IMG/VR virus record: IMGVR_UViG_2919425241_000002 | Location: 1 to 64,000 of that record | Origin: a virus | Lineage: Duplodnaviria; Caudoviricetes | Length of the DNA stretch: 64,000 nt | Direction: 5' to 3' (one strand) | Shown here: positions 1 to 64,000 of the stretch, one piece after another | Layout of the letters: each line of letters starts with the position of its first letter | How positions within the stretch are numbered: position 1 is the first letter of the stretch | Program-made: the position numbers and the translations under genes | Notes under the pieces: generated by a model | Database searches by the model: none | What the model saw: only the letters and a program-made list of their open reading frames with translations | What the model was told of the DNA's origin: nothing

Positions 1-492
1 ATGCTGTTTTTGACACATAAGGTTTTTGTTAGTTATCATCATGCCAATGACCAGACTAAAGCTGATTACTTGCGTTCGTATTACGGATCTAATAACACGC
101 TAATTGATCGATCATTGCCTTCTGAGCTTGACAGTGACGATAACGAGTACATCTTAGGACAAATTCGGACGAGGCATCTAAAAGACTCAACTGTCACAAT
201 AGTACTCATTGGTAGCGAAACACACGCAAGAAAATGGGTAGACTGGGAGATTTACTCATCACTTCGTTCTCATGGAGCACGCTCACGAAATGGCCTGTTA
301 GGTATATATTTGCCTACTGCTGGTGCAACACCGGCTCGGCTACAAGATAATATTGATTCAGGATATGCCATTACAATGACTTGGAGCAACATCTCCTTTC
401 AACTGGAGTCCAAAATTGAACAAGCATTTAATAACAGAGAAAAAGTTGAACTTGTTGAAAATTGGCGCCTTAGGAGGATAAGGAATAGCTGA
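1..492 (+). CDS. ThsB-like TIR-domain protein (MTH538/DUF1863 type); true start may be TTG at 10
   Basis: KVFVSYHH, STVTIVLIG, RKWVDWEI (catalytic Glu) and NGLLGIYLP motifs typical of Thoeris ThsB-type TIRs. Confidence 0.85.
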   Translation: MLFLTHKVFVSYHHANDQTKADYLRSYYGSNNTLIDRSLPSELDSDDNEYILGQIRTRHLKDSTVTIVLIGSETHARKWVDWEIYSSLRSHGARSRNGLLGIYLPTAGATPARLQDNIDSGYAITMTWSNISFQLESKIEQAFNNREKVELVENWRLRRIRNS

Positions 493-1175
493 TGGCACGA
501 AGACCTTATTTAAAGAAAAGGAGACATTCCCTCAAAGTGTTAATTTCAGCTGTAATATTTCTGGCGTTAAGTGTCACTTTCTTTTGCGTTCATTGGACTT
601 GGACTTATAACCCAGGGAAATTCGTTATTAACGGACCATTTAATCTTGGGACTTATGAATTTGATCGAGCCACATTATCTGGCAAAGAACAAGATATAGC
701 TTGGAAATTATATGTACAACTAACAACGAGGAAAGCGGCAATGCCTTACGATGAGGAGAATGATATCATTGCTGAAGTATATGATTCCTGGTACCAGCTA
801 TTCTCTTCAACAAGAGATTACTTAATCGAGATGCCGGCCAAAGATTTAGAAGGAAACGAGAATGCACAAGCAATTGTTAAACTCTCAGTAGATGTATTAA
901 ATGACGGTTTACGTCCTCATTTAACTAAATGGCAAGGGAAATATCGGAAGTGGTATGATTCAGCGTTGCAAAAGGAAGTAAACAAAGACCTGTCGCCTCA
1001 AGAGATTCAGAGACAATACCCTCAGTATGAAGAAATAATTTCTGATATCCGCGAAGTAAATGCTGAGCTTAAAAAATACGCTTTTGAACTAAAAAGATTT
1101 TCACATGAAGAGCCACCTAGTTTTTCTACAAGAGCCGTCGGATGGGTTAAGGATATTTGGAGTAAGTCTCGATGA
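492..1175 (+). CDS. Membrane-anchored protein of unknown function; candidate TIR-signal effector
   Basis: Basic N-terminus, one hydrophobic helix (aa ~16-34), then a helical soluble domain; TGATG coupling to the TIR gene. Confidence 0.7.
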   Translation: MARRPYLKKRRHSLKVLISAVIFLALSVTFFCVHWTWTYNPGKFVINGPFNLGTYEFDRATLSGKEQDIAWKLYVQLTTRKAAMPYDEENDIIAEVYDSWYQLFSSTRDYLIEMPAKDLEGNENAQAIVKLSVDVLNDGLRPHLTKWQGKYRKWYDSALQKEVNKDLSPQEIQRQYPQYEEIISDIREVNAELKKYAFELKRFSHEEPPSFSTRAVGWVKDIWSKSR

Positions 1176-1233
1176 AGGTAGATTGAGGCACCTTATCATA
1201 AGGGGTGCCCTTTGTTATTCCATTTAAAGGAGT

Positions 1234-2115
1234 TTGTTCATGTCAATAAGTACTTTAACGAACACAATCAATAGAATTCAACGCGACATTGCTGACTTAA
1301 ATAAAAAAATAAGTGATGAAAAGAAAAAAGAAGCTTCAAATACCGGGAGAATCAATCAAATCCAAAAAAGCATTTCAAAGTCGACCCCAGTTACCTCCGT
1401 AAACAGTAAGCTTATGCAAATTGAAAGAATTCAAAGAGAAAATGCTGGAATATCTAGCAAACAGGCCGACTTACAAAAACAATTAGCTAATAAGGTTTAT
1501 GAATTAAACAAACAACAAATAAATCTAAGTAAAGAACAAGAACGTGAGCAAAGGAAACTCGCTGATCTTGAAAAAAAGCGTGAACGTGAACGATTGGAGT
1601 ACCAGCAGCGCATTACACGTGAGCTTAAGGAACAAAAGGAACTTGTACTAAGCTTAACAAATGCAGGTTCTCATTCTAAACATACTGGTTTAGCATCAAC
1701 TGAGGAGAATGAGTTATTTGACGTCTTCATTTCTCACGCTAGCGAGGATAAAGATGACTTCGTTCGCCCTCTCGCTGAGGAATTAGTAAGGATCGGGGTA
1801 AAAGTTTGGTATGATGAGTTCTCGTTAAAATGGGGAGACAGCCTGAGGGTTTCTATAGACAAGGGGCTTTCTAATTCAAAATTTGGAGTTATCGTGATTT
1901 CTTCATCCTTTATAGGTAAGAAATGGCCTGAGTATGAGGTTAATGGATTGGTAGCCAGGGAGATGGCTGGGGGTAAAGTGATCTTGCCAATATGGCACAA
2001 GGTTTCTAAATCTGAAGTAATAAAATACAGCCCCACATTAGCTGATAAACTCGCTATGAATTCATCTGTTGATGAAATAGCAGATATAGCCAAACAATTG
2101 AAATCTCTTTTGTGA
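1234..2115 (+). CDS. Coiled-coil + C-terminal TIR_2 protein (TcpB/TirS-like, probable NADase)
   Basis: ~140 aa Q/K/E heptad-rich region, then FDVFISHASEDK, VWYDEF, WPEYE, ILPIWH. Confidence 0.9.
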   Translation: MFMSISTLTNTINRIQRDIADLNKKISDEKKKEASNTGRINQIQKSISKSTPVTSVNSKLMQIERIQRENAGISSKQADLQKQLANKVYELNKQQINLSKEQEREQRKLADLEKKRERERLEYQQRITRELKEQKELVLSLTNAGSHSKHTGLASTEENELFDVFISHASEDKDDFVRPLAEELVRIGVKVWYDEFSLKWGDSLRVSIDKGLSNSKFGVIVISSSFIGKKWPEYEVNGLVAREMAGGKVILPIWHKVSKSEVIKYSPTLADKLAMNSSVDEIADIAKQLKSLL

Positions 2116-2130
2116 GTACGTGGATTGCGA

Positions 2131-2152
2131 AGAGGACCTCTTGAGTCCTCTT
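2131..2152. terminator. Hairpin terminator between convergent TIR and endolysin genes
   Basis: AGAGGAC-N7-GTCCTCT inverted repeat followed by a pyrimidine run. Confidence 0.6.
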
Positions 2153-2173
2153 CTTTCCCAATTAACTAATTTG

Positions 2174-2914
2174 TTATTCTTCCGGCTGTCCTGATACTTT
2201 CCGCAGCTCATTTGCTAATCGATGTACTTCATCCTTGCTAGCCTGATCTACGCAAAGGCCATATACTGCGCTTAAAACGCCGATCACCTTATTCGCATCT
2301 TCTTTATTCAACATCAGTTCTTCCTCCTCAACTCGTAATGCATTCCATGAACCTAGCCCTTCATAGCCCTCATTCAGATCCACACCGATTCCGTTTTCCG
2401 TTATGTCGTTCTTGTACTGGTAAATATGAATTTTGTTAGCTTTCTTCCCGCGGCTCCAGGCGTAGGTCTGCCAGAACCTCGAACAGACGCGTTCAGCCAT
2501 AGCCGCATTGATTACGGTATATGAGCCGTATACGCCTGTGTTGTATCTCGGAGTAGCTTCACTAAAGCCTTTAATGTATTCAAGCACTATAGGCATCTGA
2601 GCTGCCGTGACGTCGAAGTCCACAGCCGTGTAGATCGTGGAGCCCTCAGGCTGACCGACTTGTTTGGCCACTTCGACAGCAGTGTACCCGTCATTAAGTC
2701 CGGCAGTCCTGCCGCCAAGGGCTCGATTGGCTGTTGTCTCGAATACAGAAATGATATCGATGCCAGCTTGATTGATCAGTCTAGACTCAGCTTTCGTCAT
2801 AGCCTTTTTGTAATTTGCGGGTACTAGGTACCGACCAACGAATGCATAGCCGGCTGCCGCAAAAGCAGCAGCCGTTTTAGCCGTTAATGGAGTGGAGCAA
2901 TCAAATCCCTTCAT
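2174..2914 (-). CDS. Endolysin, DUF1906/GH25-like glycoside hydrolase
   Basis: MKGFDC, FVGRYL, IYTAVDFD, GVYGSY, WQTYAWS; lies directly after the holin. Confidence 0.85.
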   Translation of the reverse strand: MKGFDCSTPLTAKTAAAFAAAGYAFVGRYLVPANYKKAMTKAESRLINQAGIDIISVFETTANRALGGRTAGLNDGYTAVEVAKQVGQPEGSTIYTAVDFDVTAAQMPIVLEYIKGFSEATPRYNTGVYGSYTVINAAMAERVCSRFWQTYAWSRGKKANKIHIYQYKNDITENGIGVDLNEGYEGLGSWNALRVEEEELMLNKEDANKVIGVLSAVYGLCVDQASKDEVHRLANELRKVSGQPEE

Positions 2915-3384
2915 TGCTGCACATCCTTATCCTGTGATGTTCCATCGCCTTTGGCTTTAAGTACCTGAATTATCTCTTTTAATTTTGGTGGCATAGGATA
3001 ACCCATTCTTCCATAATTCTCTGTGATCGAGATAAGCTCATTAGCGAGATAAAAATAAATGGCACCAGTCATTAAGACGTCGGTGCCAAGTAAGATATCC
3101 ATCCGATGAGCCAACATCACAACAACGAGCATGAATGCTTTCTTAGCCAAACCCCAGAACCCAACACTACTGTTGAGTCCTTTACCTTCCTTCAAGGAAG
3201 CTACCAATCCTGTCACGTAGTCAACTCCGATTGCCAATAAAAAGAAACTCAACAATTCGCTCCACCCCCCGAATGCATAAGATACTGCGGCACCAGTGAT
3301 GCCTGCTGCGGTCATGATGGATGCTTGTTGCTGAGTTGTTGTAAGGCCTAATGTGTCGGCAGCTATTTTCTTGAACATGAACAT
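2911..3384 (-). CDS. Phage holin (holin_4 / TcdE-like family)
   Basis: DYVTG, LNSSVGFWGLAKK, YLANELISITEN; three hydrophobic segments. Confidence 0.9.
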   Translation of the reverse strand: MFMFKKIAADTLGLTTTQQQASIMTAAGITGAAVSYAFGGWSELLSFFLLAIGVDYVTGLVASLKEGKGLNSSVGFWGLAKKAFMLVVVMLAHRMDILLGTDVLMTGAIYFYLANELISITENYGRMGYPMPPKLKEIIQVLKAKGDGTSQDKDVQQ

Positions 3385-3443
3385 GATCCACTCTCCCGAA
3401 AATGAAATAAGCCCCGATCGGATCGGTGGCCCAATTTTACAAG

Positions 3444-4727
3444 CTATGTACTTAACAAATATTCCACAAATCTTGTAATTGGTTTGGCGATGATTAAATG
3501 TCCGGCATCGTTCAAATGCGTTCCGTCCGGCATGTAGGTGTTTATAAAATCTGTGCCTTTCTCTATAACAATGCCACTTTCTGCATATAGGTTCAGATAA
3601 GGAAAGTTGTAATACTCCGCAACCTCTTTGATAATCGCAATGTATTGCAGCATCTTTGTACGCGATACAGTCGTCCGTTGAATCGGTGACATGACACCAA
3701 TCTTAGCATTCGGGAATTTGTCCATAGCTAGTTTGAAGGTCTTGTGGAGCGCCCCGTAAAATGTAGTGATTTCTCGGTCTGTGAATGTACCGATTGGCGA
3801 ATCATTCCCAATATCATTCGTTCCACCCATGAAGGTGATAACATCGGCGGCTGTGACGACATTCTGCAATGTTTCAAATAGTGTCCCTGTGATGCCACCG
3901 GACGTGACACAATATCGGTCGCCGCTCATGTCGAACAAAGTGACGCGCTCTAGATTTAAATTCTCGCAGACCGTCTTTTGATACGCTCCAGGTGGGCTTG
4001 AAATCGAGTCACCAATTCCTGCGTATTTTAAGCCTCTATACGACGGCTTAAGTGCCTTTACAAGAGATTGCCTTATATTCTCCGACCTGATCGTAAGTTG
4101 CCGTGTATCGTACGTCAAGGCCGATGTAACATAGATGTTTTCACTCAAGTAACCGAGATTGATAAGGTCGCCGTTTGTCGTCGAAGAAAGCCGAACATAC
4201 TTAGCCCCCACCGGAACAGTGAACGTATTGCCGATTCCCGAAGGAACGGGGCCAAACGTGACGGCCGAAACGAATTGCTTGCTTGCGTTATAGTAGCAAC
4301 TACTCCACGTCAAGTTAGTGCGATATGTTTGACCCTCAACAACCTCAATGAAGTCCGTCACGAAAGCCCCGGTGTATGAGTTCGCTACACCCGTAGTTGC
4401 CCCAAGAAGCCTGTCCATCGTGACCGTCGCTTTGTTGTAGCATTGCAATATCTCTTCATTCAGAAAGCGAGTCTGCCGGGCTGTAATGGAGTTATCCAAG
4501 ATAACCCCGCCACTCCCGCCGCCAAACGGTGCCCCGTTAAAAGTCGGTATGCCTCCGCTCTCGCCTATCTTATTCAGTGTCGCGAGGTTCGAGTGCGTAT
4601 GGCTACTCCCTCCACCGGATTGTTCGACTCCGTCTATCGTAAGCTTGTTGTTATTGTTAATGCCGAGCCTGTCTAAATCTTCTTTGTTGTCATGAGAATG
4701 ACCCGGAGAGTTGCGCTTATCAATCAT
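3444..4727 (-). CDS. Tail-associated SGNH/GDSL esterase with N-terminal HxH fibre repeats
   Basis: GDSIS, GGTND, DGTHLN blocks; HSHDN and HTHSN repeats at the N-terminus. Confidence 0.8.
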   Translation of the reverse strand: MIDKRNSPGHSHDNKEDLDRLGINNNNKLTIDGVEQSGGGSSHTHSNLATLNKIGESGGIPTFNGAPFGGGSGGVILDNSITARQTRFLNEEILQCYNKATVTMDRLLGATTGVANSYTGAFVTDFIEVVEGQTYRTNLTWSSCYYNASKQFVSAVTFGPVPSGIGNTFTVPVGAKYVRLSSTTNGDLINLGYLSENIYVTSALTYDTRQLTIRSENIRQSLVKALKPSYRGLKYAGIGDSISSPPGAYQKTVCENLNLERVTLFDMSGDRYCVTSGGITGTLFETLQNVVTAADVITFMGGTNDIGNDSPIGTFTDREITTFYGALHKTFKLAMDKFPNAKIGVMSPIQRTTVSRTKMLQYIAIIKEVAEYYNFPYLNLYAESGIVIEKGTDFINTYMPDGTHLNDAGHLIIAKPITRFVEYLLST

Positions 4728-4744
4728 GCAATTTTTCCTCCTTT

Positions 4745-7700
4745 CTAAATGACTTTAACTTCAAAGTTATCCATCCTTGAATCGGTTGCTCCATTGGATA
4801 CCAGTCCTACTTTGGTTGCTCCGAACAAAACGCTTGTTTGAAGGTCGATAACCAGAGTCGCACCAAGGTAACCTCTTATACGCTTCCCTTCGAGTACCAC
4901 TCTCAGCTTGTATGGAGCCGCGATCGCAGCTTGCACTGATTGCACTATCACCGTTTGGATGTTCGCAACATGCTTGATCAATTGAATCGTGTGCGTGCCG
5001 GCGGTACCCTTACGAACCAGTTCCAAGTAGTTGGATGGATCTGTATATCGGAACACTATCCCGTACTGCGTTGCGACGTCGGCTGCTACATCCACAGACA
5101 ATTCAAGTCCACTCGCGTACGCAGAGTCGATCCAGTTCAGAAGAGTTCCTGCAGCGAACGAAGAGTAAGCAGCATTGCTGATGATACCCAGTCCGTTAAC
5201 ATTACCAGAAGTCCACGTATGTCCGGAAGATGACGTACCTAAGCTCGTAGCAGAATCCGCACGGTCGAAGGTGTCAGCAATGACCACACTTCCACTAGCA
5301 ATAGGTGTTATTGTGTATACCCTTGTATACACCGCGCCTACGTTACCAAGACCGTCAATTGCACGATATTTTAACGTCGTAGTTGTAGGAATCGAGATAG
5401 GTGCCGAGTAAGGTGTCTTAGTATTATCAGGAGTAGATCCATCAGTCGTGTAGTAAATCGATGCGGTTTCGGTATTGATGGTTGAGAGAGTGACCGTTTG
5501 AGGTGTAGGATAAGTTCCATCCATTAAAGTGTTAGATACCCTTGGAGCTTCAAGATCCACAACTTCTTGTATACTGAAGTTGTCGAACTTCGGAACAGTG
5601 GCACCGTACAAAGCCATCCCATGCTTCGTTGCAGCAAACATCAGCGTGTCCAGGAAGGAGAATTGCAGAACTCCATCCATGAAGCATTCTACTAATTGGC
5701 CGCTCAGCTTAACCTTCAGAGTATGGGTTGAACCTGCCACGCTTACGATAGTTTTATCAGCAGGAATGTCGACAGTTTCTGCACCGCCTGTTGGAGCTGG
5801 ACTCGTAGTAAAGATGCCGAGCTTTGTATCCGATTTGAAACCAAAAGCGTATAGGCTCCCTGCACTGATATATCGGAACAAGATCCCTACCATTGTCGCG
5901 GAGAACGTGGATGGGATTGTGATATCCACACTGATCTCCAAGTTGTCGGATTTAGCAGCGTCAACGAACGTCCACCCTGTACTCGTCAGGGAAGTTGCGC
6001 TTCCGGCTTGGTTACCGATAATTTGAATGCCGCCGGACCATGCTTTACTGCCTGTCGCTGTCGTTCCAAGGGAAGCAGAGTCAGCACGATTAAAGTCATC
6101 TGTAATGTTCAAAAGTGAAGGAGTCGGAGCTGCTGTTGTTGCCGTCGTCGTCACTGCTGTTGATCGGTTGCCCGCACCATCAATAGCAACAATTCGGAAT
6201 GTATAAGGCGTATTACCGGTAAGTCCGGCGACTGTGTAGCTGTTGGATGACGGGTTAATCACCGCGCTCGCCACTGTAAAATTGGTACCGTCTGTCGAAT
6301 ATGCAGCCTCATATGCGGTGACATCACCGCTCACAGAATTCGTCCATGAAAGAGGTACGCTGTTTGATGTCGGTGTTCCAGCGCTCAATCCCGTAACCGG
6401 ATTCGGCGGTGTAGTGTCAGATACGTTAATCGTGTACGCAAAGTTTTGCACTGAGCTTACATTTCCTGCTTGGTCCCTGCCGATAGCATTGATTGACATA
6501 CTCGCATTGACTGCGATAGCCGAACTGTATTGCGCACTGCTCGTTGTCGGCGTGTCTCCATTTGTCGTATAGAAGATAGTCGTATTAGATTCATTGGACG
6601 ATAGCGTAACGTTCTGTACGCTGGAGTAAGCCCCCGGAGCAGGGTTAGCTGTGATAATTGGTGGCGTTGTATCTGCCGGAGCTGACGTTGTAAATGTCGT
6701 GCTCGTACCGCTCGCCACATTACCTGCAGCATCCTTAGCCTTGACTGTAAAAGTGTATTGCGTCCCCGCTGTAAGACCTGTGACGTTGTAGGAGGTCCCT
6801 GTCACGGTTGTCACTAGGCTTGCTCCATTATAGATGTCATATCCCGTTACCGCGACGTTATCCGTAGCTGCAGTCCAATTGAGCGTAACCCCTGTTTGAG
6901 TAGGTCCACTTGCCGTAAGATTGGTGACATTACTTGGCGCAGTTGTATCGGTAGGTATAGCGCTTGTTGTGGCGCTGACATTCGTGCCACTAGCAGCATT
7001 TCCACTTCCGTCCTTAGCCTTCACCCAAAAGGTATAGGATGTGGACGCCGCCAAACCGTTTACGTTGTATGTTGTTGCTGTAACGTTCGCTAGAAATGTC
7101 GACCCGTTATAGATGTCGTAAGAAGCAACGTCACTCGAAGCAGAAGCAGTCCAGTTCAACGTAAGGCCAGTCTGTGTGATGTTTGCCGTAGTAAGGCTTG
7201 TGACGTTAGCCGGCGGCGTCGTGTCTGCGCTAGAAGAAGTCGTGACAGTCGTTGAAGTCCCCGAAGCGATATTAGGAACTGCGTCTTTCGCTTTGACCGT
7301 AAACGTATATTGAGTTGCCTGCGTCAAGCCGGTTACATTGTATGTGGTCCCTGTTACGCTGGCCAGAAGAGTGGATCCGCGGAAAATATCGTAACCAACA
7401 CAATCGCCGGATGCGGAAGCAACCCATGTCAATGTGAGGCTCGTTGCTGTGAGCGCTGATACCTCAAGATTGGTTACGTTATCCGGAGGAGTGACATCCG
7501 CCGGCGGGGAAATTGCGAAACCGCCGATCGTCTGGATTCCTTCTGCACGCCACGGCACAGTGCTGTTTATTGTGACAACTGTAAATGGTTTATAGCGCCC
7601 TGTAACGACTTCCCCTGCTTTAACGACTCTCGTCTTACCGTTAATCGTAAAAGTAAGATCGGCAGCCCCGGGAGTGTTTGGTACCGAATCATTACTTACT

Positions 7701-7900
7701 TCAATCCCAGTCATTAGTTCAGAGAATTCCTTTGTCAGATTACCACTGCCGCTGAAGGGCTCATCCGAAACATCCACAGGAGTCGCCACTAGATACATCC
7801 CATCGCGTGATCTGATGATCTCCCACTTATTTTGCTCATTTAAAGCTTGCGGAGGAGTGACGTTGCCAATCCTTTTCATCGGTTCTAATTCATCCGGCAT
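4745..7900 (-). CDS. Large virion adhesin/fibre: FN3 repeats, chitobiase-C-like (FN3-associated) domains and two lectin-like domains
   Basis: Repeated DTTPP.NVT.L...LNWTAS...YDIY...YTFTVKAKD..GN; two I.YTT.G.TP motifs; two DxFxRADS domain starts. Confidence 0.8.
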   Translation of the reverse strand: MPDELEPMKRIGNVTPPQALNEQNKWEIIRSRDGMYLVATPVDVSDEPFSGSGNLTKEFSELMTGIEVSNDSVPNTPGAADLTFTINGKTRVVKAGEVVTGRYKPFTVVTINSTVPWRAEGIQTIGGFAISPPADVTPPDNVTNLEVSALTATSLTLTWVASASGDCVGYDIFRGSTLLASVTGTTYNVTGLTQATQYTFTVKAKDAVPNIASGTSTTVTTSSSADTTPPANVTSLTTANITQTGLTLNWTASASSDVASYDIYNGSTFLANVTATTYNVNGLAASTSYTFWVKAKDGSGNAASGTNVSATTSAIPTDTTAPSNVTNLTASGPTQTGVTLNWTAATDNVAVTGYDIYNGASLVTTVTGTSYNVTGLTAGTQYTFTVKAKDAAGNVASGTSTTFTTSAPADTTPPIITANPAPGAYSSVQNVTLSSNESNTTIFYTTNGDTPTTSSAQYSSAIAVNASMSINAIGRDQAGNVSSVQNFAYTINVSDTTPPNPVTGLSAGTPTSNSVPLSWTNSVSGDVTAYEAAYSTDGTNFTVASAVINPSSNSYTVAGLTGNTPYTFRIVAIDGAGNRSTAVTTTATTAAPTPSLLNITDDFNRADSASLGTTATGSKAWSGGIQIIGNQAGSATSLTSTGWTFVDAAKSDNLEISVDITIPSTFSATMVGILFRYISAGSLYAFGFKSDTKLGIFTTSPAPTGGAETVDIPADKTIVSVAGSTHTLKVKLSGQLVECFMDGVLQFSFLDTLMFAATKHGMALYGATVPKFDNFSIQEVVDLEAPRVSNTLMDGTYPTPQTVTLSTINTETASIYYTTDGSTPDNTKTPYSAPISIPTTTTLKYRAIDGLGNVGAVYTRVYTITPIASGSVVIADTFDRADSATSLGTSSSGHTWTSGNVNGLGIISNAAYSSFAAGTLLNWIDSAYASGLELSVDVAADVATQYGIVFRYTDPSNYLELVRKGTAGTHTIQLIKHVANIQTVIVQSVQAAIAAPYKLRVVLEGKRIRGYLGATLVIDLQTSVLFGATKVGLVSNGATDSRMDNFEVKVI

Positions 7901-7915
7901 TCTAAAGTGGCCTCC

Positions 7916-8236
7916 TTACGCTAGATCAGACTCAAAATTGATTAGAATATACCCCTGATTTGGGAAGGTCTCGATACTTCCGTCTTCGTGGGTAACCTTA
8001 AATTCCGCTTTCATCTTTCCCAGCTCTACTGTCTCTTCTAGTTCAAACGCAAAGCATACTAAGCCATCCGCTTCGTCTAAGACAATGGCCTCACGATTGA
8101 TCAAGGTATCATTACCCTGAATCTTCACCATGACAAATTTAATATTACAATTGTTCAGATTCACAGGATTGCCTTTTGGAGTTATCAGCTGGGCTTTAAT
8201 AGCTGTTCGAGTGTCATGGCGCTTCATGGTTAACAT
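7916..8236 (-). CDS. BppU/DUF2479-like baseplate upper protein (start revised to MLTMKRHDT)
   Basis: KRHDT, AEFKVT..DGSIETFPN.GYI motif; SD-like GGAAGTGGAG before ATG 8236. Confidence 0.7.
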   Translation of the reverse strand: MLTMKRHDTRTAIKAQLITPKGNPVNLNNCNIKFVMVKIQGNDTLINREAIVLDEADGLVCFAFELEETVELGKMKAEFKVTHEDGSIETFPNQGYILINFESDLA

Positions 8237-8237
8237 G

Positions 8238-8363
8238 CTACTCCACTTCCTTCTTCTCAACTACACTCTGCACTGGAGCGATAAAATAAGCGAGTGTTTC
8301 TACTTTCACCAGTGATACATTCACTTTGTTCTTGACCGATTCAATGATAATGCTCTTGTGCAT
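8238..8363 (-). CDS. Small 41-aa protein absent from the ORF track (MHKSIIIESVKNKVNVSLV...)
   Basis: GAAGGTG SD; fills the gap between the protease and BppU genes. Confidence 0.5.
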   Translation of the reverse strand: MHKSIIIESVKNKVNVSLVKVETLAYFIAPVQSVVEKKEVE

Positions 8364-8387
8364 GACCAGTAATCACCTTCTTGGGAT

Positions 8388-9326
8388 TTAGTTATTCTGA
8401 AGATAGGCCGCGAATTTCTTGAAGCCTAGAAACACATATTCAAAGTCTGCGTTCGTGAGCTGACCGGCATTATACTTCTGCTCGAAAGCTTGCCAGAAAT
8501 CAGGACTATTAAAAACTTTCTCCTTAATGAGAACATCAATCGCTTCTGAGAAAGTCATCTTATCAGGACTGATCTCAGCGGTACCTGTCCACATGTCAGT
8601 ACAGAACCCGCGGGTGAAGAAGCTCTTAGGAATCCAACAGTATCCAAACTGCCCCCAATTTGTCCCCCAACTATTTCTAACTAAGATGTATTGCTCCCCA
8701 GTGTCAAAGGTTTGATACCCGCAAGCAAGGACTGCGTGGCCGCCAAGAAAGGTTTCTTTCGATGTGTCCGGTACCGGGACCATTCCAGTATTTTTGACCG
8801 CTGAACTTTCGAAGCTATTGTAAATGCTGATTCCGAGTACAACAGGCTGTCCTTGCGCAAGTGCTACAAGCATATCATCATAGGACATAACCCGGTGATA
8901 TTCAGCGATCTTAAATTCTCCTGCACGAGCGTAAGCCTCGTCAGATGGTTTGTCCCGGAACTTCGATTCTACATAAGGCCATAGAGATTCAGGCGGGCAG
9001 CCGACCTGCTGCAGCACTTTCATGCCGTCTCTGATATATGCTCCTGAGTCCTCATTGATCGTCCCCTCGAGTTCACGTTCCTTCCAGTAATGAAAAAGAC
9101 GGCTTAGCCTGGTTAATGGCTTGCCGTCATTGATGAGTTGATATTCTCTTAGCCCACTTACAATTGCATTTGAAGTACAACTACCGAGACCACCCTGATC
9201 GACGACCGGTGAAAGTCTGTCTCTTAGGTCAACTCTTTCCGGAAGGTTTGCTGTTGAAAGTCGAGCCTTGAATGGGTAATCTCTCTGGTCAACTGGATCT
9301 GGTTTTAATGAATAGTGTCTAATCAT
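8388..9326 (-). CDS. Papain-family (C1A) cysteine protease with C-terminal extension
   Basis: LPERVDLR, DQGGLGSC (Cys), GGHAV (His), RNSWGTNWG (Asn). Confidence 0.92.
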   Translation of the reverse strand: MIRHYSLKPDPVDQRDYPFKARLSTANLPERVDLRDRLSPVVDQGGLGSCTSNAIVSGLREYQLINDGKPLTRLSRLFHYWKERELEGTINEDSGAYIRDGMKVLQQVGCPPESLWPYVESKFRDKPSDEAYARAGEFKIAEYHRVMSYDDMLVALAQGQPVVLGISIYNSFESSAVKNTGMVPVPDTSKETFLGGHAVLACGYQTFDTGEQYILVRNSWGTNWGQFGYCWIPKSFFTRGFCTDMWTGTAEISPDKMTFSEAIDVLIKEKVFNSPDFWQAFEQKYNAGQLTNADFEYVFLGFKKFAAYLQNN

Positions 9327-9344
9327 GTTTTTATCCTCCTCAGA

Positions 9345-12098
9345 TTAAGCTGCTATTAATGCGGTCCTTAAATCAATCCAATGTTGTCCCTTTCGTTCTT
9401 TTGTCGAATCTATAATTGGATCTGTCGTCCAGGTTGGCGCCGTCACTGATAACGCCGTGTAAATATCCTTGATTGCTTGGCGTAATTCAATAATGTGTGT
9501 CGCTTTAACGTCAGTCGCTGCCGGATCGTTCCAATCTTTTATTACGGGATCAGTCCATACAATCACTGCCAAGCCGCGGGCCTGACGAACGGCATTAACC
9601 TTTGTTCTAATGTCATCAATTGTTCTTTTGCTAACGGCCGTGTCATCTGCCGCAACCGTTGTTGCCCAGGTTGTTGCCTGAATTGTAAAGGTGATTGTTG
9701 TACTCCATGTCCCCCACTCTTTGCCGTCGTAGGATCTTACCCTCACATACCTAGTTCCGGCCCCTAGATCCAATTGCGGAATGTATGAAACTGCCGTTCC
9801 TGAAGGCACATTCCCGGCGCCGATCCATCCGGCTGCTGTTGTTCCGTATGTGGAATCAACAATGTTTGTTGTGAATGCGTTCGACGAACTAATTTGTATT
9901 TGAAAATTGGTTAATGTGGCGTCGTTCGCATCCGTCGGCGTGAATCTGAATTTGGGCCTTTGGTTCAAAATGCTGCCACTCGACGATAAATTGTTAATGG
10001 TTGAAACGGCGTAGGTATTTGTCGTGAACGTCGTATAGTTTAGCGTGCTGACATTCCCGGCATTATCCGTATATGTTACGCCCCATCGGTATTGCGTACC
10101 AGGCGTTAACCCGGTAAAGCTGTACGATAGGCCGGTAACACTCTTCGGGTACCCGGATTCCGTAACCCAGGCCGAACCATTCCATTTTTGCAACGTCAAG
10201 GTTGTCAATAGCAGGCCTGAAGTCAACCCGGCCGGACCATCCGAGAACGCGGACCAGGAAACGCCGTTAGACGTTGCGTAAAGAACCCCATTTGTTTGCG
10301 TTGGCGCTGCTGGCGCCGTTCGGTCAATGATGAATGCGCCTCTTACCGGCCAATTCGCTGCATTGTTTCCGGCGTTATCCCGAACATAGAAGTCAACTAA
10401 GTATGTGTGTTCTACTGTGATAGGAACGGCAATTGTTTTCGTTTCTCCGCTGCCAGTTACAAGCCCTATACATTGGGTCCATGATGCCCCGTTATTGTTG
10501 GAATAATAGGCGTCATAAACAAATGCACCGCTCCCGCCGTCGGATATATCAACCGATACATTTTTTGTTGTTCCGCTTGCTTGGTTCGAATATACCGCGC
10601 CTACATTTACGGCGCTAACGGTCGGCGCTGTAATGTCAACTCCAATGTATACACTCTCGTAGTTTGGATCAGGTCCACGCCCATTTGCGGTATTCCAGAC
10701 CCCTGCCGCGTCCCTAACTGCCATACGAATGTAATAATTACCATCTGCCGTAATCCAATCGGCGGGCATCTGCCAACTTCGTACATTACCGGATAACCAA
10801 CCTGTATCCTTCAAAACTGCCGTATAAGCAGCGTTTACTAATTGAATATTGTATTGGCTCTGTGTGTCTCCCGCGTCTGGATCGGAGAACGTCCATTGTA
10901 CAAGGGGGGTTCTTGTATTGATCCATTGATTCGCGGCCGGATAAGTAATAACAGGCGCATTAGGCGCTGTGTTAAATGTCCTTGTCCATGTCTTCACCAT
11001 GTATGCGCCTGTTTGGTTTTGGGAAAGGGCAATGCCTATTTTAGTTTGCGATGAATGCGGGTAACTGTTTGTCCGCAAGGAATACACGGGCGCGCTATTC
11101 AAGAATGTGAATAATTGCACGGTCCCTTGGTCAACCATTGTTTCGCCGCTGATAGCATACGTTTTGAGAGATACAGTCTTATTAGTGCTATCAACAAGGA
11201 AAAAGAAAATTTGGCTTCCATTCGGATGAATTTGGGCGCTTACCGATGTATTTGAATTAGCGATGGTGAACGTTGTAGGTGCGGAGCTTACCCATGTGTT
11301 ACTCGTAGAGTTATACCCTTGCACGGTTGTACCGTTTGTCCTTGTAAGCTGTACACCCGTTCCCGCTGAATCCATGTTAATTTGATACATCCATCCATTT
11401 GACGGATGGGGAAGGAAGGTGAAATTCCTTGGAATAGCATATGGGTATGGTCCATTTGTCCAAGATGCACCCGGATTACCAACGGGAATTTTATAAACAT
11501 AAGCCGACGAATTATAGTTGACTACTCCGTATACATTTCCGCCGAATTCCGCAAAATCGGACGGCCCATAAATACCGCTGTATTGGTTACTTCCGAAACC
11601 TCCCCCTTCCCAGAATGCCGACATTTTGTAAAGGTCTTCGAATTCATCGCCCGCCCATCGACAAACCGCATAAATGACGCCACTTGAATCAATAAAAATC
11701 CGATCAATTTGCGCGCCGCCCCTTGCTGTCTCTGTTCCAATTTGCCAATATACTCGACCTGTCGTGACCAACGTTAAAGAAGTGCCTGTACTCGTTGGAA
11801 CGGCGATAGTGTCAATGATCGTCATTCGGAAGGTGGCTACGCCTGTATATACGCCCCATCCGATATATAGCCTGTTGCCTTTTGCCACTAACGAAACGAC
11901 ACCATTATTACTTGCTGTCTCGGTAAAGGTATAGCAAACGGCCCATGTTTGCCCGTTGTCTGTCGATCTGTAAATTTTTAAACCTGCAACGCCGTATTCT
12001 GATTTGGCTACATACATATATCCATTGGCTGTTGTGGCGATACTGACACCATTCGCAAAATTTGAGTCATTATTTATCTGACCTAAATAGTCTGCCAT
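9345..12098 (-). CDS. Tail fibre / receptor-binding protein (propeller-like N-terminus, Ig/FN3 domains)
   Basis: BNR/Asp-box YRSTDNGQTW, FN3/Ig-like repeats, position downstream of the baseplate genes. Confidence 0.7.
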   Translation of the reverse strand: MADYLGQINNDSNFANGVSIATTANGYMYVAKSEYGVAGLKIYRSTDNGQTWAVCYTFTETASNNGVVSLVAKGNRLYIGWGVYTGVATFRMTIIDTIAVPTSTGTSLTLVTTGRVYWQIGTETARGGAQIDRIFIDSSGVIYAVCRWAGDEFEDLYKMSAFWEGGGFGSNQYSGIYGPSDFAEFGGNVYGVVNYNSSAYVYKIPVGNPGASWTNGPYPYAIPRNFTFLPHPSNGWMYQINMDSAGTGVQLTRTNGTTVQGYNSTSNTWVSSAPTTFTIANSNTSVSAQIHPNGSQIFFFLVDSTNKTVSLKTYAISGETMVDQGTVQLFTFLNSAPVYSLRTNSYPHSSQTKIGIALSQNQTGAYMVKTWTRTFNTAPNAPVITYPAANQWINTRTPLVQWTFSDPDAGDTQSQYNIQLVNAAYTAVLKDTGWLSGNVRSWQMPADWITADGNYYIRMAVRDAAGVWNTANGRGPDPNYESVYIGVDITAPTVSAVNVGAVYSNQASGTTKNVSVDISDGGSGAFVYDAYYSNNNGASWTQCIGLVTGSGETKTIAVPITVEHTYLVDFYVRDNAGNNAANWPVRGAFIIDRTAPAAPTQTNGVLYATSNGVSWSAFSDGPAGLTSGLLLTTLTLQKWNGSAWVTESGYPKSVTGLSYSFTGLTPGTQYRWGVTYTDNAGNVSTLNYTTFTTNTYAVSTINNLSSSGSILNQRPKFRFTPTDANDATLTNFQIQISSSNAFTTNIVDSTYGTTAAGWIGAGNVPSGTAVSYIPQLDLGAGTRYVRVRSYDGKEWGTWSTTITFTIQATTWATTVAADDTAVSKRTIDDIRTKVNAVRQARGLAVIVWTDPVIKDWNDPAATDVKATHIIELRQAIKDIYTALSVTAPTWTTDPIIDSTKERKGQHWIDLRTALIAA

Positions 12099-12133
12099 TC
12101 AAATTCATCCCCTTTATAAGAAATACACACCCT

Positions 12134-12412
12134 TTACGGGGCGTATTTCTTAGCCTTGGCGATTTCAGCTTCAACCCATTGTCTGGTTGTCGCATGCATT
12201 GGATCAGTTGGATTTGCTGGAAGTGTAACGCCTGTGCCGGTGAATATCGGATTATTAATAGGTGCTTTCCCCGCAATAGCTGTATCTAATATGTCCATGT
12301 TGTCATCAATGATTGGTTTTGTATTGAAAGTTGTCGTAGCTGGTGAGCTGCGGTCTATTTTCTTCAATCCTAAATTAGGTGTTGTTGGATTGGCCAATGA
12401 ATTCACCCCCAA
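12134..12412 (-). CDS. Small tail fibre-related protein
   Basis: TTPNLGLKK, IDDNMDILD, KAPINNPIFTG (gpH-like repeat). Confidence 0.65.
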   Translation of the reverse strand: MGVNSLANPTTPNLGLKKIDRSSPATTTFNTKPIIDDNMDILDTAIAGKAPINNPIFTGTGVTLPANPTDPMHATTRQWVEAEIAKAKKYAP

Positions 12413-12948
12413 GAAATATTATCCATAGTCGTGCTTTCAACTTGCTCAAGAGTCATTGCTTCAATTTCTGCCAATGAAAGAAAACGGAATTGAAATTGAA
12501 CTTCCACATGTGCCCTAACAGAATTGCGAATATAGGCTTGAATCTGATCATATCCCTCAGGGACACCAATCACATTTAAAACCTTAATTTTCATGATTGA
12601 GTTAGAATAATCATTTTCAATCTCTACGGAAACACCATAAGACTGCAAAGACAAAGCTATGGCTTCCTTGGTGACAACCCCGCTTAATTCTCGCGTCTTA
12701 GCAATGATCCTCGCTCTCCGGAATTCATTTGATAAAGACGGATCAGGGAGTATACCAAATTCCTTTTCCCGCGTCGTTAATGTATCAATAGATGTCATCA
12801 CACGGGACTCGTATACAACATGTTGGAGAAGGTCGTACAACCAAGTTAAGGTGAGCCCTAATCCGTCAAGTAGCTTCTTTGTTCCGCCCTTCTTTAAATC
12901 CAGCCATCGATGTGGGAAGAAGCTTGCTAGAAAGGTGCTAAAGTTCAT
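12403..12948 (-). CDS. Baseplate wedge protein (DUF2313/YmfQ-like)
   Basis: EKEFGI, RRARIIAK, RAHVE; follows baseplate J. Confidence 0.75.
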   Translation of the reverse strand: MNFSTFLASFFPHRWLDLKKGGTKKLLDGLGLTLTWLYDLLQHVVYESRVMTSIDTLTTREKEFGILPDPSLSNEFRRARIIAKTRELSGVVTKEAIALSLQSYGVSVEIENDYSNSIMKIKVLNVIGVPEGYDQIQAYIRNSVRAHVEVQFQFRFLSLAEIEAMTLEQVESTTMDNISWG

Positions 12949-12966
12949 TGCTAGGTGCCCCCTTTC

Positions 12967-14088
12967 TTAAGTGATGACGATCGCTCCTGGTATTGCCATT
13001 TCAGTGCTTGCCAGGACTTTATTTGTGGTTGGACCACTCAGAATAAAGTCGACGAGAACCGGTGCCTTGGTGATATCCGAACTCAAGAATGCTTCTTTGG
13101 CTACTGCAATTATGTCCATAACTCGTACTACACGATTAATGTTGGACTGACTGATAATATATGATTCCAAAGCGGCCCTAACGATCGGAGCTCCGGTTGC
13201 AGCTGTGTAGCCAATAGCCCAAACACACCCGGATAATGTAATGTTTATATTAACCTGAGTTGGTGCTATGACCTGAATAGCCCCTGTGTCTAAATCAGCA
13301 GGGGTAAAGGTATCAATAAACTCCTGGCACTCAGTAATAAGTGATGCACTCGGCATACCCTCTACACCCGTAATTACAATATCAACAGTGCCCGGTCCTC
13401 TATTAATTGGGAGTACTAAAGCAGAAGCGACGCCTTCAAAACTTTCGGCCCAGATCTTGTAGTCAGCTACTGTGCCGCCACGTCCGGGATTACGTTTTCT
13501 TTCGAGAATTCGCGATCGGTAAACCTCGATATCTTCGATGTCAGCCCCTGCTGTTACAAGTGTGGAATCCGATACTATATCAAATCCTGCTTGTGCAATT
13601 AGATTTATAGCGCCGGCTAGTACATTCCCCGAGGTACCTACCTCAGTACACTGAACTAAGACTCCGGTAACTTGACTCCCACCTGCAGGGATAAATTTAT
13701 TCTGTCCAGGCACAACCCTGAATTGCATAGGAGGATTACTTCCGTATGGAGTTGTTGTAAGCAAAAAATAGTCAGGAACGTTAGTGTTCGAAGCTACTGG
13801 GCTAGACTTTTTAAGTGTTACGGAGTGAATGGCAGCCGTTGCCTGTTTTCGATCAACCCCCCACTCATATCCGAACTCCTCCAGCTTAGATCCTTGAGCT
13901 CCCGAGGCTGTGAGTTGATCAAAAACCAACTTCAGCACAACAACAAACATATAGATGGCTTCACGAAGACCAATAATCAAGCTTTTTATAACCCACTGAT
14001 TTGGTAAGTCAGATATTGTTTTTCCTGATCCCAGAAGGTTAGTTACTAACACTTGAGTTATTTCATCCTTCGTAGGAAATTGGATCAT
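12967..14088 (-). CDS. Baseplate J-like protein
   Basis: A.G..L...G..WGVDRK.AT, GTSGNV, GGTVADYKIWA, RGPGTVDIVI. Confidence 0.92.
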   Translation of the reverse strand: MIQFPTKDEITQVLVTNLLGSGKTISDLPNQWVIKSLIIGLREAIYMFVVVLKLVFDQLTASGAQGSKLEEFGYEWGVDRKQATAAIHSVTLKKSSPVASNTNVPDYFLLTTTPYGSNPPMQFRVVPGQNKFIPAGGSQVTGVLVQCTEVGTSGNVLAGAINLIAQAGFDIVSDSTLVTAGADIEDIEVYRSRILERKRNPGRGGTVADYKIWAESFEGVASALVLPINRGPGTVDIVITGVEGMPSASLITECQEFIDTFTPADLDTGAIQVIAPTQVNINITLSGCVWAIGYTAATGAPIVRAALESYIISQSNINRVVRVMDIIAVAKEAFLSSDITKAPVLVDFILSGPTTNKVLASTEMAIPGAIVIT

Positions 14089-14094
14089 TTAGCA

Positions 14095-14505
14095 TCACAC
14101 CTCCGGTATCGTAACGTTTAATTCCCTTTCCACAACATCCCCGCGGAGAAGGTATTTAGCGAAAATGGTGAATGCCTGCTTCCCATCAACTTCAGTTAAA
14201 GAGATACTGCATTCCTTTACATTTTCAATCCAACCTTCCCCACCAGCTACAGTCCCCACTTTCAATAGCGTTGACCGTACCTCAGCTTCCGCCTTGACCT
14301 TATTTTCCAAGGTGAAAGTCTTGCCAGTTAGAAAGGACGAAATCCTCCCACCATAGTCTTTGTAAAAGACCATCTCACCCAGGTCTGTTAATACTTGAAG
14401 CTCAGTCTGCTGCTTAGCATTGTCCTCTCCAGAAGCCAGTGCTAAATTATCGCCTTCCCAAACAATTTCACCTGCAACAAGAAGTAGATCAGCTCCAAAG
14501 TTCAT
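14095..14505 (-). CDS. gp25/XkdS-like sheath initiator (baseplate)
   Basis: L.L.SG.DNAKQ...TDLGE...YGG motif and synteny. Confidence 0.7.
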   Translation of the reverse strand: MNFGADLLLVAGEIVWEGDNLALASGEDNAKQQTELQVLTDLGEMVFYKDYGGRISSFLTGKTFTLENKVKAEAEVRSTLLKVGTVAGGEGWIENVKECSISLTEVDGKQAFTIFAKYLLRGDVVERELNVTIPEV

Positions 14506-14873
14506 TGTTCATTCACCGGACCTTTGTCAATCAAGCCTAAAACAATGTACTGTTCTACACCGTTCGCACCACGTACGACTCCGGCAAGTACCTCCTGCCC
14601 CACTTTGTATGGCCATACTGGTTCATGTGTAGAGTGAGCATCATGTGCATAGGAACTTCCTCCGATTGAATGGGCTGCATGATTAGCGTGATTTGGTATC
14701 GGATAAAAAGTATCTTTCAAGACCCTGCACCATCCACTCTCTTGCCCCCAAGGCTCAACGATTATCTTGACCTCACGGTCTCTCTCATTTACAGCAGCAA
14801 TTTCTGCAAAAACAAAAGATGACTGAGGAAGCATATCTTCAATTGTTCGCCTCTGATCAGAATACATGTTCAT
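14502..14873 (-). CDS. Baseplate spike protein (OB-fold-like) with His-rich insert
   Basis: ESGWCRV, YKVGQEVL; HANHAAH...HDAHSTH; follows the hub gene. Confidence 0.65.
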   Translation of the reverse strand: MNMYSDQRRTIEDMLPQSSFVFAEIAAVNERDREVKIIVEPWGQESGWCRVLKDTFYPIPNHANHAAHSIGGSSYAHDAHSTHEPVWPYKVGQEVLAGVVRGANGVEQYIVLGLIDKGPVNEQ

Positions 14874-15988
14874 CCGTATTGACCTCCTTCCTCGACAGGG
14901 AGATTCGTGAATGACACTTCACAAGATAAACCTTGATCTTTCCCGCCAGTAACAGTTATTTTTTGCACGAAATATGTGTTGTTTAATCCAGCACCTATAC
15001 CGCCTATCGATATTTTCCTGTCGTTCGAAAGACCTGGAAACCAATCTGCTACGAAGGAACCAAACAATTGATTCTTGGACAACTCCGCCAATATGCCCCG
15101 CGCTATTTGTTGGCACTGATCTCGGGTGCGGTTCGGGTAGTAGTATCTCAAAATATATTTATGACCCGAGCTCGACCCAACCATCGAAGCTTGCTCTACA
15201 ATTCTGCTCCCACCCGTGTACTTCCCCGGCTTCCAAGAAATAACTTCGACAATCAAATTTCTTGCGGCATTCGGGGCTCTCTCGATCCTGAAAGGTTCGA
15301 AGATGTTGTGACCCCAGTAGAAAGGAATTGGATCAAGTGAGAAGCCCGAAAGATACAATTCGGGACCGAAATACCACTCTTTCCCCACAACCCTAGTCGT
15401 GAATTCTTCTGCCTGCGCTAAATACAAAACGAAGTCCCAATGTGAGACTTCGCGCGTTGTACTTGTATGATCTTCGTTTTGATATTCCCCTATTAGTTTG
15501 GTGGTCTCGACTGGAACAACTGGAGTCAAACCATGAAATTCCGCTATTTGTTTAAAGGCTGCTGTACTCGTTAAATTCTGCCATTTGGTTGTTTCTTTAT
15601 AATCAAAAGGTCGGGCTGCATACGATCTCCCCGTAAGCTTAATGACTTCCCCTGACTTTGAGAACTCCCAAACAACATGATCCATGACACCATCGATTAA
15701 ATCTTCAAGTTTATCTTCATCCTCAAATCCCGCTTGAATGACTACATCTGCTGGTCCATTAACTAAGTTCGCTGATGTCGTACTTCCGCTGTAAAGAAAC
15801 TCATCAGATGGGTTATCTGTTACTTCCCAAGGAAGAGTGATATCGAACGAATCTATAGCACCTAAACCGTTTAACTCGACGGTAAAGTCAATCCAGTTTG
15901 TTACGTGTTGCCCGTTTATTGAAATATTCACTACCGGTTTACCAAGCGGCCTAAATGGCCCACCCCGATCAATATTGTCATTAAACAT
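14870..15988 (-). CDS. Baseplate hub / late control D-like protein
   Basis: IDSFDITL, LTGRSYA, SHWDFVLYLA; synteny. Confidence 0.8.
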   Translation of the reverse strand: MFNDNIDRGGPFRPLGKPVVNISINGQHVTNWIDFTVELNGLGAIDSFDITLPWEVTDNPSDEFLYSGSTTSANLVNGPADVVIQAGFEDEDKLEDLIDGVMDHVVWEFSKSGEVIKLTGRSYAARPFDYKETTKWQNLTSTAAFKQIAEFHGLTPVVPVETTKLIGEYQNEDHTSTTREVSHWDFVLYLAQAEEFTTRVVGKEWYFGPELYLSGFSLDPIPFYWGHNIFEPFRIERAPNAARNLIVEVISWKPGKYTGGSRIVEQASMVGSSSGHKYILRYYYPNRTRDQCQQIARGILAELSKNQLFGSFVADWFPGLSNDRKISIGGIGAGLNNTYFVQKITVTGGKDQGLSCEVSFTNLPVEEGGQYG

Positions 15989-16571
15989 TGACTTTTAACA
16001 CCATCCCCGGAGTCAGTACATGAGGTCCGTTTACCAGCACATCAACATTTGCTTGATAAATCTTTTCCCAATCATTTGGATTCTTTGATGTAGTTTCGTT
16101 CTTGGCTATGCTCCATAGACTGTCCCCTTCTCTCACGGTATAAGTTTTATTTGGATCGCTGGAAGAGGCTGTGTCGTTTGAGGAGTTCTTATCAATAGAA
16201 TCAATGAGAAGAGCCGGCTTATTACTCGCGGTATCAACATGGCGCAATGTAATCGAAAATGGTATACGCTGATTGCTTTTTTGATCCGGATAAAACTCTT
16301 CAATGAGGACAGTGAAGGAAAACAACTCACAGGAAAATTCGATAGGTTTTCCAGCTGTCCGCATTAAACCGATAGACATCATGCGTTCATGTGCGTCTGC
16401 TCCCAGGAAGACACCACTCCACGTTATTGGACGGTAAGTCGGGCCCATATTCTGTATAGATACACTACCTCCAGGGAACTCACGGATAGCTAGCATTTGC
16501 TTTCCGCCGCGCTGTACGAAGTCAGGTTTTTCGAAATCCCGCAGGTCCAGTTCTCCAAGTGTAACTTTCAC
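15981..16571 (-). CDS. LysM-domain tail tube initiator (XkdP-like)
   Basis: YTVREGDSLWSIAK...WEKIYQAN...PGMVLKV. Confidence 0.85.
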   Translation of the reverse strand: MKVTLGELDLRDFEKPDFVQRGGKQMLAIREFPGGSVSIQNMGPTYRPITWSGVFLGADAHERMMSIGLMRTAGKPIEFSCELFSFTVLIEEFYPDQKSNQRIPFSITLRHVDTASNKPALLIDSIDKNSSNDTASSSDPNKTYTVREGDSLWSIAKNETTSKNPNDWEKIYQANVDVLVNGPHVLTPGMVLKVNV

Positions 16572-16572
16572 T

Positions 16573-19077
16573 TTAAGTCCTCCTTAACAATCCGCGTGAA
16601 CCAATAGTCATGTTTGCTTTCTGGGAACCCGAATTGAGTTTCCTGATTACCAACTCTGCAACGCGGGCCGCAAAATCTCCAGTATCCTCACCAGGTTGTT
16701 GATGAACCTCGCCGATCAGCGGTCCATTAATATTAATTCCACCGGCAGCTGTTAACGGCTGATTAACCCTTATCCCATTGCTTCCTGAGCCCTGAACTTG
16801 CACTGCTTTTGATAAGCTTTCGGATGCTCCTTTTACTAATCCGGCTTGACTCATCATCCCTATTGCCAATCCCTGTGTGATGTATCCGCCGTTCTCCATC
16901 ATCACACGTGAAGGAGAGTTTATTCCGAGAACCTTTTTAAGTGGACCCACAAGGAAGTTATTCGACAAGTCATTAATTGTGTCTTTGAGGTTATTCCACA
17001 TTCCTTTGATCCCAATGATTATGCCGTCTACGATGTCAGACCCCCATTGTTTAGATGCCGTAAGCCATGTTGAGCCAATGCTTTTTAAACCTTCCCAACC
17101 ATCGCGAAAAAACCTACCAAGGTCAACCCATAGCTTACTTGCCGTTTCTTTAACAACTTCCCAAGCACCTGACCAGTCACCCTGCAAAACCTTTAGGCCA
17201 AATTTAACGACTCCTGAAATAAAATCCCACCAAAAAACAACGGTATCTTTGATCAGAGTCCATGCCACCTTGACGATTTCAGAAATAATTGTCCATGTGT
17301 GTTTCATGGTGATCCAAATCAAGTTAGCGTACATTTGGATGCCAGTCCAAATAATCTTAAAGTGGAGGATGATCACACCACTAATTAACGGCCAATACAT
17401 ATCGATTACCTTTTTTACGTCCGGCCATATCTCCTGCATATACGCCTGCACCCTCGAAAATGCAGTTTTAATAGAGTTCCAGACATTGTTTACTGCGGAC
17501 ATGATTGTAGGTCCAATAGCAGCCCACACCGAAAATGATACCGATTTAACTTTATCCCATATCCCCGTGATGAATGGAAGAATCTTATCCCAATGCTTAT
17601 AAATTAAATATGCTGCACCGGCAATTGCAGCAATTGCGAGTACTACTCCACCACTCACAAGTGCGATAGTACCAAAGCCAACGCCGGCAACAGAGAGAGC
17701 TGTGCTCAATGCACCAAACGCCGCAACACCTACTAAAATTGCACCCCCAATCGCCATGAAGGCACTGATCCCAAGTGCAACAGTAGCAACTGTTTTAATT
17801 ATTTGTGGGTGAGCTTTTGCCCAAGGGATTACGAAATCACCTAGTATTCCGCCTAACCCGTTCAATGCATTTTTAATTGGTTCCAGGAATGGATCACCAA
17901 AAACACGCTTTACAATGTTCCAAGTTTCAGCTAAGGTCTCCATTCTATTTTTGGTACCTTCCATTTGCTGTTCTACTTGTTGGTACATGTCCAACTGGTT
18001 GCCGACTTTATTCTTGATGTCCATATAAATTTCACTGCCGTTCGCAAGTGCTAGAGCAGCATTTTTACCTTGTTCCAAAAATACTTTATGCATCAAATTT
18101 TGAAATTCATCCGGTCTGTACTTTTTACTAGCTGCTTGAAGTGTATTAAACATGAAATCTGCGCCCTTGCTTTTCCCAGTACTTTCATCAAAGAAGATAC
18201 TTGATTTCCCATCAGCGTTCATCCAACCTAATTCAGCCATTGCTTGTTTCTGCTTCTTTGTATGCGGGATTAAGCGATCGAGAAAGTCTTTTGTGAACGT
18301 GCCTGCTGCGCCTCCATCTTTGGTGTATGTCCCAGTTGCAGCCACGAGCAATGCTGTATCTTCTGGTGTCATGCCTAGCGTACCTGCGACGCCAGACGAA
18401 GTAAGCATACCAGGAATCAAGTCCTTCATTCCCATAGTTGACGCTGCTGCCGTCTTAGCATAGAAGTCAATGGCACTTAACGTACGATCACCGCTTATGT
18501 TAAATGCAGCTTTCTGTTTTGCGATAAAATCCCCCGATGCATTCGGATCAATCTGTCCAAGCTGGGCAGCGTACATAGCCGCAGTTAACCCCGAATAGTT
18601 GAAGTTACCTTTTTCATTTTTAGTTCCCAGCAAAAACTCTTTGTCTATACCGCCGCGCAGCATACCCAACGCTGCCTCTGCGACTCCTTTATCACTAAAC
18701 TTTGTAGCCATACCGAGTTTTTCGAAACCTTCCGTCAACTCACCCAGTGTCTTTTTAACCTCAGCCGCTTTATCTTGGTTAATAAGATCTTTTCCGAATG
18801 CGGCCAGCTTCACGTTAATCATTACATCTTCAAACTCCATGGCAGCCCTTGCCGCTTCGCTAATCCCATCCGTGATTTGCTTGAATGCAATAGCACCTGC
18901 AACCCCGATGCCACCACCTACGAATGCCATGTTTTTGAATTTATCCATTCTTCGTTGTGCATCTTCAGTGGCGTTTTCCATAAGTCTGAATTGGCTAATT
19001 ACACTTCGAATTCCAGATGATATATGGTCAGCTAGACTAATACTAATGGCTAGATCTAAAATAGAACTCAATTTCAA
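16573..19077 (-). CDS. Tail tape measure protein
   Basis: TP901-like core (AAGT..K), W-periodic amphipathic repeats, LGINSPSRVM. Confidence 0.92.
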   Translation of the reverse strand: MKLSSILDLAISISLADHISSGIRSVISQFRLMENATEDAQRRMDKFKNMAFVGGGIGVAGAIAFKQITDGISEAARAAMEFEDVMINVKLAAFGKDLINQDKAAEVKKTLGELTEGFEKLGMATKFSDKGVAEAALGMLRGGIDKEFLLGTKNEKGNFNYSGLTAAMYAAQLGQIDPNASGDFIAKQKAAFNISGDRTLSAIDFYAKTAAASTMGMKDLIPGMLTSSGVAGTLGMTPEDTALLVAATGTYTKDGGAAGTFTKDFLDRLIPHTKKQKQAMAELGWMNADGKSSIFFDESTGKSKGADFMFNTLQAASKKYRPDEFQNLMHKVFLEQGKNAALALANGSEIYMDIKNKVGNQLDMYQQVEQQMEGTKNRMETLAETWNIVKRVFGDPFLEPIKNALNGLGGILGDFVIPWAKAHPQIIKTVATVALGISAFMAIGGAILVGVAAFGALSTALSVAGVGFGTIALVSGGVVLAIAAIAGAAYLIYKHWDKILPFITGIWDKVKSVSFSVWAAIGPTIMSAVNNVWNSIKTAFSRVQAYMQEIWPDVKKVIDMYWPLISGVIILHFKIIWTGIQMYANLIWITMKHTWTIISEIVKVAWTLIKDTVVFWWDFISGVVKFGLKVLQGDWSGAWEVVKETASKLWVDLGRFFRDGWEGLKSIGSTWLTASKQWGSDIVDGIIIGIKGMWNNLKDTINDLSNNFLVGPLKKVLGINSPSRVMMENGGYITQGLAIGMMSQAGLVKGASESLSKAVQVQGSGSNGIRVNQPLTAAGGININGPLIGEVHQQPGEDTGDFAARVAELVIRKLNSGSQKANMTIGSRGLLRRT

Positions 19078-19144
19078 TGACCTCCTTTCACAGCTTCCAA
19101 AGAAAGCAAACTAATTCGGTTCGCCCTCTTTGGAAGCCCTCCGA

Positions 19145-19309
19145 CTATTCGGAGGAATTCTGTCGCTCATTCCATTCATTAACAATAAGGATCGATGCAG
19201 CTGTTTCAATCTCATCAAACTGCAAAGTCTCGGAAAAAGAAAGACCAGCCCCGGATGCAAGCGCTAGTTGGATGCGATTGCGGAACCAGGGTTGGTCTGC
19301 GAGTTTTTT
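19145..19309 (-). CDS. Frameshifted T portion of the tail assembly chaperone (KKLADQPWFRNRIQLALAS...NSSE*)
   Basis: The -1 frame from the slippery heptamer stays open for 54 codons and stops 68 nt before the tape measure start. Confidence 0.75.
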   Translation of the reverse strand, partial: KKLADQPWFRNRIQLALASGAGLSFSETLQFDEIETAASILIVNEWNERQNSSE

Positions 19310-19620
19310 GCTGCTTCATCCAGCTTTTTCTGAACTTCGGCAGGCATCGATTTCTTTTCAAGTTCAGACCATTCTTCGTAATCAAAACGGTCCATGAGTT
19401 CAAAAATGCCAGCCGAATCTTCAGGAGTTTTAACATTCTCGCCTTCGATGGACTCAATGGCGACGATCGTTTGAATCGTTACCGTGGACATAAGGCCGCC
19501 GAGGTTTGAGCCGCCATCGCCCATTGTAGTAGCTAGCAAACGACGCTCAATAAAATGGTGTTGCCCTTTCTTTTGGCGCAAGCCCACTTTCTTACCAGTT
19601 GAAAGAATGATTTCTGACAT
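19264..19620 (-). CDS. Tail assembly chaperone (G); -1 frameshift product GT ends at 19145
   Basis: Lies between tube and tape measure genes; slippery A-AAA-AAC at 19309-19303. Confidence 0.8.
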   Translation of the reverse strand: MSEIILSTGKKVGLRQKKGQHHFIERRLLATTMGDGGSNLGGLMSTVTIQTIVAIESIEGENVKTPEDSAGIFELMDRFDYEEWSELEKKSMPAEVQKKLDEAAKNSQTNPGSAIASN

Positions 19621-19634
19621 GGATAGTAATCCTC

Positions 19635-20069
19635 CTATTGTTTAATCCGGCCTGTAGAGTGCCAGTTCAAGTTGTTTGTGATCGGCTTGTTGTTACCATC
19701 AGCGGATCGTTTGTAACCGTCAAATGTCACATTCTCGTACTTATACTTTCTTACGGTACCATCGCGGTATGTTTCAGTCGTGAAGATTACAAACGACAGT
19801 GTGCTGCCGTTCGCTTGCTGATGTGCAATTTTGGCATCAACAATGTCATCCATCGCAGTATTGATTGCCTGACCTTCAAGGGTACCTTTAAATCCGTTTT
19901 GAATCACTTGGCGATACTCTTCTTCTTCACCAATAGGACTCTTTTTTTCTTCTGCCGTGATCTCTTCAACAGACCACTTAAGAATTTCCGGAGATTTGGT
20001 TAGCGCGGCCCCTTTCTCATCCGTAAGAGCGATAACTAGCTTTTTCCCAAGCAATGCGTCTTGTGCCAT
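19635..20069 (-). CDS. Tail tube protein
   Basis: 144 aa, directly after the sheath; beta-rich, FKGTLEG, YKYENVTFD. Confidence 0.75.
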   Translation of the reverse strand: MAQDALLGKKLVIALTDEKGAALTKSPEILKWSVEEITAEEKKSPIGEEEEYRQVIQNGFKGTLEGQAINTAMDDIVDAKIAHQQANGSTLSFVIFTTETYRDGTVRKYKYENVTFDGYKRSADGNNKPITNNLNWHSTGRIKQ

Positions 20070-20072
20070 TGA

Positions 20073-21599
20073 TTAGCCCACCTCCACATTCGTTCCGCCT
20101 TGGAAGTTAAGAACAACCCATTCAGCGGTGTTGTAGTGCTTCACTTTGATGTCTTGTACAAATTGATCGATCGATGCAGAAGCAGCATTGAACGTTACCG
20201 AGTAATCCTCAAACTTGGAGGTTTGCGAAAGATCAACTGGCTTTTTCAAAAGATCAAAGTAGGTCCGGATTCGTCTCTCAGCATCATCCTTCATCTTCTT
20301 AGTCATAGCCTTGCCCTGCCAAGGAGCTGCGACTGATTCCAGAGCCTTCTCAATCCAACTATTCAATCGGCGCCGGTTCACTTTCCGGTTTTCGTCATCA
20401 GATATAACCGTTCCTGATGCATCAGATTTAGCCAGCGTATAATCATTTGCCATCCGCCAAGCCAGAGTTCCATCACCGGCAGCGGAAGGCTTCAGTTGGA
20501 AAGCTGCTACTTGGTGGGAATACAGATTAGAGTAATCCGTAAAGTCCAGATTCTTATCCGAAGACACGACCCATGTGCACTCTACAGCAATCCCAGAGTC
20601 CTCTACATTGCCGATAACATGACTGATTGCCGAAAGACAAGCGCCTGATGTCCATTGGTTGCCAACTGATTGAAACCGTCCATATACCATCTGCATAAAG
20701 TCCGTGTCGAAAGCATCGCGATTCGTAACTGCGGCTGCTACAGTGTTTGCCGATCCGGTCCCGCAGTAAGCTGTAGAATTGTATTTTTGAGCATAAGTCG
20801 CAAGAGCGGCGTCAGCAGTAGCATCCGTGAAGTCAGCGAACGCTACATCTGTAACAATGTTCCCGATAAACTCAAGCAGTTTAAGCCCAGTTCTAGCCCC
20901 GGATCCCGAGTCCACTGTTCCCACGTAATCACTCGCGGCAATAGCAGCTCCGTTGTTTCCTCCAGTCAGCTGAGTTTTTGCTTTAACTGCCGGCTGAGCA
21001 AGTACTCGTGTAGCTGCCGCCGAATTCATATCGGTTAGTGCAAAGTGCAGGCTCTGACCGTTTACATAACTAGGAGCATAACGTGCATCTAGAGGATCCA
21101 TAGTCAGATTGTCATATGTCTCTATACCAAAGTCAGATGTCAGGGTCAGCTTGAACGTATTACTATTTGTTCCATTGTCTGCTTGGACAGAAAAAGTGTT
21201 TGCGTATGATCCCGGGTATTTAGCCGAAACTTTTAAGGTATTGGCTGGAGTACCTTGGCGATCCTGGAGCGTAAGTGACGCCGTCGCATACCCTGCCCCT
21301 AGAATTCGAACAAATGCCGCTTTTTTAACATTGGCCCTATGAAGGTGATCAATAAGAGCGTTGCCAGCATTCGCTTTTGCCATGCTACCCAAAACTGAAG
21401 AGGCAATCTCGCTCAAACGTTTTGTTGGGGTTTCAGTTACCATGACATATTGATTTACCGGACCACGATCAAAGTCACCAACAAACCCGAGTACAAAGTC
21501 ACTTTGAAGTGCTTCGTCAGTCTGTGGGACTGCCAATTCATTGATATAAAGTCCTGGTGGAAGTCCTACCAAAGAAGATGCTCCACGGATGATAGTCAA
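20073..21599 (-). CDS. Contractile tail sheath protein
   Basis: PGLYINE, GFVGDFDRGPVN, AKYPGSYAN, LTGGNNG, KVNRRRL. Confidence 0.92.
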   Translation of the reverse strand: MTIIRGASSLVGLPPGLYINELAVPQTDEALQSDFVLGFVGDFDRGPVNQYVMVTETPTKRLSEIASSVLGSMAKANAGNALIDHLHRANVKKAAFVRILGAGYATASLTLQDRQGTPANTLKVSAKYPGSYANTFSVQADNGTNSNTFKLTLTSDFGIETYDNLTMDPLDARYAPSYVNGQSLHFALTDMNSAAATRVLAQPAVKAKTQLTGGNNGAAIAASDYVGTVDSGSGARTGLKLLEFIGNIVTDVAFADFTDATADAALATYAQKYNSTAYCGTGSANTVAAAVTNRDAFDTDFMQMVYGRFQSVGNQWTSGACLSAISHVIGNVEDSGIAVECTWVVSSDKNLDFTDYSNLYSHQVAAFQLKPSAAGDGTLAWRMANDYTLAKSDASGTVISDDENRKVNRRRLNSWIEKALESVAAPWQGKAMTKKMKDDAERRIRTYFDLLKKPVDLSQTSKFEDYSVTFNAASASIDQFVQDIKVKHYNTAEWVVLNFQGGTNVEVG

Positions 21600-21614
21600 T
21601 TCAATTCAACTCCT

Positions 21615-22145
21615 TCAAGAAGTAATTTTAAATTTCAGGTTCGTCATGTCTATCTTGCTGACAGTATCCTCGGTAATGAGTTTGCCTGAACATCGATAGG
21701 TGGCATCACATTGGTACAGATCAGGCTTCCCCCTCGGCGGTAGTGGTGCTGCAGTAAGAAATATCTGCAAGACCTCACCCCATTTGTCTTCAGGGACCGG
21801 TATCTCATTTTGAGTCTCAATGAACGCTAAGAATTCATTGGATAAGCGCTGGGACCTGCCGGGTTTATCAGCAAAGAAGGAAACCTGAATTAGGTAATCA
21901 AATCTAACCGATTCTGTACCAACAGTGAAAGTTCCATCACCATTATCGATTAATCCATGCGGCTCATATTCACGCATGAGTGCCTTTTCAGCAGTACCGC
22001 TAATAAGGAGAATATGAGCAGCTGGAAGCACCTTTTTAAACTCGGTCGGATTTGGTTCACCATCACGTACAGGAAAATCAGAACCATGTAAATGTGAAAT
22101 TGCAGCAGACAGCGCTTGGTATGCGCAGAGTAAAGGATCTCTCAT
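21615..22145 (-). CDS. Tail terminator / completion protein
   Basis: Synteny, size, LPAAHI and FDYLIQVSFF. Confidence 0.55.
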   Translation of the reverse strand: MRDPLLCAYQALSAAISHLHGSDFPVRDGEPNPTEFKKVLPAAHILLISGTAEKALMREYEPHGLIDNGDGTFTVGTESVRFDYLIQVSFFADKPGRSQRLSNEFLAFIETQNEIPVPEDKWGEVLQIFLTAAPLPPRGKPDLYQCDATYRCSGKLITEDTVSKIDMTNLKFKITS

Positions 22146-22711
22146 CTCCGGTACCCTCTTGCCGCTTCTTCCAAAGCCTTTTTAACCTCGTTCAAAATGT
22201 CGCTTCTAGACTCCTCAACAGCTGGTCGTAAAAATGGGCGTGGCGGAATATGGTGCGCTGCATCACCAAACTCATGAGCTGCAGCGTAATCTGATGGGCT
22301 ACCTTTTCCTCGCTCGTCACTACCAGCGGCAACGCCGAGATACGCAATACCTCGACTTTCCAACTCCGAAAAATCAGTTGTTATTGCCTGCCTAAGGTGT
22401 CCGGTGTCGATTAAAGGAGCGTCATCATTTCCACCAGCTCCCCATGAACCATGTTTTTTGATATAGGCTTTCCCTGCTCGAGTAATTCTGCCACTACCCG
22501 ATTTTGAAAGATGCTTTCTCCTAACGGTTTCAGGTTTAAGCTTTGACCAAGCGGTGAACGACCCGGATGTTCCCTGGTACTTTCCAAGCTTCTCCTTGGC
22601 CCTTCCCATTGCTTTAATCGTCCCCTTTTTAATGCCTTTTTTTATAGCCGCGTCTACTGTATTCGGAACAGTCGCAAGGATCCGTAGCAAAACCAAGAAT
22701 TCCGGCAACAT
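22142..22711 (-). CDS. Neck / virion morphogenesis protein (HK97 gp10-like)
   Basis: PLIDTGHLRQAI, YAAAHEFG, IPPRPFLRPA. Confidence 0.85.
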   Translation of the reverse strand: MLPEFLVLLRILATVPNTVDAAIKKGIKKGTIKAMGRAKEKLGKYQGTSGSFTAWSKLKPETVRRKHLSKSGSGRITRAGKAYIKKHGSWGAGGNDDAPLIDTGHLRQAITTDFSELESRGIAYLGVAAGSDERGKGSPSDYAAAHEFGDAAHHIPPRPFLRPAVEESRSDILNEVKKALEEAARGYRR

Positions 22712-22712
22712 T

Positions 22713-23117
22713 CTACTTCACATCCTTTGCCGTCACTTCTTTGATGATAAGTTGGCCCGCGAGTGTGGCCGGGCTAACTAAATCAATAATATATTTTTTG
22801 TTGTTATAGATCAGGATCTTACCTTCCTGAACCTGCCTCTGAACCGATTCCGAGCCGTCCTCGATCACAATGAAATCGAGAACCACATCAGGATTATCGC
22901 CGACCTCAGTTGGATTCTCCTGGAGGGTATGCGATGTCACCACGATTTTAATCATTTCAGGAAGAAACGGAGTATCGTCTTCGCTATCTTCAAGGCTAAG
23001 TTTCCGTGGATTAATCTCTGATGATGTAAGTAGGATAGCTTCTGTTTCATACCCTTTTGTCTTGATCTGCTTCTCAAGTACCCTCTTAACTTTGATCGCA
23101 AGCTTTCCAGCATCCAT
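22713..23117 (-). CDS. Putative head closure protein
   Basis: Synteny and size. Confidence 0.5.
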   Translation of the reverse strand: MDAGKLAIKVKRVLEKQIKTKGYETEAILLTSSEINPRKLSLEDSEDDTPFLPEMIKIVVTSHTLQENPTEVGDNPDVVLDFIVIEDGSESVQRQVQEGKILIYNNKKYIIDLVSPATLAGQLIIKEVTAKDVK

Positions 23118-23650
23118 TAGGTACCACCACCTACCGGCTTTTGTACGCTCGCCAAATAGCTACAACGCCTTGTTTCAGCCAACTCCGTAATTTGATCGAA
23201 GTTATCGAACTTGATGTCGAGTCCTTTCCCAAGCTTTAGCTCGCTGATCTCTGAGCCCTCACGGACAACGTCTGATAACATTTTCCACATACAGTAATCA
23301 AGGATCAAAGAGGTAGCTGCATTAGGCAAACTTGCAATGTCATGATCGCCGAGGTAAGTGAATGGAACAACCAATGGACCGAGAGGAGGAAAATCGAGAT
23401 AAAGAATATCGTCCAATATCTCGTAATCCTCCAACCCCTTTATCCAAGTTTGGTAATCCTCGGGGAGCTTGTATTCCGACATGTTTGGCAACAGGGTAAT
23501 AGAACCCCTTCGATGCCTTGGGCGATACCTAGAGTAATCAGAAACGGCGCTCTGGACGAAGTCCAGTAGCGCCCAATCCTCATACCTATAAGGTTCTTCT
23601 AAATCATTGATCTCCGTCCGCAGAGCTATTAGCAGGGTCGTTTGATCCAT
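23117..23650 (-). CDS. Putative head-tail adaptor (start revised to MDQTTLL)
   Basis: LRTEIND, AVSDYSRYRP, YKLPED; SD GGCAGGAG. Confidence 0.55.
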   Translation of the reverse strand: MDQTTLLIALRTEINDLEEPYRYEDWALLDFVQSAVSDYSRYRPRHRRGSITLLPNMSEYKLPEDYQTWIKGLEDYEILDDILYLDFPPLGPLVVPFTYLGDHDIASLPNAATSLILDYCMWKMLSDVVREGSEISELKLGKGLDIKFDNFDQITELAETRRCSYLASVQKPVGGGT

Positions 23651-23951
23651 CTCCTGCCGCCCCCTTCTGACCTGTATTATCCGGATTAGATGCTGGGTCC
23701 TGCTGCTGGTCACGGCTCAGCCATTCTTCATATTGTGCGATCCGATCCGGTTCTTTAGATCCTGCTTCAATACCCAAACCTTGAAGTAAGTCCTTTTGCT
23801 CGGGAGCCTTCAGTTCCTTGAACTCGTCAAGGGTTACTTCGGCGGCAGCCGGGGTTTCTGGCTGATCAGTTTCCAGATGATAGATATCCCCCGGGCCAAC
23901 GATAAGCCCGGAGTGAGGATGAATAAATGAATGACCGTTATTTACTTTCAT
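23604..23951 (-). CDS. Small acidic protein after the capsid gene (HeH-like packaging chaperone candidate)
   Basis: Helical LKAPEQKDLLQGLGI segment; position. Confidence 0.45.
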   Translation of the reverse strand: MKVNNGHSFIHPHSGLIVGPGDIYHLETDQPETPAAAEVTLDEFKELKAPEQKDLLQGLGIEAGSKEPDRIAQYEEWLSRDQQQDPASNPDNTGQKGAAGDGSNDPANSSADGDQ

Positions 23952-23970
23952 TGCTTACACCTTCTCTTTC

Positions 23971-26946
23971 TTAGGAGTTGAAGAACTTGATTGTGCGGTA
24001 AGGAGGGTTATACTGCTTGCCGCTGCCATCAATCACAAGTGGCGTCGCAATAACGGATTGTTGAGTCGCGTAATATTGCTTTGCAGATGTAATTTTTTGC
24101 GATGTAGGATCGAAATATGGTTCTGGTCCTTCAATTTGCAATGGGGAGCCCACACCATAACGGGTTGCGTTTGTTTTACCGATTAGGACCCGTTTGTCAC
24201 GTGCAGCCCATGGTGCGTTAATTTCACCAAGTTGTAATCCTGCACGAGTAGCAAACCACATATCACCTTTTAGGAAACTTGTTCCTTCTGGGGAAGCCCA
24301 CTTGTAAAAGAGTTCTGCGTTCTTGATGTTGACCATAGCGTTCAGAGAACCGATCGCAAAATCAGGAGTCACATAACGCGGAGCGGAACCCATGTAAGCC
24401 TTTTGAGTATCAAAACGCTCGAGCAATCGGTTATAGTACTGAGCAGGCTTATCAGCATAAGCTGACGGAATTGTGAGATCGAAGAAGTTCACGTTTGTTG
24501 CGTATGCATAAGAGACAGTCGGTCTGTTAGTGCTGTTATCTACACCGGAAGAAGATGCAAAGTATACTTTGCTTTCTTCCCAATCAACTGCGTAGTCACC
24601 GCCGTTAACCTTACCGGAGATCGGATCGAAAGTACCTCTTGTAAGGGTAGTGGATCCACGCTTAGCAACAAAATCATTGATCGTCGCCGACTGTCTCACG
24701 CCGTTGTGATCAAGCCAAACATTTTTACGCGGGCGAACAATTGGTGCAACTTGTGCCCCGATCGCACCTGTTGCGTATCCGCAAAGCAATTTCACGGACC
24801 AAGTCACGTTATGGCCGGCCGGAAGACCAGCCGAAGCCCCAGCAGTCATTTCAGCAGCAGCCACCGCTTCATTCGACACTGCAGTTGCTTGATACTCATC
24901 AGAGACATGAAGCATCTCTAGACTCAAGCGTTGGTCAATCACACGGTTATAACGCATTGCCAAGTTGGCCAGATTGCGAGCGACAACATCATAGCTGAAT
25001 GGGCCCTTTTGCATTTCAACCTGAGCTTCTTTCGAGATCAGAGTTCCGCGTTTCAGCCACTCTGCACCGAACTCGAGGAAGCGAGTCTCTACGCCTTCGG
25101 TCGGAATTCCTTCGAACTCCCCTACAACAAAATCATCTTGCGTGTAGAGATCGTAGGATTGAAACTCAACCGGAATCTTAAAGGTTGTTCCGCTGAATGA
25201 TTCAGCTTGAACCAACTGCAAGAAGCGCAGATCCTGCCATACTTGATACATGAAGGCAAGAGAAATCGTCGGCAATTGAGCAAAGTCACCAGTTGAAGAC
25301 ATAGCGGAATCGGTGATTGCGCCATCCTGGATGGATTGTGCAGAGTCAGTAAGAGACTTCATGAATTTGGAGTACTCTTCGTTATTCTCACGCTCCATTT
25401 TCGCCATAACGCGGTCAATGATGGCTTTGTTTGCTTCACGCATTTTAGGGTCAACCCGGAAGTTTGTATCCAAGGAGCGGTTGCGATCATCCATGGCTGC
25501 TTGGATGTTGTCCACAATTGGCTTCCATGGCTGTGGATTACCTGTAACTACGACAGAATTATCTAGCACTGCAGCAACTCCTCCATTTCCTTGAACTCCC
25601 AAGCCCGCGAGTTTTGTTCCAACAACATACGCGTCAACGATCGCTTTTTCGCCATCGATGAAGCCTGCGATAGCTTCAGAATCTGTGATAGCTTCACCCT
25701 TTTTCAGAATGGCGGCCTTTACATTGTTATCATACGGCAGAGCATTAACTGCATCTGTTAGAGCGGCCTGAGCTTTCCTTTTCTTTTCAGCAGCTTCCTC
25801 TGCTTTCAATCGATCTTCCTTTTCTTTACGCATCGCCTCTAGCTCATCGTTAAGCGCCACTTCGCGCTCCTTAACGGCAATTGCAGCATCGCACATCGCC
25901 ATTTCAGCATGTCCTGCTTTGCCAGATTTCCAAGCTTTCAGTTGCTCCAATGTCATCGAAAGAAAATTCATTTTCGGTTCATCTCCCTTTTGAATAGAAT
26001 CTAATATTTCAGTCACCACAGAATCAGTGAGCGGTAACGGCTTTGTAAAAGCATCGGGCTCTGCCGGATTAAGAACGACATCCCAGGTAAACAATTGCAG
26101 TGACTTAGCGACATTGACTGTCTTGCCTTCAATACTCGCCGGAGCCATGGATCCACTCATTCGGTTGCTGAAACCGATTGGGAGCCCTGCATCAAGCATC
26201 GCCTTCACCTGCTTGCCCATTTCCGTCTCTAGCGGCTTATATTCCGCCCAGACGACCCCGGCCGCATCGATCACAGCTTCTCGGAATTTAACAGCTTGAT
26301 TCGGAACTTTGGAATCAAAAAGCACCCTGCCATCTAAGCCCTTCATGGTGGGCGGATGTGGGTGCTCTCCAGCGTATGGGAATCCTGCTTGTTTAATAGC
26401 ATCAAGCGCAGGTTGATAAACTGTCCGAGGATACAAGCGATTGTTTCCGTTGATCGCATCAACCCGAGAAACCGGCTGTTTATACCAACCCGAAGGCTGC
26501 CCGCCAGCATCTGTAATTGCCAGTGCCTTCGAAAGACAGATATCAATTGCTTCGCCCGCTGAATCGGTAATAACGGCAAGTGTCGGTTCCTCCTCAATCG
26601 AATCGGTTGTGACTGTCACCGTGGCGTTTGTTGCAGTGAATCCAAGAGGAGGTTTGCTATCCTCTTCTTCTTTTTTCGCTGCGTACTCGACGTCATAATG
26701 ACCAAACTCTGACCGGCACTTAGCATCGATAGCCTCGTAGTAAATTCGCCGGTCAACCTCAGTTAGCGGCTGATTCGCAAGTTGCTTCTTAATACCCAAC
26801 AAGCCAATGGCACTTGACGCATCGAGGATCTGTTTCATAACTGGGTCATCTGTTAATGCATCTTTCACCGGTTCTTCACCTGCAGTGAATCCGATCCCAG
26901 CAAAGTGCTGTAAATCTAGTTTGATTCTATGTCGCTTCTCTTTCAC
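23971..26946 (-). CDS. Prohead protease-scaffold-major capsid polyprotein
   Basis: T4 gp21-like protease motifs NGNNRLYP, GEHPHP, GFSNRMSG, WDVVLNPA (aa ~146-308); coiled-coil scaffold; ~445-aa C-terminal capsid domain; no other capsid gene in the module. Confidence 0.85.
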   Translation of the reverse strand: MKEKRHRIKLDLQHFAGIGFTAGEEPVKDALTDDPVMKQILDASSAIGLLGIKKQLANQPLTEVDRRIYYEAIDAKCRSEFGHYDVEYAAKKEEEDSKPPLGFTATNATVTVTTDSIEEEPTLAVITDSAGEAIDICLSKALAITDAGGQPSGWYKQPVSRVDAINGNNRLYPRTVYQPALDAIKQAGFPYAGEHPHPPTMKGLDGRVLFDSKVPNQAVKFREAVIDAAGVVWAEYKPLETEMGKQVKAMLDAGLPIGFSNRMSGSMAPASIEGKTVNVAKSLQLFTWDVVLNPAEPDAFTKPLPLTDSVVTEILDSIQKGDEPKMNFLSMTLEQLKAWKSGKAGHAEMAMCDAAIAVKEREVALNDELEAMRKEKEDRLKAEEAAEKKRKAQAALTDAVNALPYDNNVKAAILKKGEAITDSEAIAGFIDGEKAIVDAYVVGTKLAGLGVQGNGGVAAVLDNSVVVTGNPQPWKPIVDNIQAAMDDRNRSLDTNFRVDPKMREANKAIIDRVMAKMERENNEEYSKFMKSLTDSAQSIQDGAITDSAMSSTGDFAQLPTISLAFMYQVWQDLRFLQLVQAESFSGTTFKIPVEFQSYDLYTQDDFVVGEFEGIPTEGVETRFLEFGAEWLKRGTLISKEAQVEMQKGPFSYDVVARNLANLAMRYNRVIDQRLSLEMLHVSDEYQATAVSNEAVAAAEMTAGASAGLPAGHNVTWSVKLLCGYATGAIGAQVAPIVRPRKNVWLDHNGVRQSATINDFVAKRGSTTLTRGTFDPISGKVNGGDYAVDWEESKVYFASSSGVDNSTNRPTVSYAYATNVNFFDLTIPSAYADKPAQYYNRLLERFDTQKAYMGSAPRYVTPDFAIGSLNAMVNIKNAELFYKWASPEGTSFLKGDMWFATRAGLQLGEINAPWAARDKRVLIGKTNATRYGVGSPLQIEGPEPYFDPTSQKITSAKQYYATQQSVIATPLVIDGSGKQYNPPYRTIKFFNS

Positions 26947-27220
26947 TTGGCACCTCCTCCCCCTGAACTATTCTTGATATTTCATCCAGGACTAGATCTT
27001 TTACCTTTTCGTCAGTCGTCGTGGACACGATGCGATATAGCAACTCAAGCAGCTTCTTAAAAATCTCTGTATCTCGGATACTGACATCGACAGCTAACCC
27101 ACGATTTTGGCTTCTTTCCTTCAAAACCTGAAAAGCAGCATTGGTTTTTAGCGGCCCGGCTTCACAAGTAAACCCGCAGGACTCAAGTTGCTCAATAATT
27201 TCCTGCAATGACATCTTCAC
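26927..27220 (-). CDS. Hypothetical protein
   Basis: ORF with AGGAGGTG SD between portal and capsid genes. Confidence 0.55.
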   Translation of the reverse strand: MKMSLQEIIEQLESCGFTCEAGPLKTNAAFQVLKERSQNRGLAVDVSIRDTEIFKKLLELLYRIVSTTTDEKVKDLVLDEISRIVQGEEVPSEREAT

Positions 27221-27244
27221 TCTTTTATCACCTCCTATTCAGGG

Positions 27245-29515
27245 TCAATCAGCCGGAACCAGTGTACATCTACACCGCGGATGACCCGGGATGTCCGGAT
27301 GACTGTCGATCGGGTAGACCGTCCCATTCCGGCTCCTACAATTTGGACAGGTACGCTGGTCGATTACGGCCAACCACTTCACACGCTCAAATCCGGCGTC
27401 CAAGTAGATACGCTTAGCACTGCGGTTATATGCCCATGAGAGCTCAGTTCGTGCAATCATTTCAGCACGAGCATTATCCATAATTTGAGGACGCAGTTGT
27501 CTCATAATTTCTTTCCAGCCGAGATTTTCTTCAAATCCCTGTCCCAGCAGTTGCTGAATTCGAATTTTGGTCGTTTCCCTGATGCCGGCTATCCTTTCAC
27601 CAGCAGCCTCGAAAAGATCGTCCCGAATATCGGTTTTAACAATCCTCATACTTAAACCTGCACCGGTTTGCGGTCCGGACGGATCGACAACCCTACCGTT
27701 ATGTAGATCCATCACAAGCTGTACCGCTCGCTCAGCGCCCATCAGACCGGTTTCAGTCATGTGCTTTACGATTCCGAGACGATAACTCCCCTGTTCGGCA
27801 TCCCATGCTTCCTCAAAGGAACCGAGGATAGTAGACTCATCAATAAAGTCGTTTTCATCACCTGCAGCATCAGAGATCGCTTCACTTTCATTCACCATCC
27901 TTTTGTAAACTGAATTAAAAAAACGAGTAACCGTGGCCCTCGCTTTCGTCTCAATCTCTTCAAACTCTGGTCTATCCTCAAGCAATACATCTGTAACAGC
28001 CTCATTTCCTTTCACAGGCGTTTTACCTGCGCTTGGCTGTGTTTTATCGTTGGGCGCTTTACCCGCTCCCATAAGGAGCATTTCGGCCTGTTTCTGACGT
28101 TCCTCCTCTTCGAGTAACGCAGCCATTTCTGCAGGATCCTCAATATCGAAGTCATCCGCAATTTCCTGAATCGCTTTTTCAAGAGTAATGAGCTTCTGGC
28201 CGCCACCTTTGCCACGGGCCTGCTGCACACGTTCCAGGCGCTCTGCTGCCGTCTCATCCGTCTTATCATTCCACACAACATCATAAGTAATGGAGTCCGG
28301 ATTAATGCCGGCTAGAAGCAGCTGTAGGTCTACGATTGCTCTTAGCCCCGAAAACTGACCAGAGTCGCCATACTCGATCAAGTCGGTAAGGTCCTCTAAT
28401 GTCTTCAGATAGTGCGGGTACTGAACTTTCAACACATCCCGGTTCATATCCTGACCGGACGTAAGAATCGCTTTGGGAACACTTAAATTAAGCCAGAGCA
28501 GGTCTTCGAAGTACTTAATGTCATTCATCTGGTCAAGATGGCCATCCGCATCCAACACTTTCACATCTGCAGTACCCACGAAGTCTGATAGCAAATGAGC
28601 ATTGCGGGTAGGCTTGTCATTCTTATCGATCAAGCCAACTAAGCGCATATACTCGATGGCATCTTTCTCTTGTGTGTTCTCCGGCAGCTTATGATTGTAC
28701 TTCTGGACGCTTCGAAACTCACGTCGGACTGCAGAAGCAATCTCCATCTTGTTCAGAATCTTGTATGTAGCCCGGGCACTGGCATAATGGCTTGTCCCGT
28801 ACATCTCCGTTTCTTCTTCCAACCACCGGATATGGTTCATCTGGAAGAGAGCGAAATTTGTTCGCGCAACAGACGGCGGCCCAACTTCCAACAAGGTTTG
28901 AATCTGCGTTTTGGGGTCGATCTGAGAAAAAGAACGCTCTAGATCAGGAAACTCACCGAATTCATCGCTGTTACGCTTAATCGTAAGTGCAGGAGCTCGG
29001 CGGATATCAAGAACCAAGCCGGCTTGAAGGTCAACGATGGGGTTGAGGAAAAGATCACCGTCTCTCGGTAGCACTCGAGCGTATTCTTTCGCCTTTGCTG
29101 GCAGCTTGGTTCGCTTCAAGAAATCGTCTATGACAGCCTGCGCGACATTCGCACCTGGCGTCACTCGCTTTAATGATTTCCCTTGCTTCTTCAGCCGGGC
29201 TCTATCTGCATCACTTCCCGACACGATGATTTTAAAACCACCGCGGGTCGCATCAGTTGCAAGGCGGTTGTTCGTGATCCTGAATCGCAGGTCCGCCTTA
29301 ACCAACTGCTGCACATCGCGTATCGTCGAAATGCGATCGGTAGCCACTTTGAATTGCTCGAATACATACAGGCTGGGAGACTCCGCATAGGACACAATCG
29401 GCATCTCATCTTTCATGTGGCCATAATCCGTTTGGTCTGGCCTATCAAGAGTCAGCTGCCGGCGCCCGAAAAAGTCGAGAACTACGTTTGTCATTTTCGA
29501 AAACACATTTGGCAT
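27245..29515 (-). CDS. Portal protein fused to a MuF/SPP1 gp7-like minor head domain
   Basis: Follows TerL; portal-like RDGDLF, HIRW, YGTS; C-terminal RAEMIARTE, DQRTCPNC, HPRCRC. Confidence 0.85.
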   Translation of the reverse strand: MPNVFSKMTNVVLDFFGRRQLTLDRPDQTDYGHMKDEMPIVSYAESPSLYVFEQFKVATDRISTIRDVQQLVKADLRFRITNNRLATDATRGGFKIIVSGSDADRARLKKQGKSLKRVTPGANVAQAVIDDFLKRTKLPAKAKEYARVLPRDGDLFLNPIVDLQAGLVLDIRRAPALTIKRNSDEFGEFPDLERSFSQIDPKTQIQTLLEVGPPSVARTNFALFQMNHIRWLEEETEMYGTSHYASARATYKILNKMEIASAVRREFRSVQKYNHKLPENTQEKDAIEYMRLVGLIDKNDKPTRNAHLLSDFVGTADVKVLDADGHLDQMNDIKYFEDLLWLNLSVPKAILTSGQDMNRDVLKVQYPHYLKTLEDLTDLIEYGDSGQFSGLRAIVDLQLLLAGINPDSITYDVVWNDKTDETAAERLERVQQARGKGGGQKLITLEKAIQEIADDFDIEDPAEMAALLEEEERQKQAEMLLMGAGKAPNDKTQPSAGKTPVKGNEAVTDVLLEDRPEFEEIETKARATVTRFFNSVYKRMVNESEAISDAAGDENDFIDESTILGSFEEAWDAEQGSYRLGIVKHMTETGLMGAERAVQLVMDLHNGRVVDPSGPQTGAGLSMRIVKTDIRDDLFEAAGERIAGIRETTKIRIQQLLGQGFEENLGWKEIMRQLRPQIMDNARAEMIARTELSWAYNRSAKRIYLDAGFERVKWLAVIDQRTCPNCRSRNGTVYPIDSHPDIPGHPRCRCTLVPAD

Positions 29516-29522
29516 ATTGTTT

Positions 29523-31217
29523 TTAACTCACCTCCTCGTCAAATAGTCCGGGAATATCGGCCATGAATGAGTATCCTATCGGCTTGAAATGCCCTTTGTG
29601 CCTGTGTTTCCGCATCTCCCAGCCAATCATGCCGCCAAGCAAGATATCATCATGGCAGCCGCTTTGATGTTGCGCCTTACCATTCCGTTTTACAAATGTC
29701 CTCATTTCCCCAAGAATCCGGCGTGACTTTGGAAAAACCTCTTTGTTCATGTACGCCTGCCGGTATTCCTCAACCAGGATCGGCCGCGTCTTCGATGTAG
29801 TTGGCCACCCTTCGCGCTTTTCCACATTGCCCTTCACGTCATAATCTTTATGAGCGTAGAGATTCGGGTAATCAAAGATTTGCATGAGTGCAAGCAGCAC
29901 AGCATGCCCATGGTTATTTCTTTCCACGCCAAGCAGAGCCGTATTGTAATAGCGGCCCCATTCATTTATGAGTTCAGCAAAGGAATAAGGTTCTTCCCAA
30001 CACTGGATTTCTGCAACCTGTTCACCTGTACTTCGTTTCCAGATCACCAACGTGGAAGCATCGTTCTCGTCCTCATCCAGACCTTCCGCCACGTCCGCGC
30101 CTGCGTCATACAGCTCACCTTCAATCGGTTCTTCAAAGATTAGGATATCTCCCTCTCTGTCTTCTCTGATTGGCTCCGGTGCATCTCGCATGTCTCCCTG
30201 AATCTGCGCCTGGTCGAACACTGATCGACCGGATACGAGGAAAGCTTCTTCGGGAAAGGAAGGGTACTCTTGCTGGAATGACTTTGCATCTCCATCGCAT
30301 TTATTCTTGATTGTAGAGCGACGCCACTTTAGCTGCTCCAGATCAAGATTAAACCGTTTCTGCAACTCCCTCTCTTCCTCAAGCATTGAATCCTCGAAAT
30401 CTTGCCTTTCCTGTTCAGAGATAAAGCTATCTCGATATGTCGGGAATTCATGCCACGCAACGAAGATCGGAACATAGTCGTTCTGGCCGGTGACTGCTTT
30501 TTCCCACATCTGCTGAAAATACTCTCCCAAACCATTAGCCGTCGATTCAATAACGCAAACGGTACCCGGAGAATCAGACAATGATTGCAACAGTGAAAGC
30601 ATATGTTTGCTTTTCCGATTCTCAGGCCAGAAGGCGAGCTCTGAGACATGCAGGTAATGAATTGTACCTGACCGCGCAAGTACCTTCGCTTCTGCAGTAT
30701 CCACTGTGATCTTTGACTTTAGCCCGGGGTTATCTTGCCGAACAGAGTCCAATGAAGTTGGGTTCTCAAATGTGAACGCTTTGGCATTGTCTTTCTTCTT
30801 CATCGGCTTGTACAGCAGCGGTACGTTGTCGTAGTACGTTTTGAACATGTCGAACAAGTTACCTGATGCCTTGGCGTCCTGCGCTACGATAAAGGCATTC
30901 TTAGCTTCCTGAAGTGATGAAAGGTAATAAATGATCGCCTCTGTCACCGTAGAGAATCCGAGCTGCCGCGCCTTGAGGATAATGAACCGAGCCGGCTTCC
31001 CTGCGGCAATAGTCTCAAGCAATTGCTTGGCGAAATCCTTCTGCGCGTCATTCAGGACAAAGGGGAGAATCTTCCCTTCTTTGGTCTTAATCTTTAGACA
31101 CTTGGCTGTAAATCGCTCGAAGTCGCCCAATAAAGCATAGGCTTTCTGTCCTTTTTCTTTGTTCTTTGCCCCAAGTGCATCGATCTTTGCTCTAATTTCC
31201 TTCGCATATTCAATCAT
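29523..31217 (-). CDS. terL: Terminase large subunit
   Basis: ILKARQLGFST Walker A, LHVSE, IESTANG, ADVAEG, VERNNHG, HDD nuclease motif. Confidence 0.95.
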   Translation of the reverse strand: MIEYAKEIRAKIDALGAKNKEKGQKAYALLGDFERFTAKCLKIKTKEGKILPFVLNDAQKDFAKQLLETIAAGKPARFIILKARQLGFSTVTEAIIYYLSSLQEAKNAFIVAQDAKASGNLFDMFKTYYDNVPLLYKPMKKKDNAKAFTFENPTSLDSVRQDNPGLKSKITVDTAEAKVLARSGTIHYLHVSELAFWPENRKSKHMLSLLQSLSDSPGTVCVIESTANGLGEYFQQMWEKAVTGQNDYVPIFVAWHEFPTYRDSFISEQERQDFEDSMLEEERELQKRFNLDLEQLKWRRSTIKNKCDGDAKSFQQEYPSFPEEAFLVSGRSVFDQAQIQGDMRDAPEPIREDREGDILIFEEPIEGELYDAGADVAEGLDEDENDASTLVIWKRSTGEQVAEIQCWEEPYSFAELINEWGRYYNTALLGVERNNHGHAVLLALMQIFDYPNLYAHKDYDVKGNVEKREGWPTTSKTRPILVEEYRQAYMNKEVFPKSRRILGEMRTFVKRNGKAQHQSGCHDDILLGGMIGWEMRKHRHKGHFKPIGYSFMADIPGLFDEEVS

Positions 31218-31743
31218 CTAAGAACTCAGTCCCTTGCGGCGAAGTGTCCTGTCCGATTTCTTTCATCTTCTTTCCAACGTTGGCCTTCTCAAGGTCGATC
31301 TTTGTACGGGCAGCCGGACCTAACCCAAGCGCCGCCATCGTTTGCTTTGCGGACCTCATGAAGTTGTTGTAAGTGGCAACTAACGGCTGTGCATCGAGTT
31401 TCTTGGAGCGCCTATCATGGATAACCATCCCCTCTTCAGTGAAATACATTTCACAGAGAGCTAGGATGCCCATTTCCTTCGCAAGCAGTTGGGCGATAGG
31501 ACGATCCTGCTCAGCTACAAAGTCCAGATCCATTACCGCGTTCTCTATTCCTTTCTGGAACTCTGCAAGGTAATAGCAATCATTGCCCTTCTGGAACTTA
31601 GGACACTGCTGCCGCTTAGCGCATTTATTACACGGATGCAGTCCGGACCGGATGAATGGGAATACTCCGTGCTGGAGGTTTGGTTGGTGTGATTGTTGGA
31701 CCTGTTTTTCTTCTGACATGTGACATTTCTCCTTTCTTTGCAA
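31210..31743 (-). CDS. terS: Terminase small subunit (P27-like) with Cys cluster
   Basis: NLQHG, QPLV, LGLGPAARTKI; overlaps the terL start. Confidence 0.75.
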   Translation of the reverse strand: MQRKEKCHMSEEKQVQQSHQPNLQHGVFPFIRSGLHPCNKCAKRQQCPKFQKGNDCYYLAEFQKGIENAVMDLDFVAEQDRPIAQLLAKEMGILALCEMYFTEEGMVIHDRRSKKLDAQPLVATYNNFMRSAKQTMAALGLGPAARTKIDLEKANVGKKMKEIGQDTSPQGTEFLDD

Positions 31744-31756
31744 ATAAAAAGCACCC

Positions 31757-32428
31757 TCATGGAGAGAGTGCCTCGTTCATATCTGTATTTGGCTCGCCGA
31801 TCATACTTTTTACGATTTTTTCGATATTTCTACTCATTTTTACTTTATCATTGGCGGTGGTCGAGATCTTCGCTTTCATATCTCGTTCCTTCAACGATCT
31901 ATATAGAGTCGCACGGTTGACGCCTGTAAGTTCAGCGATCTCAGCGACGGTATGTTCTTGGCCATCGTAAAGCTTTAAAGCTTGTGTCAATTTGCGCGGA
32001 TCAGTCTTTGGCCGTCCGCCATTGCGTCCTCTCGCCCGAGAAGCAGCAAGGCCTGCCTTGGTCCGCTCAACGATTACGTTTCTTTCAAACTCAGCAAACA
32101 CGGCTAGAACACCAAATAAGGCTTTGCCTGCTGCAGTTGTAGTATCGAGCTTATCGCTGATGCTGACAAACTCCACACCCATCTTCTGTATTTGATCGAG
32201 CGTAGTAATGAGCTTAATCGTAGAACGAGCAAGTCGATCCAGCTTATACACCATGAACACATCCCCAGGACGCAATGCATCAATTGCTTTCTGCAGCTCG
32301 ATCCGATCGTCTTTAGCCCCGCTCGCTTTCTCCGTGTAAATCCGTTCGCATCCCGCTTTCTTCAATTCGTCGATCTGGGAGTCAAGTGATTGGTCAACAG
32401 TCGATACGCGCGCATAGCCGATTTTCAT
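31757..32428 (-). CDS. Small serine recombinase (resolvase/invertase) with C-terminal HTH
   Basis: MKIGYARVST, LDRLARS, AEFER, GGRP, IAELTGVNRATLYR; SD GGAGGCGG. Confidence 0.95.
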   Translation of the reverse strand: MKIGYARVSTVDQSLDSQIDELKKAGCERIYTEKASGAKDDRIELQKAIDALRPGDVFMVYKLDRLARSTIKLITTLDQIQKMGVEFVSISDKLDTTTAAGKALFGVLAVFAEFERNVIVERTKAGLAASRARGRNGGRPKTDPRKLTQALKLYDGQEHTVAEIAELTGVNRATLYRSLKERDMKAKISTTANDKVKMSRNIEKIVKSMIGEPNTDMNEALSP

Positions 32429-32449
32429 AATAATCCGCCTCCAGAGTTC

Positions 32450-32590
32450 TTGATACTTCGATTGTATCAAAAACACGTACCTAATGATACATTAATTTAG
32501 AGACGGACAAAGAGACGATATTATGAACGTTTCGGCCACTTAAACGCACAGGACCAAAAAAGCACTAATACGGGTGTTTTTGAGACACTG
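32450..32590. promoter_or_regulatory. Probable res site upstream of the resolvase
   Basis: TTGATAC-N7-GTATCAA (32450-32470), TGTATCA-N15-TGATACA (32463-32491), repeated GAGAC half-sites. Confidence 0.6.
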
Positions 32591-32759
32591 TTTTGCAACA
32601 GAATCGATGCGGTTTTACTCAGATGTTTACAAAACATAATTAGAAGCATCATTCTGTTCACAAGAGTAAATTTTCACAACAAGCAATTTTTACAGAATTG
32701 AACGAGGCGGGCGCAAGATTATTTTCCAGTCATTGTTAAATTCCTTTGCGAAAATTACC

Positions 32760-32864
32760 TCAATCAAACCAGTTGAAAAAGTCCGACAAATCGATGAATA
32801 AGCAGCCCCATGTAATGCCGAAAAGAAGAACGACAGCAACCAGAATAATGATGAACCAAATCAC
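32760..32864 (-). CDS. 34-aa hydrophobic peptide (MIWFIIILVAVVLLFGITWGCLF...)
   Basis: GTG start with purine-rich upstream sequence; single TM helix. Confidence 0.35.
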   Translation of the reverse strand: MIWFIIILVAVVLLFGITWGCLFIDLSDFFNWFD

Positions 32865-33389
32865 GGTTTCATCACGTCCCTGCCTTTAGAGTTTATCAAT
32901 TCTCCGCTAATCATCATTTGCACCTCTCATGAAATCCAGATCAAATGTTCGTAAGAACAAGCATTCGTAAGATCGAGTATCAGACATATTCCCAAAACGG
33001 CTGAATTTGCCCGAAAACGAGTGAATTTAAAGACGACTCTTTTTTCCCTACATATTAGATTAATAAGGCCCTTTGTTATACGTACTAAGTTACGTTAGAG
33101 CGTATCTTTTAAAACCCCGTTCCCTTAAGGTTTGCGTCTGGTCCATCACTATGGGTCGTGTACAGCAGCTGGTATGCCTCCGGTAAACGTATGGTTTTGA
33201 TTATTGAGCGACATCATGATTCATTGCCTCCTTAACGATGCTAATGATTAACCCTGCTACGTTCTTGAATGTGGGGTTATGCAGGGATGGTGGTTAGAAA
33301 CCTGACGGTTTCTTTATTATTATTAGGGCTTGTATTGCAAAAACAGTTGCTTCATACTATTAATTGTAAATATTTAGGGGGGATTCAAT

Positions 33390-34241
33390 TTGCCAAATAA
33401 TCTAGGTCTTTCTGAGCAACTGTTGTATTCGACTGCACGCATTGAGTGTACATTAGCTAATGGAACAAGTACCGGTACTGGGTTCTTCTTCTCTTTCGAC
33501 GTTGATGATGGTCCACTTAAAATTCCTGTTGTTGTTACCAACAAGCATGTGATTGAGAATTCTGTAACTGGCCGCATTCTCTTTAATGTTGCTGACTCAG
33601 AGGGTAACCCGGTTGATACTGAGCATTATCCAATCGCGTTAGATAACTTTGAAAGCCGTTGGTTTCTTCACCCAGAACCAGAAGTTGACCTGTGTGTAAT
33701 GCCGATTGGTCCTTATGTCAATTATGCTAGCCATCATGGAGAAAAATTGTTTTATAGGACATTAGGAAAACAATACATTCCTAGTTTTGAACAATTAAAC
33801 GAGCTAGGGGTAATGGAAGAGATAACAATGGTTGGATACCCTAGTGGTTTATGGGATGCAGTCAATAATAAACCCATCGTACGAAGAGGAATAACCGCAA
33901 CACATCCAAAACTTAATTATAATGGCGTTGAAGAATTTTTAATTGATGCAGCTTGTTACCCAGGTTCGAGCGGTTCTCCTGTAATGATCGTTAACGAAGG
34001 AAGCTTCACGAACAGAGCAGGCTTTCAAATGGGAGTAAATAGAATTTTTCTACTAGGCATCTTATATGCAGGTCCACAGTTCACTGCAACCGGTCAAATT
34101 CGAATGCAAAACATCCCGAATAGACCCGTATCAGTATCACATATCCCTATGAATCTAGGAAATGTGATCAAGGCACATAAATTACTTGACTTCGAAGAAA
34201 TGTTAATTCAATTGTACAAATCATCCCCGCAACAGAATTAA
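33390..34241 (+). CDS. Cytoplasmic trypsin-like serine protease
   Basis: GTGFF, TNKHV (His), VDL (Asp), GYPSG, PGSSGSPV (Ser); no signal peptide. Confidence 0.9.
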   Translation: MPNNLGLSEQLLYSTARIECTLANGTSTGTGFFFSFDVDDGPLKIPVVVTNKHVIENSVTGRILFNVADSEGNPVDTEHYPIALDNFESRWFLHPEPEVDLCVMPIGPYVNYASHHGEKLFYRTLGKQYIPSFEQLNELGVMEEITMVGYPSGLWDAVNNKPIVRRGITATHPKLNYNGVEEFLIDAACYPGSSGSPVMIVNEGSFTNRAGFQMGVNRIFLLGILYAGPQFTATGQIRMQNIPNRPVSVSHIPMNLGNVIKAHKLLDFEEMLIQLYKSSPQQN

Positions 34242-34290
34242 CCACAACCAGAACATATTTTCTCATTTCATCTCCGCACATTTTCTTTTT

Positions 34291-34620
34291 GTGGTAAAAT
34301 ATAGGATGGGAATGGAGGTGATATTAACGTTGAAATTGAAAGAGAACCAAAGACTGTGTGGCAATAGATTCCTGTTGGAATTGCACTCGAACTCGTTAAG
34401 TATTAAAGATCTGACCGATGTTTTTTCTGGTCCACACGATATTGAAATCATTACTAATCAAGAAACAGGCAAGTCGATACTTGATCTTTATGAATCCTAC
34501 TTGAATGACTCTTTTGAAAATGGTTATGAATTAATTTTAGGGGAAAAATTATTAGTTCATAAAGACGATAGAAATGATGTATGCCAGCTTCACCTTGCAA
34601 TACCAAATGAATTCCACTAG
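34291..34620 (+). CDS. Hypothetical protein
   Basis: ORF downstream of the protease; GGAGGTG SD suggests a start near 34330; CACTAG-N-CTAGTG/T-run terminator follows. Confidence 0.5.
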   Translation: MVKYRMGMEVILTLKLKENQRLCGNRFLLELHSNSLSIKDLTDVFSGPHDIEIITNQETGKSILDLYESYLNDSFENGYELILGEKLLVHKDDRNDVCQLHLAIPNEFH

Positions 34621-34637
34621 CCCCCGCTAGTGGTTTT

Positions 34638-35096
34638 TTATTTCCGCTCGATCGGTACTTCACCAAGCAGCAATATTGCCTGCTCTCTTCTCTCATCACT
34701 GACAAATCCCGAATAACTCTTGCAGTGAATCAAGTGCGGCAGCAGCTGGCCCATATCGTCATCGTCATCAAGGATTACGAAACGCTCGACCGGCTGCTCG
34801 AGCTCATCCATAAACAATTGAATCTCTTTGCCGCGGATCTCCCAATCCAATACAGGAGTTGCACCGATAACATATTTGTCGAGGTCATACCAGGAGAAAA
34901 GTTTCTTAATTTCCTCGATCGATAATCCTTTTCGCCATACTGAGGAAAGAATAATCTTAGCACCGGTGCGCTTGATCACTTCCCGCAGATTTCGGACGGC
35001 TACTGGGCAAAATTCCTGCATCATGTGTAATCGACTGCGCACCATGTAATCTCGATGATTCATTACTCCGTCAATATCTAGAAAGATTAGCTTCAT
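34638..35096 (-). CDS. HAD-domain protein (Swiss Army Knife RNA-repair-like HAD_SAK)
   Basis: IFLDIDGVMN, ILSSVWR, RGKEI, FVILDDDDD. Confidence 0.88.
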   Translation of the reverse strand: MKLIFLDIDGVMNHRDYMVRSRLHMMQEFCPVAVRNLREVIKRTGAKIILSSVWRKGLSIEEIKKLFSWYDLDKYVIGATPVLDWEIRGKEIQLFMDELEQPVERFVILDDDDDMGQLLPHLIHCKSYSGFVSDERREQAILLLGEVPIERK

Positions 35097-35118
35097 GAGT
35101 ATCCCCCTCTAGTTCATC

Positions 35119-35258
35119 ATGTAACGTCCACATTGGCACTTAACAGGCATTTACGAATGCCCTAGGTACATTTATGTGGTTTCGTGTTTAACCGCACTTA
35201 AAAAGTAAAACGATAAGGTCGTACCATCGGCTTATTCAGGCGGCCTCCTACGTTACAT
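35119..35258 (-). ncRNA. Candidate structured RNA
   Basis: 9-bp closing stem ATGTAACGT/ACGTTACAT, internal hairpins, possible pseudoknot; intergenic. Confidence 0.4.
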
Positions 35259-35338
35259 CAACCTCAGCGCTAAGGATCATTTCACTTTCTAAATGCAGTT
35301 TCGGGTAATAAAAAAAGCACCCAAGAGGTGCTTAAGAC

Positions 35339-35743
35339 TTACTCGACGATTTTTATGTCTGCTCTTTCTAAATAATCATCAAATCCATGTCCACGATGAA
35401 TCCTGTTGATGATTTTACCTAATCTGTATTGTTCGTTAGTTATTGTCATCTCAGGTCTCTTTGGATACGGAATATCCATTCTATAGCCATCAACTGCTAC
35501 TGTATAGAATGTTTCGATTGTGTTTCCATTGTATTTCAACAAATACTTCTTACGATAAGCCTTGGGATCTGAATATCGTTCTACCCAAGACTCATGAAAT
35601 TCATTGTCGAAATTATCATCACGAACTGTTAAAATCGTAATCTGAATATCGCTAGTTAAAACAAATAGCCCCAGCTCATCATCATAAATCCAATCGATTG
35701 GATCGGATTCTATGATCCTGGATTTAAATACTTCGTACCTCAT
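35339..35743 (-). CDS. Hypothetical protein
   Basis: GGGAGGTG SD; own terminator AAGCACC-N5-GGTGCTT-T7. Confidence 0.65.
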   Translation of the reverse strand: MRYEVFKSRIIESDPIDWIYDDELGLFVLTSDIQITILTVRDDNFDNEFHESWVERYSDPKAYRKKYLLKYNGNTIETFYTVAVDGYRMDIPYPKRPEMTITNEQYRLGKIINRIHRGHGFDDYLERADIKIVE

Positions 35744-35791
35744 TCTTTCTCACCTCCCACCTACATTTTCCAACATATGCAGCCGGCTTGT

Positions 35792-36073
35792 CTAATCAAG
35801 TTTTGATAAAGACAATTTACTCTGCATCATTTCTGGAAGATGAACAATGCCATATTTGGCAAAGAAATAAAGGCCGATAAACGCAACAATACCAACGATC
35901 ATGCTATGTACCTTGCCGCGGATATTAAAAGCAAACCTCAAGATAATCGCGGTTACTAACGATGGCCCGACAATATACATAAGTAAAAGTTGTACTACTG
36001 AATAAGCCATCGCATTAATATTGTTTGTAAATACTGTAGTTAAACCTTCCAAAACATCGCCTCCATATTCCAT
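35792..36073 (-). CDS. Small membrane protein
   Basis: Two hydrophobic segments; GGAGG SD before an internal TTG. Confidence 0.55.
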   Translation of the reverse strand: MEYGGDVLEGLTTVFTNNINAMAYSVVQLLLMYIVGPSLVTAIILRFAFNIRGKVHSMIVGIVAFIGLYFFAKYGIVHLPEMMQSKLSLSKLD

Positions 36074-36244
36074 ATATCGGAAATATGAAAAAAATCTTTA
36101 ATAGAAAACCAAGAGAAGGCGAGATCCCCGCGAAAATAAAAAGAGCAGGGCTTATGCACGGCCATCGGTGCTTACTTCTCTCACCAATGCAGCGGCGCTG
36201 CCTGCTTACGAATTGTTTTATTCGGGTGCTGCCTTCTTCTTGAT

Positions 36245-36310
36245 TTCCTATGATATAAATTTAACACGTTTAAAACCAAATGGCGTCGTTTTGAGAGCGG
36301 CAAAACTACT
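36245..36310 (-). promoter_or_regulatory. Putative activator-dependent late promoter
   Basis: Extended -10-like TGTTAAATT without a good -35, pointing toward terS; resembles regions downstream of ArpU/RinA-type genes. Confidence 0.4.
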
Positions 36311-36316
36311 TTCTTT

Positions 36317-36487
36317 TTACTGATAATCTTCGGCGCCAAAATTCTCTCTCAATGCCCTTTTCCTTTTCTGCTCCATGTGCAACTTCAGTAAACCTCGCCG
36401 TTCAAGTACCTCATTACGCTTGATCATGAATTTCATCCTCTGTCGTTGTGGAGTGATCGGGCCGCCGAAAGGTGTATTCCTGGTCAT
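36317..36487 (-). CDS. 56-aa basic peptide (MTRNTPFGGP...)
   Basis: TGATG coupling to the upstream peptide ORF. Confidence 0.35.
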   Translation of the reverse strand: MTRNTPFGGPITPQRQRMKFMIKRNEVLERRGLLKLHMEQKRKRALRENFGAEDYQ

Positions 36488-36570
36488 CACTTATTCCGAA
36501 TAGACTGGACCAGAGCAATGATGCTTAAGACAAGAGCTGCCGCGATTACGATCCATGTAATTGTGTTCAT
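36487..36570 (-). CDS. 27-aa membrane peptide MNTITWIVIAAALVLSIIALVQSIRNK
   Basis: GGGAGGT SD; single TM helix. Confidence 0.6.
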   Translation of the reverse strand: MNTITWIVIAAALVLSIIALVQSIRNK

Positions 36571-36652
36571 AGTAATTACCTCCCGATCTTGATTTGTAAA
36601 GCATTTATGTTAAGATTGGGTGGAGAGGTCTTTCGACCCCTCCGAGGAACCT

Positions 36653-36787
36653 CTAACGTCTGCGCCCTACGCGTCGTTTTCTGGTTCCTTTTTTCTTTTC
36701 TTCTTCCTCCTTACGACTTTTACGGTTCAATATGATCGCTGTCCAAAGTTGAACCAAAGCCGTTAGAAGCAGTACCCAATCTTTCAT
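36653..36787 (-). CDS. 44-aa type I toxin-like peptide MKDWVLLLTALVQLWTAIILNRKSRKEEEEKKKGTRKRRVGRRR
   Basis: AAGGGTGA SD; TM helix plus highly charged tail; hairpin downstream. Confidence 0.6.
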   Translation of the reverse strand: MKDWVLLLTALVQLWTAIILNRKSRKEEEEKKKGTRKRRVGRRR

Positions 36788-36930
36788 CTTCTCACCCTTT
36801 CAGGAAGCCCTAATGTTTCACTTCCTGTATTAAATATATCACTTTCTGTACAAGAAGTCAAATATTATATTTGATTTTCTGTACTTTTTTTATTACTATG
36901 GATAGATATAATACAGAAAGGGGTGTTTTT

Positions 36931-37140
36931 ATGCCATTTTCGTATAAACCCTTATTTAAACTGCTTGTTGATAAAGAGATGAAAAAAACTGATCTGCGAC
37001 AATTGGGATTCGGTCCTTCAACAATTGCTAAATTTGATAAAGGTGAAAATGTGTCTTTGGATGTCATTGATAAACTTTGTACTTTTTTTGGAGTACAACC
37101 AAATGAGATCATCGAGCACAAACCTGAAAATCAGGGCTAA
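36931..37140 (+). CDS. Cro/C1-type HTH regulator (HTH_26)
   Basis: FSYKPLFKLL...KKTDL...TIAKF.KGENVSLDVIDKLC. Confidence 0.9.
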   Translation: MPFSYKPLFKLLVDKEMKKTDLRQLGFGPSTIAKFDKGENVSLDVIDKLCTFFGVQPNEIIEHKPENQG

Positions 37141-37190
37141 TAAGAAAGAGGAGCCGCCATAATCCCACATGGTAGTTCCTCTTCTTTTTA

Positions 37191-38318
37191 TTAAAATTTC
37201 AATCCAATTGTACTTTCTAATGAATCCGCGGCTTCTTCTTGCATGTTTGGCAGCAAGTGAGAATACGTGTCTAAGGTCAGAGTAATTGTAGAGTGCCCTA
37301 GACGTTCTGAGACGACTTTAGGATGCACACCTTGCCTTAACATGATAGAAGCATGTGTATGTCTTAAATCATGGAATGTGATTGTTGGAGCTGATTCTGG
37401 TTTATAATTCTGCTGCATCGTTTTCCAAGCATGAATAACTTTAGTTGCCGTGGCCGGTGTCCCTTTGGAACTACATACAACCAAATCATTATCCTCATAC
37501 TTGATTTTTGGATTTTGCTTCTCAAGCTCGTTCTTTTGTCTTTGCTCTTCGAGAATAGAGATGATTTGTTGAGAGATCGCGATTGTGCGCCGGCTCTTCT
37601 CAGTCTTCAATCCGGTAAATATGGTCATGTTCTTCACCAAATTACGCCGCACTTGAATAATTCCTTTTTCCATGTCTATATCTGACCACCGAAGCGCAAG
37701 GATCTCCCCCTGCCGCATTCCCGTCATAACAGCCAAATAAGCGGCGATCCAGTAACGGCTCTCGTTCTTTGTTGCTTGGAAAAACTCTCTAACCGTATCG
37801 ATGTCCCAAACTGCTCGTTCTTTCCTTTTGACAGTTGGCTTCTCTATTTTATTGGCAGCGTTCTTCGAGATAAGGTCTTTCCTCTCCGCGGCATTTAGTG
37901 AGGCATTCACGGTAGCGAAGATCCGCTTTACCATTTCATCGCCTAATTCTTTTTCGCGAATTGATGCAATGAGTTGCTCCATGTGTGTTGCATTGATCTT
38001 CGACAAAGGAATGTCTCCGAGAACAGGATTAATGTGCGTTCTAAAGTATGACTCATACATTTTCCTGGTTGAGTGTGCAATATTGGCCCGACCAGATAAC
38101 CACTGCTCAAAATAAGAACCAAAACTCATCTTGTTTGGTTCTATGTACTCCCCTTTACTGAGCTCCGTTATAATTGCGGCCCGCGCTTTTTTCGCTTCTG
38201 TAATAGTCTTGAACCCCCTGCGCGTGACACGCTTGCCGTTAACCATAACCTGAAACCAATAGGGATTACTTTTCGCATTCTCATTAAACTTAATTGTCTT
38301 GTCCGAAGATGCTGCCAT
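37191..38318 (-). CDS. int: Tyrosine integrase (ICEBs1/phage type, with arm-binding, SAM-like and catalytic domains)
   Basis: RRGFKT, TGMRQGEILAL, FHDLRHTHA, SERLGHS, LDTYSH; GGAGG SD before ATG 38318. Confidence 0.95.
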   Translation of the reverse strand: MAASSDKTIKFNENAKSNPYWFQVMVNGKRVTRRGFKTITEAKKARAAIITELSKGEYIEPNKMSFGSYFEQWLSGRANIAHSTRKMYESYFRTHINPVLGDIPLSKINATHMEQLIASIREKELGDEMVKRIFATVNASLNAAERKDLISKNAANKIEKPTVKRKERAVWDIDTVREFFQATKNESRYWIAAYLAVMTGMRQGEILALRWSDIDMEKGIIQVRRNLVKNMTIFTGLKTEKSRRTIAISQQIISILEEQRQKNELEKQNPKIKYEDNDLVVCSSKGTPATATKVIHAWKTMQQNYKPESAPTITFHDLRHTHASIMLRQGVHPKVVSERLGHSTITLTLDTYSHLLPNMQEEAADSLESTIGLKF

Positions 38319-38339
38319 GATTGATCCTCCATTGATATT

Positions 38340-38450
38340 TATCTGATGCAACCAATTATAAACCAATTGCATCAAATTTGCATCAACTAATAACAAAGCA
38401 TTGATATATCTGGGTTTTCTTCAATGGTTTCCACACATCCATGGGCAGCG
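38340..38450. other. Putative att junction of the tyrosine-integrase element
   Basis: Direct repeats at 11-bp spacing (AACCAATT x2, TTGCATCAA x2, 38350-38386) resembling arm-type sites; abrupt switch to gerE sequence at ~38443. Confidence 0.55.
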
Positions 38451-38587
38451 ACCACAAAAACAAATTTCTACTTACAAACCGCGAACGCGAAGTATTCGAA
38501 CTATTAGTGCAGGACAAAACGACGAAGGATATCGCACAGCAGCTTTTCATCAGTGAGAAAACTGTGAGAAATCATATTTCCAATGTA
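38441..38587 (+). pseudogene. gerE: gerE 5' fragment (49 codons), interrupted sporulation regulator
   Basis: LLTNREREVFELLVQDKTTKDIAQQLFISEKTVRNHISNV matches GerE; the expected MQKL.VKGRSQAVVEL is replaced by unrelated sequence; no SD upstream. Confidence 0.93.
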
Positions 38588-38625
38588 ACGTATTATCAAG
38601 TCATAACAAATAAAAAGAGGCTAGC
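38570..38625. other. Putative att junction of the serine-recombinase element inside gerE
   Basis: gerE similarity ends at AATGTAA (~38588), 38 nt from the recombinase stop codon. Confidence 0.7.
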
Positions 38626-40218
38626 TTATAGCTGCCCCAATACAGTATATACATCCGCTTCGCCTTCTTCAGATATCTCAATACGATCAATAAGCTTGGA
38701 TAAGGTGATCCTGGTAAACTCTACATCATCATAAGTACCCCGAGCTGTAATCTGACTAAGCGCCGCTTTAATGTCTTTATGAAGTTTATCCTTATCTTTT
38801 CGCTGAGCATTCTTGGCCCGGATACTACCAAGCTTCTGTTCAGCATCAGCAATTTCTAATTCATATTGCTGTTTCTCAAATTCATACTGGTTGTCATTCA
38901 TCTCTTGGAGCATATGCTGCTTCCTGATTCCAAAAAGAAGCATCCGATTATCTGCGATCGTCTTTTCCAGTCGTTTGATATCCTTCTCGAAATCATTAAC
39001 TGAGTTTCCGTATTCGGATGTATCAGTTATACCACCTGCGAAAGAACCGAAGTTCACCGCTCTGTTCATCCGCTCGACTACCCCATTAATAAGCTCGTCT
39101 CTAAACTCTTCATAAGGAACCCAAGATTTATTTACACAACCACTAGCACCTTGCCGGCGTCTTTTGCTGCATACCAGATAAGTATACTTCCTAGCTCCCG
39201 GTCTCGGGGATCCGGACATTGCTACGATTGCCGATCCGCAGCACTTACAGAAGATCATCTTAGCGAATGCATTAACAAATTTGCGCTGCCCTCCCCGAGC
39301 TCCGCCTCCACGAACCAAGCGTATACGTTGTGCTTCTTGGAAAGCCTCTGCTGGGATTATTGCTTCATGTGTTTGAAAGTCTGTCTTCTCCCATTTACTT
39401 TTATCGCGTAAGCTAAGGACTTTTCTTCTGTTCTGCAAATCATTAATGTCATCATAGACTTGTCTGGTTTCTAGCTTCGAGAACGTGACATAACCGGTGT
39501 ATGTTTCATTCTGTAAAATACGTTGAACTGAGCTTATTCCCCATGTGCCAGTTTTAGGGCTAGGCATGATCTCATTAATTGGGTCATTCAAAAACCCAAC
39601 AATCAACTTTTCACCCATACCTTTATTGATGTATAGATCGAAAATCAGCCTAACCACTTCAGCATGCTCAGGAACTACTTCCAGTGACTTCCTGCCTTCG
39701 GCTGTAACAATTTTCTTATAACCAAACGGTGCAATAGATCCAGTGAAGTTCCCAGACTTTGCAGACTGTCTCTTGCCACGCTTAGACGACGTGCTGATGT
39801 TCTCTGATTGCTTTTGGTTAACTGAAGAGATGATGCTGAAGATCATTTCATTGTCTTCTTTACCTGAGTCATACATGTCCTCAATTGAGATAACACGAAC
39901 ACCTAGAGCATTGACCAACATCCGTTTTAGTGAAAGAGCATCGAGAGTGTCACGGCTAAACCTGGACAGAGATGCAAAGTAAATTGTTTTGTACAATCCC
40001 TTCTTTGCATCCTCAATTAATTTGCGGACATCTTCCCTCTCAATAATGTTTGTACCGGTATCACGATCAAGGTAAACATGTTCAATCTCTACATTGTCGG
40101 ATGCCGCGTTTTCGCGGATCAATCCCTCTTGATGCTCAGGGCTATCTTTTTGGCTATCTTTAAGCGTAGAGACGCGGACATAAGCCCGCGCCTTCTCTTT
40201 GGTCAGTTTTTGTTGCAA
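38626..40218 (-). CDS. Large serine recombinase (integrase; SpoIVCA/SprA/GirC class)
   Basis: YVRVST, SLSRFSRD, APFGY, recombinase domain, Zn ribbon CKCCG...YLVC...C, coiled coil. Confidence 0.95.
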   Translation of the reverse strand: MQQKLTKEKARAYVRVSTLKDSQKDSPEHQEGLIRENAASDNVEIEHVYLDRDTGTNIIEREDVRKLIEDAKKGLYKTIYFASLSRFSRDTLDALSLKRMLVNALGVRVISIEDMYDSGKEDNEMIFSIISSVNQKQSENISTSSKRGKRQSAKSGNFTGSIAPFGYKKIVTAEGRKSLEVVPEHAEVVRLIFDLYINKGMGEKLIVGFLNDPINEIMPSPKTGTWGISSVQRILQNETYTGYVTFSKLETRQVYDDINDLQNRRKVLSLRDKSKWEKTDFQTHEAIIPAEAFQEAQRIRLVRGGGARGGQRKFVNAFAKMIFCKCCGSAIVAMSGSPRPGARKYTYLVCSKRRRQGASGCVNKSWVPYEEFRDELINGVVERMNRAVNFGSFAGGITDTSEYGNSVNDFEKDIKRLEKTIADNRMLLFGIRKQHMLQEMNDNQYEFEKQQYELEIADAEQKLGSIRAKNAQRKDKDKLHKDIKAALSQITARGTYDDVEFTRITLSKLIDRIEISEEGEADVYTVLGQL

Positions 40219-40224
40219 AATATA

Positions 40225-40416
40225 TCACACCTTTGCGTGGTTACGAATTATTTCATTGAGTCCTATTGTAAGCTTTGCGCCGTGTTTTGTTAATACAGAA
40301 CTAACATTCGTATTTACGGCCGAAGCAATAGCTTCCAAGACATCGCCTTCTACAGGAATGAAATTGATCTTTATCTTTTTCACCTGCTTGCCTTCACGTT
40401 TCCCCATAAGCATCAC
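40225..40416 (-). CDS. Small protein directly upstream of the recombinase; candidate recombination directionality factor
   Basis: Position and size only. Confidence 0.4.
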   Translation of the reverse strand: MMLMGKREGKQVKKIKINFIPVEGDVLEAIASAVNTNVSSVLTKHGAKLTIGLNEIIRNHAKV

Positions 40417-40434
40417 CCATATTATTCTATGTCG

Positions 40435-41031
40435 TTAAGGCTGTACATCTTTCTCGCTTTCCTTCTTCTCCCGCTGCTTCTTATCAGGCTCTGATTCCTT
40501 ATAAACCTCGATATCCAGCGCCAGAGCTATCTTGTAGAAGGCTTTGTTTCGGATCTTCCTATAAAACGTCGCTCCGATCGGCGGATTAAAAACATGGTTG
40601 TATACGTTATAATCTGTGATGTATTCAGCATCATCCGAGAGGTAACGACTTTCCATTAACAGCCGTTCCATCCGCGGCAGCCTCTTAACTGCGGCTTCCA
40701 ACCTCTCGCAATGCTTTTTCCTTCTGGCTGGCTCATCAACATTGAAAATTGCTATGTTAGCGGTCTGATCACTGGTGACGTTTGTCGGTGAGCTCCTCGG
40801 CATATCAGAGTATGCAGCCGTGATTGTTGCTTCCCTTGACTCAAAATCCATGTGTTTGAACATGCGATATTCAGCTAAATATCTCTCAACAGCCTCTTTT
40901 GTTAAATCCCGATCGATCTCCTTTAAGAAATCGTCACCTAAGCTTAATTGAGCCAAACAATCCAACTCCTTTTTACTGGAGCTATTCTCCGTTACATTTT
41001 TCTTCATTTCCGGCATTTTGCGTTGCATCAA
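40435..41031 (-). CDS. ArpU-family late transcriptional activator
   Basis: TKEAVERYL..YR, ITAAY, SDQTANIA, AVKRLP..ER.L...RYL, KAFYKIALAL. Confidence 0.9.
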   Translation of the reverse strand: MMQRKMPEMKKNVTENSSSKKELDCLAQLSLGDDFLKEIDRDLTKEAVERYLAEYRMFKHMDFESREATITAAYSDMPRSSPTNVTSDQTANIAIFNVDEPARRKKHCERLEAAVKRLPRMERLLMESRYLSDDAEYITDYNVYNHVFNPPIGATFYRKIRNKAFYKIALALDIEVYKESEPDKKQREKKESEKDVQP

Positions 41032-41095
41032 GGACGGACTACTGCTTGGTTTGTTTAATCACCTATCTGTGATAATATTTTTGTGGGTGATTAAA

Positions 41096-41299
41096 ATGGA
41101 TAAGAACCAAACTACTGATCGTGAATTAAATAAATTCGTCCATGAACAATTGCAAATCCTCTGTGACTTAGGAATGAGCAAATACATTGATGCTGAAGAT
41201 AAAAAATCATATGAAGCTGGTCTTGGTCTAGGACAAATGATTGGAACATTTTTGATTTTGTATGAACTGAAGAAGAAGTACGGCATTGATTACGAGTGA
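41096..41299 (+). CDS. Hypothetical cassette protein (MDKNQTT...)
   Basis: GGGTGA SD; opposite strand to the phage operon. Confidence 0.55.
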   Translation: MDKNQTTDRELNKFVHEQLQILCDLGMSKYIDAEDKKSYEAGLGLGQMIGTFLILYELKKKYGIDYE

Positions 41300-41346
41300 A
41301 CATTTTAAAGGATAGGTCTTCTGCCTTTAACACCATACCAATAAAC

Positions 41347-41420
41347 GGAATATAATATTGCTGTAAGACTCCACCCCTTAGTCATTTAGCCGTTCCTGCC
41401 GGCTAGATGACTCTTTTTTA
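41347..41420 (+). ncRNA. Candidate small RNA 1 (C-rich motif + hairpin/terminator)
   Basis: -10-like GGAATATAAT, CTCCACCCCTT, stem AGTCATTTAGCC/GGCTAGATGACT, T-run; paralogue at 42205. Confidence 0.45.
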
Positions 41421-41604
41421 TATCTTTAAAATGTAACGTATGTCATAATCAAATTGGGCCTGAGGAAATATTGCTTTGGGCTTTTAACTAATTCAATATT
41501 CAAGTAGTGCCATCAATCATTAATTGTTTATCTTCAAGTCTGCGATACAATATTCATTAATTTCCAGCACTCCGGGCAGAATAGCCTTGGGGGTGAGCAT
41601 TACC

Positions 41605-41697
41605 GTGAAATGTGTCTACTGCGAAAATATCCAACAAATCAAAGGTACGAAGTATAAGTGTTACACTTGCTCTATAATTAACAATCGTAAGAGATAA
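41605..41697 (+). CDS. 30-aa CxxC/CxxC zinc-finger micropeptide MKCVYCENIQQIKGTKYKCYTCSIINNRKR
   Basis: GGGGGTGA SD, GTG start, terminator AAGTGCC-TTCG-GGCACTT-T run right at the stop. Confidence 0.65.
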   Translation: MKCVYCENIQQIKGTKYKCYTCSIINNRKR

Positions 41698-41836
41698 GTG
41701 CCTTCGGGCACTTTTTTAAGTTCTTCAATATTCAAAACTTGTTCGTCAGACTTGAGCCCTTAAGGTAATTTCCAATATTTAGAATCATACACTGACTATA
41801 AAAAGAAACCTCACTTCGAATTAGGTTGGTGTCACT

Positions 41837-42088
41837 ATGAAGTACCGTTTATGCGAACTACCTGAGTTGTTGGAAATCCCCAGAACTACTATCAGAAATT
41901 GGTTAACTGTTTACCATGAATTCATACCCACTGTCCAACAAGGGAAATCCACCTTTTATGCTAATGATGCTGTGTCTGTCTTAAGAAGGATTAGTTTTCT
42001 TCGAGAGCATTTATACTCACATTCAACTATCAAGGAAATCTTACTGGAAGAAGGATATGAAACTGTAGATGAATCTTCCGTTATTTGA
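41837..42088 (+). CDS. MerR-type HTH protein
   Basis: ELPELLEIPRTTIRNW...FIP....GK...Y....V..LRRI. Confidence 0.75.
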   Translation: MKYRLCELPELLEIPRTTIRNWLTVYHEFIPTVQQGKSTFYANDAVSVLRRISFLREHLYSHSTIKEILLEEGYETVDESSVI

Positions 42089-42204
42089 ATTTGTGTTTCA
42101 CACTGCAATTTTTAAGTCCCTCAATATTCAAATTTTCCCTTATGCTCCGGACGCTACTGTTGGGGTAAGATAGGCATTATACTCATAGCACTTTACCACT
42201 TTCT

Positions 42205-42290
42205 GGAATATGTTATTGATGTAGGGCCACATTATCTCATCCCCTTTTGGTTATTGAGCCATCCCCTTGCCGGTGGGGGTGGCTCTTTCC
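42205..42290 (+). ncRNA. Candidate small RNA 2 (paralogue of 41347-41420)
   Basis: GGAATATGTTATTG, CTCATCCCCTT, stem GAGCCATCCCC/GGGGGTGGCTC. Confidence 0.45.
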
Positions 42291-42427
42291 AATGTTCCTT
42301 AATATTCATTGAATTACTTGCCTTACTCTGAAGACCTTTCTAATTTCTAATCAATTTCTAATGAATAACTTACCGGGGTTTTATCATATAGGGTCTGTTG
42401 CTTGGATATAAATTGAGTAGAAAGGAG

Positions 42428-42610
42428 ATGGTGACAATCCCTAATTCGATTCATCATATGGCATCTAAGCAAGACCTTATTGATATCATGCAGACATGTG
42501 CAGACCAACAACAATGGAGAGCTGCATTAAAGTTATTCGAACTGTTACAAAAGATGGAGAAGGATAATAAAAACGCTGTTCTAATAGAGATCAGATCCGC
42601 ACCACCGTAG
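42428..42610 (+). CDS. Hypothetical cassette protein behind a sigG-like promoter
   Basis: AAAGGAG SD; GAATA-N17-CATATAG at 42363-42391. Confidence 0.5.
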   Translation: MVTIPNSIHHMASKQDLIDIMQTCADQQQWRAALKLFELLQKMEKDNKNAVLIEIRSAPP

Positions 42611-42637
42611 CCGTAGCACTTATATTTGTTTATTTAA

Positions 42638-43093
42638 TTATGTGACAACAGCCGCTTCGCCATTAATCTCTTTTTGCTTTAATCCCAGCTTATGCATCAC
42701 ATAGGTTAACTCAAGCTTATTTACGCCAAGTTTTTTAGCTAATTGCGTTCGACTCATTGTCGTATAGTTCTTTCTCAGAAACTGCAGCTTATCTTCACTT
42801 AACGAGAACTTAACCATCCCATTTAGTGTTTCATCTGGTTCGGTAAGCAAGGATACTACTGGAGGTTTCGGCTCTCTTTTCTCGACAATCTCATAAGATT
42901 GATCTGAGCAAAAGTACACAAAATTTCTCTTAGTTCCCTCACGCGTTATTAAACCAAGCTCGCGCATCTTTTTAATTCGGCTATGAGTTTTAGTTCCTTT
43001 GGGATCGTTGAATTCCTTAGTGATTTGCGCAACTGACTTCCCAGCCTTTAAACCTTCGAACACGACGGCTTCAGCAGCTAGTAGTTGTATCAT
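42638..43093 (-). CDS. HTH DNA-binding protein
   Basis: wHTH-like N-terminus; SRTQLAKKLGV. Confidence 0.6.
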   Translation of the reverse strand: MIQLLAAEAVVFEGLKAGKSVAQITKEFNDPKGTKTHSRIKKMRELGLITREGTKRNFVYFCSDQSYEIVEKREPKPPVVSLLTEPDETLNGMVKFSLSEDKLQFLRKNYTTMSRTQLAKKLGVNKLELTYVMHKLGLKQKEINGEAAVVT

Positions 43094-43624
43094 TCAATCG
43101 CCTCCTTGGAAGCTCTTAGTCGGGTTTGATTGTCGGTATATCTCAACCCTAATCTTTTCTTCTGGAGCATAGGCATCGGTCCAGCCAACAGGCTTTTTGA
43201 TTTTCCCTTGTTCATCTCGCTCAACCTTTCCATCCGGACCAACCTTACCCATATTCGCAGCATGCACAATGTCAAAGATAGGCTCAGGCTTAACACCCAT
43301 TAGCGTGTATGTTCCAATTGCAAAGTAAATCAAGTCCGCCAAAGCATCCACTTGATCTTCAATTGTCTTAGCTCGCATAAACTCGGTGAGTTCTTCAAGC
43401 ATGTATGATGCTCGGTCAAGGACTGGGAACGTTGCAGGGAAAGGACTATTCTCTGCATTAGTCCATGTTTTCGAAAACTTCTTCATGGATTTACACAGAT
43501 CATCCATACGATTACCAAATAAAATGCTTGTTTCAACTTCTCGCCCCAACATCGTCGGTGTAGCCGGCATTTCAATTCCACATGCTGTGTGGAACTGCTT
43601 AACTTGTTCATATTGCTTATCCAT
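43094..43624 (-). CDS. MazG-like/PRA-PH nucleotide pyrophosphohydrolase
   Basis: VKQFH, EELTEF, VDALADLIYF, VHAANMGK, GKIKKP.GW. Confidence 0.88.
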   Translation of the reverse strand: MDKQYEQVKQFHTACGIEMPATPTMLGREVETSILFGNRMDDLCKSMKKFSKTWTNAENSPFPATFPVLDRASYMLEELTEFMRAKTIEDQVDALADLIYFAIGTYTLMGVKPEPIFDIVHAANMGKVGPDGKVERDEQGKIKKPVGWTDAYAPEEKIRVEIYRQSNPTKSFQGGD

Positions 43625-43635
43625 CGTTCACTCTC

Positions 43636-43845
43636 CTATTCTGTTCTCTGGCTCCATAGCAGCCGAGCTACCATGCCGATCTTGTCAATATCGTGTACTG
43701 CTTGCCAGCCGCGTCCATCGATCCAGTAATCAACCTCGGCCCATTTCTTGCCTTTGTGGTTCCACCTGAAGTTTGTTGCTCGATATGTCTTCCCGTGAAT
43801 CACGATTTGAGGGAGTAGATATATTTCGACTCGCTCTTTTTTCAT
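43636..43845 (-). CDS. Hypothetical protein
   Basis: ORF tightly packed in the operon. Confidence 0.5.
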   Translation of the reverse strand: MKKERVEIYLLPQIVIHGKTYRATNFRWNHKGKKWAEVDYWIDGRGWQAVHDIDKIGMVARLLWSQRTE

Positions 43846-43848
43846 GGG

Positions 43849-44100
43849 CTAGGACTCCACTGATACGAATTCAACAGCACTTAAACGTTCTGCAATTCTA
43901 ATCATTTGTGAATGATGACCAAGACTTTCGTAAAATCCTCTGCAGCAAGTTTCCTTACCTGCAATAGTCGCTTTATGACACACAAAGTAAGTTTGTTCTT
44001 TACATATTTCTTTGAGTAAGTTGTCCCTGCGCTTATCTGAAACTATTTTGTTTGGGCTGAACAAGCATTGGTTGCAGCATTTATCCGATACCTGAAACAT
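43849..44100 (-). CDS. Small Cys/His zinc-binding protein
   Basis: CNQCLF, FVCHK, CRGF; GGGAGG SD. Confidence 0.65.
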   Translation of the reverse strand: MFQVSDKCCNQCLFSPNKIVSDKRRDNLLKEICKEQTYFVCHKATIAGKETCCRGFYESLGHHSQMIRIAERLSAVEFVSVES

Positions 44101-44157
44101 GTTTGCGTCCTCCCTTGCCTTAATCGGTAGCCCCCGACTAGCAGGGGCATTGAAAGA

Positions 44158-44613
44158 TTACTCTTCGTCCAAGAACGTTAACGGGGCATCTTGATCCTCT
44201 TCCTCATCGGGATCCGGAGTAAAAGGAAGGTCGTCCTCAGACACCTCACTGTCCTCTTCTGGTAGATCTGGTTCCTCGTGGGCCTCATCTGATTCTAATT
44301 GCTCATTAACTTCTTCTGTTTGTTCCTCAACATCGGATGATCCTTTCGTTTCCACATCGTCAATCGCCAGTTGATTTTCATCTTCCTTAACTGACTCAAC
44401 AGCGCCGGAATTCGTAACAACCTGCAGTCCGCGTCGTGGTTCCAAGTAATCCCGGACTTCCATTTGGGAAATTCCAAGGGCCAGGTAAAACTCATCGCGC
44501 TGCTTCAGTTCGTTCAAATCATCGAGGCTCACGCTTGACGGTAGGCTCAAGACGATTTCTACACCTTTACCACTTGTAATTTTCTTAATAGAAGCTGTTG
44601 TTTTGATTGTCAT
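44158..44613 (-). CDS. Hypothetical protein with very acidic C-terminus
   Basis: D/E-rich tail including DDLPF (SSB-like tail motif). Confidence 0.6.
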   Translation of the reverse strand: MTIKTTASIKKITSGKGVEIVLSLPSSVSLDDLNELKQRDEFYLALGISQMEVRDYLEPRRGLQVVTNSGAVESVKEDENQLAIDDVETKGSSDVEEQTEEVNEQLESDEAHEEPDLPEEDSEVSEDDLPFTPDPDEEEDQDAPLTFLDEE

Positions 44614-44635
44614 ATTGAATCACTCATCCTTTGGT

Positions 44636-45193
44636 TTATTTTTTATTTAAAACTGCTTCAACGACTTCAAGTTGATAAGGCATACGATCTATTTCTGGAA
44701 GCAAATTACGTGAACGATGAACATTCACAGCGATGCGAGCAATGATGTAAGCGTCAATGACGTTATCACTCTTGTGTGTGTATCCGAAGTGTTCCAGTAC
44801 AGCTTGCTTCACGGCAGCTTTCTTCTCGGCATCCTTGAGCCTGCGATTCTTTCCGCCCTCTTTAACCCAACCGGTGACACCGACATATTTTTTTGTTTGC
44901 ATCGGGTTAACGTCGTCAAAATCCAAGCGAGCCCTATGAATCATCGACCGGAGGCCTCCGTGAATCATCCCTGTTGTAATAGCCATTTGAGTGCTTACCG
45001 ATGCTGATTCTATGACCACTTCGTCCTCTTTCTGAAGACGTTTGAAGAGCATATCTTCAAGGGAAACCAGCTGCGGGATACTCATTGCACCTGTTCCCTT
45101 ACCTCTTAATTCTTCTTCTACGAGGACGTTCATGCACTCATCTAAAACGACAAATCCAGTTCGCGTAGCAGGATCAATTCCTACAAACCTCAA
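44636..45193 (-). CDS. RuvC-like Holliday junction resolvase
   Basis: FVGIDPATRTG, VVIE, P.QTKKYV, SDNVIDAY. Confidence 0.85.
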   Translation of the reverse strand: MRFVGIDPATRTGFVVLDECMNVLVEEELRGKGTGAMSIPQLVSLEDMLFKRLQKEDEVVIESASVSTQMAITTGMIHGGLRSMIHRARLDFDDVNPMQTKKYVGVTGWVKEGGKNRRLKDAEKKAAVKQAVLEHFGYTHKSDNVIDAYIIARIAVNVHRSRNLLPEIDRMPYQLEVVEAVLNKK

Positions 45194-45207
45194 CTCTTCT
45201 CATCCTT

Positions 45208-45444
45208 TCACTGCCGCTTTACTAACTTCGAATATGCTTCCCTTGCCTCTCGAACCAAAGGTTCTATCTGCAAATAATGCTGCCGGTGTTGATAGCTGAA
45301 TTTATTAGCGTAGTAGTTCATCGTTTCATGCCGGATTGTTAAATGATGCCCCGGGCACAAAGGGACAAAAGCCCACATTGCTCTTGCGACTGCTTTACAG
45401 TCCGGATACTTACATAGTGTTGGTGTTCTGAACATCGCTGTCAT
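45208..45444 (-). CDS. Small zinc-finger protein
   Basis: CKYPDC...LCPGHH. Confidence 0.6.
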   Translation of the reverse strand: MTAMFRTPTLCKYPDCKAVARAMWAFVPLCPGHHLTIRHETMNYYANKFSYQHRQHYLQIEPLVREAREAYSKLVKRQ

Positions 45445-45608
45445 GCTCGCTTCCTCCTTATCTTGGCTTGTTGAACTATGCTGTGAGCACTCTCACGCTT
45501 CCGTCGTTTTATCTCTTCAAGGGCAGCCAGCTTATGTTCCAAGCTGCATCCTTGGTCATTGAATGCAATTTCTGCGAGTTGATAATTCTTTGCTTCCCGC
45601 CACTTCAT
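45441..45608 (-). CDS. 55-aa protein absent from the ORF track (MKWREAKNYQLAEIA...)
   Basis: ATGA overlaps with both neighbours. Confidence 0.6.
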   Translation of the reverse strand: MKWREAKNYQLAEIAFNDQGCSLEHKLAALEEIKRRKRESAHSIVQQAKIRRKRA

Positions 45609-46354
45609 TGCGTCGTCACCGCCTTGCGTTCGGCAATCTCATCATCCGTAAGTCCCGAGTATGCGTAGTGGCAAGCCTCGATCGCTTCATATGGAGGAAT
45701 CGCCAGCTTATCCATGGCACTCTTCACCGGACATCCACCGTTCTTCTCTGGTGATCCATCACACTCTTTGCAAGCAAATTGCAGAGTGGCAAGAGCCATG
45801 TTGAGAACGATATCCGTTTCTTCTTTGACCGTTTCATTTCGCATCTCTGCATCTAGCGCTGCATTCTTCCTGACAATTTCCCGAGCCTCACGTTTATGCA
45901 TTAAGCCAAACTTATAAACTTGGCTCTCACGGTACAACGTTGCAGTTGTTTTCTGGTCCTTTTCTTTAACCCACTCATTAACAGCGTATGAGATCCACTC
46001 TTTTGCTTGTTCAATCGCATAGTTGGACATCTGGGGCATTGTTGGAATCTTGGACATTGCGGCCGGCAGTTCATTCGCTAAGGCGAGAAGAACGATGAAG
46101 GCGTCTCGCTCAGCGCTGTTCATGTAAGGCTTCACCTTATGCTGAGCCAATTCAAACGTCTCTGTCTCCTCTACTAGCACCGTGTAATGGGCTCCGCAGA
46201 GTGAGTTTCCTGTTTTAGGATCAGAGAAGCTGCAGGCGAACTCCAGAGTTTTACGACGTTGTATAACCGGAATTTTGAGTATATTAGGATAAGAGCATTT
46301 CGGGCATTTGGAGCGATAATGGGTATGTTTTGCTGTAGGAGTTTGTTGTTCCAC
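45605..46354 (-). CDS. Zn-ribbon + DUF5651-like protein
   Basis: CPKC...C...CG N-terminus; PYMNSAER; C-terminal CKEC...CP...CHY. Confidence 0.6.
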   Translation of the reverse strand: MEQQTPTAKHTHYRSKCPKCSYPNILKIPVIQRRKTLEFACSFSDPKTGNSLCGAHYTVLVEETETFELAQHKVKPYMNSAERDAFIVLLALANELPAAMSKIPTMPQMSNYAIEQAKEWISYAVNEWVKEKDQKTTATLYRESQVYKFGLMHKREAREIVRKNAALDAEMRNETVKEETDIVLNMALATLQFACKECDGSPEKNGGCPVKSAMDKLAIPPYEAIEACHYAYSGLTDDEIAERKAVTTQ

Positions 46355-47447
46355 TCGTGTTTGCCTCCTTTATTCCTTTGAAAATGTGGGAGATCACATC
46401 CACCGTCCATCCATTTCCGAGCATCTTGTAACGCTGTGTGTTGCTCACACAATCCGTGTAACCATCGGGAACAGTTTGGAGTCGTTCGCATTCCAAAGGT
46501 GTTATGTATCGATAGGCGAAATCCTCAGCCAACACACGCTCATAGTGTTCAAATGGAACAACAACGTTATCTTTTTGAACTGTTGTTAGACAATTAGACT
46601 TGCCGTCATTCCGGAACTCGATATACTGAACTGTTTTCCCTTGACCATCTTTCCAATTCCCATCATCAATGTAACGGCCTCGCATAGCTGCAATGGCTTG
46701 TCTTTGAACACCATTTTCTATTCCGTTATCTAAAATTCCGAAAAATCTCTGAGAGGAGTAGTTTTTATGATGTGACGCCTCAAGCATTTGCATTTTTTCG
46801 TGATCCTCATGAACCTTCAATACCTTTTGTTTTCTATATCCATGACGTTCCATCCATTGCAAAGCCTTTTCGGTGTAATAGTACCGTTCAGCTTCAACCC
46901 CTCGCTCTCTTACATCTCCCCATGTGATACCTCTGTCCTCTGGTTGAACTAATCCAGGTATGTTCGTCCAATACAAACGAACTCGATTTTGAGCGGAAAC
47001 AAGAGAGGAGTTAATAACTACCGGTTCTACCCCGAGATATTTAGTGATGACTGCTTCGGATTCTTTTTTCATCTTCACGTTTTCGAGTAAGAAGTATTTC
47101 GGTTTCACTGTCTCCAATAGCCGAACATATTCGAAAAACAATCGGCTACGAGGATCATCAAAGTTTAATAACTTACCTGCGAAGCTGAACCCTTGGCATG
47201 GGCTGCCACCTATCATTAAGTCAATCTTAGGAAGGTCGGAACATCTCACATTTCTTATGTCACCGATTTGGATAGTATCAGGATAGTTTGTTGTTGCCAC
47301 TTTGATGGCGTGCGGGTCTATCTCACTCGCGAAATACTTTGATACCTTTATCCCAGCACGTTCTAAAGCTATACGACCACAACTCATTCCATCGAAAAGG
47401 CTAAGCACATTCATTCCATTTATCAGAGAGTTGGTGAGTGTATTCAA
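46284..47447 (-). CDS. DNA (cytosine-5) methyltransferase
   Basis: LSLFDG, GGSPCQ, LLENV, QNRVR, ECERLQ, LGNGW. Confidence 0.95.
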   Translation of the reverse strand: MNTLTNSLINGMNVLSLFDGMSCGRIALERAGIKVSKYFASEIDPHAIKVATTNYPDTIQIGDIRNVRCSDLPKIDLMIGGSPCQGFSFAGKLLNFDDPRSRLFFEYVRLLETVKPKYFLLENVKMKKESEAVITKYLGVEPVVINSSLVSAQNRVRLYWTNIPGLVQPEDRGITWGDVRERGVEAERYYYTEKALQWMERHGYRKQKVLKVHEDHEKMQMLEASHHKNYSSQRFFGILDNGIENGVQRQAIAAMRGRYIDDGNWKDGQGKTVQYIEFRNDGKSNCLTTVQKDNVVVPFEHYERVLAEDFAYRYITPLECERLQTVPDGYTDCVSNTQRYKMLGNGWTVDVISHIFKGIKEANTSGTTNSYSKTYPLSLQMPEMLLS

Positions 47448-47800
47448 GAAACCACCCCTCTTTGTCGCAACACAATAAGATGCATCTCATTCTGCTGCCG
47501 AATAAACTCCTCAGCATATAAACCTACATCTTCACCAACAAGAGTCTCCTTGCCAGCTGCCCGGACCATACTGACCAATCCTTGCCCAGATTCGAAGAAT
47601 GCTTTCAGCGCTGCCTCTTTATCAACTGGCGGCTTGCATAGTTCATCGATCAGAGTGTCCAATGCTTCAAGCGTTTTGCGCCGCGCCTTCTCTTCGTCGT
47701 GACCTGTTTCTACGTTGCTGAATGTAATGGTGATGGATTTCATAAAGCCTCCTTTACAGCCAGTCTGGAGTATCATCTTCCACCCTATCTGGCTGTTCAT
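47444..47800 (-). CDS. Hypothetical protein (likely start MKSITI, near 47743)
   Basis: AAAGGAGG SD before the internal ATG. Confidence 0.55.
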   Translation of the reverse strand: MNSQIGWKMILQTGCKGGFMKSITITFSNVETGHDEEKARRKTLEALDTLIDELCKPPVDKEAALKAFFESGQGLVSMVRAAGKETLVGEDVGLYAEEFIRQQNEMHLIVLRQRGVVS

Positions 47801-48125
47801 GTAATCCTGAGTTACTTTTAACTTCTGATTTGATATTTTCCGTTACGTCATGGACAGACGTATCCCTTTGCTCTGTTTTTACATCTGCCACAACCCACCC
47901 AAGTTGCTCATAGATAGTTCGGACTCCCGGGTATTGCTTGCAGTACTGAGCCCGATCGTAAGCCTTCATGATGCGAACCATCTCATCATAAGCAGCAACT
48001 AAACGGGTTCTCTCTGCACTATCTGGCATGTCTTCAATAACGATTGAGGCTTTAATGATCCTGCTTTGCATGAGTTGCCGTTCTTCATCATTCGTCACCT
48101 GATTAACCCTGCTCAATAACATCAC
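47754..48125 (-). CDS. Hypothetical protein
   Basis: ORF in operon after the helicase. Confidence 0.55.
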   Translation of the reverse strand: MMLLSRVNQVTNDEERQLMQSRIIKASIVIEDMPDSAERTRLVAAYDEMVRIMKAYDRAQYCKQYPGVRTIYEQLGWVVADVKTEQRDTSVHDVTENIKSEVKSNSGLHEQPDRVEDDTPDWL

Positions 48126-49500
48126 CCGCCTTTTCCTGGTGCGAGCGGTCTAGGTTGGCGAACTTTCCATATTGCTTTAGGAATGCAAGCTCTACAGTTC
48201 CCAACGGGCCATTACGATGCTTTGCAATGATCATTTCAACAATGTTTTTCTTCGTGCTTTCCTTGTCGTAGTAATCATCCCGATAAAGAAAAGCTACAAT
48301 GTCAGCATCTTGTTCAATGGAACCCGATTCTCTTAAGTCCGACATCATTGGACGCTTATCTTGCCTTTGCTCGACACCTCGGCTGAGCTGGGATAGGGCA
48401 ATGACTGGGACATTCAAATCCCTTGCAATCTGCTTCAGTTCTCTAGATATTTCCGATACTTCCTCTTGCCGGTTCCCTCTGCCTCCACCTTTGCTGCCAT
48501 TACCTGAGATAAGCTGCAGATAGTCGATGACGATCAAACCGAGACTTCCATGTTGCTTCACTAGTTCCCGACATTTCGCCCGGATGTCATGCACCGTAAC
48601 AGTTGGTGTATCCTCGATAAAAATTCTCGCTTGTGCAAGTGAACTCATTGCCCCGCTCATCTTCTCCCAATCATCGCCTTCAAAAAATCCGGTTTTCATC
48701 TTCTCAGCATCGATATGTCCCTCAGTACTCATCATGCGCGTTACTAGCTGCTCTGCTCCCATTTCGAGGGAGAAGATTGCTACTACCTCATCGGCTGCTA
48801 CACCTATCTTCTGAGCGATATTAAGGGCGAATGCTGTCTTTCCCACTGATGGCCGGGCAGCTAGAATGATAAGGTCAGATCGCTGGAGACCCTTTGTCAT
48901 CTTATCGAGGTCATTAAAACCAGTGGGGATGCCAGTTATCCCTTTTGACTCATGCCGGTTCTTATAACGTTCTTCTGACTGGTCCCATACATTGAGCAGA
49001 ACCTTTCTAATTGGTTTGAACGTGGTGGCCGGCTTATCTTGTTCCCTGATCTTTGCAGCATACTTCTCAGCTTGGGAGGCGAACTCAGTTACGTCCTGAT
49101 CCTGTACAGACTTATCAAGCAGGTCAGCTGCATATTCAATGGCTTGACGTTTACGGTGCATTTCCTTAATTCGTCTGATGTAGTGATCGACGTTGGATAA
49201 CTTTCCGACAGCAGAGGCCAGGTTAGATAAGAATGTTACCCCGCCAACTGTTTGCAGCTTATTGGAGTCTTGTAGGCGTGATGTGAGTGTAATTAGGTCT
49301 AGCGGATCCTTAGCATCTACAACCTCTCCCATGGCTTTATAAACGGTTTTGAGAGCCGGATTAATGAACTCTTCACCATTCAATCTCTCACTGACCGACT
49401 CGAAAAGCGATGAGTTTACAAGGATCGCGCCGACAACCCCGTTTTCACTCGCCTCGTCATATGGCATATCGATACCGAGCGTGTCTATGATGTTTTTCAT
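48103..49500 (-). CDS. dnaB: Replicative DnaB-family helicase (phage)
   Basis: AARPSVGKT, FSLEM, VIDYLQL, LSQLSR, DLRESGSIEQDAD, KHRNG. Confidence 0.97.
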   Translation of the reverse strand: MKNIIDTLGIDMPYDEASENGVVGAILVNSSLFESVSERLNGEEFINPALKTVYKAMGEVVDAKDPLDLITLTSRLQDSNKLQTVGGVTFLSNLASAVGKLSNVDHYIRRIKEMHRKRQAIEYAADLLDKSVQDQDVTEFASQAEKYAAKIREQDKPATTFKPIRKVLLNVWDQSEERYKNRHESKGITGIPTGFNDLDKMTKGLQRSDLIILAARPSVGKTAFALNIAQKIGVAADEVVAIFSLEMGAEQLVTRMMSTEGHIDAEKMKTGFFEGDDWEKMSGAMSSLAQARIFIEDTPTVTVHDIRAKCRELVKQHGSLGLIVIDYLQLISGNGSKGGGRGNRQEEVSEISRELKQIARDLNVPVIALSQLSRGVEQRQDKRPMMSDLRESGSIEQDADIVAFLYRDDYYDKESTKKNIVEMIIAKHRNGPLGTVELAFLKQYGKFANLDRSHQEKAGDVIEQG

Positions 49501-49848
49501 GTTCCTTCACCTGCTATTCGCGCTCTGACATCTTTCCAGAAGTTATCCGGGGGCGGTTCATCCTTGGCAGACCATGAATCCAGCTGCAAGAAATGCATTT
49601 CCGTCTGAAGCCTCAATTGCTTATTTGTGTCGATCTTTCTTTTCTTCACGATGTCGGCAATATCAGGGAAGAATTTCTCGTTATCGATGTGGCGATTCAA
49701 ATTTTCAAGTGCGACGATCGGATCAGTATAAGCTAAGCGTTCAATCCAAATTTGCAAAGTTGCCGGACTGGCTTTAAAATCTGGCGCCTTATTCGGGTAG
49801 GCCGCGACCGCCTTCGCCAATAAGAGTCTGACTTCTTGTTCTGTCAAT
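49497..49848 (-). CDS. Helicase loader/inhibitor (G39P-like); start revised to MTEQEV
   Basis: AAYP, W...L, EKFFPDIADI; lies between initiator and helicase. Confidence 0.75.
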
Positions 49849-50709
49849 TGTTCCACCGCCCATATTACCAAGTAAGAAGTCGACGTTATCTGCAACTTTT
49901 GATTTCTTCTCCGCCACTAAGCCCTCGGGATCGACCACTGAATAATCTTCATACCTTTTCTGATTGAGGTAAGTCGAAGGGTGAGGTATGAAATTCGTTT
50001 TTGTTTCAAGGAGTTTACATGTCTCAGCAAAGTTGATTGTATTAGAGATAATACGTGCTGCATCGAATCCTTTTTCTTTGCTCAGTTTATCCCATGATTT
50101 TCTTGCTGCAGCTTTTGATATTCTTCTTGGGTAATTACTATAAAAGTAATTGAATATATACTCGTTACTCTTATCTTTAAATAATTTATTTAAAGATCTT
50201 TTTCTTTTAATGGGGTCACAATCGTATACCTCAAAGTAACCATTTTCCTTACTTTGAGGGTCATGATCGTATACCTCTGGAGGGTTACAATCGTATACCT
50301 CAAGATTTGTGTTTGGAGGGTCACAATCATGTACCTCCAACTCATCGAACAAATCAACTTGACCTGTCTTTTTCACGGACTCACTTCCTTTCGGAACCAT
50401 CCAATCTTCGTAATTTTTATTGAACCCTAACATGCGACCCTCTGTGTTCGTTTCTTCTTTTGTGACAATGAGAACCTTGGATTTGATAAGTGCAGCGACC
50501 TCTTTTTTTACGGTGCTCTTTGCCAGCTTGGTTGTCATTTGAATGAAGCTGATTGCAAATTCGTGATCCTTCTTGCCATATCCGTATGTCTGCCGCCATA
50601 TCTTCATAATGATCCGAAGCTGAGCCCCGTTGAGATTGTACTGGCATATCTGATCTAGAATCTCATTAGCAACCGGTGTGAATCCTTTTTCCTTTTGCGG
50701 GCTTGCCAT
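49789..50709 (-). CDS. Phage replication initiator (lambda O-like N-terminus)
   Basis: MASPQ.EKGFT.VANE, IWRQTYG, FNKNYEDW; C-terminal YPRR..K..A, IPHPSTYLNQ.RY. Confidence 0.9.
   Translation of the reverse strand: MASPQKEKGFTPVANEILDQICQYNLNGAQLRIIMKIWRQTYGYGKKDHEFAISFIQMTTKLAKSTVKKEVAALIKSKVLIVTKEETNTEGRMLGFNKNYEDWMVPKGSESVKKTGQVDLFDELEVHDCDPPNTNLEVYDCNPPEVYDHDPQSKENGYFEVYDCDPIKRKRSLNKLFKDKSNEYIFNYFYSNYPRRISKAAARKSWDKLSKEKGFDAARIISNTINFAETCKLLETKTNFIPHPSTYLNQKRYEDYSVVDPEGLVAEKKSKVADNVDFLLGNMGGGTIDRTRSQTLIGEGGRGLPE
50213..50337. repeat. Four iterons (replication origin) inside the initiator gene
   Basis: GGGT(C/T)A(C/T)(A/G)ATC(G/A)T(A/G)TACCTC x4, next to an AT-rich tract at 50140-50210. 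Confidence 0.85.
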
Positions 50710-50722
50710 TCACCTCACCCAC

Positions 50723-51346
50723 TTACTGAGTCGCATGATCCTCACGAATGATTTCTGAAACACGCTCAGTTATACATTTTGTTAGATGCTCATCGGATTC
50801 CTGAACGTCTGGAAAATCAAGTTGCTTCCATTCTTTATGAATTGCTCGAATAGCCGCCTCAATTTTACTCTCCAATGTCTCTATCGTGTAATCATTCACT
50901 AGAGCTTTCAGGAATAGGTCGCCGCCGCCGTTATCGTGAATAAATTCTTTAATTGTTAAAGATTGTTGATTGAAACCATCTCGCTCAACTCCAAATAAAT
51001 ACTTCACAAAATCAATATTTCGATAACCGCAAGAGCGGAAATATTCAATCGCATCCGCTACATCTAACGGAATTACAACCGGCTTCTGTCTCTCAAGTTC
51101 GCGCTCGATTTGCTTAAGCAGAAGAACCCTTTCTTCTTCAAGAACTTCGATGTTTCCGACCATTTCACTCAAAGTTGTTCCCAAGATAACAATGTCACAG
51201 TGCTCGGATTTAATCGTTTTTCCAGCATGAACACCTTTTCCACGAACATAGTAATGGCTTGTTCCTGCAGGTTCTACGAAGAATTGTTCATTCAACATTC
51301 CTTTATACCAGTTATCGTTTTCCCATCTCTGAATTATTGCCTTCAT
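50723..51346 (-). CDS. Hypothetical protein (DUF1642-like C-terminal part)
   Basis: KPVVIP..VADAIE, ALVNDYTIE. Confidence 0.55.
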   Translation of the reverse strand: MKAIIQRWENDNWYKGMLNEQFFVEPAGTSHYYVRGKGVHAGKTIKSEHCDIVILGTTLSEMVGNIEVLEEERVLLLKQIERELERQKPVVIPLDVADAIEYFRSCGYRNIDFVKYLFGVERDGFNQQSLTIKEFIHDNGGGDLFLKALVNDYTIETLESKIEAAIRAIHKEWKQLDFPDVQESDEHLTKCITERVSEIIREDHATQ

Positions 51347-52110
51347 TCACTGCACACCTCCAAATGATAATGATGTCCTTCTTTTAATCCTTTTTCCCTA
51401 AGAACTCGCATGACTTCTGCCCGGGCATGCATCGGTGTATTGTTGCTGTTGGATAAGTGGGTAAGGTATATCTTCTCGCCTTTGCCTTTAACCAGTTTGC
51501 TAAGAGCTGCTGCTGTCTGCTGATTACTTAAGTGGCCGATATCGGAAAGGATTCGGGTTTGGGTGCTGATCGGGTAGTTAGATGCTAGGACTAAATCTGG
51601 ATGATGATTTGCTTCGATAATATAGATGTCTGAGTCGGCCATTGCTTCTAGCATGTCATTATCTACTTTACCGGTGTCCAAGCAAACACTAACCTTCTCA
51701 CCACATGATCCCTTGATTGCGTACCCTAGAGGGTTATAGGCGTCATGATGAGTATTGAATGCAACCACTTGGAACCATCCATCATCACATGAGCCACCTA
51801 ATAGAACACTTGAGTAATCGTCGATATCATTTTTTAATTCTTCATCAACAGTCGAGATGTCTTTCCATTCCTCTTCACCTGCGAACACCGGAATGCGGTA
51901 CTTATTAGAAAGCGGCAAGCCTTTAATATGGTCACCATGAGCGTGGGTGATGAATATTCCTGTTAGTTCCCCAGGTATAATTCCATTATCAATCAGGCGC
52001 TGCTCGATCTTCGTCTTGGCAATGCCGGCATCGATTAAGATGCTCGTGCTACCGCTCTGAAGATGAATGCAGTTACCATTGGATCCGGAGGCGATGATGT
52101 TAACTTTCAT
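51343..52110 (-). CDS. MBL-fold metallohydrolase (YycJ/WalJ-like exonuclease)
   Basis: IASGSNGN, THAHGDH, HDA, DTG, EANH, GHLSN. Confidence 0.92.
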   Translation of the reverse strand: MKVNIIASGSNGNCIHLQSGSTSILIDAGIAKTKIEQRLIDNGIIPGELTGIFITHAHGDHIKGLPLSNKYRIPVFAGEEEWKDISTVDEELKNDIDDYSSVLLGGSCDDGWFQVVAFNTHHDAYNPLGYAIKGSCGEKVSVCLDTGKVDNDMLEAMADSDIYIIEANHHPDLVLASNYPISTQTRILSDIGHLSNQQTAAALSKLVKGKGEKIYLTHLSNSNNTPMHARAEVMRVLREKGLKEGHHYHLEVCSE

Positions 52111-52112
52111 TG

Positions 52113-52997
52113 CTATTCCTCCAAGTTGAGTGGCTCTTCGTTATCTGCAATCTTCTGATCAAGCATCAAGACTGCGCCTTGCAACTCAGCAAGAGTCGGT
52201 ACCTTCGGATCCTTGAAAGTGATTTTGTTATCTTTCAGGTACTGATTTCTTGCTGCTTTATCTGTAATCCCTAACTGATTGAACCGGTCGTTAATAGCAT
52301 TCATTGCTTGTTTCACTGGATCGACTTTGGGTTCTTCAATTACTGTAGCTGGCGGAGTGTTGGTGTGAGTCGCTTCACTTGTGATGTCTTTACGTTGCGG
52401 AGTTTCTTGAGATTGGCTCAAGTCTAGGTTGTTTTGTGTGGCATATTCATCCTCACTGATTTCAACACCATACTGTCGTTTGAAGGCCCGCTTGATTGCA
52501 TGTTTTACAATCATGTCATCGAAATAACTGGTCCACATATCCTTATTCCGACCCTTAGTAAGGTGATCCACTTGATCGTTCGTAATGATTACCGCGATAT
52601 TCGGAGCACCTTCACGATACGCAACACAATAAGCTCCAACCGTCTTTCCACGCGTCATGGAAATAATCCGGTGCTTAGGCTCTCCAGTAACCATGTCGAT
52701 CTCAAAGTCGTCGTTTTCTTTCACTTCCGAAGCAATGAAGCCTTTGTACTGAGGATGTCGTTTACCGAGTGCTACAATGCCTTCGACGGAAATTTGGATG
52801 GACATTTGCGGACCGTACTTTTCGCTTTGATAAACAATGCAGTGAATTTGATTAAGGAATGGATTGAGTCCAGCGGCAGCAGCTGTCCGAGCGAAGAGAT
52901 TAAATTGAGCATCCGTCGTGCCCTTAGCGATCGTGTTTTTGATAGTGTCCAGTTCTGCTTGCGTGAAATCTCCAATTACTTGTACCTGAGTTGACAT
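52113..52997 (-). CDS. RecT/Bet-family single-strand annealing protein
   Basis: GLNPFLNQI, VKENDDF, GAYC, DMIVKHAIKRA. Confidence 0.85.
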   Translation of the reverse strand: MSTQVQVIGDFTQAELDTIKNTIAKGTTDAQFNLFARTAAAAGLNPFLNQIHCIVYQSEKYGPQMSIQISVEGIVALGKRHPQYKGFIASEVKENDDFEIDMVTGEPKHRIISMTRGKTVGAYCVAYREGAPNIAVIITNDQVDHLTKGRNKDMWTSYFDDMIVKHAIKRAFKRQYGVEISEDEYATQNNLDLSQSQETPQRKDITSEATHTNTPPATVIEEPKVDPVKQAMNAINDRFNQLGITDKAARNQYLKDNKITFKDPKVPTLAELQGAVLMLDQKIADNEEPLNLEE

Positions 52998-53000
52998 ATG

Positions 53001-53246
53001 TTAAATCCTCCCTAATTTAAGTTCTTGTTGCTTTGTCTGAGCGTTAAGCAAATTCAACTTTCTTTGTTTTTGAATCAATATTTTTAATGACCTGCTCGTT
53101 AATTCGATTTTCTTCAGGTAACCTGAGACAGTTCTCTGGCTAACACCTAAAATTTTCGCAATTTCATGTGTGCTGTACTCACGGTGAACATATAAAACAA
53201 AAACCTTCAGCGACAGACTTGCCATCTGGTTCTTCATATGTGTCAC
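53001..53246 (-). CDS. Small HTH protein (sigma70 r4-like)
   Basis: STHEIAKILGVSQRTVSGYL. Confidence 0.7.
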   Translation of the reverse strand: MTHMKNQMASLSLKVFVLYVHREYSTHEIAKILGVSQRTVSGYLKKIELTSRSLKILIQKQRKLNLLNAQTKQQELKLGRI

Positions 53247-53722
53247 CCAAAGAGACTAATAACGATTAATGCGATAAACGTTATTACTAGGTAGAAGATA
53301 AGACTCAGAAATAATGCGTTCTTAATGCCCCGCGCTACACTCAGTGGGTCCTCTTCAGTCTCTGACTTCACTTCAACCATATCAAGCGGCATGCCCACCG
53401 ACTTAAGTACCCCCGTCTCTAGAATTGCTTGTATGGACGATAGAGCGAAGATCAGGCCTACATAGAAGGTTATGGTCGGTGCTATGAGATAGGATCCAAT
53501 GAGGACCGCTGAAACCCATATCCCTGCGCACCAGTAACAGTTCATAACACTGCCGATGAAGCGTCTTATAAAACCACCTTGGAGAGTATAAGTAAACTGA
53601 TAATCAATGAAGTCCCGTGTTACAAAGTTATTTCTTACTGGTTCGAAAATCTTGTCATAGACGATGAGGTGAGTGATTCGGTAAACCGCAAGTGCCAGGA
53701 TGATGAATGTTAGAATGGTCAT
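53243..53722 (-). CDS. DUF1360-family membrane protein
   Basis: LAVYRITHLIVYDKIFEPVR, CYWCAGIWVS. Confidence 0.8.
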   Translation of the reverse strand: MTILTFIILALAVYRITHLIVYDKIFEPVRNNFVTRDFIDYQFTYTLQGGFIRRFIGSVMNCYWCAGIWVSAVLIGSYLIAPTITFYVGLIFALSSIQAILETGVLKSVGMPLDMVEVKSETEEDPLSVARGIKNALFLSLIFYLVITFIALIVISLFG

Positions 53723-55281
53723 GCAATAACCTCCGTTTCAATTTTCAGTTCCTGATCCGGCACCGCGCGTCCTGTGATGAGTTGCCCATACACCGCGACT
53801 TTGCCAGTGAAGGATTCAATCCCATCCACAAACGTCGGCACAATTAACTCGCTTTGCTTATAAAGTACATCCGATAGTTCTAAGCCGGCGCCGATCTTCT
53901 CACCCGCGGATAAGGTCGGATAGTCCTTACCATCCATCTGGATGACGAAAGCAGGCTTATATTCACCTGTGGAAGCGACATAATCGAACAATCGAACAGA
54001 TAATGTGGTGAAAAGTTCTTGCACCTTGCTCACCTGGAGCTCAGCTTCCTTGGCCTTAAATGCTTTGATTGCATCAAGTACAAAGATTGAGTCATTCTTG
54101 GCTTTGAGATAATCAACCTCATTTTGCTTCGCTTTCTCCAACTCAGCAGCCGCTTTTGACCGTGTGATGTCTGCCTGCAGGATAGAGTTAATTTCACCGA
54201 TACGGCTAATCAAGTCTGCAACAGAATAGTTCGGGCCTTCCATTTCCGGCAAGGCTTCAAGTTGAGCAACGAGATCCTTCTTATGTGCGAGCATGTCGTT
54301 CACTCTTTTGGCTATGCCGTTCACCATAGTCTTCTTATTTCCGAGCGATGTCGCCTTAGCTTCTTCCGTCAACTCTTGGCCGCAGGAATTGCATGTCGTA
54401 CTAATCTCATTCGCTTTTGTTCTTGCATGATCTGCCTTGCCATCAAGGATCCGTTGGGATAGCTGATCGATCTGCATTTGAAGTCGGCTCCGCTGATTCT
54501 CCCATTGTGTAACCTTTGATTTATCAGCCTCATAAGACTGAATCTTTCTATCAAGCTCTTCGCCTTCAGTTTGCAATGCTTCTCTGTCAATCTCAGCAGC
54601 AGGACCCAGCGCTTTAAGCTGATCTGAGAGTGTTTTGACGCTTCCTTGTGACTGAATATGTAGCTTGTCGTTTTTACCCTTTAGGTCTGTGTACTTCTTC
54701 TCCAGGTCGGCAATTGAATGTTTTTTGAGTTCATCCATGAGCCGAAGTGCGTGAGGGTTAAGAACAATTTCTTTGTCTTTCTGATCCGAAGATGTGCGAG
54801 ACATCGCTTTGAAAACTTCGGTGTTTGTAGGCGCCGATACATGCTGCATAACCTGTTCCCGTTGCTTCTGCCAATGTTGAGTGAAGAAGAAGCCCGGACT
54901 GTAGAGCGCTAGGAACTGCTCTTTGCTGAATAAACCTGCCACATGAGCCTCGAATTCTTTAGCTTTCATAGGCACTTGATTCACATAGAACTTATTTGTA
55001 CCGCCGATAATCTCACGGGCTAGCGTTTGTTCAACTCCAGCGACAGTGAGCGTCAGAGAACCGTATACGCGGTCAAATGGACGGTCAGTAGGCGAAGGAT
55101 CGAACTTACCTCCGGTTAAGTCGCACCCCCAAAAGATCCAAACAGGAGCTCCGCCGATGGAGGATTTGCCTTGACCGTTCTTTCCAGTAAGCTTTGTGAC
55201 GTCGCCAAAGTTGACTGTGATTTCGTCGTGTCCGGTGTAACTGATAAGGTGGAGTGAGACGAATTTTATTGTTTTAGGCAT
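53719..55281 (-). CDS. SbcC/Rad50-like ATPase
   Basis: GKNGQGKSS, CNSCGQ zinc hook, LSAGE, FVDGIES. Confidence 0.88.
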   Translation of the reverse strand: MPKTIKFVSLHLISYTGHDEITVNFGDVTKLTGKNGQGKSSIGGAPVWIFWGCDLTGGKFDPSPTDRPFDRVYGSLTLTVAGVEQTLAREIIGGTNKFYVNQVPMKAKEFEAHVAGLFSKEQFLALYSPGFFFTQHWQKQREQVMQHVSAPTNTEVFKAMSRTSSDQKDKEIVLNPHALRLMDELKKHSIADLEKKYTDLKGKNDKLHIQSQGSVKTLSDQLKALGPAAEIDREALQTEGEELDRKIQSYEADKSKVTQWENQRSRLQMQIDQLSQRILDGKADHARTKANEISTTCNSCGQELTEEAKATSLGNKKTMVNGIAKRVNDMLAHKKDLVAQLEALPEMEGPNYSVADLISRIGEINSILQADITRSKAAAELEKAKQNEVDYLKAKNDSIFVLDAIKAFKAKEAELQVSKVQELFTTLSVRLFDYVASTGEYKPAFVIQMDGKDYPTLSAGEKIGAGLELSDVLYKQSELIVPTFVDGIESFTGKVAVYGQLITGRAVPDQELKIETEVIA

Positions 55282-55802
55282 TGATTTACCTCTCTTTCTT
55301 TTCCGGACGCCACCTCATGAAAGGAGGCAGTCAATGGCAATACTACTTTTATTTCTTGAACCATTTCTTTAGCCATTCTCATTACGAGAGATAGTCGTGT
55401 ATTTGCTAAAACGTAATATTCCATGAACCCACCAACATTCACGATCCCCATTAGATGATAGTCACCAACCTTAGGGAGGTCTTCTCTGTTCACTCCAGAA
55501 CCCGGTTGTATCGAGCCTCTTTGATACTTGATTTTCCCTACAGATGTCACTAGACCGAGGCCAGAATCGATTGCTATGACTGTTTTGTTTGGTTTCAACT
55601 CTTCCAGCCGCTCATTTAGGTTCATACCGTGAGCAGGATTTTCTAGTGTCCCAATAACGTCATATCCTAGGTCACTGAGGAACGTACCTACTAAAGGTCC
55701 AAGAGAATCACCGGTTGAGCGGTCTGTTCCAATACAAACGAATGTGACGTCGGTAGCATTTAATTCTTTGGGAAGTAGCTCATTCAAGTTCACACCGCAC
55801 AC
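55266..55802 (-). CDS. yyaC: Spore protease YyaC family (DUF1256)
   Basis: CIGTDRSTGDSLGPLVG, GTLENPAH, IAIDSGLG, GIVNVGGFMEY..L.NTRLSLV. Confidence 0.9.
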   Translation of the reverse strand: MCGVNLNELLPKELNATDVTFVCIGTDRSTGDSLGPLVGTFLSDLGYDVIGTLENPAHGMNLNERLEELKPNKTVIAIDSGLGLVTSVGKIKYQRGSIQPGSGVNREDLPKVGDYHLMGIVNVGGFMEYYVLANTRLSLVMRMAKEMVQEIKVVLPLTASFHEVASGKEREVNQCLKQ

Positions 55803-55970
55803 TCTCCCTCATATTGAATTCCAAGATCTTTTTCTATTTGATAAATCTCGCCGCGCAGCCAATCCTTTGCAGCTTCCAGAACAACGCCGCTGTTTAGGAA
55901 TTTATGAAGCTGACAAGATGGTTGATGGATTCGGATGTGTGGTTATCGATACCCATTTGGAAGACTCCTT

Positions 55971-56222
55971 TCATATCATCTGAGCTTCAAGCTCTTCAAT
56001 TTGAATGCAGATTTCTTGGACCCATCTCATGTCACCGGCAACCTGAGCTTCTAAAGCTAGGCTTTTTAGGCTGTCATGCTTCCAGACAAGTTCCATGTTT
56101 TTCTTAAGAAGTTGAATGACTCTCATAGTTGCGACCGAATCCAATTCAAGGATTCCTTCTTCGTTCGTATTCATAAAAGCAATTTCTGCCATCTTACGGT
56201 GAACTTCGTGAATACCAATCAT
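55971..56222 (-). CDS. Hypothetical phage protein
   Basis: AGAGGA SD; VHRKMAE, LA..AGD..W. Confidence 0.65.
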   Translation of the reverse strand: MIGIHEVHRKMAEIAFMNTNEEGILELDSVATMRVIQLLKKNMELVWKHDSLKSLALEAQVAGDMRWVQEICIQIEELEAQMI

Positions 56223-56246
56223 GAGAACACATCCTCTTTTTAAGTT

Positions 56247-56387
56247 TTAGAAGGAGTTGTACCAGAGCCACGCTGCTACAGCGCCGGCAATGACTACGAG
56301 TAAACCTTGAGCATCGGAGTAACTGGAGCTTTCGATAGTAACGCGGCTGCCGGGTTCAATATCTTGGCCATTTATTTTGATGCGCAT
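56247..56387 (-). CDS. 46-aa membrane peptide (MRIKINGQDIEPG...WLWYNSF)
   Basis: Starts 1 nt after the upstream stop; C-terminal TM helix. Confidence 0.5.
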   Translation of the reverse strand: MRIKINGQDIEPGSRVTIESSSYSDAQGLLVVIAGAVAAWLWYNSF

Positions 56388-56388
56388 A

Positions 56389-56637
56389 TTACTCACCGTC
56401 TTCCGTGAAGGATTTAAGCAGCAGCATCATGCAGTGAATGAATTCTAGTGTCTTGTCATCGTCGATCTCAGCGGACTTATTAACGATATCACTGAACATT
56501 TGAAGCATAGTGACTGGCTTGGGTATCGGATCATTCTGAACTGCATGGCGTAACAGCGAAACCAGATATGATTTGTAATCAGGTTGCAAAGCATTCACCG
56601 TTCCTCTCAACAATGAATTGCATGATATGCCAGCCAT
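56389..56637 (-). CDS. Hypothetical protein downstream of an SOS box (antirepressor candidate)
   Basis: ORF; LexA box at 56702-56715. Confidence 0.5.
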   Translation of the reverse strand: MAGISCNSLLRGTVNALQPDYKSYLVSLLRHAVQNDPIPKPVTMLQMFSDIVNKSAEIDDDKTLEFIHCMMLLLKSFTEDGE

Positions 56638-56701
56638 GTAATTTTTATTTACATACAGGGCATGCGGAAATAAACCTCTTTCAAAGAAAGATGTTTAAAT
56701 A

Positions 56702-56715
56702 CGAACGAATGTTCC
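56702..56715. promoter_or_regulatory. LexA (SOS/Cheo) box
   Basis: CGAACGAATGTTCC vs Bacillota consensus CGAAC-N4-GTTC. Confidence 0.75.
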
Positions 56716-56782
56716 GCGTTGCGATATTCTTAATATCGTAATATACTTTGTATGTAATTATAAATTGCATCGAAGATAAATC

Positions 56783-57094
56783 TTAAACGGTTGAAAAGTT
56801 TTCTTGTAACGAATGGTAGTACATTTTCGCTTCTTCTACAAGGTCGGGAAACAATTCCTCGAAAGTGCCCCCAAGATAAAAAGTGTAGATAAGAGACATA
56901 ATTAAACTTGGGTCGTTAGTGCCATTCTCAACCGAACGAATAGTCATATCTGTAACGCGAAGGTCGGATGCCATTCTGGTTTGAGTGATGTCCTTAGAAA
57001 GACGTAACTCTCGAAACCGTTGCCGCGGTTTTTGAGTTCTATCTTGTTTCTTCGGAGCTGATTTAGACCTTCTGGGAGCTCTTAGCATTTCCAT
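56783..57094 (-). CDS. Cro-like XRE HTH regulator
   Basis: LRLSKDITQTRMASDL.V....IRSVENG..DPS, EELFPD. Confidence 0.85.
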   Translation of the reverse strand: MEMLRAPRRSKSAPKKQDRTQKPRQRFRELRLSKDITQTRMASDLRVTDMTIRSVENGTNDPSLIMSLIYTFYLGGTFEELFPDLVEEAKMYYHSLQENFSTV

Positions 57095-57158
57095 TTTTCA
57101 CCTCCTGTCCTGTTTGTAAATCGAATATACCACGCATTTTAAAATTTCGCAATATAAA

Positions 57159-57183
57159 TTTATGTAATTTTGAATTACATAAA
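57159..57183. promoter_or_regulatory. Repressor operator ATGTAATT-N3-AATTACAT (related copies at 56636-56654, 56752-56770 and ~57597-57615)
   Basis: Perfect 11-bp inverted repeat between the divergent HTH genes; near-identical copies nearby. Confidence 0.75.
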
Positions 57184-57200
57184 CATGAATATAGCAAAGG

Positions 57201-57602
57201 GTGATTGTAGTGTCATTGGGCGATCGGATTAAAGAACGCAGAGCAAGACTTGATATGCTGCAAGAACAATGTGCAGATTTAGTAGGTGTAACCAGAGGGG
57301 TTTTATCATCATACGAAAGAAATGTAAGCATTCCACCAAGTGATGTTCTAGGTAGATTAGCCACTGCACTAAAAACGAGTTCAGACTTTTTACTTGGACT
57401 AACCGAAGATCCGACTCCAACTGTTAAAAGTAATGAATTACCTGATGAGGATGAAATTAAAAGAAGAAAATTTTTGATTGAGATGGAAGATATCTTGAGG
57501 AAAAGTTCTGATCTTGACGAAAAGATGATGGAGCATACTTTGCGGATTATGGAGGTTACTTTCTTGGAGAGACTTGGTGAATCGAAGAGGAAGAACAAGT
57601 AA
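57201..57602 (+). CDS. CI/ImmR-like repressor (XRE HTH, no S24 domain)
   Basis: LGDRIKERR...QEQCADLVGV....LSSYER...PP, SDFLLG; divergent from the cro-like gene. Confidence 0.88.
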   Translation: MIVVSLGDRIKERRARLDMLQEQCADLVGVTRGVLSSYERNVSIPPSDVLGRLATALKTSSDFLLGLTEDPTPTVKSNELPDEDEIKRRKFLIEMEDILRKSSDLDEKMMEHTLRIMEVTFLERLGESKRKNK

Positions 57603-57832
57603 TTTACAATTATTTTGAATACATCGTCTTCATGAAATGCAGCATTAAGTAATTTATTTTTAAAAGGTGTGTCTCCTTTAATGGAATGACTCACCTTTTT
57701 TATTAAAGAATTTTCTTGAACTAGTCTGACGTTAGCGTTAAGCTAACGGGCAGTTTAACACTATCAGTGTATGGTATAAATACCAAAAATACGATTATTG
57801 GTATGTCTTGAAAAATCAAAAAGATTGGTGGA

Positions 57833-59374
57833 ATGTTAATGGGTTTTTTCGAAAAAATTCGAAATATATTTTCGGATGAAATTGGCTACAGGAATAATTC
57901 ATATCATACTAAAGGAGTAAGTGATAAGAAAATAATGGTGCCTAGAGATAATGACCACTTAGAGGTACTCAATATTGGTAGCAAAACAATTATCATGATT
58001 TACGGCTCTTATAGTAATGATAACAAAAGTAAATGTTGGATTGAAGGAAATTTGCAAGACGGGGAATGGGTGGATGCGGTAATTATGGAGCATACTGTAT
58101 TCCAACCAGATAAAGACCTTTGGACCCGCCCTCCCATTAAAGGTCAAATAGGAACATATAATGGGGGATGGAAAAATAATAAATTTCATGGGTATGGTGT
58201 CCTTGAGACAACCGATATTCGAGCATTGTATAGAAAATTTTACGATTTTCTTAAATTAGAACCAGGGGAAAAAACTAATCTTTTGGGGGATCACGGAAGT
58301 AATTCGGGTGCTCTTTTCCTACTTACCAAATACGAAGGAAACTTTATAGACGGAATATTTAATGGTGAAGGAAAAGCCTATTACGGTAGGAGAACATATG
58401 ATAAAGTTATTACCCAATTGTTATATGAAGGCGAATTTCAGTATGGAGTACGCAATGGGATTGGAAAAACATTTTATGACGACGGCTTAGTTCAATATGA
58501 AGGGCAATGGCTTCAAGGAAATATAGAAGGTAAAGGTGTATACAGGCTTAGAGCCGGAGATTTACTTTCGGGTAACTTTAAAAAAAATAGTTTTATTGAT
58601 AAAAAGAACAACCGTTTATTAAAAGTTATTGATTCGCCTTCAGTATCAGGTTCAGGTTGTACTATTATTTATGAGGGCGGCATAAAAGACGGAAAACGGA
58701 ATGGTCGGGGGAAAGAATACGATAACGGTCATGTAATATATGATGGATACTGGCTTAACGATAAAAGGCACGGTCATGGTAGTTCTTTCAGAGTTATTGA
58801 TTATTATGATAAAGCAAGGTCAGTGAAAGAATATTGTGGGGAATGGGTAGAAGATAAAAAAAGCGGTGTTGGAACATCTTTTTTTGAGGATGGGAATATA
58901 GCATATCAAGGGCAATGGCAAAATGATTCCTTTCATGGGTCTGGTGTCTCATATAATCCTGAGAAAGATTGGGGTTATTACGGACATAAACTTTCCTATA
59001 GTGGGGGGTACCATTACGGTCTTTATCATGGACTTGGCACCCTCTATACACGTCAAGGTAAATTTGAAGGGGAGTTTGAAAACCATAATATTGTCGAAAA
59101 TAAGGGGAAATGGATTTATTACCTCAGTCATGTAAAAGACTTTAACAAAGACAGAGGATTTGGTTTTATTCTGAAACATACTGAGTTGGTAGCTGGTAAA
59201 ACTCCTAATCTTAAGGAGGATATATTTTTTCACATTAGCGATTTTCAGGGAAATGCAGAAGAAAGGTTCTCTTTAATAAATGGGGAATCGACTCGAGTGA
59301 GGTTTGAGTTGGCATATGATAGTACAAAGGGTCCAAGAGCCGTTAGAGTTTCATTACATAAAATTAGCCAGTGA
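57833..59374 (+). CDS. MORN-repeat protein with C-terminal cold-shock (OB) domain
   Basis: Many YEGxW/FxxGxxxGxG repeats; VKDFNKDRGFGFI, DIFFHISDF, KGPRAVRV. Confidence 0.85.
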   Translation: MLMGFFEKIRNIFSDEIGYRNNSYHTKGVSDKKIMVPRDNDHLEVLNIGSKTIIMIYGSYSNDNKSKCWIEGNLQDGEWVDAVIMEHTVFQPDKDLWTRPPIKGQIGTYNGGWKNNKFHGYGVLETTDIRALYRKFYDFLKLEPGEKTNLLGDHGSNSGALFLLTKYEGNFIDGIFNGEGKAYYGRRTYDKVITQLLYEGEFQYGVRNGIGKTFYDDGLVQYEGQWLQGNIEGKGVYRLRAGDLLSGNFKKNSFIDKKNNRLLKVIDSPSVSGSGCTIIYEGGIKDGKRNGRGKEYDNGHVIYDGYWLNDKRHGHGSSFRVIDYYDKARSVKEYCGEWVEDKKSGVGTSFFEDGNIAYQGQWQNDSFHGSGVSYNPEKDWGYYGHKLSYSGGYHYGLYHGLGTLYTRQGKFEGEFENHNIVENKGKWIYYLSHVKDFNKDRGFGFILKHTELVAGKTPNLKEDIFFHISDFQGNAEERFSLINGESTRVRFELAYDSTKGPRAVRVSLHKISQ

Positions 59375-59451
59375 TATAGCAACATAGCGAAAATGTTTTT
59401 TTATAGTCCTGATTATAAAACTAACGAGGAACGTTAGTTCAATGACAAGCA

Positions 59452-59477
59452 AAACCCACCAACAAATGGTGGGTTTT
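59452..59477. terminator. Bidirectional terminator
   Basis: AAAACCCACCA-N-TGGTGGGTTTT. Confidence 0.7.
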
Positions 59478-59541
59478 GTAAATTACGTCATCAAGGAAAA
59501 CATAAAATAAAATCACTGTTCAATTAAAGCAAAATAATAGT

Positions 59542-59805
59542 TCAATAACGCATAGGAAGTAAATCGTTTATGGTTAAAACCTTTGTCATACCTTTTTGGC
59601 TACTGTTGTGGTGTTTCATAAGTATAACTAAAGCCCTGTCACACATTTCATGATCTTCCTCAAGATTGTTAAGAAATATCTGGTAACAACCACTGCAAAT
59701 TTCATTATATATTCCGCAGATATTCCCAAGTGGCAGTTGAAGAACATTTACGTTTTGAAGTACTGCCATGTTAATTGATGCATTAATCTTCTTCTCTTTG
59801 TGCAT
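59542..59805 (-). CDS. Small protein weakly reminiscent of the ImmA/IrrE N-terminus, lacking HExxH
   Basis: LPL..ICGIY, IFLNNL; AGGGG SD; LexA-like box AGAACATTCGTTTG at 59870-59883. Confidence 0.5.
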   Translation of the reverse strand: MHKEKKINASINMAVLQNVNVLQLPLGNICGIYNEICSGCYQIFLNNLEEDHEMCDRALVILMKHHNSSQKGMTKVLTINDLLPMRY

Positions 59806-59880
59806 AATTCATCCCCTGGTATGTATTTTTTTCGGCAATAAACGTATACAAGCTCCCCTTCAATATAACAGAACATTCGT

Positions 59881-60176
59881 TTGCATAAATGTCATAATCC
59901 GGTCAAAATTAGCTTCTTACAGCATTACGCGGTAAGCTTGGGTTTATCGGAGTTATGGGCATTGGTGATTATCTCGGTGATTTTCTGTGTTGGACACTTT
60001 ATGCAGGGATTAAGTGGTATAATCAGTTCAACGATATTCGGGCTATCACGGGGTATTTGTATTTCACAACAGGCAGCTTATTTATTCCGATCATCCTTCA
60101 CATTCTATACGATGCAAAAGCAATATATATAACGATAATTCTTCAAAAAGAAAAGAGGGGAAGTTGGATTGTCTAA
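59881..60176 (+). pseudogene. Frameshifted remnant of a CPBP/Abi (CAAX) intramembrane protease
   Basis: SVIFCVGHFMQG in one frame and GYLYFTTGSLFIPIILHILYD in another; N-terminus absent. Confidence 0.7.
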
Positions 60177-61161
60177 GCTTTGCTCAAAACACCGTGAAGA
60201 GCTGTTCGAGAAAATCGAGAACAACAAAATCGTGGCGTTCTGCGTGGATTGTGAGATCGACCGCATCTATAAGACAGAAGAACTGAAACACCGCGCTACT
60301 TTTCAAAGCATAAAAGGTGAAAACATTGCCATCATGAGAAAATACAAAGACAGTTTCGCTTCAGAACGCGTCAAATACCTAGCGAAGAAATTTCTACGTG
60401 TTTTGTTGTTTACTGGGTTATCATTTATTTTGATAGGCTGGTTCTTTTCATTTCTTATAAGTCTTTCACTCGCGCTTGCGGAAGGTTTATTGCATCGATT
60501 TTTCACCTTTACAGCTTCATTTGACAGTAGTTTGTTAGGTGCTGATTATTGGATATCAGCAGGCATTTATTTTTTGATTGTGTTTATTTTTTATTGGCGT
60601 CAAGATGAAACTAAAATGCTCCAACCGCAACTGATTCCCGAACCCATCCCTCCTGTTCGAGAGCAAATAGAGAATCGTGTTTTAGACGAGGCAGAAAGGC
60701 AAATTTCAGAGGTTACGAAATACAAAAAGCGGATTCTCGAAGAATACTTGCTGGTGGCTTCCGACATCCAAGAGGTAGACCAAATGGAAGGCGTGGAATT
60801 TGAGCATTTTTTAGCGGATATATTCCGACGCAAAGGGTACAATGTGCAATTAACGCCGGCCAGCGGCGACGACGGCGTGGACTTAATCATCGAGAAAGCA
60901 AGAAGAAAAATCGCCGTCCAATGCAAACGATATAGCGGGACGGTTGGCGTATCAGCCGTCCAGGAAGTGTTTGCGGGTAAATCCTTCTATGATTGCGATG
61001 AGGCTATGGTGGTCACGAACTCCACCTTAACGGCACCTGCCGTCAAGACAGCGCGGAAACTCGGCGTGACACTCTGGGACCGAAGCCGTTTGATTGATGT
61101 GCTGGCGGAAACGCAGACGTCAATCGAATGGGACGATTATCTAAAACGTTATTATGCATAA
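60169..61161 (+). CDS. Membrane-anchored Mrr-like restriction endonuclease domain protein
   Basis: CSKH...CVDC, TM helices, EFEHFL, SGDDGVDL, VQCKRY, AVQE. Confidence 0.85.
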   Translation: MSKLCSKHREELFEKIENNKIVAFCVDCEIDRIYKTEELKHRATFQSIKGENIAIMRKYKDSFASERVKYLAKKFLRVLLFTGLSFILIGWFFSFLISLSLALAEGLLHRFFTFTASFDSSLLGADYWISAGIYFLIVFIFYWRQDETKMLQPQLIPEPIPPVREQIENRVLDEAERQISEVTKYKKRILEEYLLVASDIQEVDQMEGVEFEHFLADIFRRKGYNVQLTPASGDDGVDLIIEKARRKIAVQCKRYSGTVGVSAVQEVFAGKSFYDCDEAMVVTNSTLTAPAVKTARKLGVTLWDRSRLIDVLAETQTSIEWDDYLKRYYA

Positions 61162-61263
61162 GAAAAAACAATAGACAAGTTTGGAAGAAGATGTTAATAT
61201 GTTTTCGTACCGGAAGCACCGGACAATGCGAAAGCCCGAGGGAAAGAATCCCCGGGCTTTTAT

Positions 61264-61410
61264 TTATTCTTCATCAATTAGAAGGTAGGCTTGCAATGTC
61301 GTATCAAAAATTACAACCTGTCCTGCATCGTTGTAGTCCATATCATTCACATCTAAGTGACTAAGTATCTTCTCTTTGCCGGTCTCCATGTGTCTTACAC
61401 GATACTCCAT
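61264..61410 (-). CDS. 48-aa acidic protein (MEYRVRHMETGKEKIL...)
   Basis: GGGGATG SD right after the ligase stop; terminator follows. Confidence 0.5.
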   Translation of the reverse strand: MEYRVRHMETGKEKILSHLDVNDMDYNDAGQVVIFDTTLQAYLLIDEE

Positions 61411-61422
61411 ATAATTCATCCC

Positions 61423-62268
61423 CTATACAATAAACTCCTCAAACACCGGCAAACGCATCGCCCCTGATTTATACCAATCGCGATATTTTACTTTGCAGCG
61501 TACAACCGGCTTCACATAAACATGATCCTTGCTCTCACCACTCTTAAACGACTGAAACACAGGCCACATTGATTCACGAGCAGACTGAGTGATTCCGAGC
61601 TCCATAGTGCCGATCGGCCGTATACGTTCTCCTTCCGGATATCCAAGCAACCAAGAGTATTCCTTCTTGCTGTACCCAGTTATGTAGACCTCGGCATTCT
61701 GATAATTGATTACCTTTTGCCACGACCAAGAACGCGTTCCCTTTTCATACCTCGAGTCTTTCTTCTTAATCACAATACCTTCGAGCCCATGCTGACATAC
61801 GATCTTAAAGAAATCCTTTGCACTACCTTTTATCGGTCGAACAATTCTATAATGCTCTGTCTCCTCAAGTGTCTCTTCAAGCAATTTCTTACGTTGTACT
61901 AACGGCAATCCAGTCACATCTATGCCGCGGTGGTACAAGATATCAAAAGCCATAAATACAACGGGTTTACGCCTCTTGCTGGATCTGAATCCTGCGTTCG
62001 TTGATTCAAAGTCTGCACGCCCGAGTTCATCAAGAACTACAATTTCACCATCCAATATCGTTCCCTTCGGAATTGGCGGATTGTGCAGCTCGGGGTATTT
62101 CACTGTTGCATTGGTGTTCTTTGTATATAAGTTGAGTTCATCCATATTAGAAACTATCAATCGAATGCCGTCCCACTTCAGTTCTGCTAATGTGGAAATT
62201 CCATCAAACGGTTCATTGTTTTTGGCATATTGGAGAAGCATTGGAGGAATAAACATTATCTTCATCAC
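61423..62268 (-). CDS. ATP-dependent DNA ligase (LigD-like ligase domain)
   Basis: PPMLL, ELKWDGIR, LDGEIV, AFDIL, EGIVIK, MRLPVF. Confidence 0.92.
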   Translation of the reverse strand: MMKIMFIPPMLLQYAKNNEPFDGISTLAELKWDGIRLIVSNMDELNLYTKNTNATVKYPELHNPPIPKGTILDGEIVVLDELGRADFESTNAGFRSSKRRKPVVFMAFDILYHRGIDVTGLPLVQRKKLLEETLEETEHYRIVRPIKGSAKDFFKIVCQHGLEGIVIKKKDSRYEKGTRSWSWQKVINYQNAEVYITGYSKKEYSWLLGYPEGERIRPIGTMELGITQSARESMWPVFQSFKSGESKDHVYVKPVVRCKVKYRDWYKSGAMRLPVFEEFIV

Positions 62269-62373
62269 CCATAATAATCGTACACCTTAGAGCTATACAT
62301 GACTATTGGTACTTGAAGGAAAAAGCCCGAGTCCTCTTTCCTCGGGCTTTCACACGTTGCATTTTGCTTTATT

Positions 62374-63045
62374 TTATTCAACCTTGTTAGTAACAACAGC
62401 GAGCTGAGTTGTTTTACCTCCAAGCTTATTCTCCACTTCCACATGACCTACAGGATATGCGACTAATGTTAGTTGATTCCCTACCTTCAGTTTTCCACTT
62501 GCGACTGTAGAAAATAAATCAATGATAGTACCATCCGTAGCAGTGAAAACAACTTGTGAAAGTACTCCAGATTTAACAAAATCGCTACCAGGAGGATAGT
62601 CTTGCACGATGCCAATTGTACCTGTAAATTTAATCGGTTTGCCATAGTAATTCCATGGGGTCTTTAATACATCCTCAGCTGGAACTTCAGCTCCCTGAGG
62701 TATATCGCCAGTTGCTTTCAGCATTTTAACCCCAAGTGCTAAGTTACCATTTTTGTCTGCGTGCAGATCCTTAACATTCCAAGTAGGGTTTTTATCTTTT
62801 TCTTCTTCTGACTTTACTGTGACTGCATCCTTGTTTTGCGATAATGCAGGTTCACTGTCTGTCTTAGGTGCGCTAACTCCGACAAGTATGAAACATGCGA
62901 TCATACCCAGAATGTAGGTGAGCAACACCTTCCCTCGAGTCTTTTTTTCTGCCTTCCCCCAAAAAATAACGGCTTTCGGTTTAATCAACCCAACAATAAT
63001 TGCGATAAAACAAACGAATAATAATAGTGTAAAAAAACCGACCAA
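62374..63045 (-). CDS. Membrane protein with extracellular OB-fold-like domain
   Basis: Two N-terminal TM helices; KTPWNYYGKPIKFTG. Confidence 0.65.
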   Translation of the reverse strand: MVGFFTLLLFVCFIAIIVGLIKPKAVIFWGKAEKKTRGKVLLTYILGMIACFILVGVSAPKTDSEPALSQNKDAVTVKSEEEKDKNPTWNVKDLHADKNGNLALGVKMLKATGDIPQGAEVPAEDVLKTPWNYYGKPIKFTGTIGIVQDYPPGSDFVKSGVLSQVVFTATDGTIIDLFSTVASGKLKVGNQLTLVAYPVGHVEVENKLGGKTTQLAVVTNKVE

Positions 63046-63150
63046 CCCAATCTCCTCCTGATTTCCTAAATCTAACTTTATCTAATACTTCAACGTATTC
63101 CGAACAATTCCTTTTAGAATCAACTTAAGTCGAATAAGCTTTTCATCTCT

Positions 63151-63807
63151 TTATTGCAACTCCATGACACTAGAAATGACCTTCAATTCCCGATTTGCGA
63201 TATTCAAACCCTCGATATTCTTCTGAGTGGAGATCACATATAAGTGAGGCATAATTGCGCTGGAGCTTGCTCCTGACCGCCAATTTTGAAACTCTGCTGA
63301 TTTATAAGCCTCCTCAAAAAACGAATTATAAACAGAGAATTTACTTTGCCACTGCTTCACACTTAAAGGTGTTCTCTGGACCTCCACACAACCCAACTTC
63401 TTTTTCCCTTCTGGCGTCACAAAAGCAAATACGGCATCTGGATTCCACACTAACGACCTGCCTGCAAAACTGAACTCCTGCTTGTATTCGTAGAGCCATT
63501 GAAACGGCTGCAAGGTGAAATATATCTCCCCAACTTCCAAAGCGTGCTCAACGTGCTCACACGGCAGCCTAGACCCATTCATCATCTGCAGGCCCTTTCG
63601 TGTTAGACGCCATATTTTTGCGCGTCTGTGCCATTCCCATTCGATTAGTTTTTCCTGAAGCAGTTCCTGAAGGTTCTGTGAAGCTTTCTTTAGTGGGCTG
63701 GAATTTAAGTTGAACAGTTTTGCTATCTGATCCGTGCGAGCTATTGGAACTTGTGAAAGAGCCTTCAGTATAATTTCTTTCTTTGTTGGTGCGCTCAGAG
63801 TTGCCAT
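63151..63807 (-). CDS. Replication-relaxation family protein
   Basis: wHTH N-terminus, EHAL, PDAVF, VEVQR, K...Y. Confidence 0.8.
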   Translation of the reverse strand: MATLSAPTKKEIILKALSQVPIARTDQIAKLFNLNSSPLKKASQNLQELLQEKLIEWEWHRRAKIWRLTRKGLQMMNGSRLPCEHVEHALEVGEIYFTLQPFQWLYEYKQEFSFAGRSLVWNPDAVFAFVTPEGKKKLGCVEVQRTPLSVKQWQSKFSVYNSFFEEAYKSAEFQNWRSGASSSAIMPHLYVISTQKNIEGLNIANRELKVISSVMELQ

Positions 63808-64000
63808 TCTCGATGATCATTCCTTTCTTGAGTGGCGCCAACAATCTCTCCCACTCTCTATCGCCGCCAATGTATGGAGTCTGAACTAAAATATCTTCCC
63901 CGTGGGAATAGATGCAACGCCCCTTATCCTTAGGATTAATCTTCTCAGCTCCAGGACGATCAATGATAATTTGGGACCCGAAGTGATCCTTAGTTCGGAA
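63569..64000 (-). CDS. FtsK/SpoIIIE-like ATPase, C-terminal part (runs off the window)
   Basis: Frame from 64000 reads FRTKD..GSQIIIDRPGAEKI...KGRCIY...LVQTPYI. Confidence 0.75.
   Translation of the reverse strand, partial: FRTKDHFGSQIIIDRPGAEKINPKDKGRCIYSHGEDILVQTPYIGGDREWERLLAPLKKGMIIENGNSERTNKERNYTEGSFTSSNSSHGSDSKTVQLKFQPTKESFTEPSGTASGKTNRMGMAQTRKNMASNTKGPADDEWV

Follow-up and report, generated by a model that had tools for sequence, protein, structure and literature searches.

Organization of the locus

The 64,000-nucleotide stretch of viral DNA analysed here (IMG/VR record IMGVR_UViG_2919425241_000002, positions 1 to 64,000; hereafter the window) begins with a cassette of three genes, all called on the + strand (1-492, 492-1175 and 1234/1240-2115). 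These converge on endolysin and holin genes of the - strand, which sit directly 3' of gene 3. The following features were annotated:

1..492, + strand: thsB, encoding a ThsB-type TIR protein of 163 aa (PF08937, PADLOC and ACN001 ThsB homology)
492..1175, + strand: thsG, membrane-anchored form, 227 aa (ACN001 ThsG homology; AlphaFold2 model)
1187..1209, + strand: terminator-like hairpin separating the coiled-coil TIR gene from thsG, an 8-bp stem followed by CTTTGTTATT (consensus scan and sequence)
1240..2115, + strand: coiled-coil TIR gene, AbTir / PDC-S66 family, encoding 291 aa if read from the ATG at 1240 (PDC-S66, phrog_15646 and AbTir matches)
2129..2153, no strand assigned: 9-bp inverted repeat, GAAGAGGAC / GTCCTCTTC, with a 7-nt loop, between the convergent TIR and endolysin genes (read from the sequence)
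2174-2914, - strand: endolysin, Rv2525c_GlyHyd-like (PF08924, 4.5e-29)
2911-3384, - strand: holin, Phage_holin_4_1 (PF05105, 1.3e-37)

The G+C content of the cassette is 0.35-0.41, against 0.43-0.51 for the following 10 kb, and the lysis genes at 2174..3384 mark it as cargo at a prophage end. A preliminary description of this DNA had recorded an AT-rich cassette opposite the late operon, directly after the lysis genes, in which gene 1 is translationally coupled to gene 2 by TGATG, and both observations held. The overlap lies at 490-494, where the gene 1 stop and the gene 2 start have the A in common, and AGGAGG/AAGGA stands immediately 5' of the gene 2 start. The first possible start of gene 3 is a TTG at 1234 (293 aa), but the more likely one is the ATG at 1240, which AAGGAG precedes by six bases.

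The hairpin at 1187..1209 is a consensus match only, and its role as a terminator is predicted. The inverted repeat at 2129..2153 is a possible two-way terminator, which was missed by the terminator scan because its T-run is short. A promoter-like site at 10-39 (11/12 matches) lies inside gene 1 and was discounted, since shuffled sequences gave more sites than the real one.

A ThsB-type TIR and a membrane-anchored ThsG

The gene 1 product aligned with positions 1-98 of the 100 in the PF08937 profile (ThsB_TIR, 1.6e-21) and is therefore essentially full length. It also matched the ThsB models of PADLOC (3e-13) and PDC-M50B (3e-15), and shares 39% identity (E 2e-20) with the ThsB of the validated type VI system in E. 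coli ACN001. The WVDWE motif (WVDWEI), read as intact in the preliminary description, is indeed so: its E83 aligned with the Glu of WVRYEI in B. cereus ThsB (PDB 6LHY/9B7D), as well as with the TEI of ACN001 ThsB. Gene 1 is predicted to be the phage sensor and signal synthase, with E83 as its catalytic Glu.

In the gene 2 product, a polybasic N-terminal tail precedes one hydrophobic helix, which is followed by a beta-hairpin and a helical bundle. Residues 16-34 form the only strongly hydrophobic segment, as expected from its earlier description as a 227-aa single-TM protein, and are contained within helix 5-38 of the AlphaFold2 (AF2) monomer (mean pLDDT 91). Pfam, PADLOC, PHROGs and NCBIfam contained no match to gene 2; a tblastn search of the phage collection returned nothing, and the plasmid collection yielded distant hypothetical proteins only. 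Foldseek comparison of the AF2 model with the PDB gave no hit at E <= 0.001, and the family profile had no genuine match among PDB sequences. A wide VIA-align search with the model recovered generic helical bundles only (top Z 9.1, below the meaningful level for helical bundles), and the scores with the alpha-pore-forming toxins MakB, YaxB, PaxB and ClyA (Z 7.4-7.9) and with Csx28 (Z 6.2) are not meaningful either.

The identity of gene 2 emerged from a comparison with a tested system. Searched against the chromosome of E. coli ACN001, the family profile (A3) matched a single gene (E 1.8e-15), which lies within a P2-like prophage and abuts a TIR gene. The translation of the latter agrees in every letter with the TIR that Table S1 of Yirmiya et al. 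(bioRxiv 10.64898/2025.12.03.692087) lists as 'E. coli ACN001 type VI', and by this exact match of its neighbour the ACN001 gene was taken as the tested effector. Gene 2 aligned with this ACN001 ThsG by BLASTP at 25% identity (E 1e-10), and the family profile did so by hhalign (97.9%, 4.9e-13). According to the same preprint, the ACN001 type VI system defended E. coli; in type VI systems 2'cADPR is made upon infection and causes a 2'cADPR-specific growth arrest, including in a 'DUF6650 and TM' system; ThsG was modelled as a hexamer with basic pockets; and the TM-bearing effectors of the gene 2 family are classed as ThsG. The sole Bacillota 'DUF6650 and TM' system assayed there gave no defence in B. 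subtilis.

The effectors of two other Thoeris types were considered and rejected. Neither SIR2, SLOG, Macro nor caspase domains were matched in gene 2 by Pfam or PADLOC, in agreement with the preliminary description, and the PADLOC ThsA models did not match it. Position 1 of the window is base 1 of the IMG/VR provirus record, and the question of an upstream thsA was approached via the loci of relatives: none of the scanned ORFs just upstream of the pair in the four closest loci with abutting genes (L002, L003, L004, L006) encoded a SIR2/SLOG ThsA. These results speak against a type I system (ThsA = SIR2-SLOG) for gene 2 and the scanned upstream ORFs of the four loci. Type II (ThsC = TM + Macro) was discarded on the lack of a Macro match and on the AF2 model, which is all-helical after the beta-hairpin and does not have the alpha/beta Macro fold.

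The preliminary description had proposed a Thoeris-like system with an unrecognised effector. A Thoeris-type pair of TIR and effector is present, but the effector belongs to the ThsG family, published in December 2025, and is thus not unrecognised. As gene 2 is a described ThsG, it matches a known effector, an outcome that the preliminary description itself had named as a refutation of its proposal. The new class of membrane effector for Thoeris had been foreseen rightly, and had already been described and tested in the December 2025 preprint. Instead of a new system, the cassette provides one more example of known ones.

Distribution of the family and linkage to ThsB

At 50% identity the gene 2 family falls into about 1,100 clusters; the A1 patterns detected 269 relatives in the genome collection (269 species genomes) from many phyla. 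A ThsB-type TIR gene was directly beside the gene 2 homologue, on the same strand and within 150 nt, in 58 of 79 loci (38 upstream, 17 downstream and 3 overlapping), and a TIR was present anywhere in the locus in 72/79; ThsB was directly upstream in all four IMG/VR loci of the family. The question raised earlier, whether gene 2 homologues co-occur with DUF1863 TIRs, is answered affirmatively by these counts.

Like the window, the ACN001 system and the scaffold from Gammaproteobacteria in Yirmiya et al. have a pair of overlapping genes for a ThsB-type TIR and a protein of ~230-245 aa. N-terminal hydrophobic helices and a helical domain in the effector are likewise features of membrane-form type VI Thoeris. 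Both proteins are homologous to those of ACN001, the pair is prophage-carried in the window and in ACN001 alike, and the two TIRs both have an FxSYHH start as well as the (W/T)EI catalytic motif. In comparison with ACN001 the two genes stand in reverse order, thsB coming first in the window, although either order is found in the family; in the window ThsG a polybasic tail is followed by a single helix, while the ~65 N-terminal residues of ACN001 ThsG contain about two. The host here is a Bacillota (Paenibacillus-like) phage, and signal and defence are predicted.

Taken as a pair, genes 1-2 probably constitute a self-contained, prophage-borne type VI Thoeris module at the end of a Paenibacillus-like prophage (probability about 0.78). 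Their gene structure, domain content and genomic linkage were observed directly, as was their homology to a validated system. In the model that we infer from the tested type VI systems, the gene 1 TIR would sense phage infection and turn NAD+ into 2'cADPR, which would be bound by the helical domain of ThsG; basic pockets that lie between the protomers of a ring-shaped oligomer are the probable sites. Candidate pocket residues are the conserved R80, K81, R108, R141 and H143 of gene 2, among which R80, R108 and R141 are invariant in 131 family representatives. Gene 2, a predicted signal-activated membrane effector, would then breach or depolarise the membrane with its N-terminal hydrophobic helices, and growth would halt before the phage cycle ends.

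Gene 3, a coiled-coil TIR of the AbTir family

Gene 3 matched the PADLOC family PDC-S66, classed there as a single-gene candidate, over its full length (3-293; 5.4e-110), and phrog_15646 (2e-99). About 140 helical residues precede a TIR_2 domain (1.8e-18), which matched the TIR domain of AbTir (PDB 7UWG/8G83) with an E value of 3e-54 and keeps the catalytic Glu (E233) and the alpha-C Trp (W229); W229, Y232 and E233 are invariant in alignment A4. In AbTir (269 aa; PDB 7UWG, 7UXU, 8G83), the coiled coil spans 27-118 and the TIR domain 134-267. Gene 3 has the same architecture, its coiled coil being about 140 aa long and its closely similar TIR domain lying at 157-290, but it is prophage-borne and adjoins a ThsG gene. 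AbTir is among the TIRs that produce 2'cADPR (Manik et al.). A functional analogue is SpbK of the B. subtilis element ICEBs1 (PMC12847820), a single-gene TIR abortive-infection protein of a mobile element, which like gene 3 combines a small N-terminal helical domain with a C-terminal TIR (an NADase in SpbK), acts alone, as gene 3 probably does, and is activated through clustering on a phage protein. Unlike gene 3, SpbK's N-terminal domain is a 4-helix bundle and not a long coiled coil, and SpbK makes ADPR and canonical cADPR. The coiled coil of gene 3 would drive oligomerisation and its TIR would act as an NADase and 2'cADPR synthase.

Gene 3 is most likely a separate stand-alone TIR module, separately transcribed and acting on its own. 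The preliminary description had joined it to genes 1 and 2 as a second, structurally different TIR on a ~140-aa coiled coil; this architecture was confirmed, but the three-gene cassette is weakened by the hairpin, by the Shine-Dalgarno sequence of gene 3 itself and by its membership of an overwhelmingly stand-alone family. It is accordingly unlikely that all three genes form one system, in which gene 3 would be a second sensor whose 2'cADPR also activates ThsG, broadening the range of phages sensed. The relationship to AbTir speaks for such a system, as its product, 2'cADPR, is the type VI signal (bioRxiv 10.64898/2025.12.03.692087), and so do one Bacillota genome, L085, with a canonical DUF6650 gene (PF20355, 3.4e-36) directly upstream of a gene 3 homologue (4.8e-63), the extra TIR_2-type genes found in several ThsG loci (L007, L041, L005) and, according to the same preprint, DefenseFinder type VI calls that can hold two ThsB genes.

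L085 is, however, an exception. ThsG, DUF6650 or ThsB genes were found within 3 kb of the gene 3 homologue in none of 80 metagenome loci, and no ThsG or ThsB neighbour is annotated beside the homologues in three phages, of Klebsiella, Geobacillus and Enterococcus. A conserved partner of gene 3 was ruled out on the same 80 loci, where no partner gene recurred and the largest non-self cluster was an RM-like gene (13 loci). No gene 3 homologue was found beside close relatives of genes 1-2, except for a weak, distant one in L007, and it was absent from the four loci with an abutting close pair and from the four IMG/VR loci. Defence genes often adjoin at prophage ends without being functionally coupled, which also counts against a single system.

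Relation to canonical DUF6650 and nature of the signal

By HMMER, the Pfam profile of DUF6650 (PF20355) matched neither gene 2 nor any of the 131 representatives of the family, and it also missed the validated ThsG of ACN001; the profile therefore does not discriminate membrane-form members. Searches with PF20355 were likewise negative in the record of the window, in four family-bearing genomes and in ACN001, and a sweep of Bacillaceae genomes found none. The hhalign comparisons of A1 or A3 with two DUF6650 alignments and one Bacillota DUF6650 were not significant. The only sequence bridge was a weak BLASTP match between ACN001 ThsG and a Bacillota DUF6650 (E 0.002), while the Atlas feature score for a DUF6650 link of gene 2 was 0.77, which is weak support.

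Soluble type VI systems (ThsB with a DUF6650/PF20355 ThsG) belong to the same type in the scheme of Yirmiya et al. Soluble ThsG and gene 2 have in common an L-x-[ST]-[KR]-[RK] motif at the start of the domain, and the early domain helices agree in length and spacing between the two AF2 models; the soluble form lacks a membrane helix, whereas gene 2 has one, and their relation is not significant by HMMER or hhalign.

A signal other than 2'cADPR in a pair of the same Thoeris-type architecture, with a membrane ThsG that is either sister or unrelated to DUF6650 and deserves a type of its own, has a low probability, below that of a three-gene system. Since identity to the tested ThsG is just 25%, the signal of genes 1-2 could differ, and the missing profile-profile link to canonical DUF6650 points the same way. 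Effectors within one type may ignore the expected molecule, as those of type V of Bacillus sp. 1NLA3E and of type IX did (bioRxiv 10.64898/2025.12.03.692087). Nmad2 was encoded in one operon with the gene 2 homologue in 22 of the 79 loci, many of which also carry 5-hmdU-kinase-like, thymidylate-synthase-like or MazG genes beside the TIR, so that a modified nucleotide might be the ligand. These loci resemble the DS-4 ('NTTI') system of DefensePredictor, composed of thymidylate synthase, dNMP kinase, 5-hmdU kinase, TIR and Nmad2 (PMC13092281), while the window, with none of the DS-4 accessory genes, represents a minimal two-gene form. Against a different signal stand the classification of TM-bearing members as ThsG by the authors and the specific response to 2'cADPR of the 'DUF6650 and TM' system (bioRxiv 10.64898/2025.12.03.692087), the agreement of the early domain helices, and the HHpred table of DefensePredictor, which gives DUF6650 for a 242-aa E. 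coli protein with a weak membrane-protein-family match at residues 41-65 (PMC13092281).

Membrane topology of the window clade

In the clade of ThsG to which the window belongs, 7-8 Lys/Arg residues precede the hydrophobic helix and 1-2 follow it, a pattern opposite to that in 107 of the 131 family representatives and in conflict with the membrane topology that would be expected; at face value it predicts an outward-facing sensor domain. That gene 2 is an outward-facing membrane protein (N-in, C-out), for instance one for superinfection exclusion at the envelope, with the TIR alone acting as an NADase, is very improbable: the flanking charges do predict this orientation for the window clade, but the domain is homologous to that of members, the tested effector included, whose charges place it in the cytoplasm, its operonic coupling with a cytoplasmic TIR is tight across many phyla, and gene 2 has no signal-peptidase site or secretion feature other than the helix. 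The polybasic tail of Bacillales-clade ThsG, with the reversed topology that it predicts, may indicate a helix that enters the membrane only once the signal has come.

Implications for Thoeris and AbTir-like proteins

The membrane ThsG family escapes detection by the copies of Pfam, PADLOC v2, PHROGs and NCBIfam employed in this analysis, and annotation with these libraries therefore keeps yielding an orphan ThsB next to a hypothetical protein. It is doubtful that an AbTir-type TIR serves as a second, separately transcribed sensor feeding a 2'cADPR-responsive ThsG; if it did, type VI Thoeris would provide AbTir-like proteins with a physiological function, that of ThsB-type sensors, and the pair of DUF6650 and coiled-coil TIR in L085 would be its minimal form. 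By placing a TIR of a 2'cADPR-producing family beside an effector of the 2'cADPR type in a Bacillota prophage, the locus offers a handy natural setting in which cross-talk between TIR modules can be tested.

Organization of the cassette

Three genes occupy the left end of the window, and the features of this region are as follows.

1-492, + strand: gene 1, ORF of 163 aa
492-1175, + strand: gene 2, ORF of 227 aa
492-600 (gene 2 residues 1-37): clade-specific polybasic tail, then the single hydrophobic helix
1187-1209: terminator-like hairpin between genes 2 and 3 (scan and sequence)
1234-2115, + strand: gene 3, ORF with a TTG at 1234 and an ATG at 1240
2129-2153: 9-bp inverted repeat between gene 3 and the convergent endolysin
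2174-2914: endolysin, convergent with gene 3
2911-3384: holin, convergent with gene 3

Genes 1 and 2 overlap in a TGATG at 490-494, the A of which is common to both, with a Shine-Dalgarno sequence within the end of gene 1. An AAGGAG followed by the ATG at 1240 lies downstream of the hairpin, and this ATG is more likely than the TTG to be the start of gene 3. The G+C content of the cassette was 0.35-0.41, versus 0.43-0.51 in the phage genes beyond. The observations of the preliminary description were confirmed. Window base 1 is the first base of the IMG/VR provirus record, and the upstream context was read from relatives. A sigma-70-like near-consensus site (TTGACA, 18 nt, TATCAT; 11/12 matches) was observed at 10-39, within the first codons of gene 1; it may be due to chance, since the region as a whole is poorer in such sites than shuffled sequence.

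Genes 1 and 2 as a type VI Thoeris pair

Thoeris types V-XI were defined in a recent preprint (bioRxiv 10.64898/2025.12.03.692087), in which type VI consists of a TIR and ThsG, an effector annotated as DUF6650 with N-terminal transmembrane helices "in some cases". According to the same work, type VI TIRs make 2'cADPR upon infection, cells with the system are arrested by this molecule but not by 3'cADPR or cADPR, and models depict ThsG as a hexamer with basic pockets. Three "DUF6650 and TM" systems that gave defence, that of E. coli ACN001 among them, appear in its Table S2; the sole Bacillota system of this kind tested gave no defence in B. subtilis.

Gene 1 encodes a full-length ThsB-type TIR (PF08937, 1.6e-21, profile positions 1-98 of 100), with E83 of its WVDWE motif aligned to the Glu in the WVRYEI motif of B. 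cereus ThsB. A search of the ACN001 chromosome with the Pfam DUF6650 model returned nothing at E <= 1, and the 131-sequence profile of the gene-2 family matched one gene (E 1.8e-15), encoding a 243-aa protein annotated as hypothetical; this gene abuts a TIR gene and belongs to the variable region of a P2-like prophage. The translation of that TIR gene was identical to the "E. coli ACN001 type VI" sequence in Table S1. Gene 1 shared 39% identity with the ACN001 ThsB (E 2e-20), and gene 2 matched the ACN001 effector by BLASTP (E 1e-10, 25% identity over 186 residues) and by hhalign (97.9%, E 4.9e-13). Based on the homology of both proteins to this tested system, genes 1 and 2 are assigned to type VI Thoeris, as a pair of the membrane form. 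The Thoeris affiliation proposed in the preliminary description therefore stands, whereas its unrecognised effector proved to be homologous to the tested ACN001 ThsG; the locus is a fresh instance of an already described system, and the gene-2 family is likewise already described.

By sequence, the DUF6650 label is not very solid for this family. PF20355 had no HMMER match among the 131 family members or in the tested ACN001 effector, and hhalign of the family against canonical DUF6650 alignments was not significant. The weak links comprised a BLASTP match of the ACN001 effector to a Bacillota DUF6650 (E 0.002), a score of 0.77 to a DUF6650 cluster in language-model features, initial helices of comparable length and spacing in the AlphaFold2 models of gene 2 and DUF6650, and an HHpred table in the DefensePredictor study (PMC13092281), where an E. 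coli protein of 242 aa is assigned DUF6650 at residues 69-164 and has a weak membrane-protein family match at residues 41-65. Type VI membership was therefore rested on homology to the tested ThsG; by the Pfam model, gene 2 falls outside DUF6650.

The gene-2 family and its linkage to TIR genes

Gene 2 had no match in Pfam, PADLOC, PHROGs or NCBIfam, and the copies used (Pfam, PADLOC v2.0.0, PHROGs v4 and NCBIfam r20) contained no model for its family of about 1,100 clusters. A word-indexed search recovered 584 relatives, an exhaustive profile search 1,103 clusters at 50% identity, and a genome scan 269 relatives in bacterial genomes from many phyla. The confident AlphaFold2 model of gene 2 (30-sequence alignment; mean pLDDT 91) comprised a long N-terminal helix (5-38) holding the hydrophobic segment, a beta-hairpin (43-58) and a helix bundle. 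In two family alignments (A1 and A3), R80, R108 and R141 were invariant, and T79, K81, D91, Y97, S99, F104, N137, H143-T145, W154, P169 and Q173 nearly so.

Neighbourhoods were counted over the 79 loci in which a gene-2 homologue could be called. A ThsB-type TIR lay within 150 nt on the same strand in 58 of them (38 upstream, 17 downstream and 3 overlapping) and farther off within the fetched locus in another 14, while single-sequence search detected no TIR in the remaining 7. ThsB was directly upstream in all four IMG/VR loci of the family. The co-occurrence with DUF1863-type TIRs, which the preliminary description had put forward as a test, was borne out. In the closest loci whose pair abuts (L002, L003, L004 and L006), the scanned ORFs just upstream included no SIR2 or SLOG protein; they encoded an AAA-TIR fusion or an additional small TIR, or had no annotation.

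Several relatives showed further TIR genes. In the closest, from Paenibacillus sp. (L002:3531-8627), smpB and a 523-aa AAA-TIR fusion precede the pair. L004 and L006 carry a second small TIR gene (about 190 aa, CxFISH motif) directly upstream of thsB, resembling the other TIR cluster tied to DUF6650 in the preprint. Lysinibacillus parviboronicapiens (L007:4226-8612) encodes consecutively a 160-aa ThsB, a 682-aa TIR-SLOG protein (LD_cluster2) that resembles the type IX effector labelled "TIR and SLOG", then a 275-aa TIR_2 protein and lastly a membrane ThsG; TIR sensors may be common to two Thoeris-type effectors in this locus.

Gene 3

Gene 3 matched PDC-S66, a single-gene candidate of PADLOC, along its entire length (5.4e-110) and also phrog_15646 (2e-99), its TIR domain matched that of A. 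baumannii AbTir in the PDB (E 3e-54), and W229 and E233 are kept. It had been proposed as a second sensor or NADase of the cassette; most likely it is a separate module. Among 80 metagenome loci with gene-3 homologues, none had ThsG, DUF6650 or ThsB within 3 kb and none revealed a recurrent partner, the commonest neighbour being a restriction-modification-like gene (13/80). No such neighbour was annotated beside the homologues of a Klebsiella phage, Geobacillus phage phiOH2 and Enterococcus phage EFC-1; the EFC-1 homologue is convergent with the lysis genes, as in the window. Loci with close relatives of genes 1 and 2 lacked a gene-3 homologue, save a weak, distant one in L007. A TIR protein that acts as a single gene in abortive infection and is carried by a mobile element has a precedent in SpbK of B. 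subtilis (PMC12847820).

Functional cross-talk of gene 3 with the type VI pair is unlikely, with two points in its favour: Manik et al. count TIRs of the AbTir type among those producing 2'cADPR, which is the type VI signal, and one Bacillota genome has a canonical DUF6650 gene immediately upstream of a homologue of gene 3. At that locus (L085:621-1911, - strand; genome G576) the DUF6650 protein is soluble (PF20355, 3.4e-36), the coiled-coil TIR has 308 aa (4.8e-63 to gene 3) and restriction-modification-like genes adjoin; it may represent a type VI Thoeris with an AbTir-type TIR as ThsB.

Membrane topology and related operons

Lys/Arg residues were richer after than before the hydrophobic helix in 107 of 131 family representatives, an asymmetry that puts the sensor domain on the cytoplasmic side, where a receptor for a cytoplasmic signal has to be. 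In the Bacillales clade including gene 2 (homologues P0002, P0011, P0015, P0018, P0024, P0031 and P0040) the asymmetry is reversed: the 11-15 residues preceding the helix contain 7-8 Lys/Arg and only 1-2 follow it, a pattern that would predict the wrong topology for such a receptor. Either the helix stays uninserted until activation, or the polybasic tail has another role.

Larger operons holding a TIR and a membrane ThsG were found in 22 of the 79 loci (e.g., L012:2140-6150, L031:5025-8483, L019, L059, L073, L024 and L036), together with Nmad2 (22), a 5-hmdU-kinase helical domain (15), MazG (10) and a thymidylate-synthase-like gene (9); kinase genes were also variably present. Their core matches DS-4 ("NTTI"), validated in E. 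coli without a mechanism (PMC13092281), to which these loci add a ThsG-type membrane effector; this composition suggests that DS-4 acts via TIR signalling. The residual interest of the window locus is modest, and resides in the possible cross-talk of gene 3 and in the topology anomaly.

Follow-up and report, generated by a model that had tools for sequence, protein, structure and literature searches.

The DNA examined is a viral record of 96.5 kb (to base 96529), of which the window, i.e. the whole 64-kb stretch initially presented, corresponds to positions 1 to 64,000. In this record, a piece of 155 bases from gerE, which encodes a late-sporulation regulator, is sandwiched between two unrelated temperate phages, hereafter prophage A (on the left) and prophage B (on the right), whose features are collected in Table 1. 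Upon re-inspection, all the ORFs, coordinates and features listed by the original prediction for 37191-40416 were recovered as stated, including the gerE fragment of 49 codons, which ends at HISNV and is separated by 38 nt from the large serine recombinase stop. Genome comparisons were made with 136 genomes from the family and 401 from the order, and the boundaries of gerE identity were placed against 127 family genomes.

Table 1. Features of the interrupted gerE locus and of its two flanking prophages (positions on the record).
Feature	Position	Strand	Basis and remarks
Prophage A, part within the record	1..38431	-	PHROGs, Pfam; right edge set by the loss of identity at 38431/38432
Prophage A: anti-phage and moron genes	1-2115	-	
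Prophage A: terminase	29523-31217	-	TerL by PHROGs
Prophage A: small resolvase	31757-32476	-	Pfam
Tyrosine integrase of prophage A	ORF 37191-38396; likely 37191..38318	-	Likely start ATG 38318 with GGAGG site, 375 aa; Pfam, motifs, homologues
Arm-type integrase repeats	38344..38387	.	TTGCATCAA(A/C) at 38367-38376 and 38378-38387; inverted TGATGCAA at 38344; conserved beside related integrases
Tyrosine-integrase att core CACACATCCATGGGCA, 16 bp	38432..38447	.	Covers the final 9 nt of the 5' UTR plus the initial 7 nt of gerE; duplicated in genome G008
gerE 5' piece, codons 1-49	38441..38587	+	DNA and protein comparison; without native promoter, Shine-Dalgarno and last 24 codons
Putative crossover dinucleotide, AA of the Asn48 codon	38582..38583	.	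att sites of related elements
Phage-derived half of the left att site of prophage B	38584..38625	.	Divergence from native gerE after 38585; between crossover and recombinase stop
Prophage B	38584..64000, on to at least base 96529	-	ORF map, PHROGs; siphovirus-like, ~60 kb
Large serine recombinase of prophage B	38626..40218	-	530 aa, TTG start behind AGGTGTGA site; Pfam, PHROG
60-aa ORF, candidate recombination directionality factor	40225..40407 (listed ORF 40225-40416)	-	Stop overlaps the recombinase ribosome-binding site
ArpU-type late-gene activator, last gene of the prophage B early operon	40435..41031	-	PHROG 248, 2.8e-31
Prophage B modules	Early genes to 57.7 kb; accessory 57.8-71.4 kb; lysis to terminase 71.5-93.9 kb	-	ORF map and PHROGs

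The identity of the piece as gerE is certain. Over 38432-38585, the DNA matches at 100% identity the intact gerE carried, together with its native promoter, by a related Paenibacillus-type genome (G029), the comparison being scored as 155/155 over 38432-38586 with the alignment displaying A versus C at 38586. In the same line, the encoded protein shares 96-100% identity with Paenibacillus GerE, and 49 of its 49 residues are the same as in native proteins. Identity to the native gerE loci starts at 38432 and stops at 38585/6, sharply on both sides. Upstream of 38432, other sequence stands in place of the native GGAGGGGTGA and of the promoter element CATAAACTA, two features that are near-invariant in the 15 inspected loci of related genomes, those split by a serine recombinase included, and the differing upstream sequence of the window therefore reflects a junction rather than drift. 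The absence of a Shine-Dalgarno sequence noted originally is thereby confirmed, the native GGAGGGGTGA and a sigmaK-type promoter being both replaced, and the native gerE loci of relatives carry CATAAACTA and GGAGGGGTGA instead of the upstream sequence found in the window. The accompanying claim that a native MKGSDH start had given way to CACATCC-ATG turned out to be mistaken: the closest native alleles begin with MGSDH and carry the same CACACATCC-ATG, so that the gerE coding start is uncut and the left break lies in the 5' UTR, 9 nt before the ATG. A search of the whole 96.5-kb record by regex and tblastn returned no 3' gerE piece, and the promoter part of the gene also lies beyond the record.

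On the left side, the assignment of the tyrosine integrase relies on its Pfam domains (Phage_integrase PF00589, 1.2e-29; Phage_int_SAM_3; Arm-DNA-bind_4 PF14657, 2.4e-5) and on the catalytic R, HxxR and Y motifs seen in the translation (..MRQGE.., HDLRH, ..TYSH..), its closest solved relative being the Tn1549 integrase. The arm-site-like repeats reported beside it were also borne out: the TTGCATCAA(A/C) motif stands twice, at 38367 and 38378, and this doublet is conserved upstream of related integrases at five other loci as well as within the G008 left att site, and a sixth locus matches a single copy of the two exactly. The core CACACATCCATGGGCA marks in the window the onset of identity to native loci, and its right-hand copy alone is found within the record. 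Among the small ORFs near the integrase (36317-36490 and 36871-37140), one of which encodes a Cro/C1-type HTH protein, Pfam and PHROG searches gave no match to an excisionase.

Relatives of this integrase are found at gerE in two other genomes. In G008, an integrase 82% identical to that of prophage A adjoins an intact gerE at the identical junction, with the 16-bp core present at both prophage ends and the native promoter standing at the opposite prophage end from the gene. In G075, an integrase sharing 57% identity likewise adjoins an intact gerE, the promoter and the gene are 57 kb apart on one contig, and a 10-bp equivalent of the core, ACATTGAAGG, is duplicated. These two prophages measure ~57-59 kb each, and their sequences indicate that the tyrosine-integrase lineage uses the gerE start site independently of the serine element. 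This site is used by only part of the lineage, integrases 46-58% identical in seven further genomes not adjoining gerE. The relatives detected in viral and metagenome contigs share at most 57% identity and none of them adjoins gerE, and a search of the same contigs for the exact pattern of the tyrosine-integrase junction returned no match.

On the right side, the large serine recombinase matches Resolvase (PF00239, 1.2e-24), Recombinase (PF07508, 6.9e-17) and Zn_ribbon_recom (PF13408, 7.5e-9) in Pfam, and an integrase in PHROG (2e-96). The window departs from the identical native allele after ...TCCAATGT, the insertion being located at the His-Ile-Ser-Asn codons. In four related elements of which both att sites were resolved, attB is TCGAA|CGTCATG with exchange at the AA of the Asn codon, and the reading frame is re-established once both parts of gerE are joined; the length of the phage-derived segment between this point and the recombinase stop in the window would fit a serine-integrase half-site. 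Among the 136 family genomes, 12 of the 14 homologues of the recombinase adjoin a gerE piece, and gerE is split at the same codon by large serine recombinase elements in 12 genomes. Such elements, with sizes of 2.45 kb and 34-46 kb, are thus common in the family (~9% of the species-representative genomes), a frequency for which no earlier report was found in the literature searched. Besides, many truncated GerE proteins ending at HISN(V) are present in the protein database. These data point to a serine-recombinase family that uses the codon-48 site independently of the tyrosine element. Both insertions together were encountered in no genome among the 136 from the family and the 401 from the order.

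The 60-aa ORF located upstream of the recombinase, to which it is translationally coupled, is a candidate for its directionality factor on the basis of position. At 10 of the 14 recombinase homologues, the stop of an ORF on the same strand lies no more than ~100 nt upstream, and three further homologues have a tblastn match to the 60-aa ORF only; the alignment with these counterparts is weak (15-26% identity), and neither Pfam nor PHROG returned a match for the ORF. A strict sigmaK/sigmaE promoter regex gave no full match upstream of the small ORFs, where a -10-like CATA element stands alone; in the window, this element, CATAGAATA, lies 24 nt upstream of the 60-aa ORF, and a similar CATA occurs in 5 of 8 independent loci versus a background rate of 0.17, this comparison being post hoc and the element no more than a lead towards excision specific to the sporulating mother cell. 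In addition, a scan for sigma-70 promoters and terminators between 36.2 and 41.2 kb found no more sites than in shuffled sequence.

Regarding the prophages themselves, the genes of prophage A follow the order anti-phage/moron, lysis, contractile tail, head, terminase, small resolvase, small genes and tyrosine integrase, and its PHROG matches (tail sheath, head morphogenesis, protease-capsid fusion, TerL) are myovirus-like, with Brevibacillus phage Emery as the nearest sequenced phage. Its early genes and left att site lie beyond the record, whose left edge falls exactly at a gene boundary, and prophage A could be incomplete or defective. Likewise, neither the right att site of prophage B nor the 3' part of gerE expected beside it falls within the record. 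The original prediction had proposed to look for another set of late genes past the window, and such a set exists: over the 32.5 kb by which the record continues, a second complete lysis, tail, head and terminase set is encountered, unlike that of prophage A. Since positions 43.6-95.4 kb of the record are collinear with the single prophage of G008, the early genes at 40-57 kb belong with these right-hand late genes, i.e. with prophage B. In G008, the stretch from the ArpU homologue to the left att site measures ~450 bp and contains no serine recombinase, this phage combining the backbone of prophage B with the integrase module of prophage A.

In the light of these results, the proposal that two prophages using two recombinase chemistries flank the gerE piece is upheld, each junction occurring singly elsewhere and two virion gene sets being present. 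The further idea that gerE exists in three pieces stands in part: a three-part structure can be deduced from one side of each element, but the left cut removes no codons. According to the model favoured here, the host would be a Paenibacillus-type spore-former with a gerE allele identical to that of G029. Prophage A would have entered by means of its lambda-type tyrosine integrase at the 16-bp core that runs from the 5' UTR end across the start codon, and would thus lie between the sigmaK-type promoter with the Shine-Dalgarno and the gerE ATG. Prophage B would have entered through its GirC/SprA-type large serine recombinase at the AA of Asn48, ~135 bp downstream of the tyrosine-integrase core. 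The gene would then be ordered as promoter/Shine-Dalgarno, codons 1-48 and codons 48-73, and a functional gerE would therefore need both precise excisions: departure of prophage B alone would leave a gerE coding sequence devoid of promoter and Shine-Dalgarno, as in G008 and G075, and departure of prophage A alone would yield a truncated fusion protein. This structure, with two independent prophages in a single gerE locus, and the need for both excisions are considered probable. By analogy with gin, SPbeta and skin, mother-cell excision of prophage B, assisted by the 60-aa ORF, would be probable too. That prophage A too excises during sporulation is a more tentative proposal, with a chance rather short of even. 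It is quite unlikely that excision coupled to sporulation extends beyond serine-recombinase elements in such a way that the tyrosine-integrase phage lineage has evolved to settle in the gap separating the gerE start codon from its ribosome-binding site and to excise in the mother cell, GerE then requiring two mechanistically independent excisions in the manner of a two-input AND gate on the late coat genes.

The sandwich could also be accounted for by one composite phage having captured a gerE fragment between its two integrases, the late genes on the left and the early genes on the right forming one genome. This alternative, already raised by the original prediction, draws on the appearance of the 64-kb window, in which the modules look complementary and all lie on the minus strand, with the ArpU-type gene on one side of the integration genes and the terminase on the other. 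It loses nearly all of its probability, and was rejected, once the whole record is considered: a second, different virion set lies past the window, the early genes are tied to this second set in the independently bounded G008 prophage, a self-comparison of the record reveals no terminal overlap that would close a circle, and each of the junctions is found singly beside a chromosomal gerE in other genomes. Somewhat more credible, yet still improbable, is an assembly chimera in which the 146-155 bp of gerE common to both linked a strain with prophage A at the gerE start to a strain with prophage B at codon 48. The shared segment is indeed about as long as a read and either single state occurs in nature, but the sequence bears no sign of a join, and the tyrosine integrase, the recombinase and the small ORF flanking the piece are each recorded on one and the same contig only, which measures 208,089 bp and whose listed sources include NCBI; if this assembly comes from an isolate, gerE would be single-copy and offer no second path.

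More weight has to be given to the possibility, unlikely but far from negligible, that the double lysogen is real but amounts to a plain gerE knockout, with at least one of the two elements (prophage A being the likelier) staying put in sporulation and the host forming GerE-less spores, with gerE as a tolerated landing site. Mutants of B. subtilis lacking gerE are known to still make spores, the scan of 36200-41200 for promoter-like sites is no richer than shuffled sequence, prophage A has no recognised excisionase and may be incomplete within the record, and all the published developmental excisions found in spore-formers are carried out by serine recombinases. Against this, the 49 gerE codons are undamaged and identical to the native allele, and both integrases look intact by Pfam. 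Moreover, phages occupy the same tyrosine-integrase site in two other species-representative genomes, which speaks against a strong counter-selection of this site. Finally, the codon-48 serine family includes the 2.45-kb element, which has little room beyond a recombinase gene and a small upstream ORF, as is typical of domesticated, excision-competent elements.

If two prophages do share gerE, as favoured here, the locus adds to the serine recombinases a second, tyrosine-integrase route into this gene, which uncouples the promoter and the ribosome-binding site without cutting the coding sequence. In the spore-former examples found in the literature, a single element resides in each gene and serine recombinases only are involved; the literature searched provided no experimental example of sporulation-linked excision by a tyrosine-integrase phage in spore-formers, and no description of a tyrosine integrase uncoupling a spore-former gene from its promoter and Shine-Dalgarno. 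The nearest functional analogue comes from Streptococcus pyogenes, where the SpyCIM1 island parts mutL from its promoter. The natural double occupancy of gerE would make the coordination of two independent excisions in one developmental window directly testable. G008 also provides evidence that integration modules are exchanged between closely related phage backbones while the gerE target is kept. The same phage backbone carries either integration module and both are aimed at gerE; on the unlikely reading of a tyrosine-integrase lineage adapted to leave in the mother cell, gerE itself, rather than a particular recombinase, would be favoured by selection as a landing site.

Co-regulation of phage and host has a textbook example in prophages that interrupt mother-cell genes and leave them during sporulation. 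The closest parallel to prophage B is the gin element of Bacillus cereus ATCC 10987, which relies on the GirC integrase and on GirX, a small directionality factor of 6.5 kDa. Excision of gin rebuilds gerE, and its cleavage is predicted at the AA within its 9-bp consensus sequence (PMC5595907). In both cases, the His-Ile-Ser-Asn codons of the 225-bp gerE are the place where a large serine recombinase is inserted, with the same codon and the same predicted AA crossover, and the small ORF just upstream of the integrase in the window is comparable in size to GirX. However, gin is devoid of phage genes and is the sole element in its gene, in a B. cereus host, whereas prophage B is a ~60-kb phage with a full gene set in a Paenibacillus-type host. 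In Bacillus subtilis, SPbeta in spsM (with SprA and SprB) and skin in sigK similarly employ a serine integrase and a small directionality factor to rebuild a mother-cell gene, the spore keeping the prophage (PMC4191935, PMC6957869). These are likewise temperate or defective phages residing within a mother-cell gene, but their targets are other genes with one element each, and the recombinase of the window resembles SprA only remotely (E 8e-10 to PDB 9dxh). Occupancy of one gene by several elements is known from heterocyst-forming cyanobacteria, in which 10 of 87 interrupted genes hold several elements, up to four in one nifD, and in which elements with serine and tyrosine recombinases must all go in the terminal cell (PMC4874684, PMC11249958). 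The presence in a developmental gene of several elements with both recombinase types is thus shared with the present locus, whereas the cyanobacterial elements belong to another phylum and programme, are mostly non-phage, and cut coding sequences instead of the gap between ribosome-binding site and start codon. Lastly, prophage A resembles lambda-type prophages in its arm-binding N-terminal domain and in the arm sites beside its integrase gene, and its relatives in G008 and G075 also show the short identical core duplicated at the prophage ends; it differs from lambda-type prophages in that the core spans the start codon of a sporulation regulator, thereby uncoupling gerE from its promoter and Shine-Dalgarno.

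The gerE piece enclosed between the two recombinase genes encodes 49 residues showing 96-100% identity to Paenibacillus GerE, whose full-length relatives comprise 73-74 residues and start with MKGSDH or MGSDH. The original prediction, in which a native MKGSDH start was taken to be replaced in the window, was wrong on this point, since the closest relatives natively begin with MGSDH; conversely, the 38 nt it gave between the gerE piece and the stop of the serine recombinase are borne out by the ORF coordinates. In the nucleotide sequence, the match to native gerE loci is confined to 38432-38585/6, both against 80 loci from species genomes and against 127 of the 136 genomes of the same GTDB family. 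Across this interval the window is 100% identical to G029, a genome with an intact gerE and its native upstream region, whose locus serves as the empty site for both insertions. The native 5' region, almost invariant in 15 inspected loci of related genomes, those with a serine-recombinase-split gerE included, consists of CATAAACTA (a sigmaK-type -10 element preceded by AC at a distance of 17 nt), a stretch of about 55 nt, GGAGGGGTGA and finally CACACATCC-ATG. The window retains CACACATCC-ATG alone, different DNA reaching into the integrase gene being found farther upstream, while on the right it diverges past ...TCCAATGT, where native genes read on as CATGCAAAAG. Neither the promoter part nor the 3' part of gerE is present in the 96.5-kb record. 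Comparison with other genomes shows two independent site-specific insertions about 135 bp apart, measured from the end of the tyrosine-integrase core at 38447 to the serine crossover at 38582.

Features of the gerE locus and of the two adjoining prophages (window positions unless stated)
Feature	Position	Strand	Remarks
Small serine resolvase/invertase (third recombinase)	31757-32476	minus	Resolvase + HTH_7; just upstream of prophage A small terminase
Tyrosine integrase ORF	within 37191-40416	minus	likely true start ATG 38318 behind GGAGG; Pfam Phage_integrase, SAM-like, Arm-DNA-bind_4
gerE 5' piece	38441-38587	plus	first 49 codons of a plus-strand ORF
Large serine recombinase	38626-40218	minus	530 aa; Pfam Resolvase, Recombinase, Zn_ribbon_recom
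Small ORF	40225-40416	minus	
60-aa ORF	40225-40407	minus	its end falls inside the recombinase ribosome-binding site
Prophage B accessory region	57833-62268 and contig 63.5-71.4 kb		MORN-repeat/cold-shock-domain protein, Mrr-type restriction endonuclease, ATP-dependent DNA ligase, FtsK-like ATPase, YolD-like protein, SEC-C-motif protein

Regarding the right edge, homologues of the serine recombinase (45-57% identity) occur in 14/136 family genomes, and 12 of these 14 adjoin a gerE piece, either 5' as in the window or 3'. Four genomes carry both pieces on one contig, with spacings of 2.45, 34, 34 and 46 kb; the attB of these elements is TCGAA|CGTCATG, their left ends read ..AA|TGTAATG.. and their right ends ..GCGAA|CGTCATGCAAAAG. 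The junctions resolved in these four genomes place the crossover at the AA of the Asn48 codon, the phage arm mimicking the next few bases. Numerous database proteins named 'GerE' are truncated, their GerE part ending at HISN(V) with unrelated residues after it, and Caldibacillus phage CBP1 (MF595878.1; loci L001 and L192) has a gerE 5' piece (1041-1190) cut after HISNAM, at the same place, which together show a wide use of the codon-48 site. CBP1 was deposited as a 'complete phage genome'; with this gerE piece and a large serine recombinase at the very end of the record, it seems to be a gerE-inserted prophage plus some host flank. In G043 (C19:208926-211605; loci L125 and L180), a 2.45-kb mini element splitting gerE at the same codon has room for little beyond a serine recombinase and a short upstream ORF, and resembles an intervening element of the skin type in fully reduced form. 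Paenibacillus tyrfis (L003:8067-8300) has, 2 kb downstream of its intact gerE, a second, frameshifted copy that flanks a 412-aa ORF, and two gerE matches 0.8-6 kb apart are found in the family genomes G032, G082, G084, G112 and G128.

On the left edge, the counterpart is G008, where an intact 73-aa gerE is directly preceded by an integrase 82% identical to that of the window. The two junctions are the same (...CAATGGTTTC|CACACATCCATGGGCAGC), the same doublet TTGCATCAA(A/C) lies beside int, and the native promoter and Shine-Dalgarno are located on another contig, continuing via CACACATCCATGGGCA into phage DNA. The 16-mer is thus the duplicated core, with copies in G008 at the integrase-side junction and on the promoter-side contig. 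In G075, whose integrase is 57% identical and similarly arranged beside gerE, the native promoter element is separated from gerE by 57 kb of the same contig, and a duplicated 10-bp core, ACATTGAAGG, spans the TTG start codon of that species. These two arrangements show that the integrase lineage by itself targets the gap between the gerE Shine-Dalgarno and start codon, an insertion that leaves an intact coding sequence severed from its promoter and ribosome-binding site. Other integrases of the lineage (46-58% identity) do not adjoin gerE.

As the window has late genes on the left and early genes on the right, a single chimeric phage carrying the gerE piece had been raised as an alternative. 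This is ruled out by a second gene set that does exist beyond the window, namely a complete, different late region that begins with lysis genes at 71.5 kb of the contig and reaches the terminase at 93.9 kb, by the PHROGs assignments, in which the left set is of myovirus type with a tail sheath and the right set of HK97-type siphovirus character, and by the G008 prophage, which is bounded by the duplicated core and native gerE flanks and is collinear with contig 43.6-60 kb (early genes) and 61-95.4 kb (accessory and late genes). From this collinearity, the early genes at 40-57 kb belong to prophage B together with the right-hand late genes. Given the separate late sets and the separate occurrence of the two junctions in relatives, the proposal of two prophages with two recombinase chemistries flanking the gerE piece is supported. 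A join of two sequences through the shared 155 bp during assembly could also have produced such a locus, but is unlikely if the 208-kb source contig derives from an isolate. The 96,529-bp record, of which the window makes up the first 64 kb, looks like a predicted provirus taken from a longer genome contig, because both its ends fall exactly on gene boundaries and because the tyrosine integrase, the serine recombinase and the small ORF are each recorded on a single 208,089-bp contig, NCBI being among the listed sources.

In the two-prophage arrangement, prophage B reads att, integrase, small ORF, ArpU, early genes, accessory genes, lysis to terminase, small genes, att; in G008, about 450 bp separate the ArpU-type gene from the left att site. 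Prophage A has the reverse layout, its integrase being at the end nearest the terminase; its early genes would be situated beyond the left edge of the record, and it may be incomplete. At the position of its small resolvase, a gene of Brevibacillus phage Emery (gp1) is annotated 'integrase'. The G008 phage (L105, L106, L108, L109) has the backbone of prophage B, collinear at 66-78% nucleotide identity over contig 43.6-95.4 kb, and carries the integrase module of prophage A (contig 35187-38586, 73-87% identity) in place of the serine-recombinase module; in both forms, the integration module has the ArpU gene on one side and the packaging genes on the other. Besides, a HAD-family gene (HAD_SAK_2), 85% identical in A (window 34638-35096) and B (contig 95697-96158), is located near the integration modules and may provide a patch of homology through which the two neighbours could exchange modules. 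On these grounds, integration modules appear to have been swapped between related phages, with gerE retained as the target.

Since the tyrosine and serine integration sites do not overlap, each phage could insert itself into a cell already lysogenic for the other. The double state is rare, as none of the 136 family genomes has both insertions together, serine-type ones being present in 12 and tyrosine-type ones in 2; the 401-genome order sample yielded no further tyrosine-type case. With gerE presumably in three parts, production of GerE would require the precise excision of both elements. Excision of B alone would give a locus resembling G008 or G075, and excision of A alone would let the promoter drive a 97-aa fusion protein, in which GerE residues 1-49 run on into an unrelated sequence. 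By analogy with gin and SPbeta, prophage B probably excises in the mother cell. As for prophage A, the tyrosine-integrase class may be excised during development, or such lysogens may go without GerE: no precedent for the former was found in the papers searched, no excisionase was found for prophage A, and a promoter scan of 36.2-41.2 kb gave nothing above chance.

The 60-aa ORF upstream of the serine recombinase is a candidate directionality factor. Small ORFs occupy the same position at 10/14 homologous recombinase loci and have a weak pattern in common, in which a beta-like stretch precedes a helix of the form ..L..II..L...T..K, and tblastn matches to the 60-aa ORF occur at three further recombinase loci. 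In addition, CATAGAATA (window 40408-40434, minus strand), 24 nt upstream of the small ORF and within the ArpU gene at its 3' end, fits the -10 pattern of mother-cell sigma factors, with a poor match in the -35 region; together with CATA elements in 5/8 independent loci, against a background of 0.17, it gives a weak, post hoc hint at a mother-cell promoter.

In spore-formers, no report was found of a tyrosine-integrase phage inserted so as to part the start codon of a sporulation gene from its ribosome-binding site, nor of a single such gene occupied by two phages that differ in chemistry. The serine-recombinase half of the locus joins an already known class, that of gin, SPbeta, skin and the prophage mentioned in gerE of B. 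glycinifermentas (PMC5595907). The gin element of B. cereus uses the same gerE codon, its predicted cleavage point being the AA within a 9-bp consensus sequence, and GirC together with the 6.5-kDa GirX rebuilds gerE in sporulating cells (PMC5595907). Finally, in heterocyst-forming cyanobacteria, one developmental gene is interrupted by multiple elements of both recombinase families (PMC4874684, PMC11249958).
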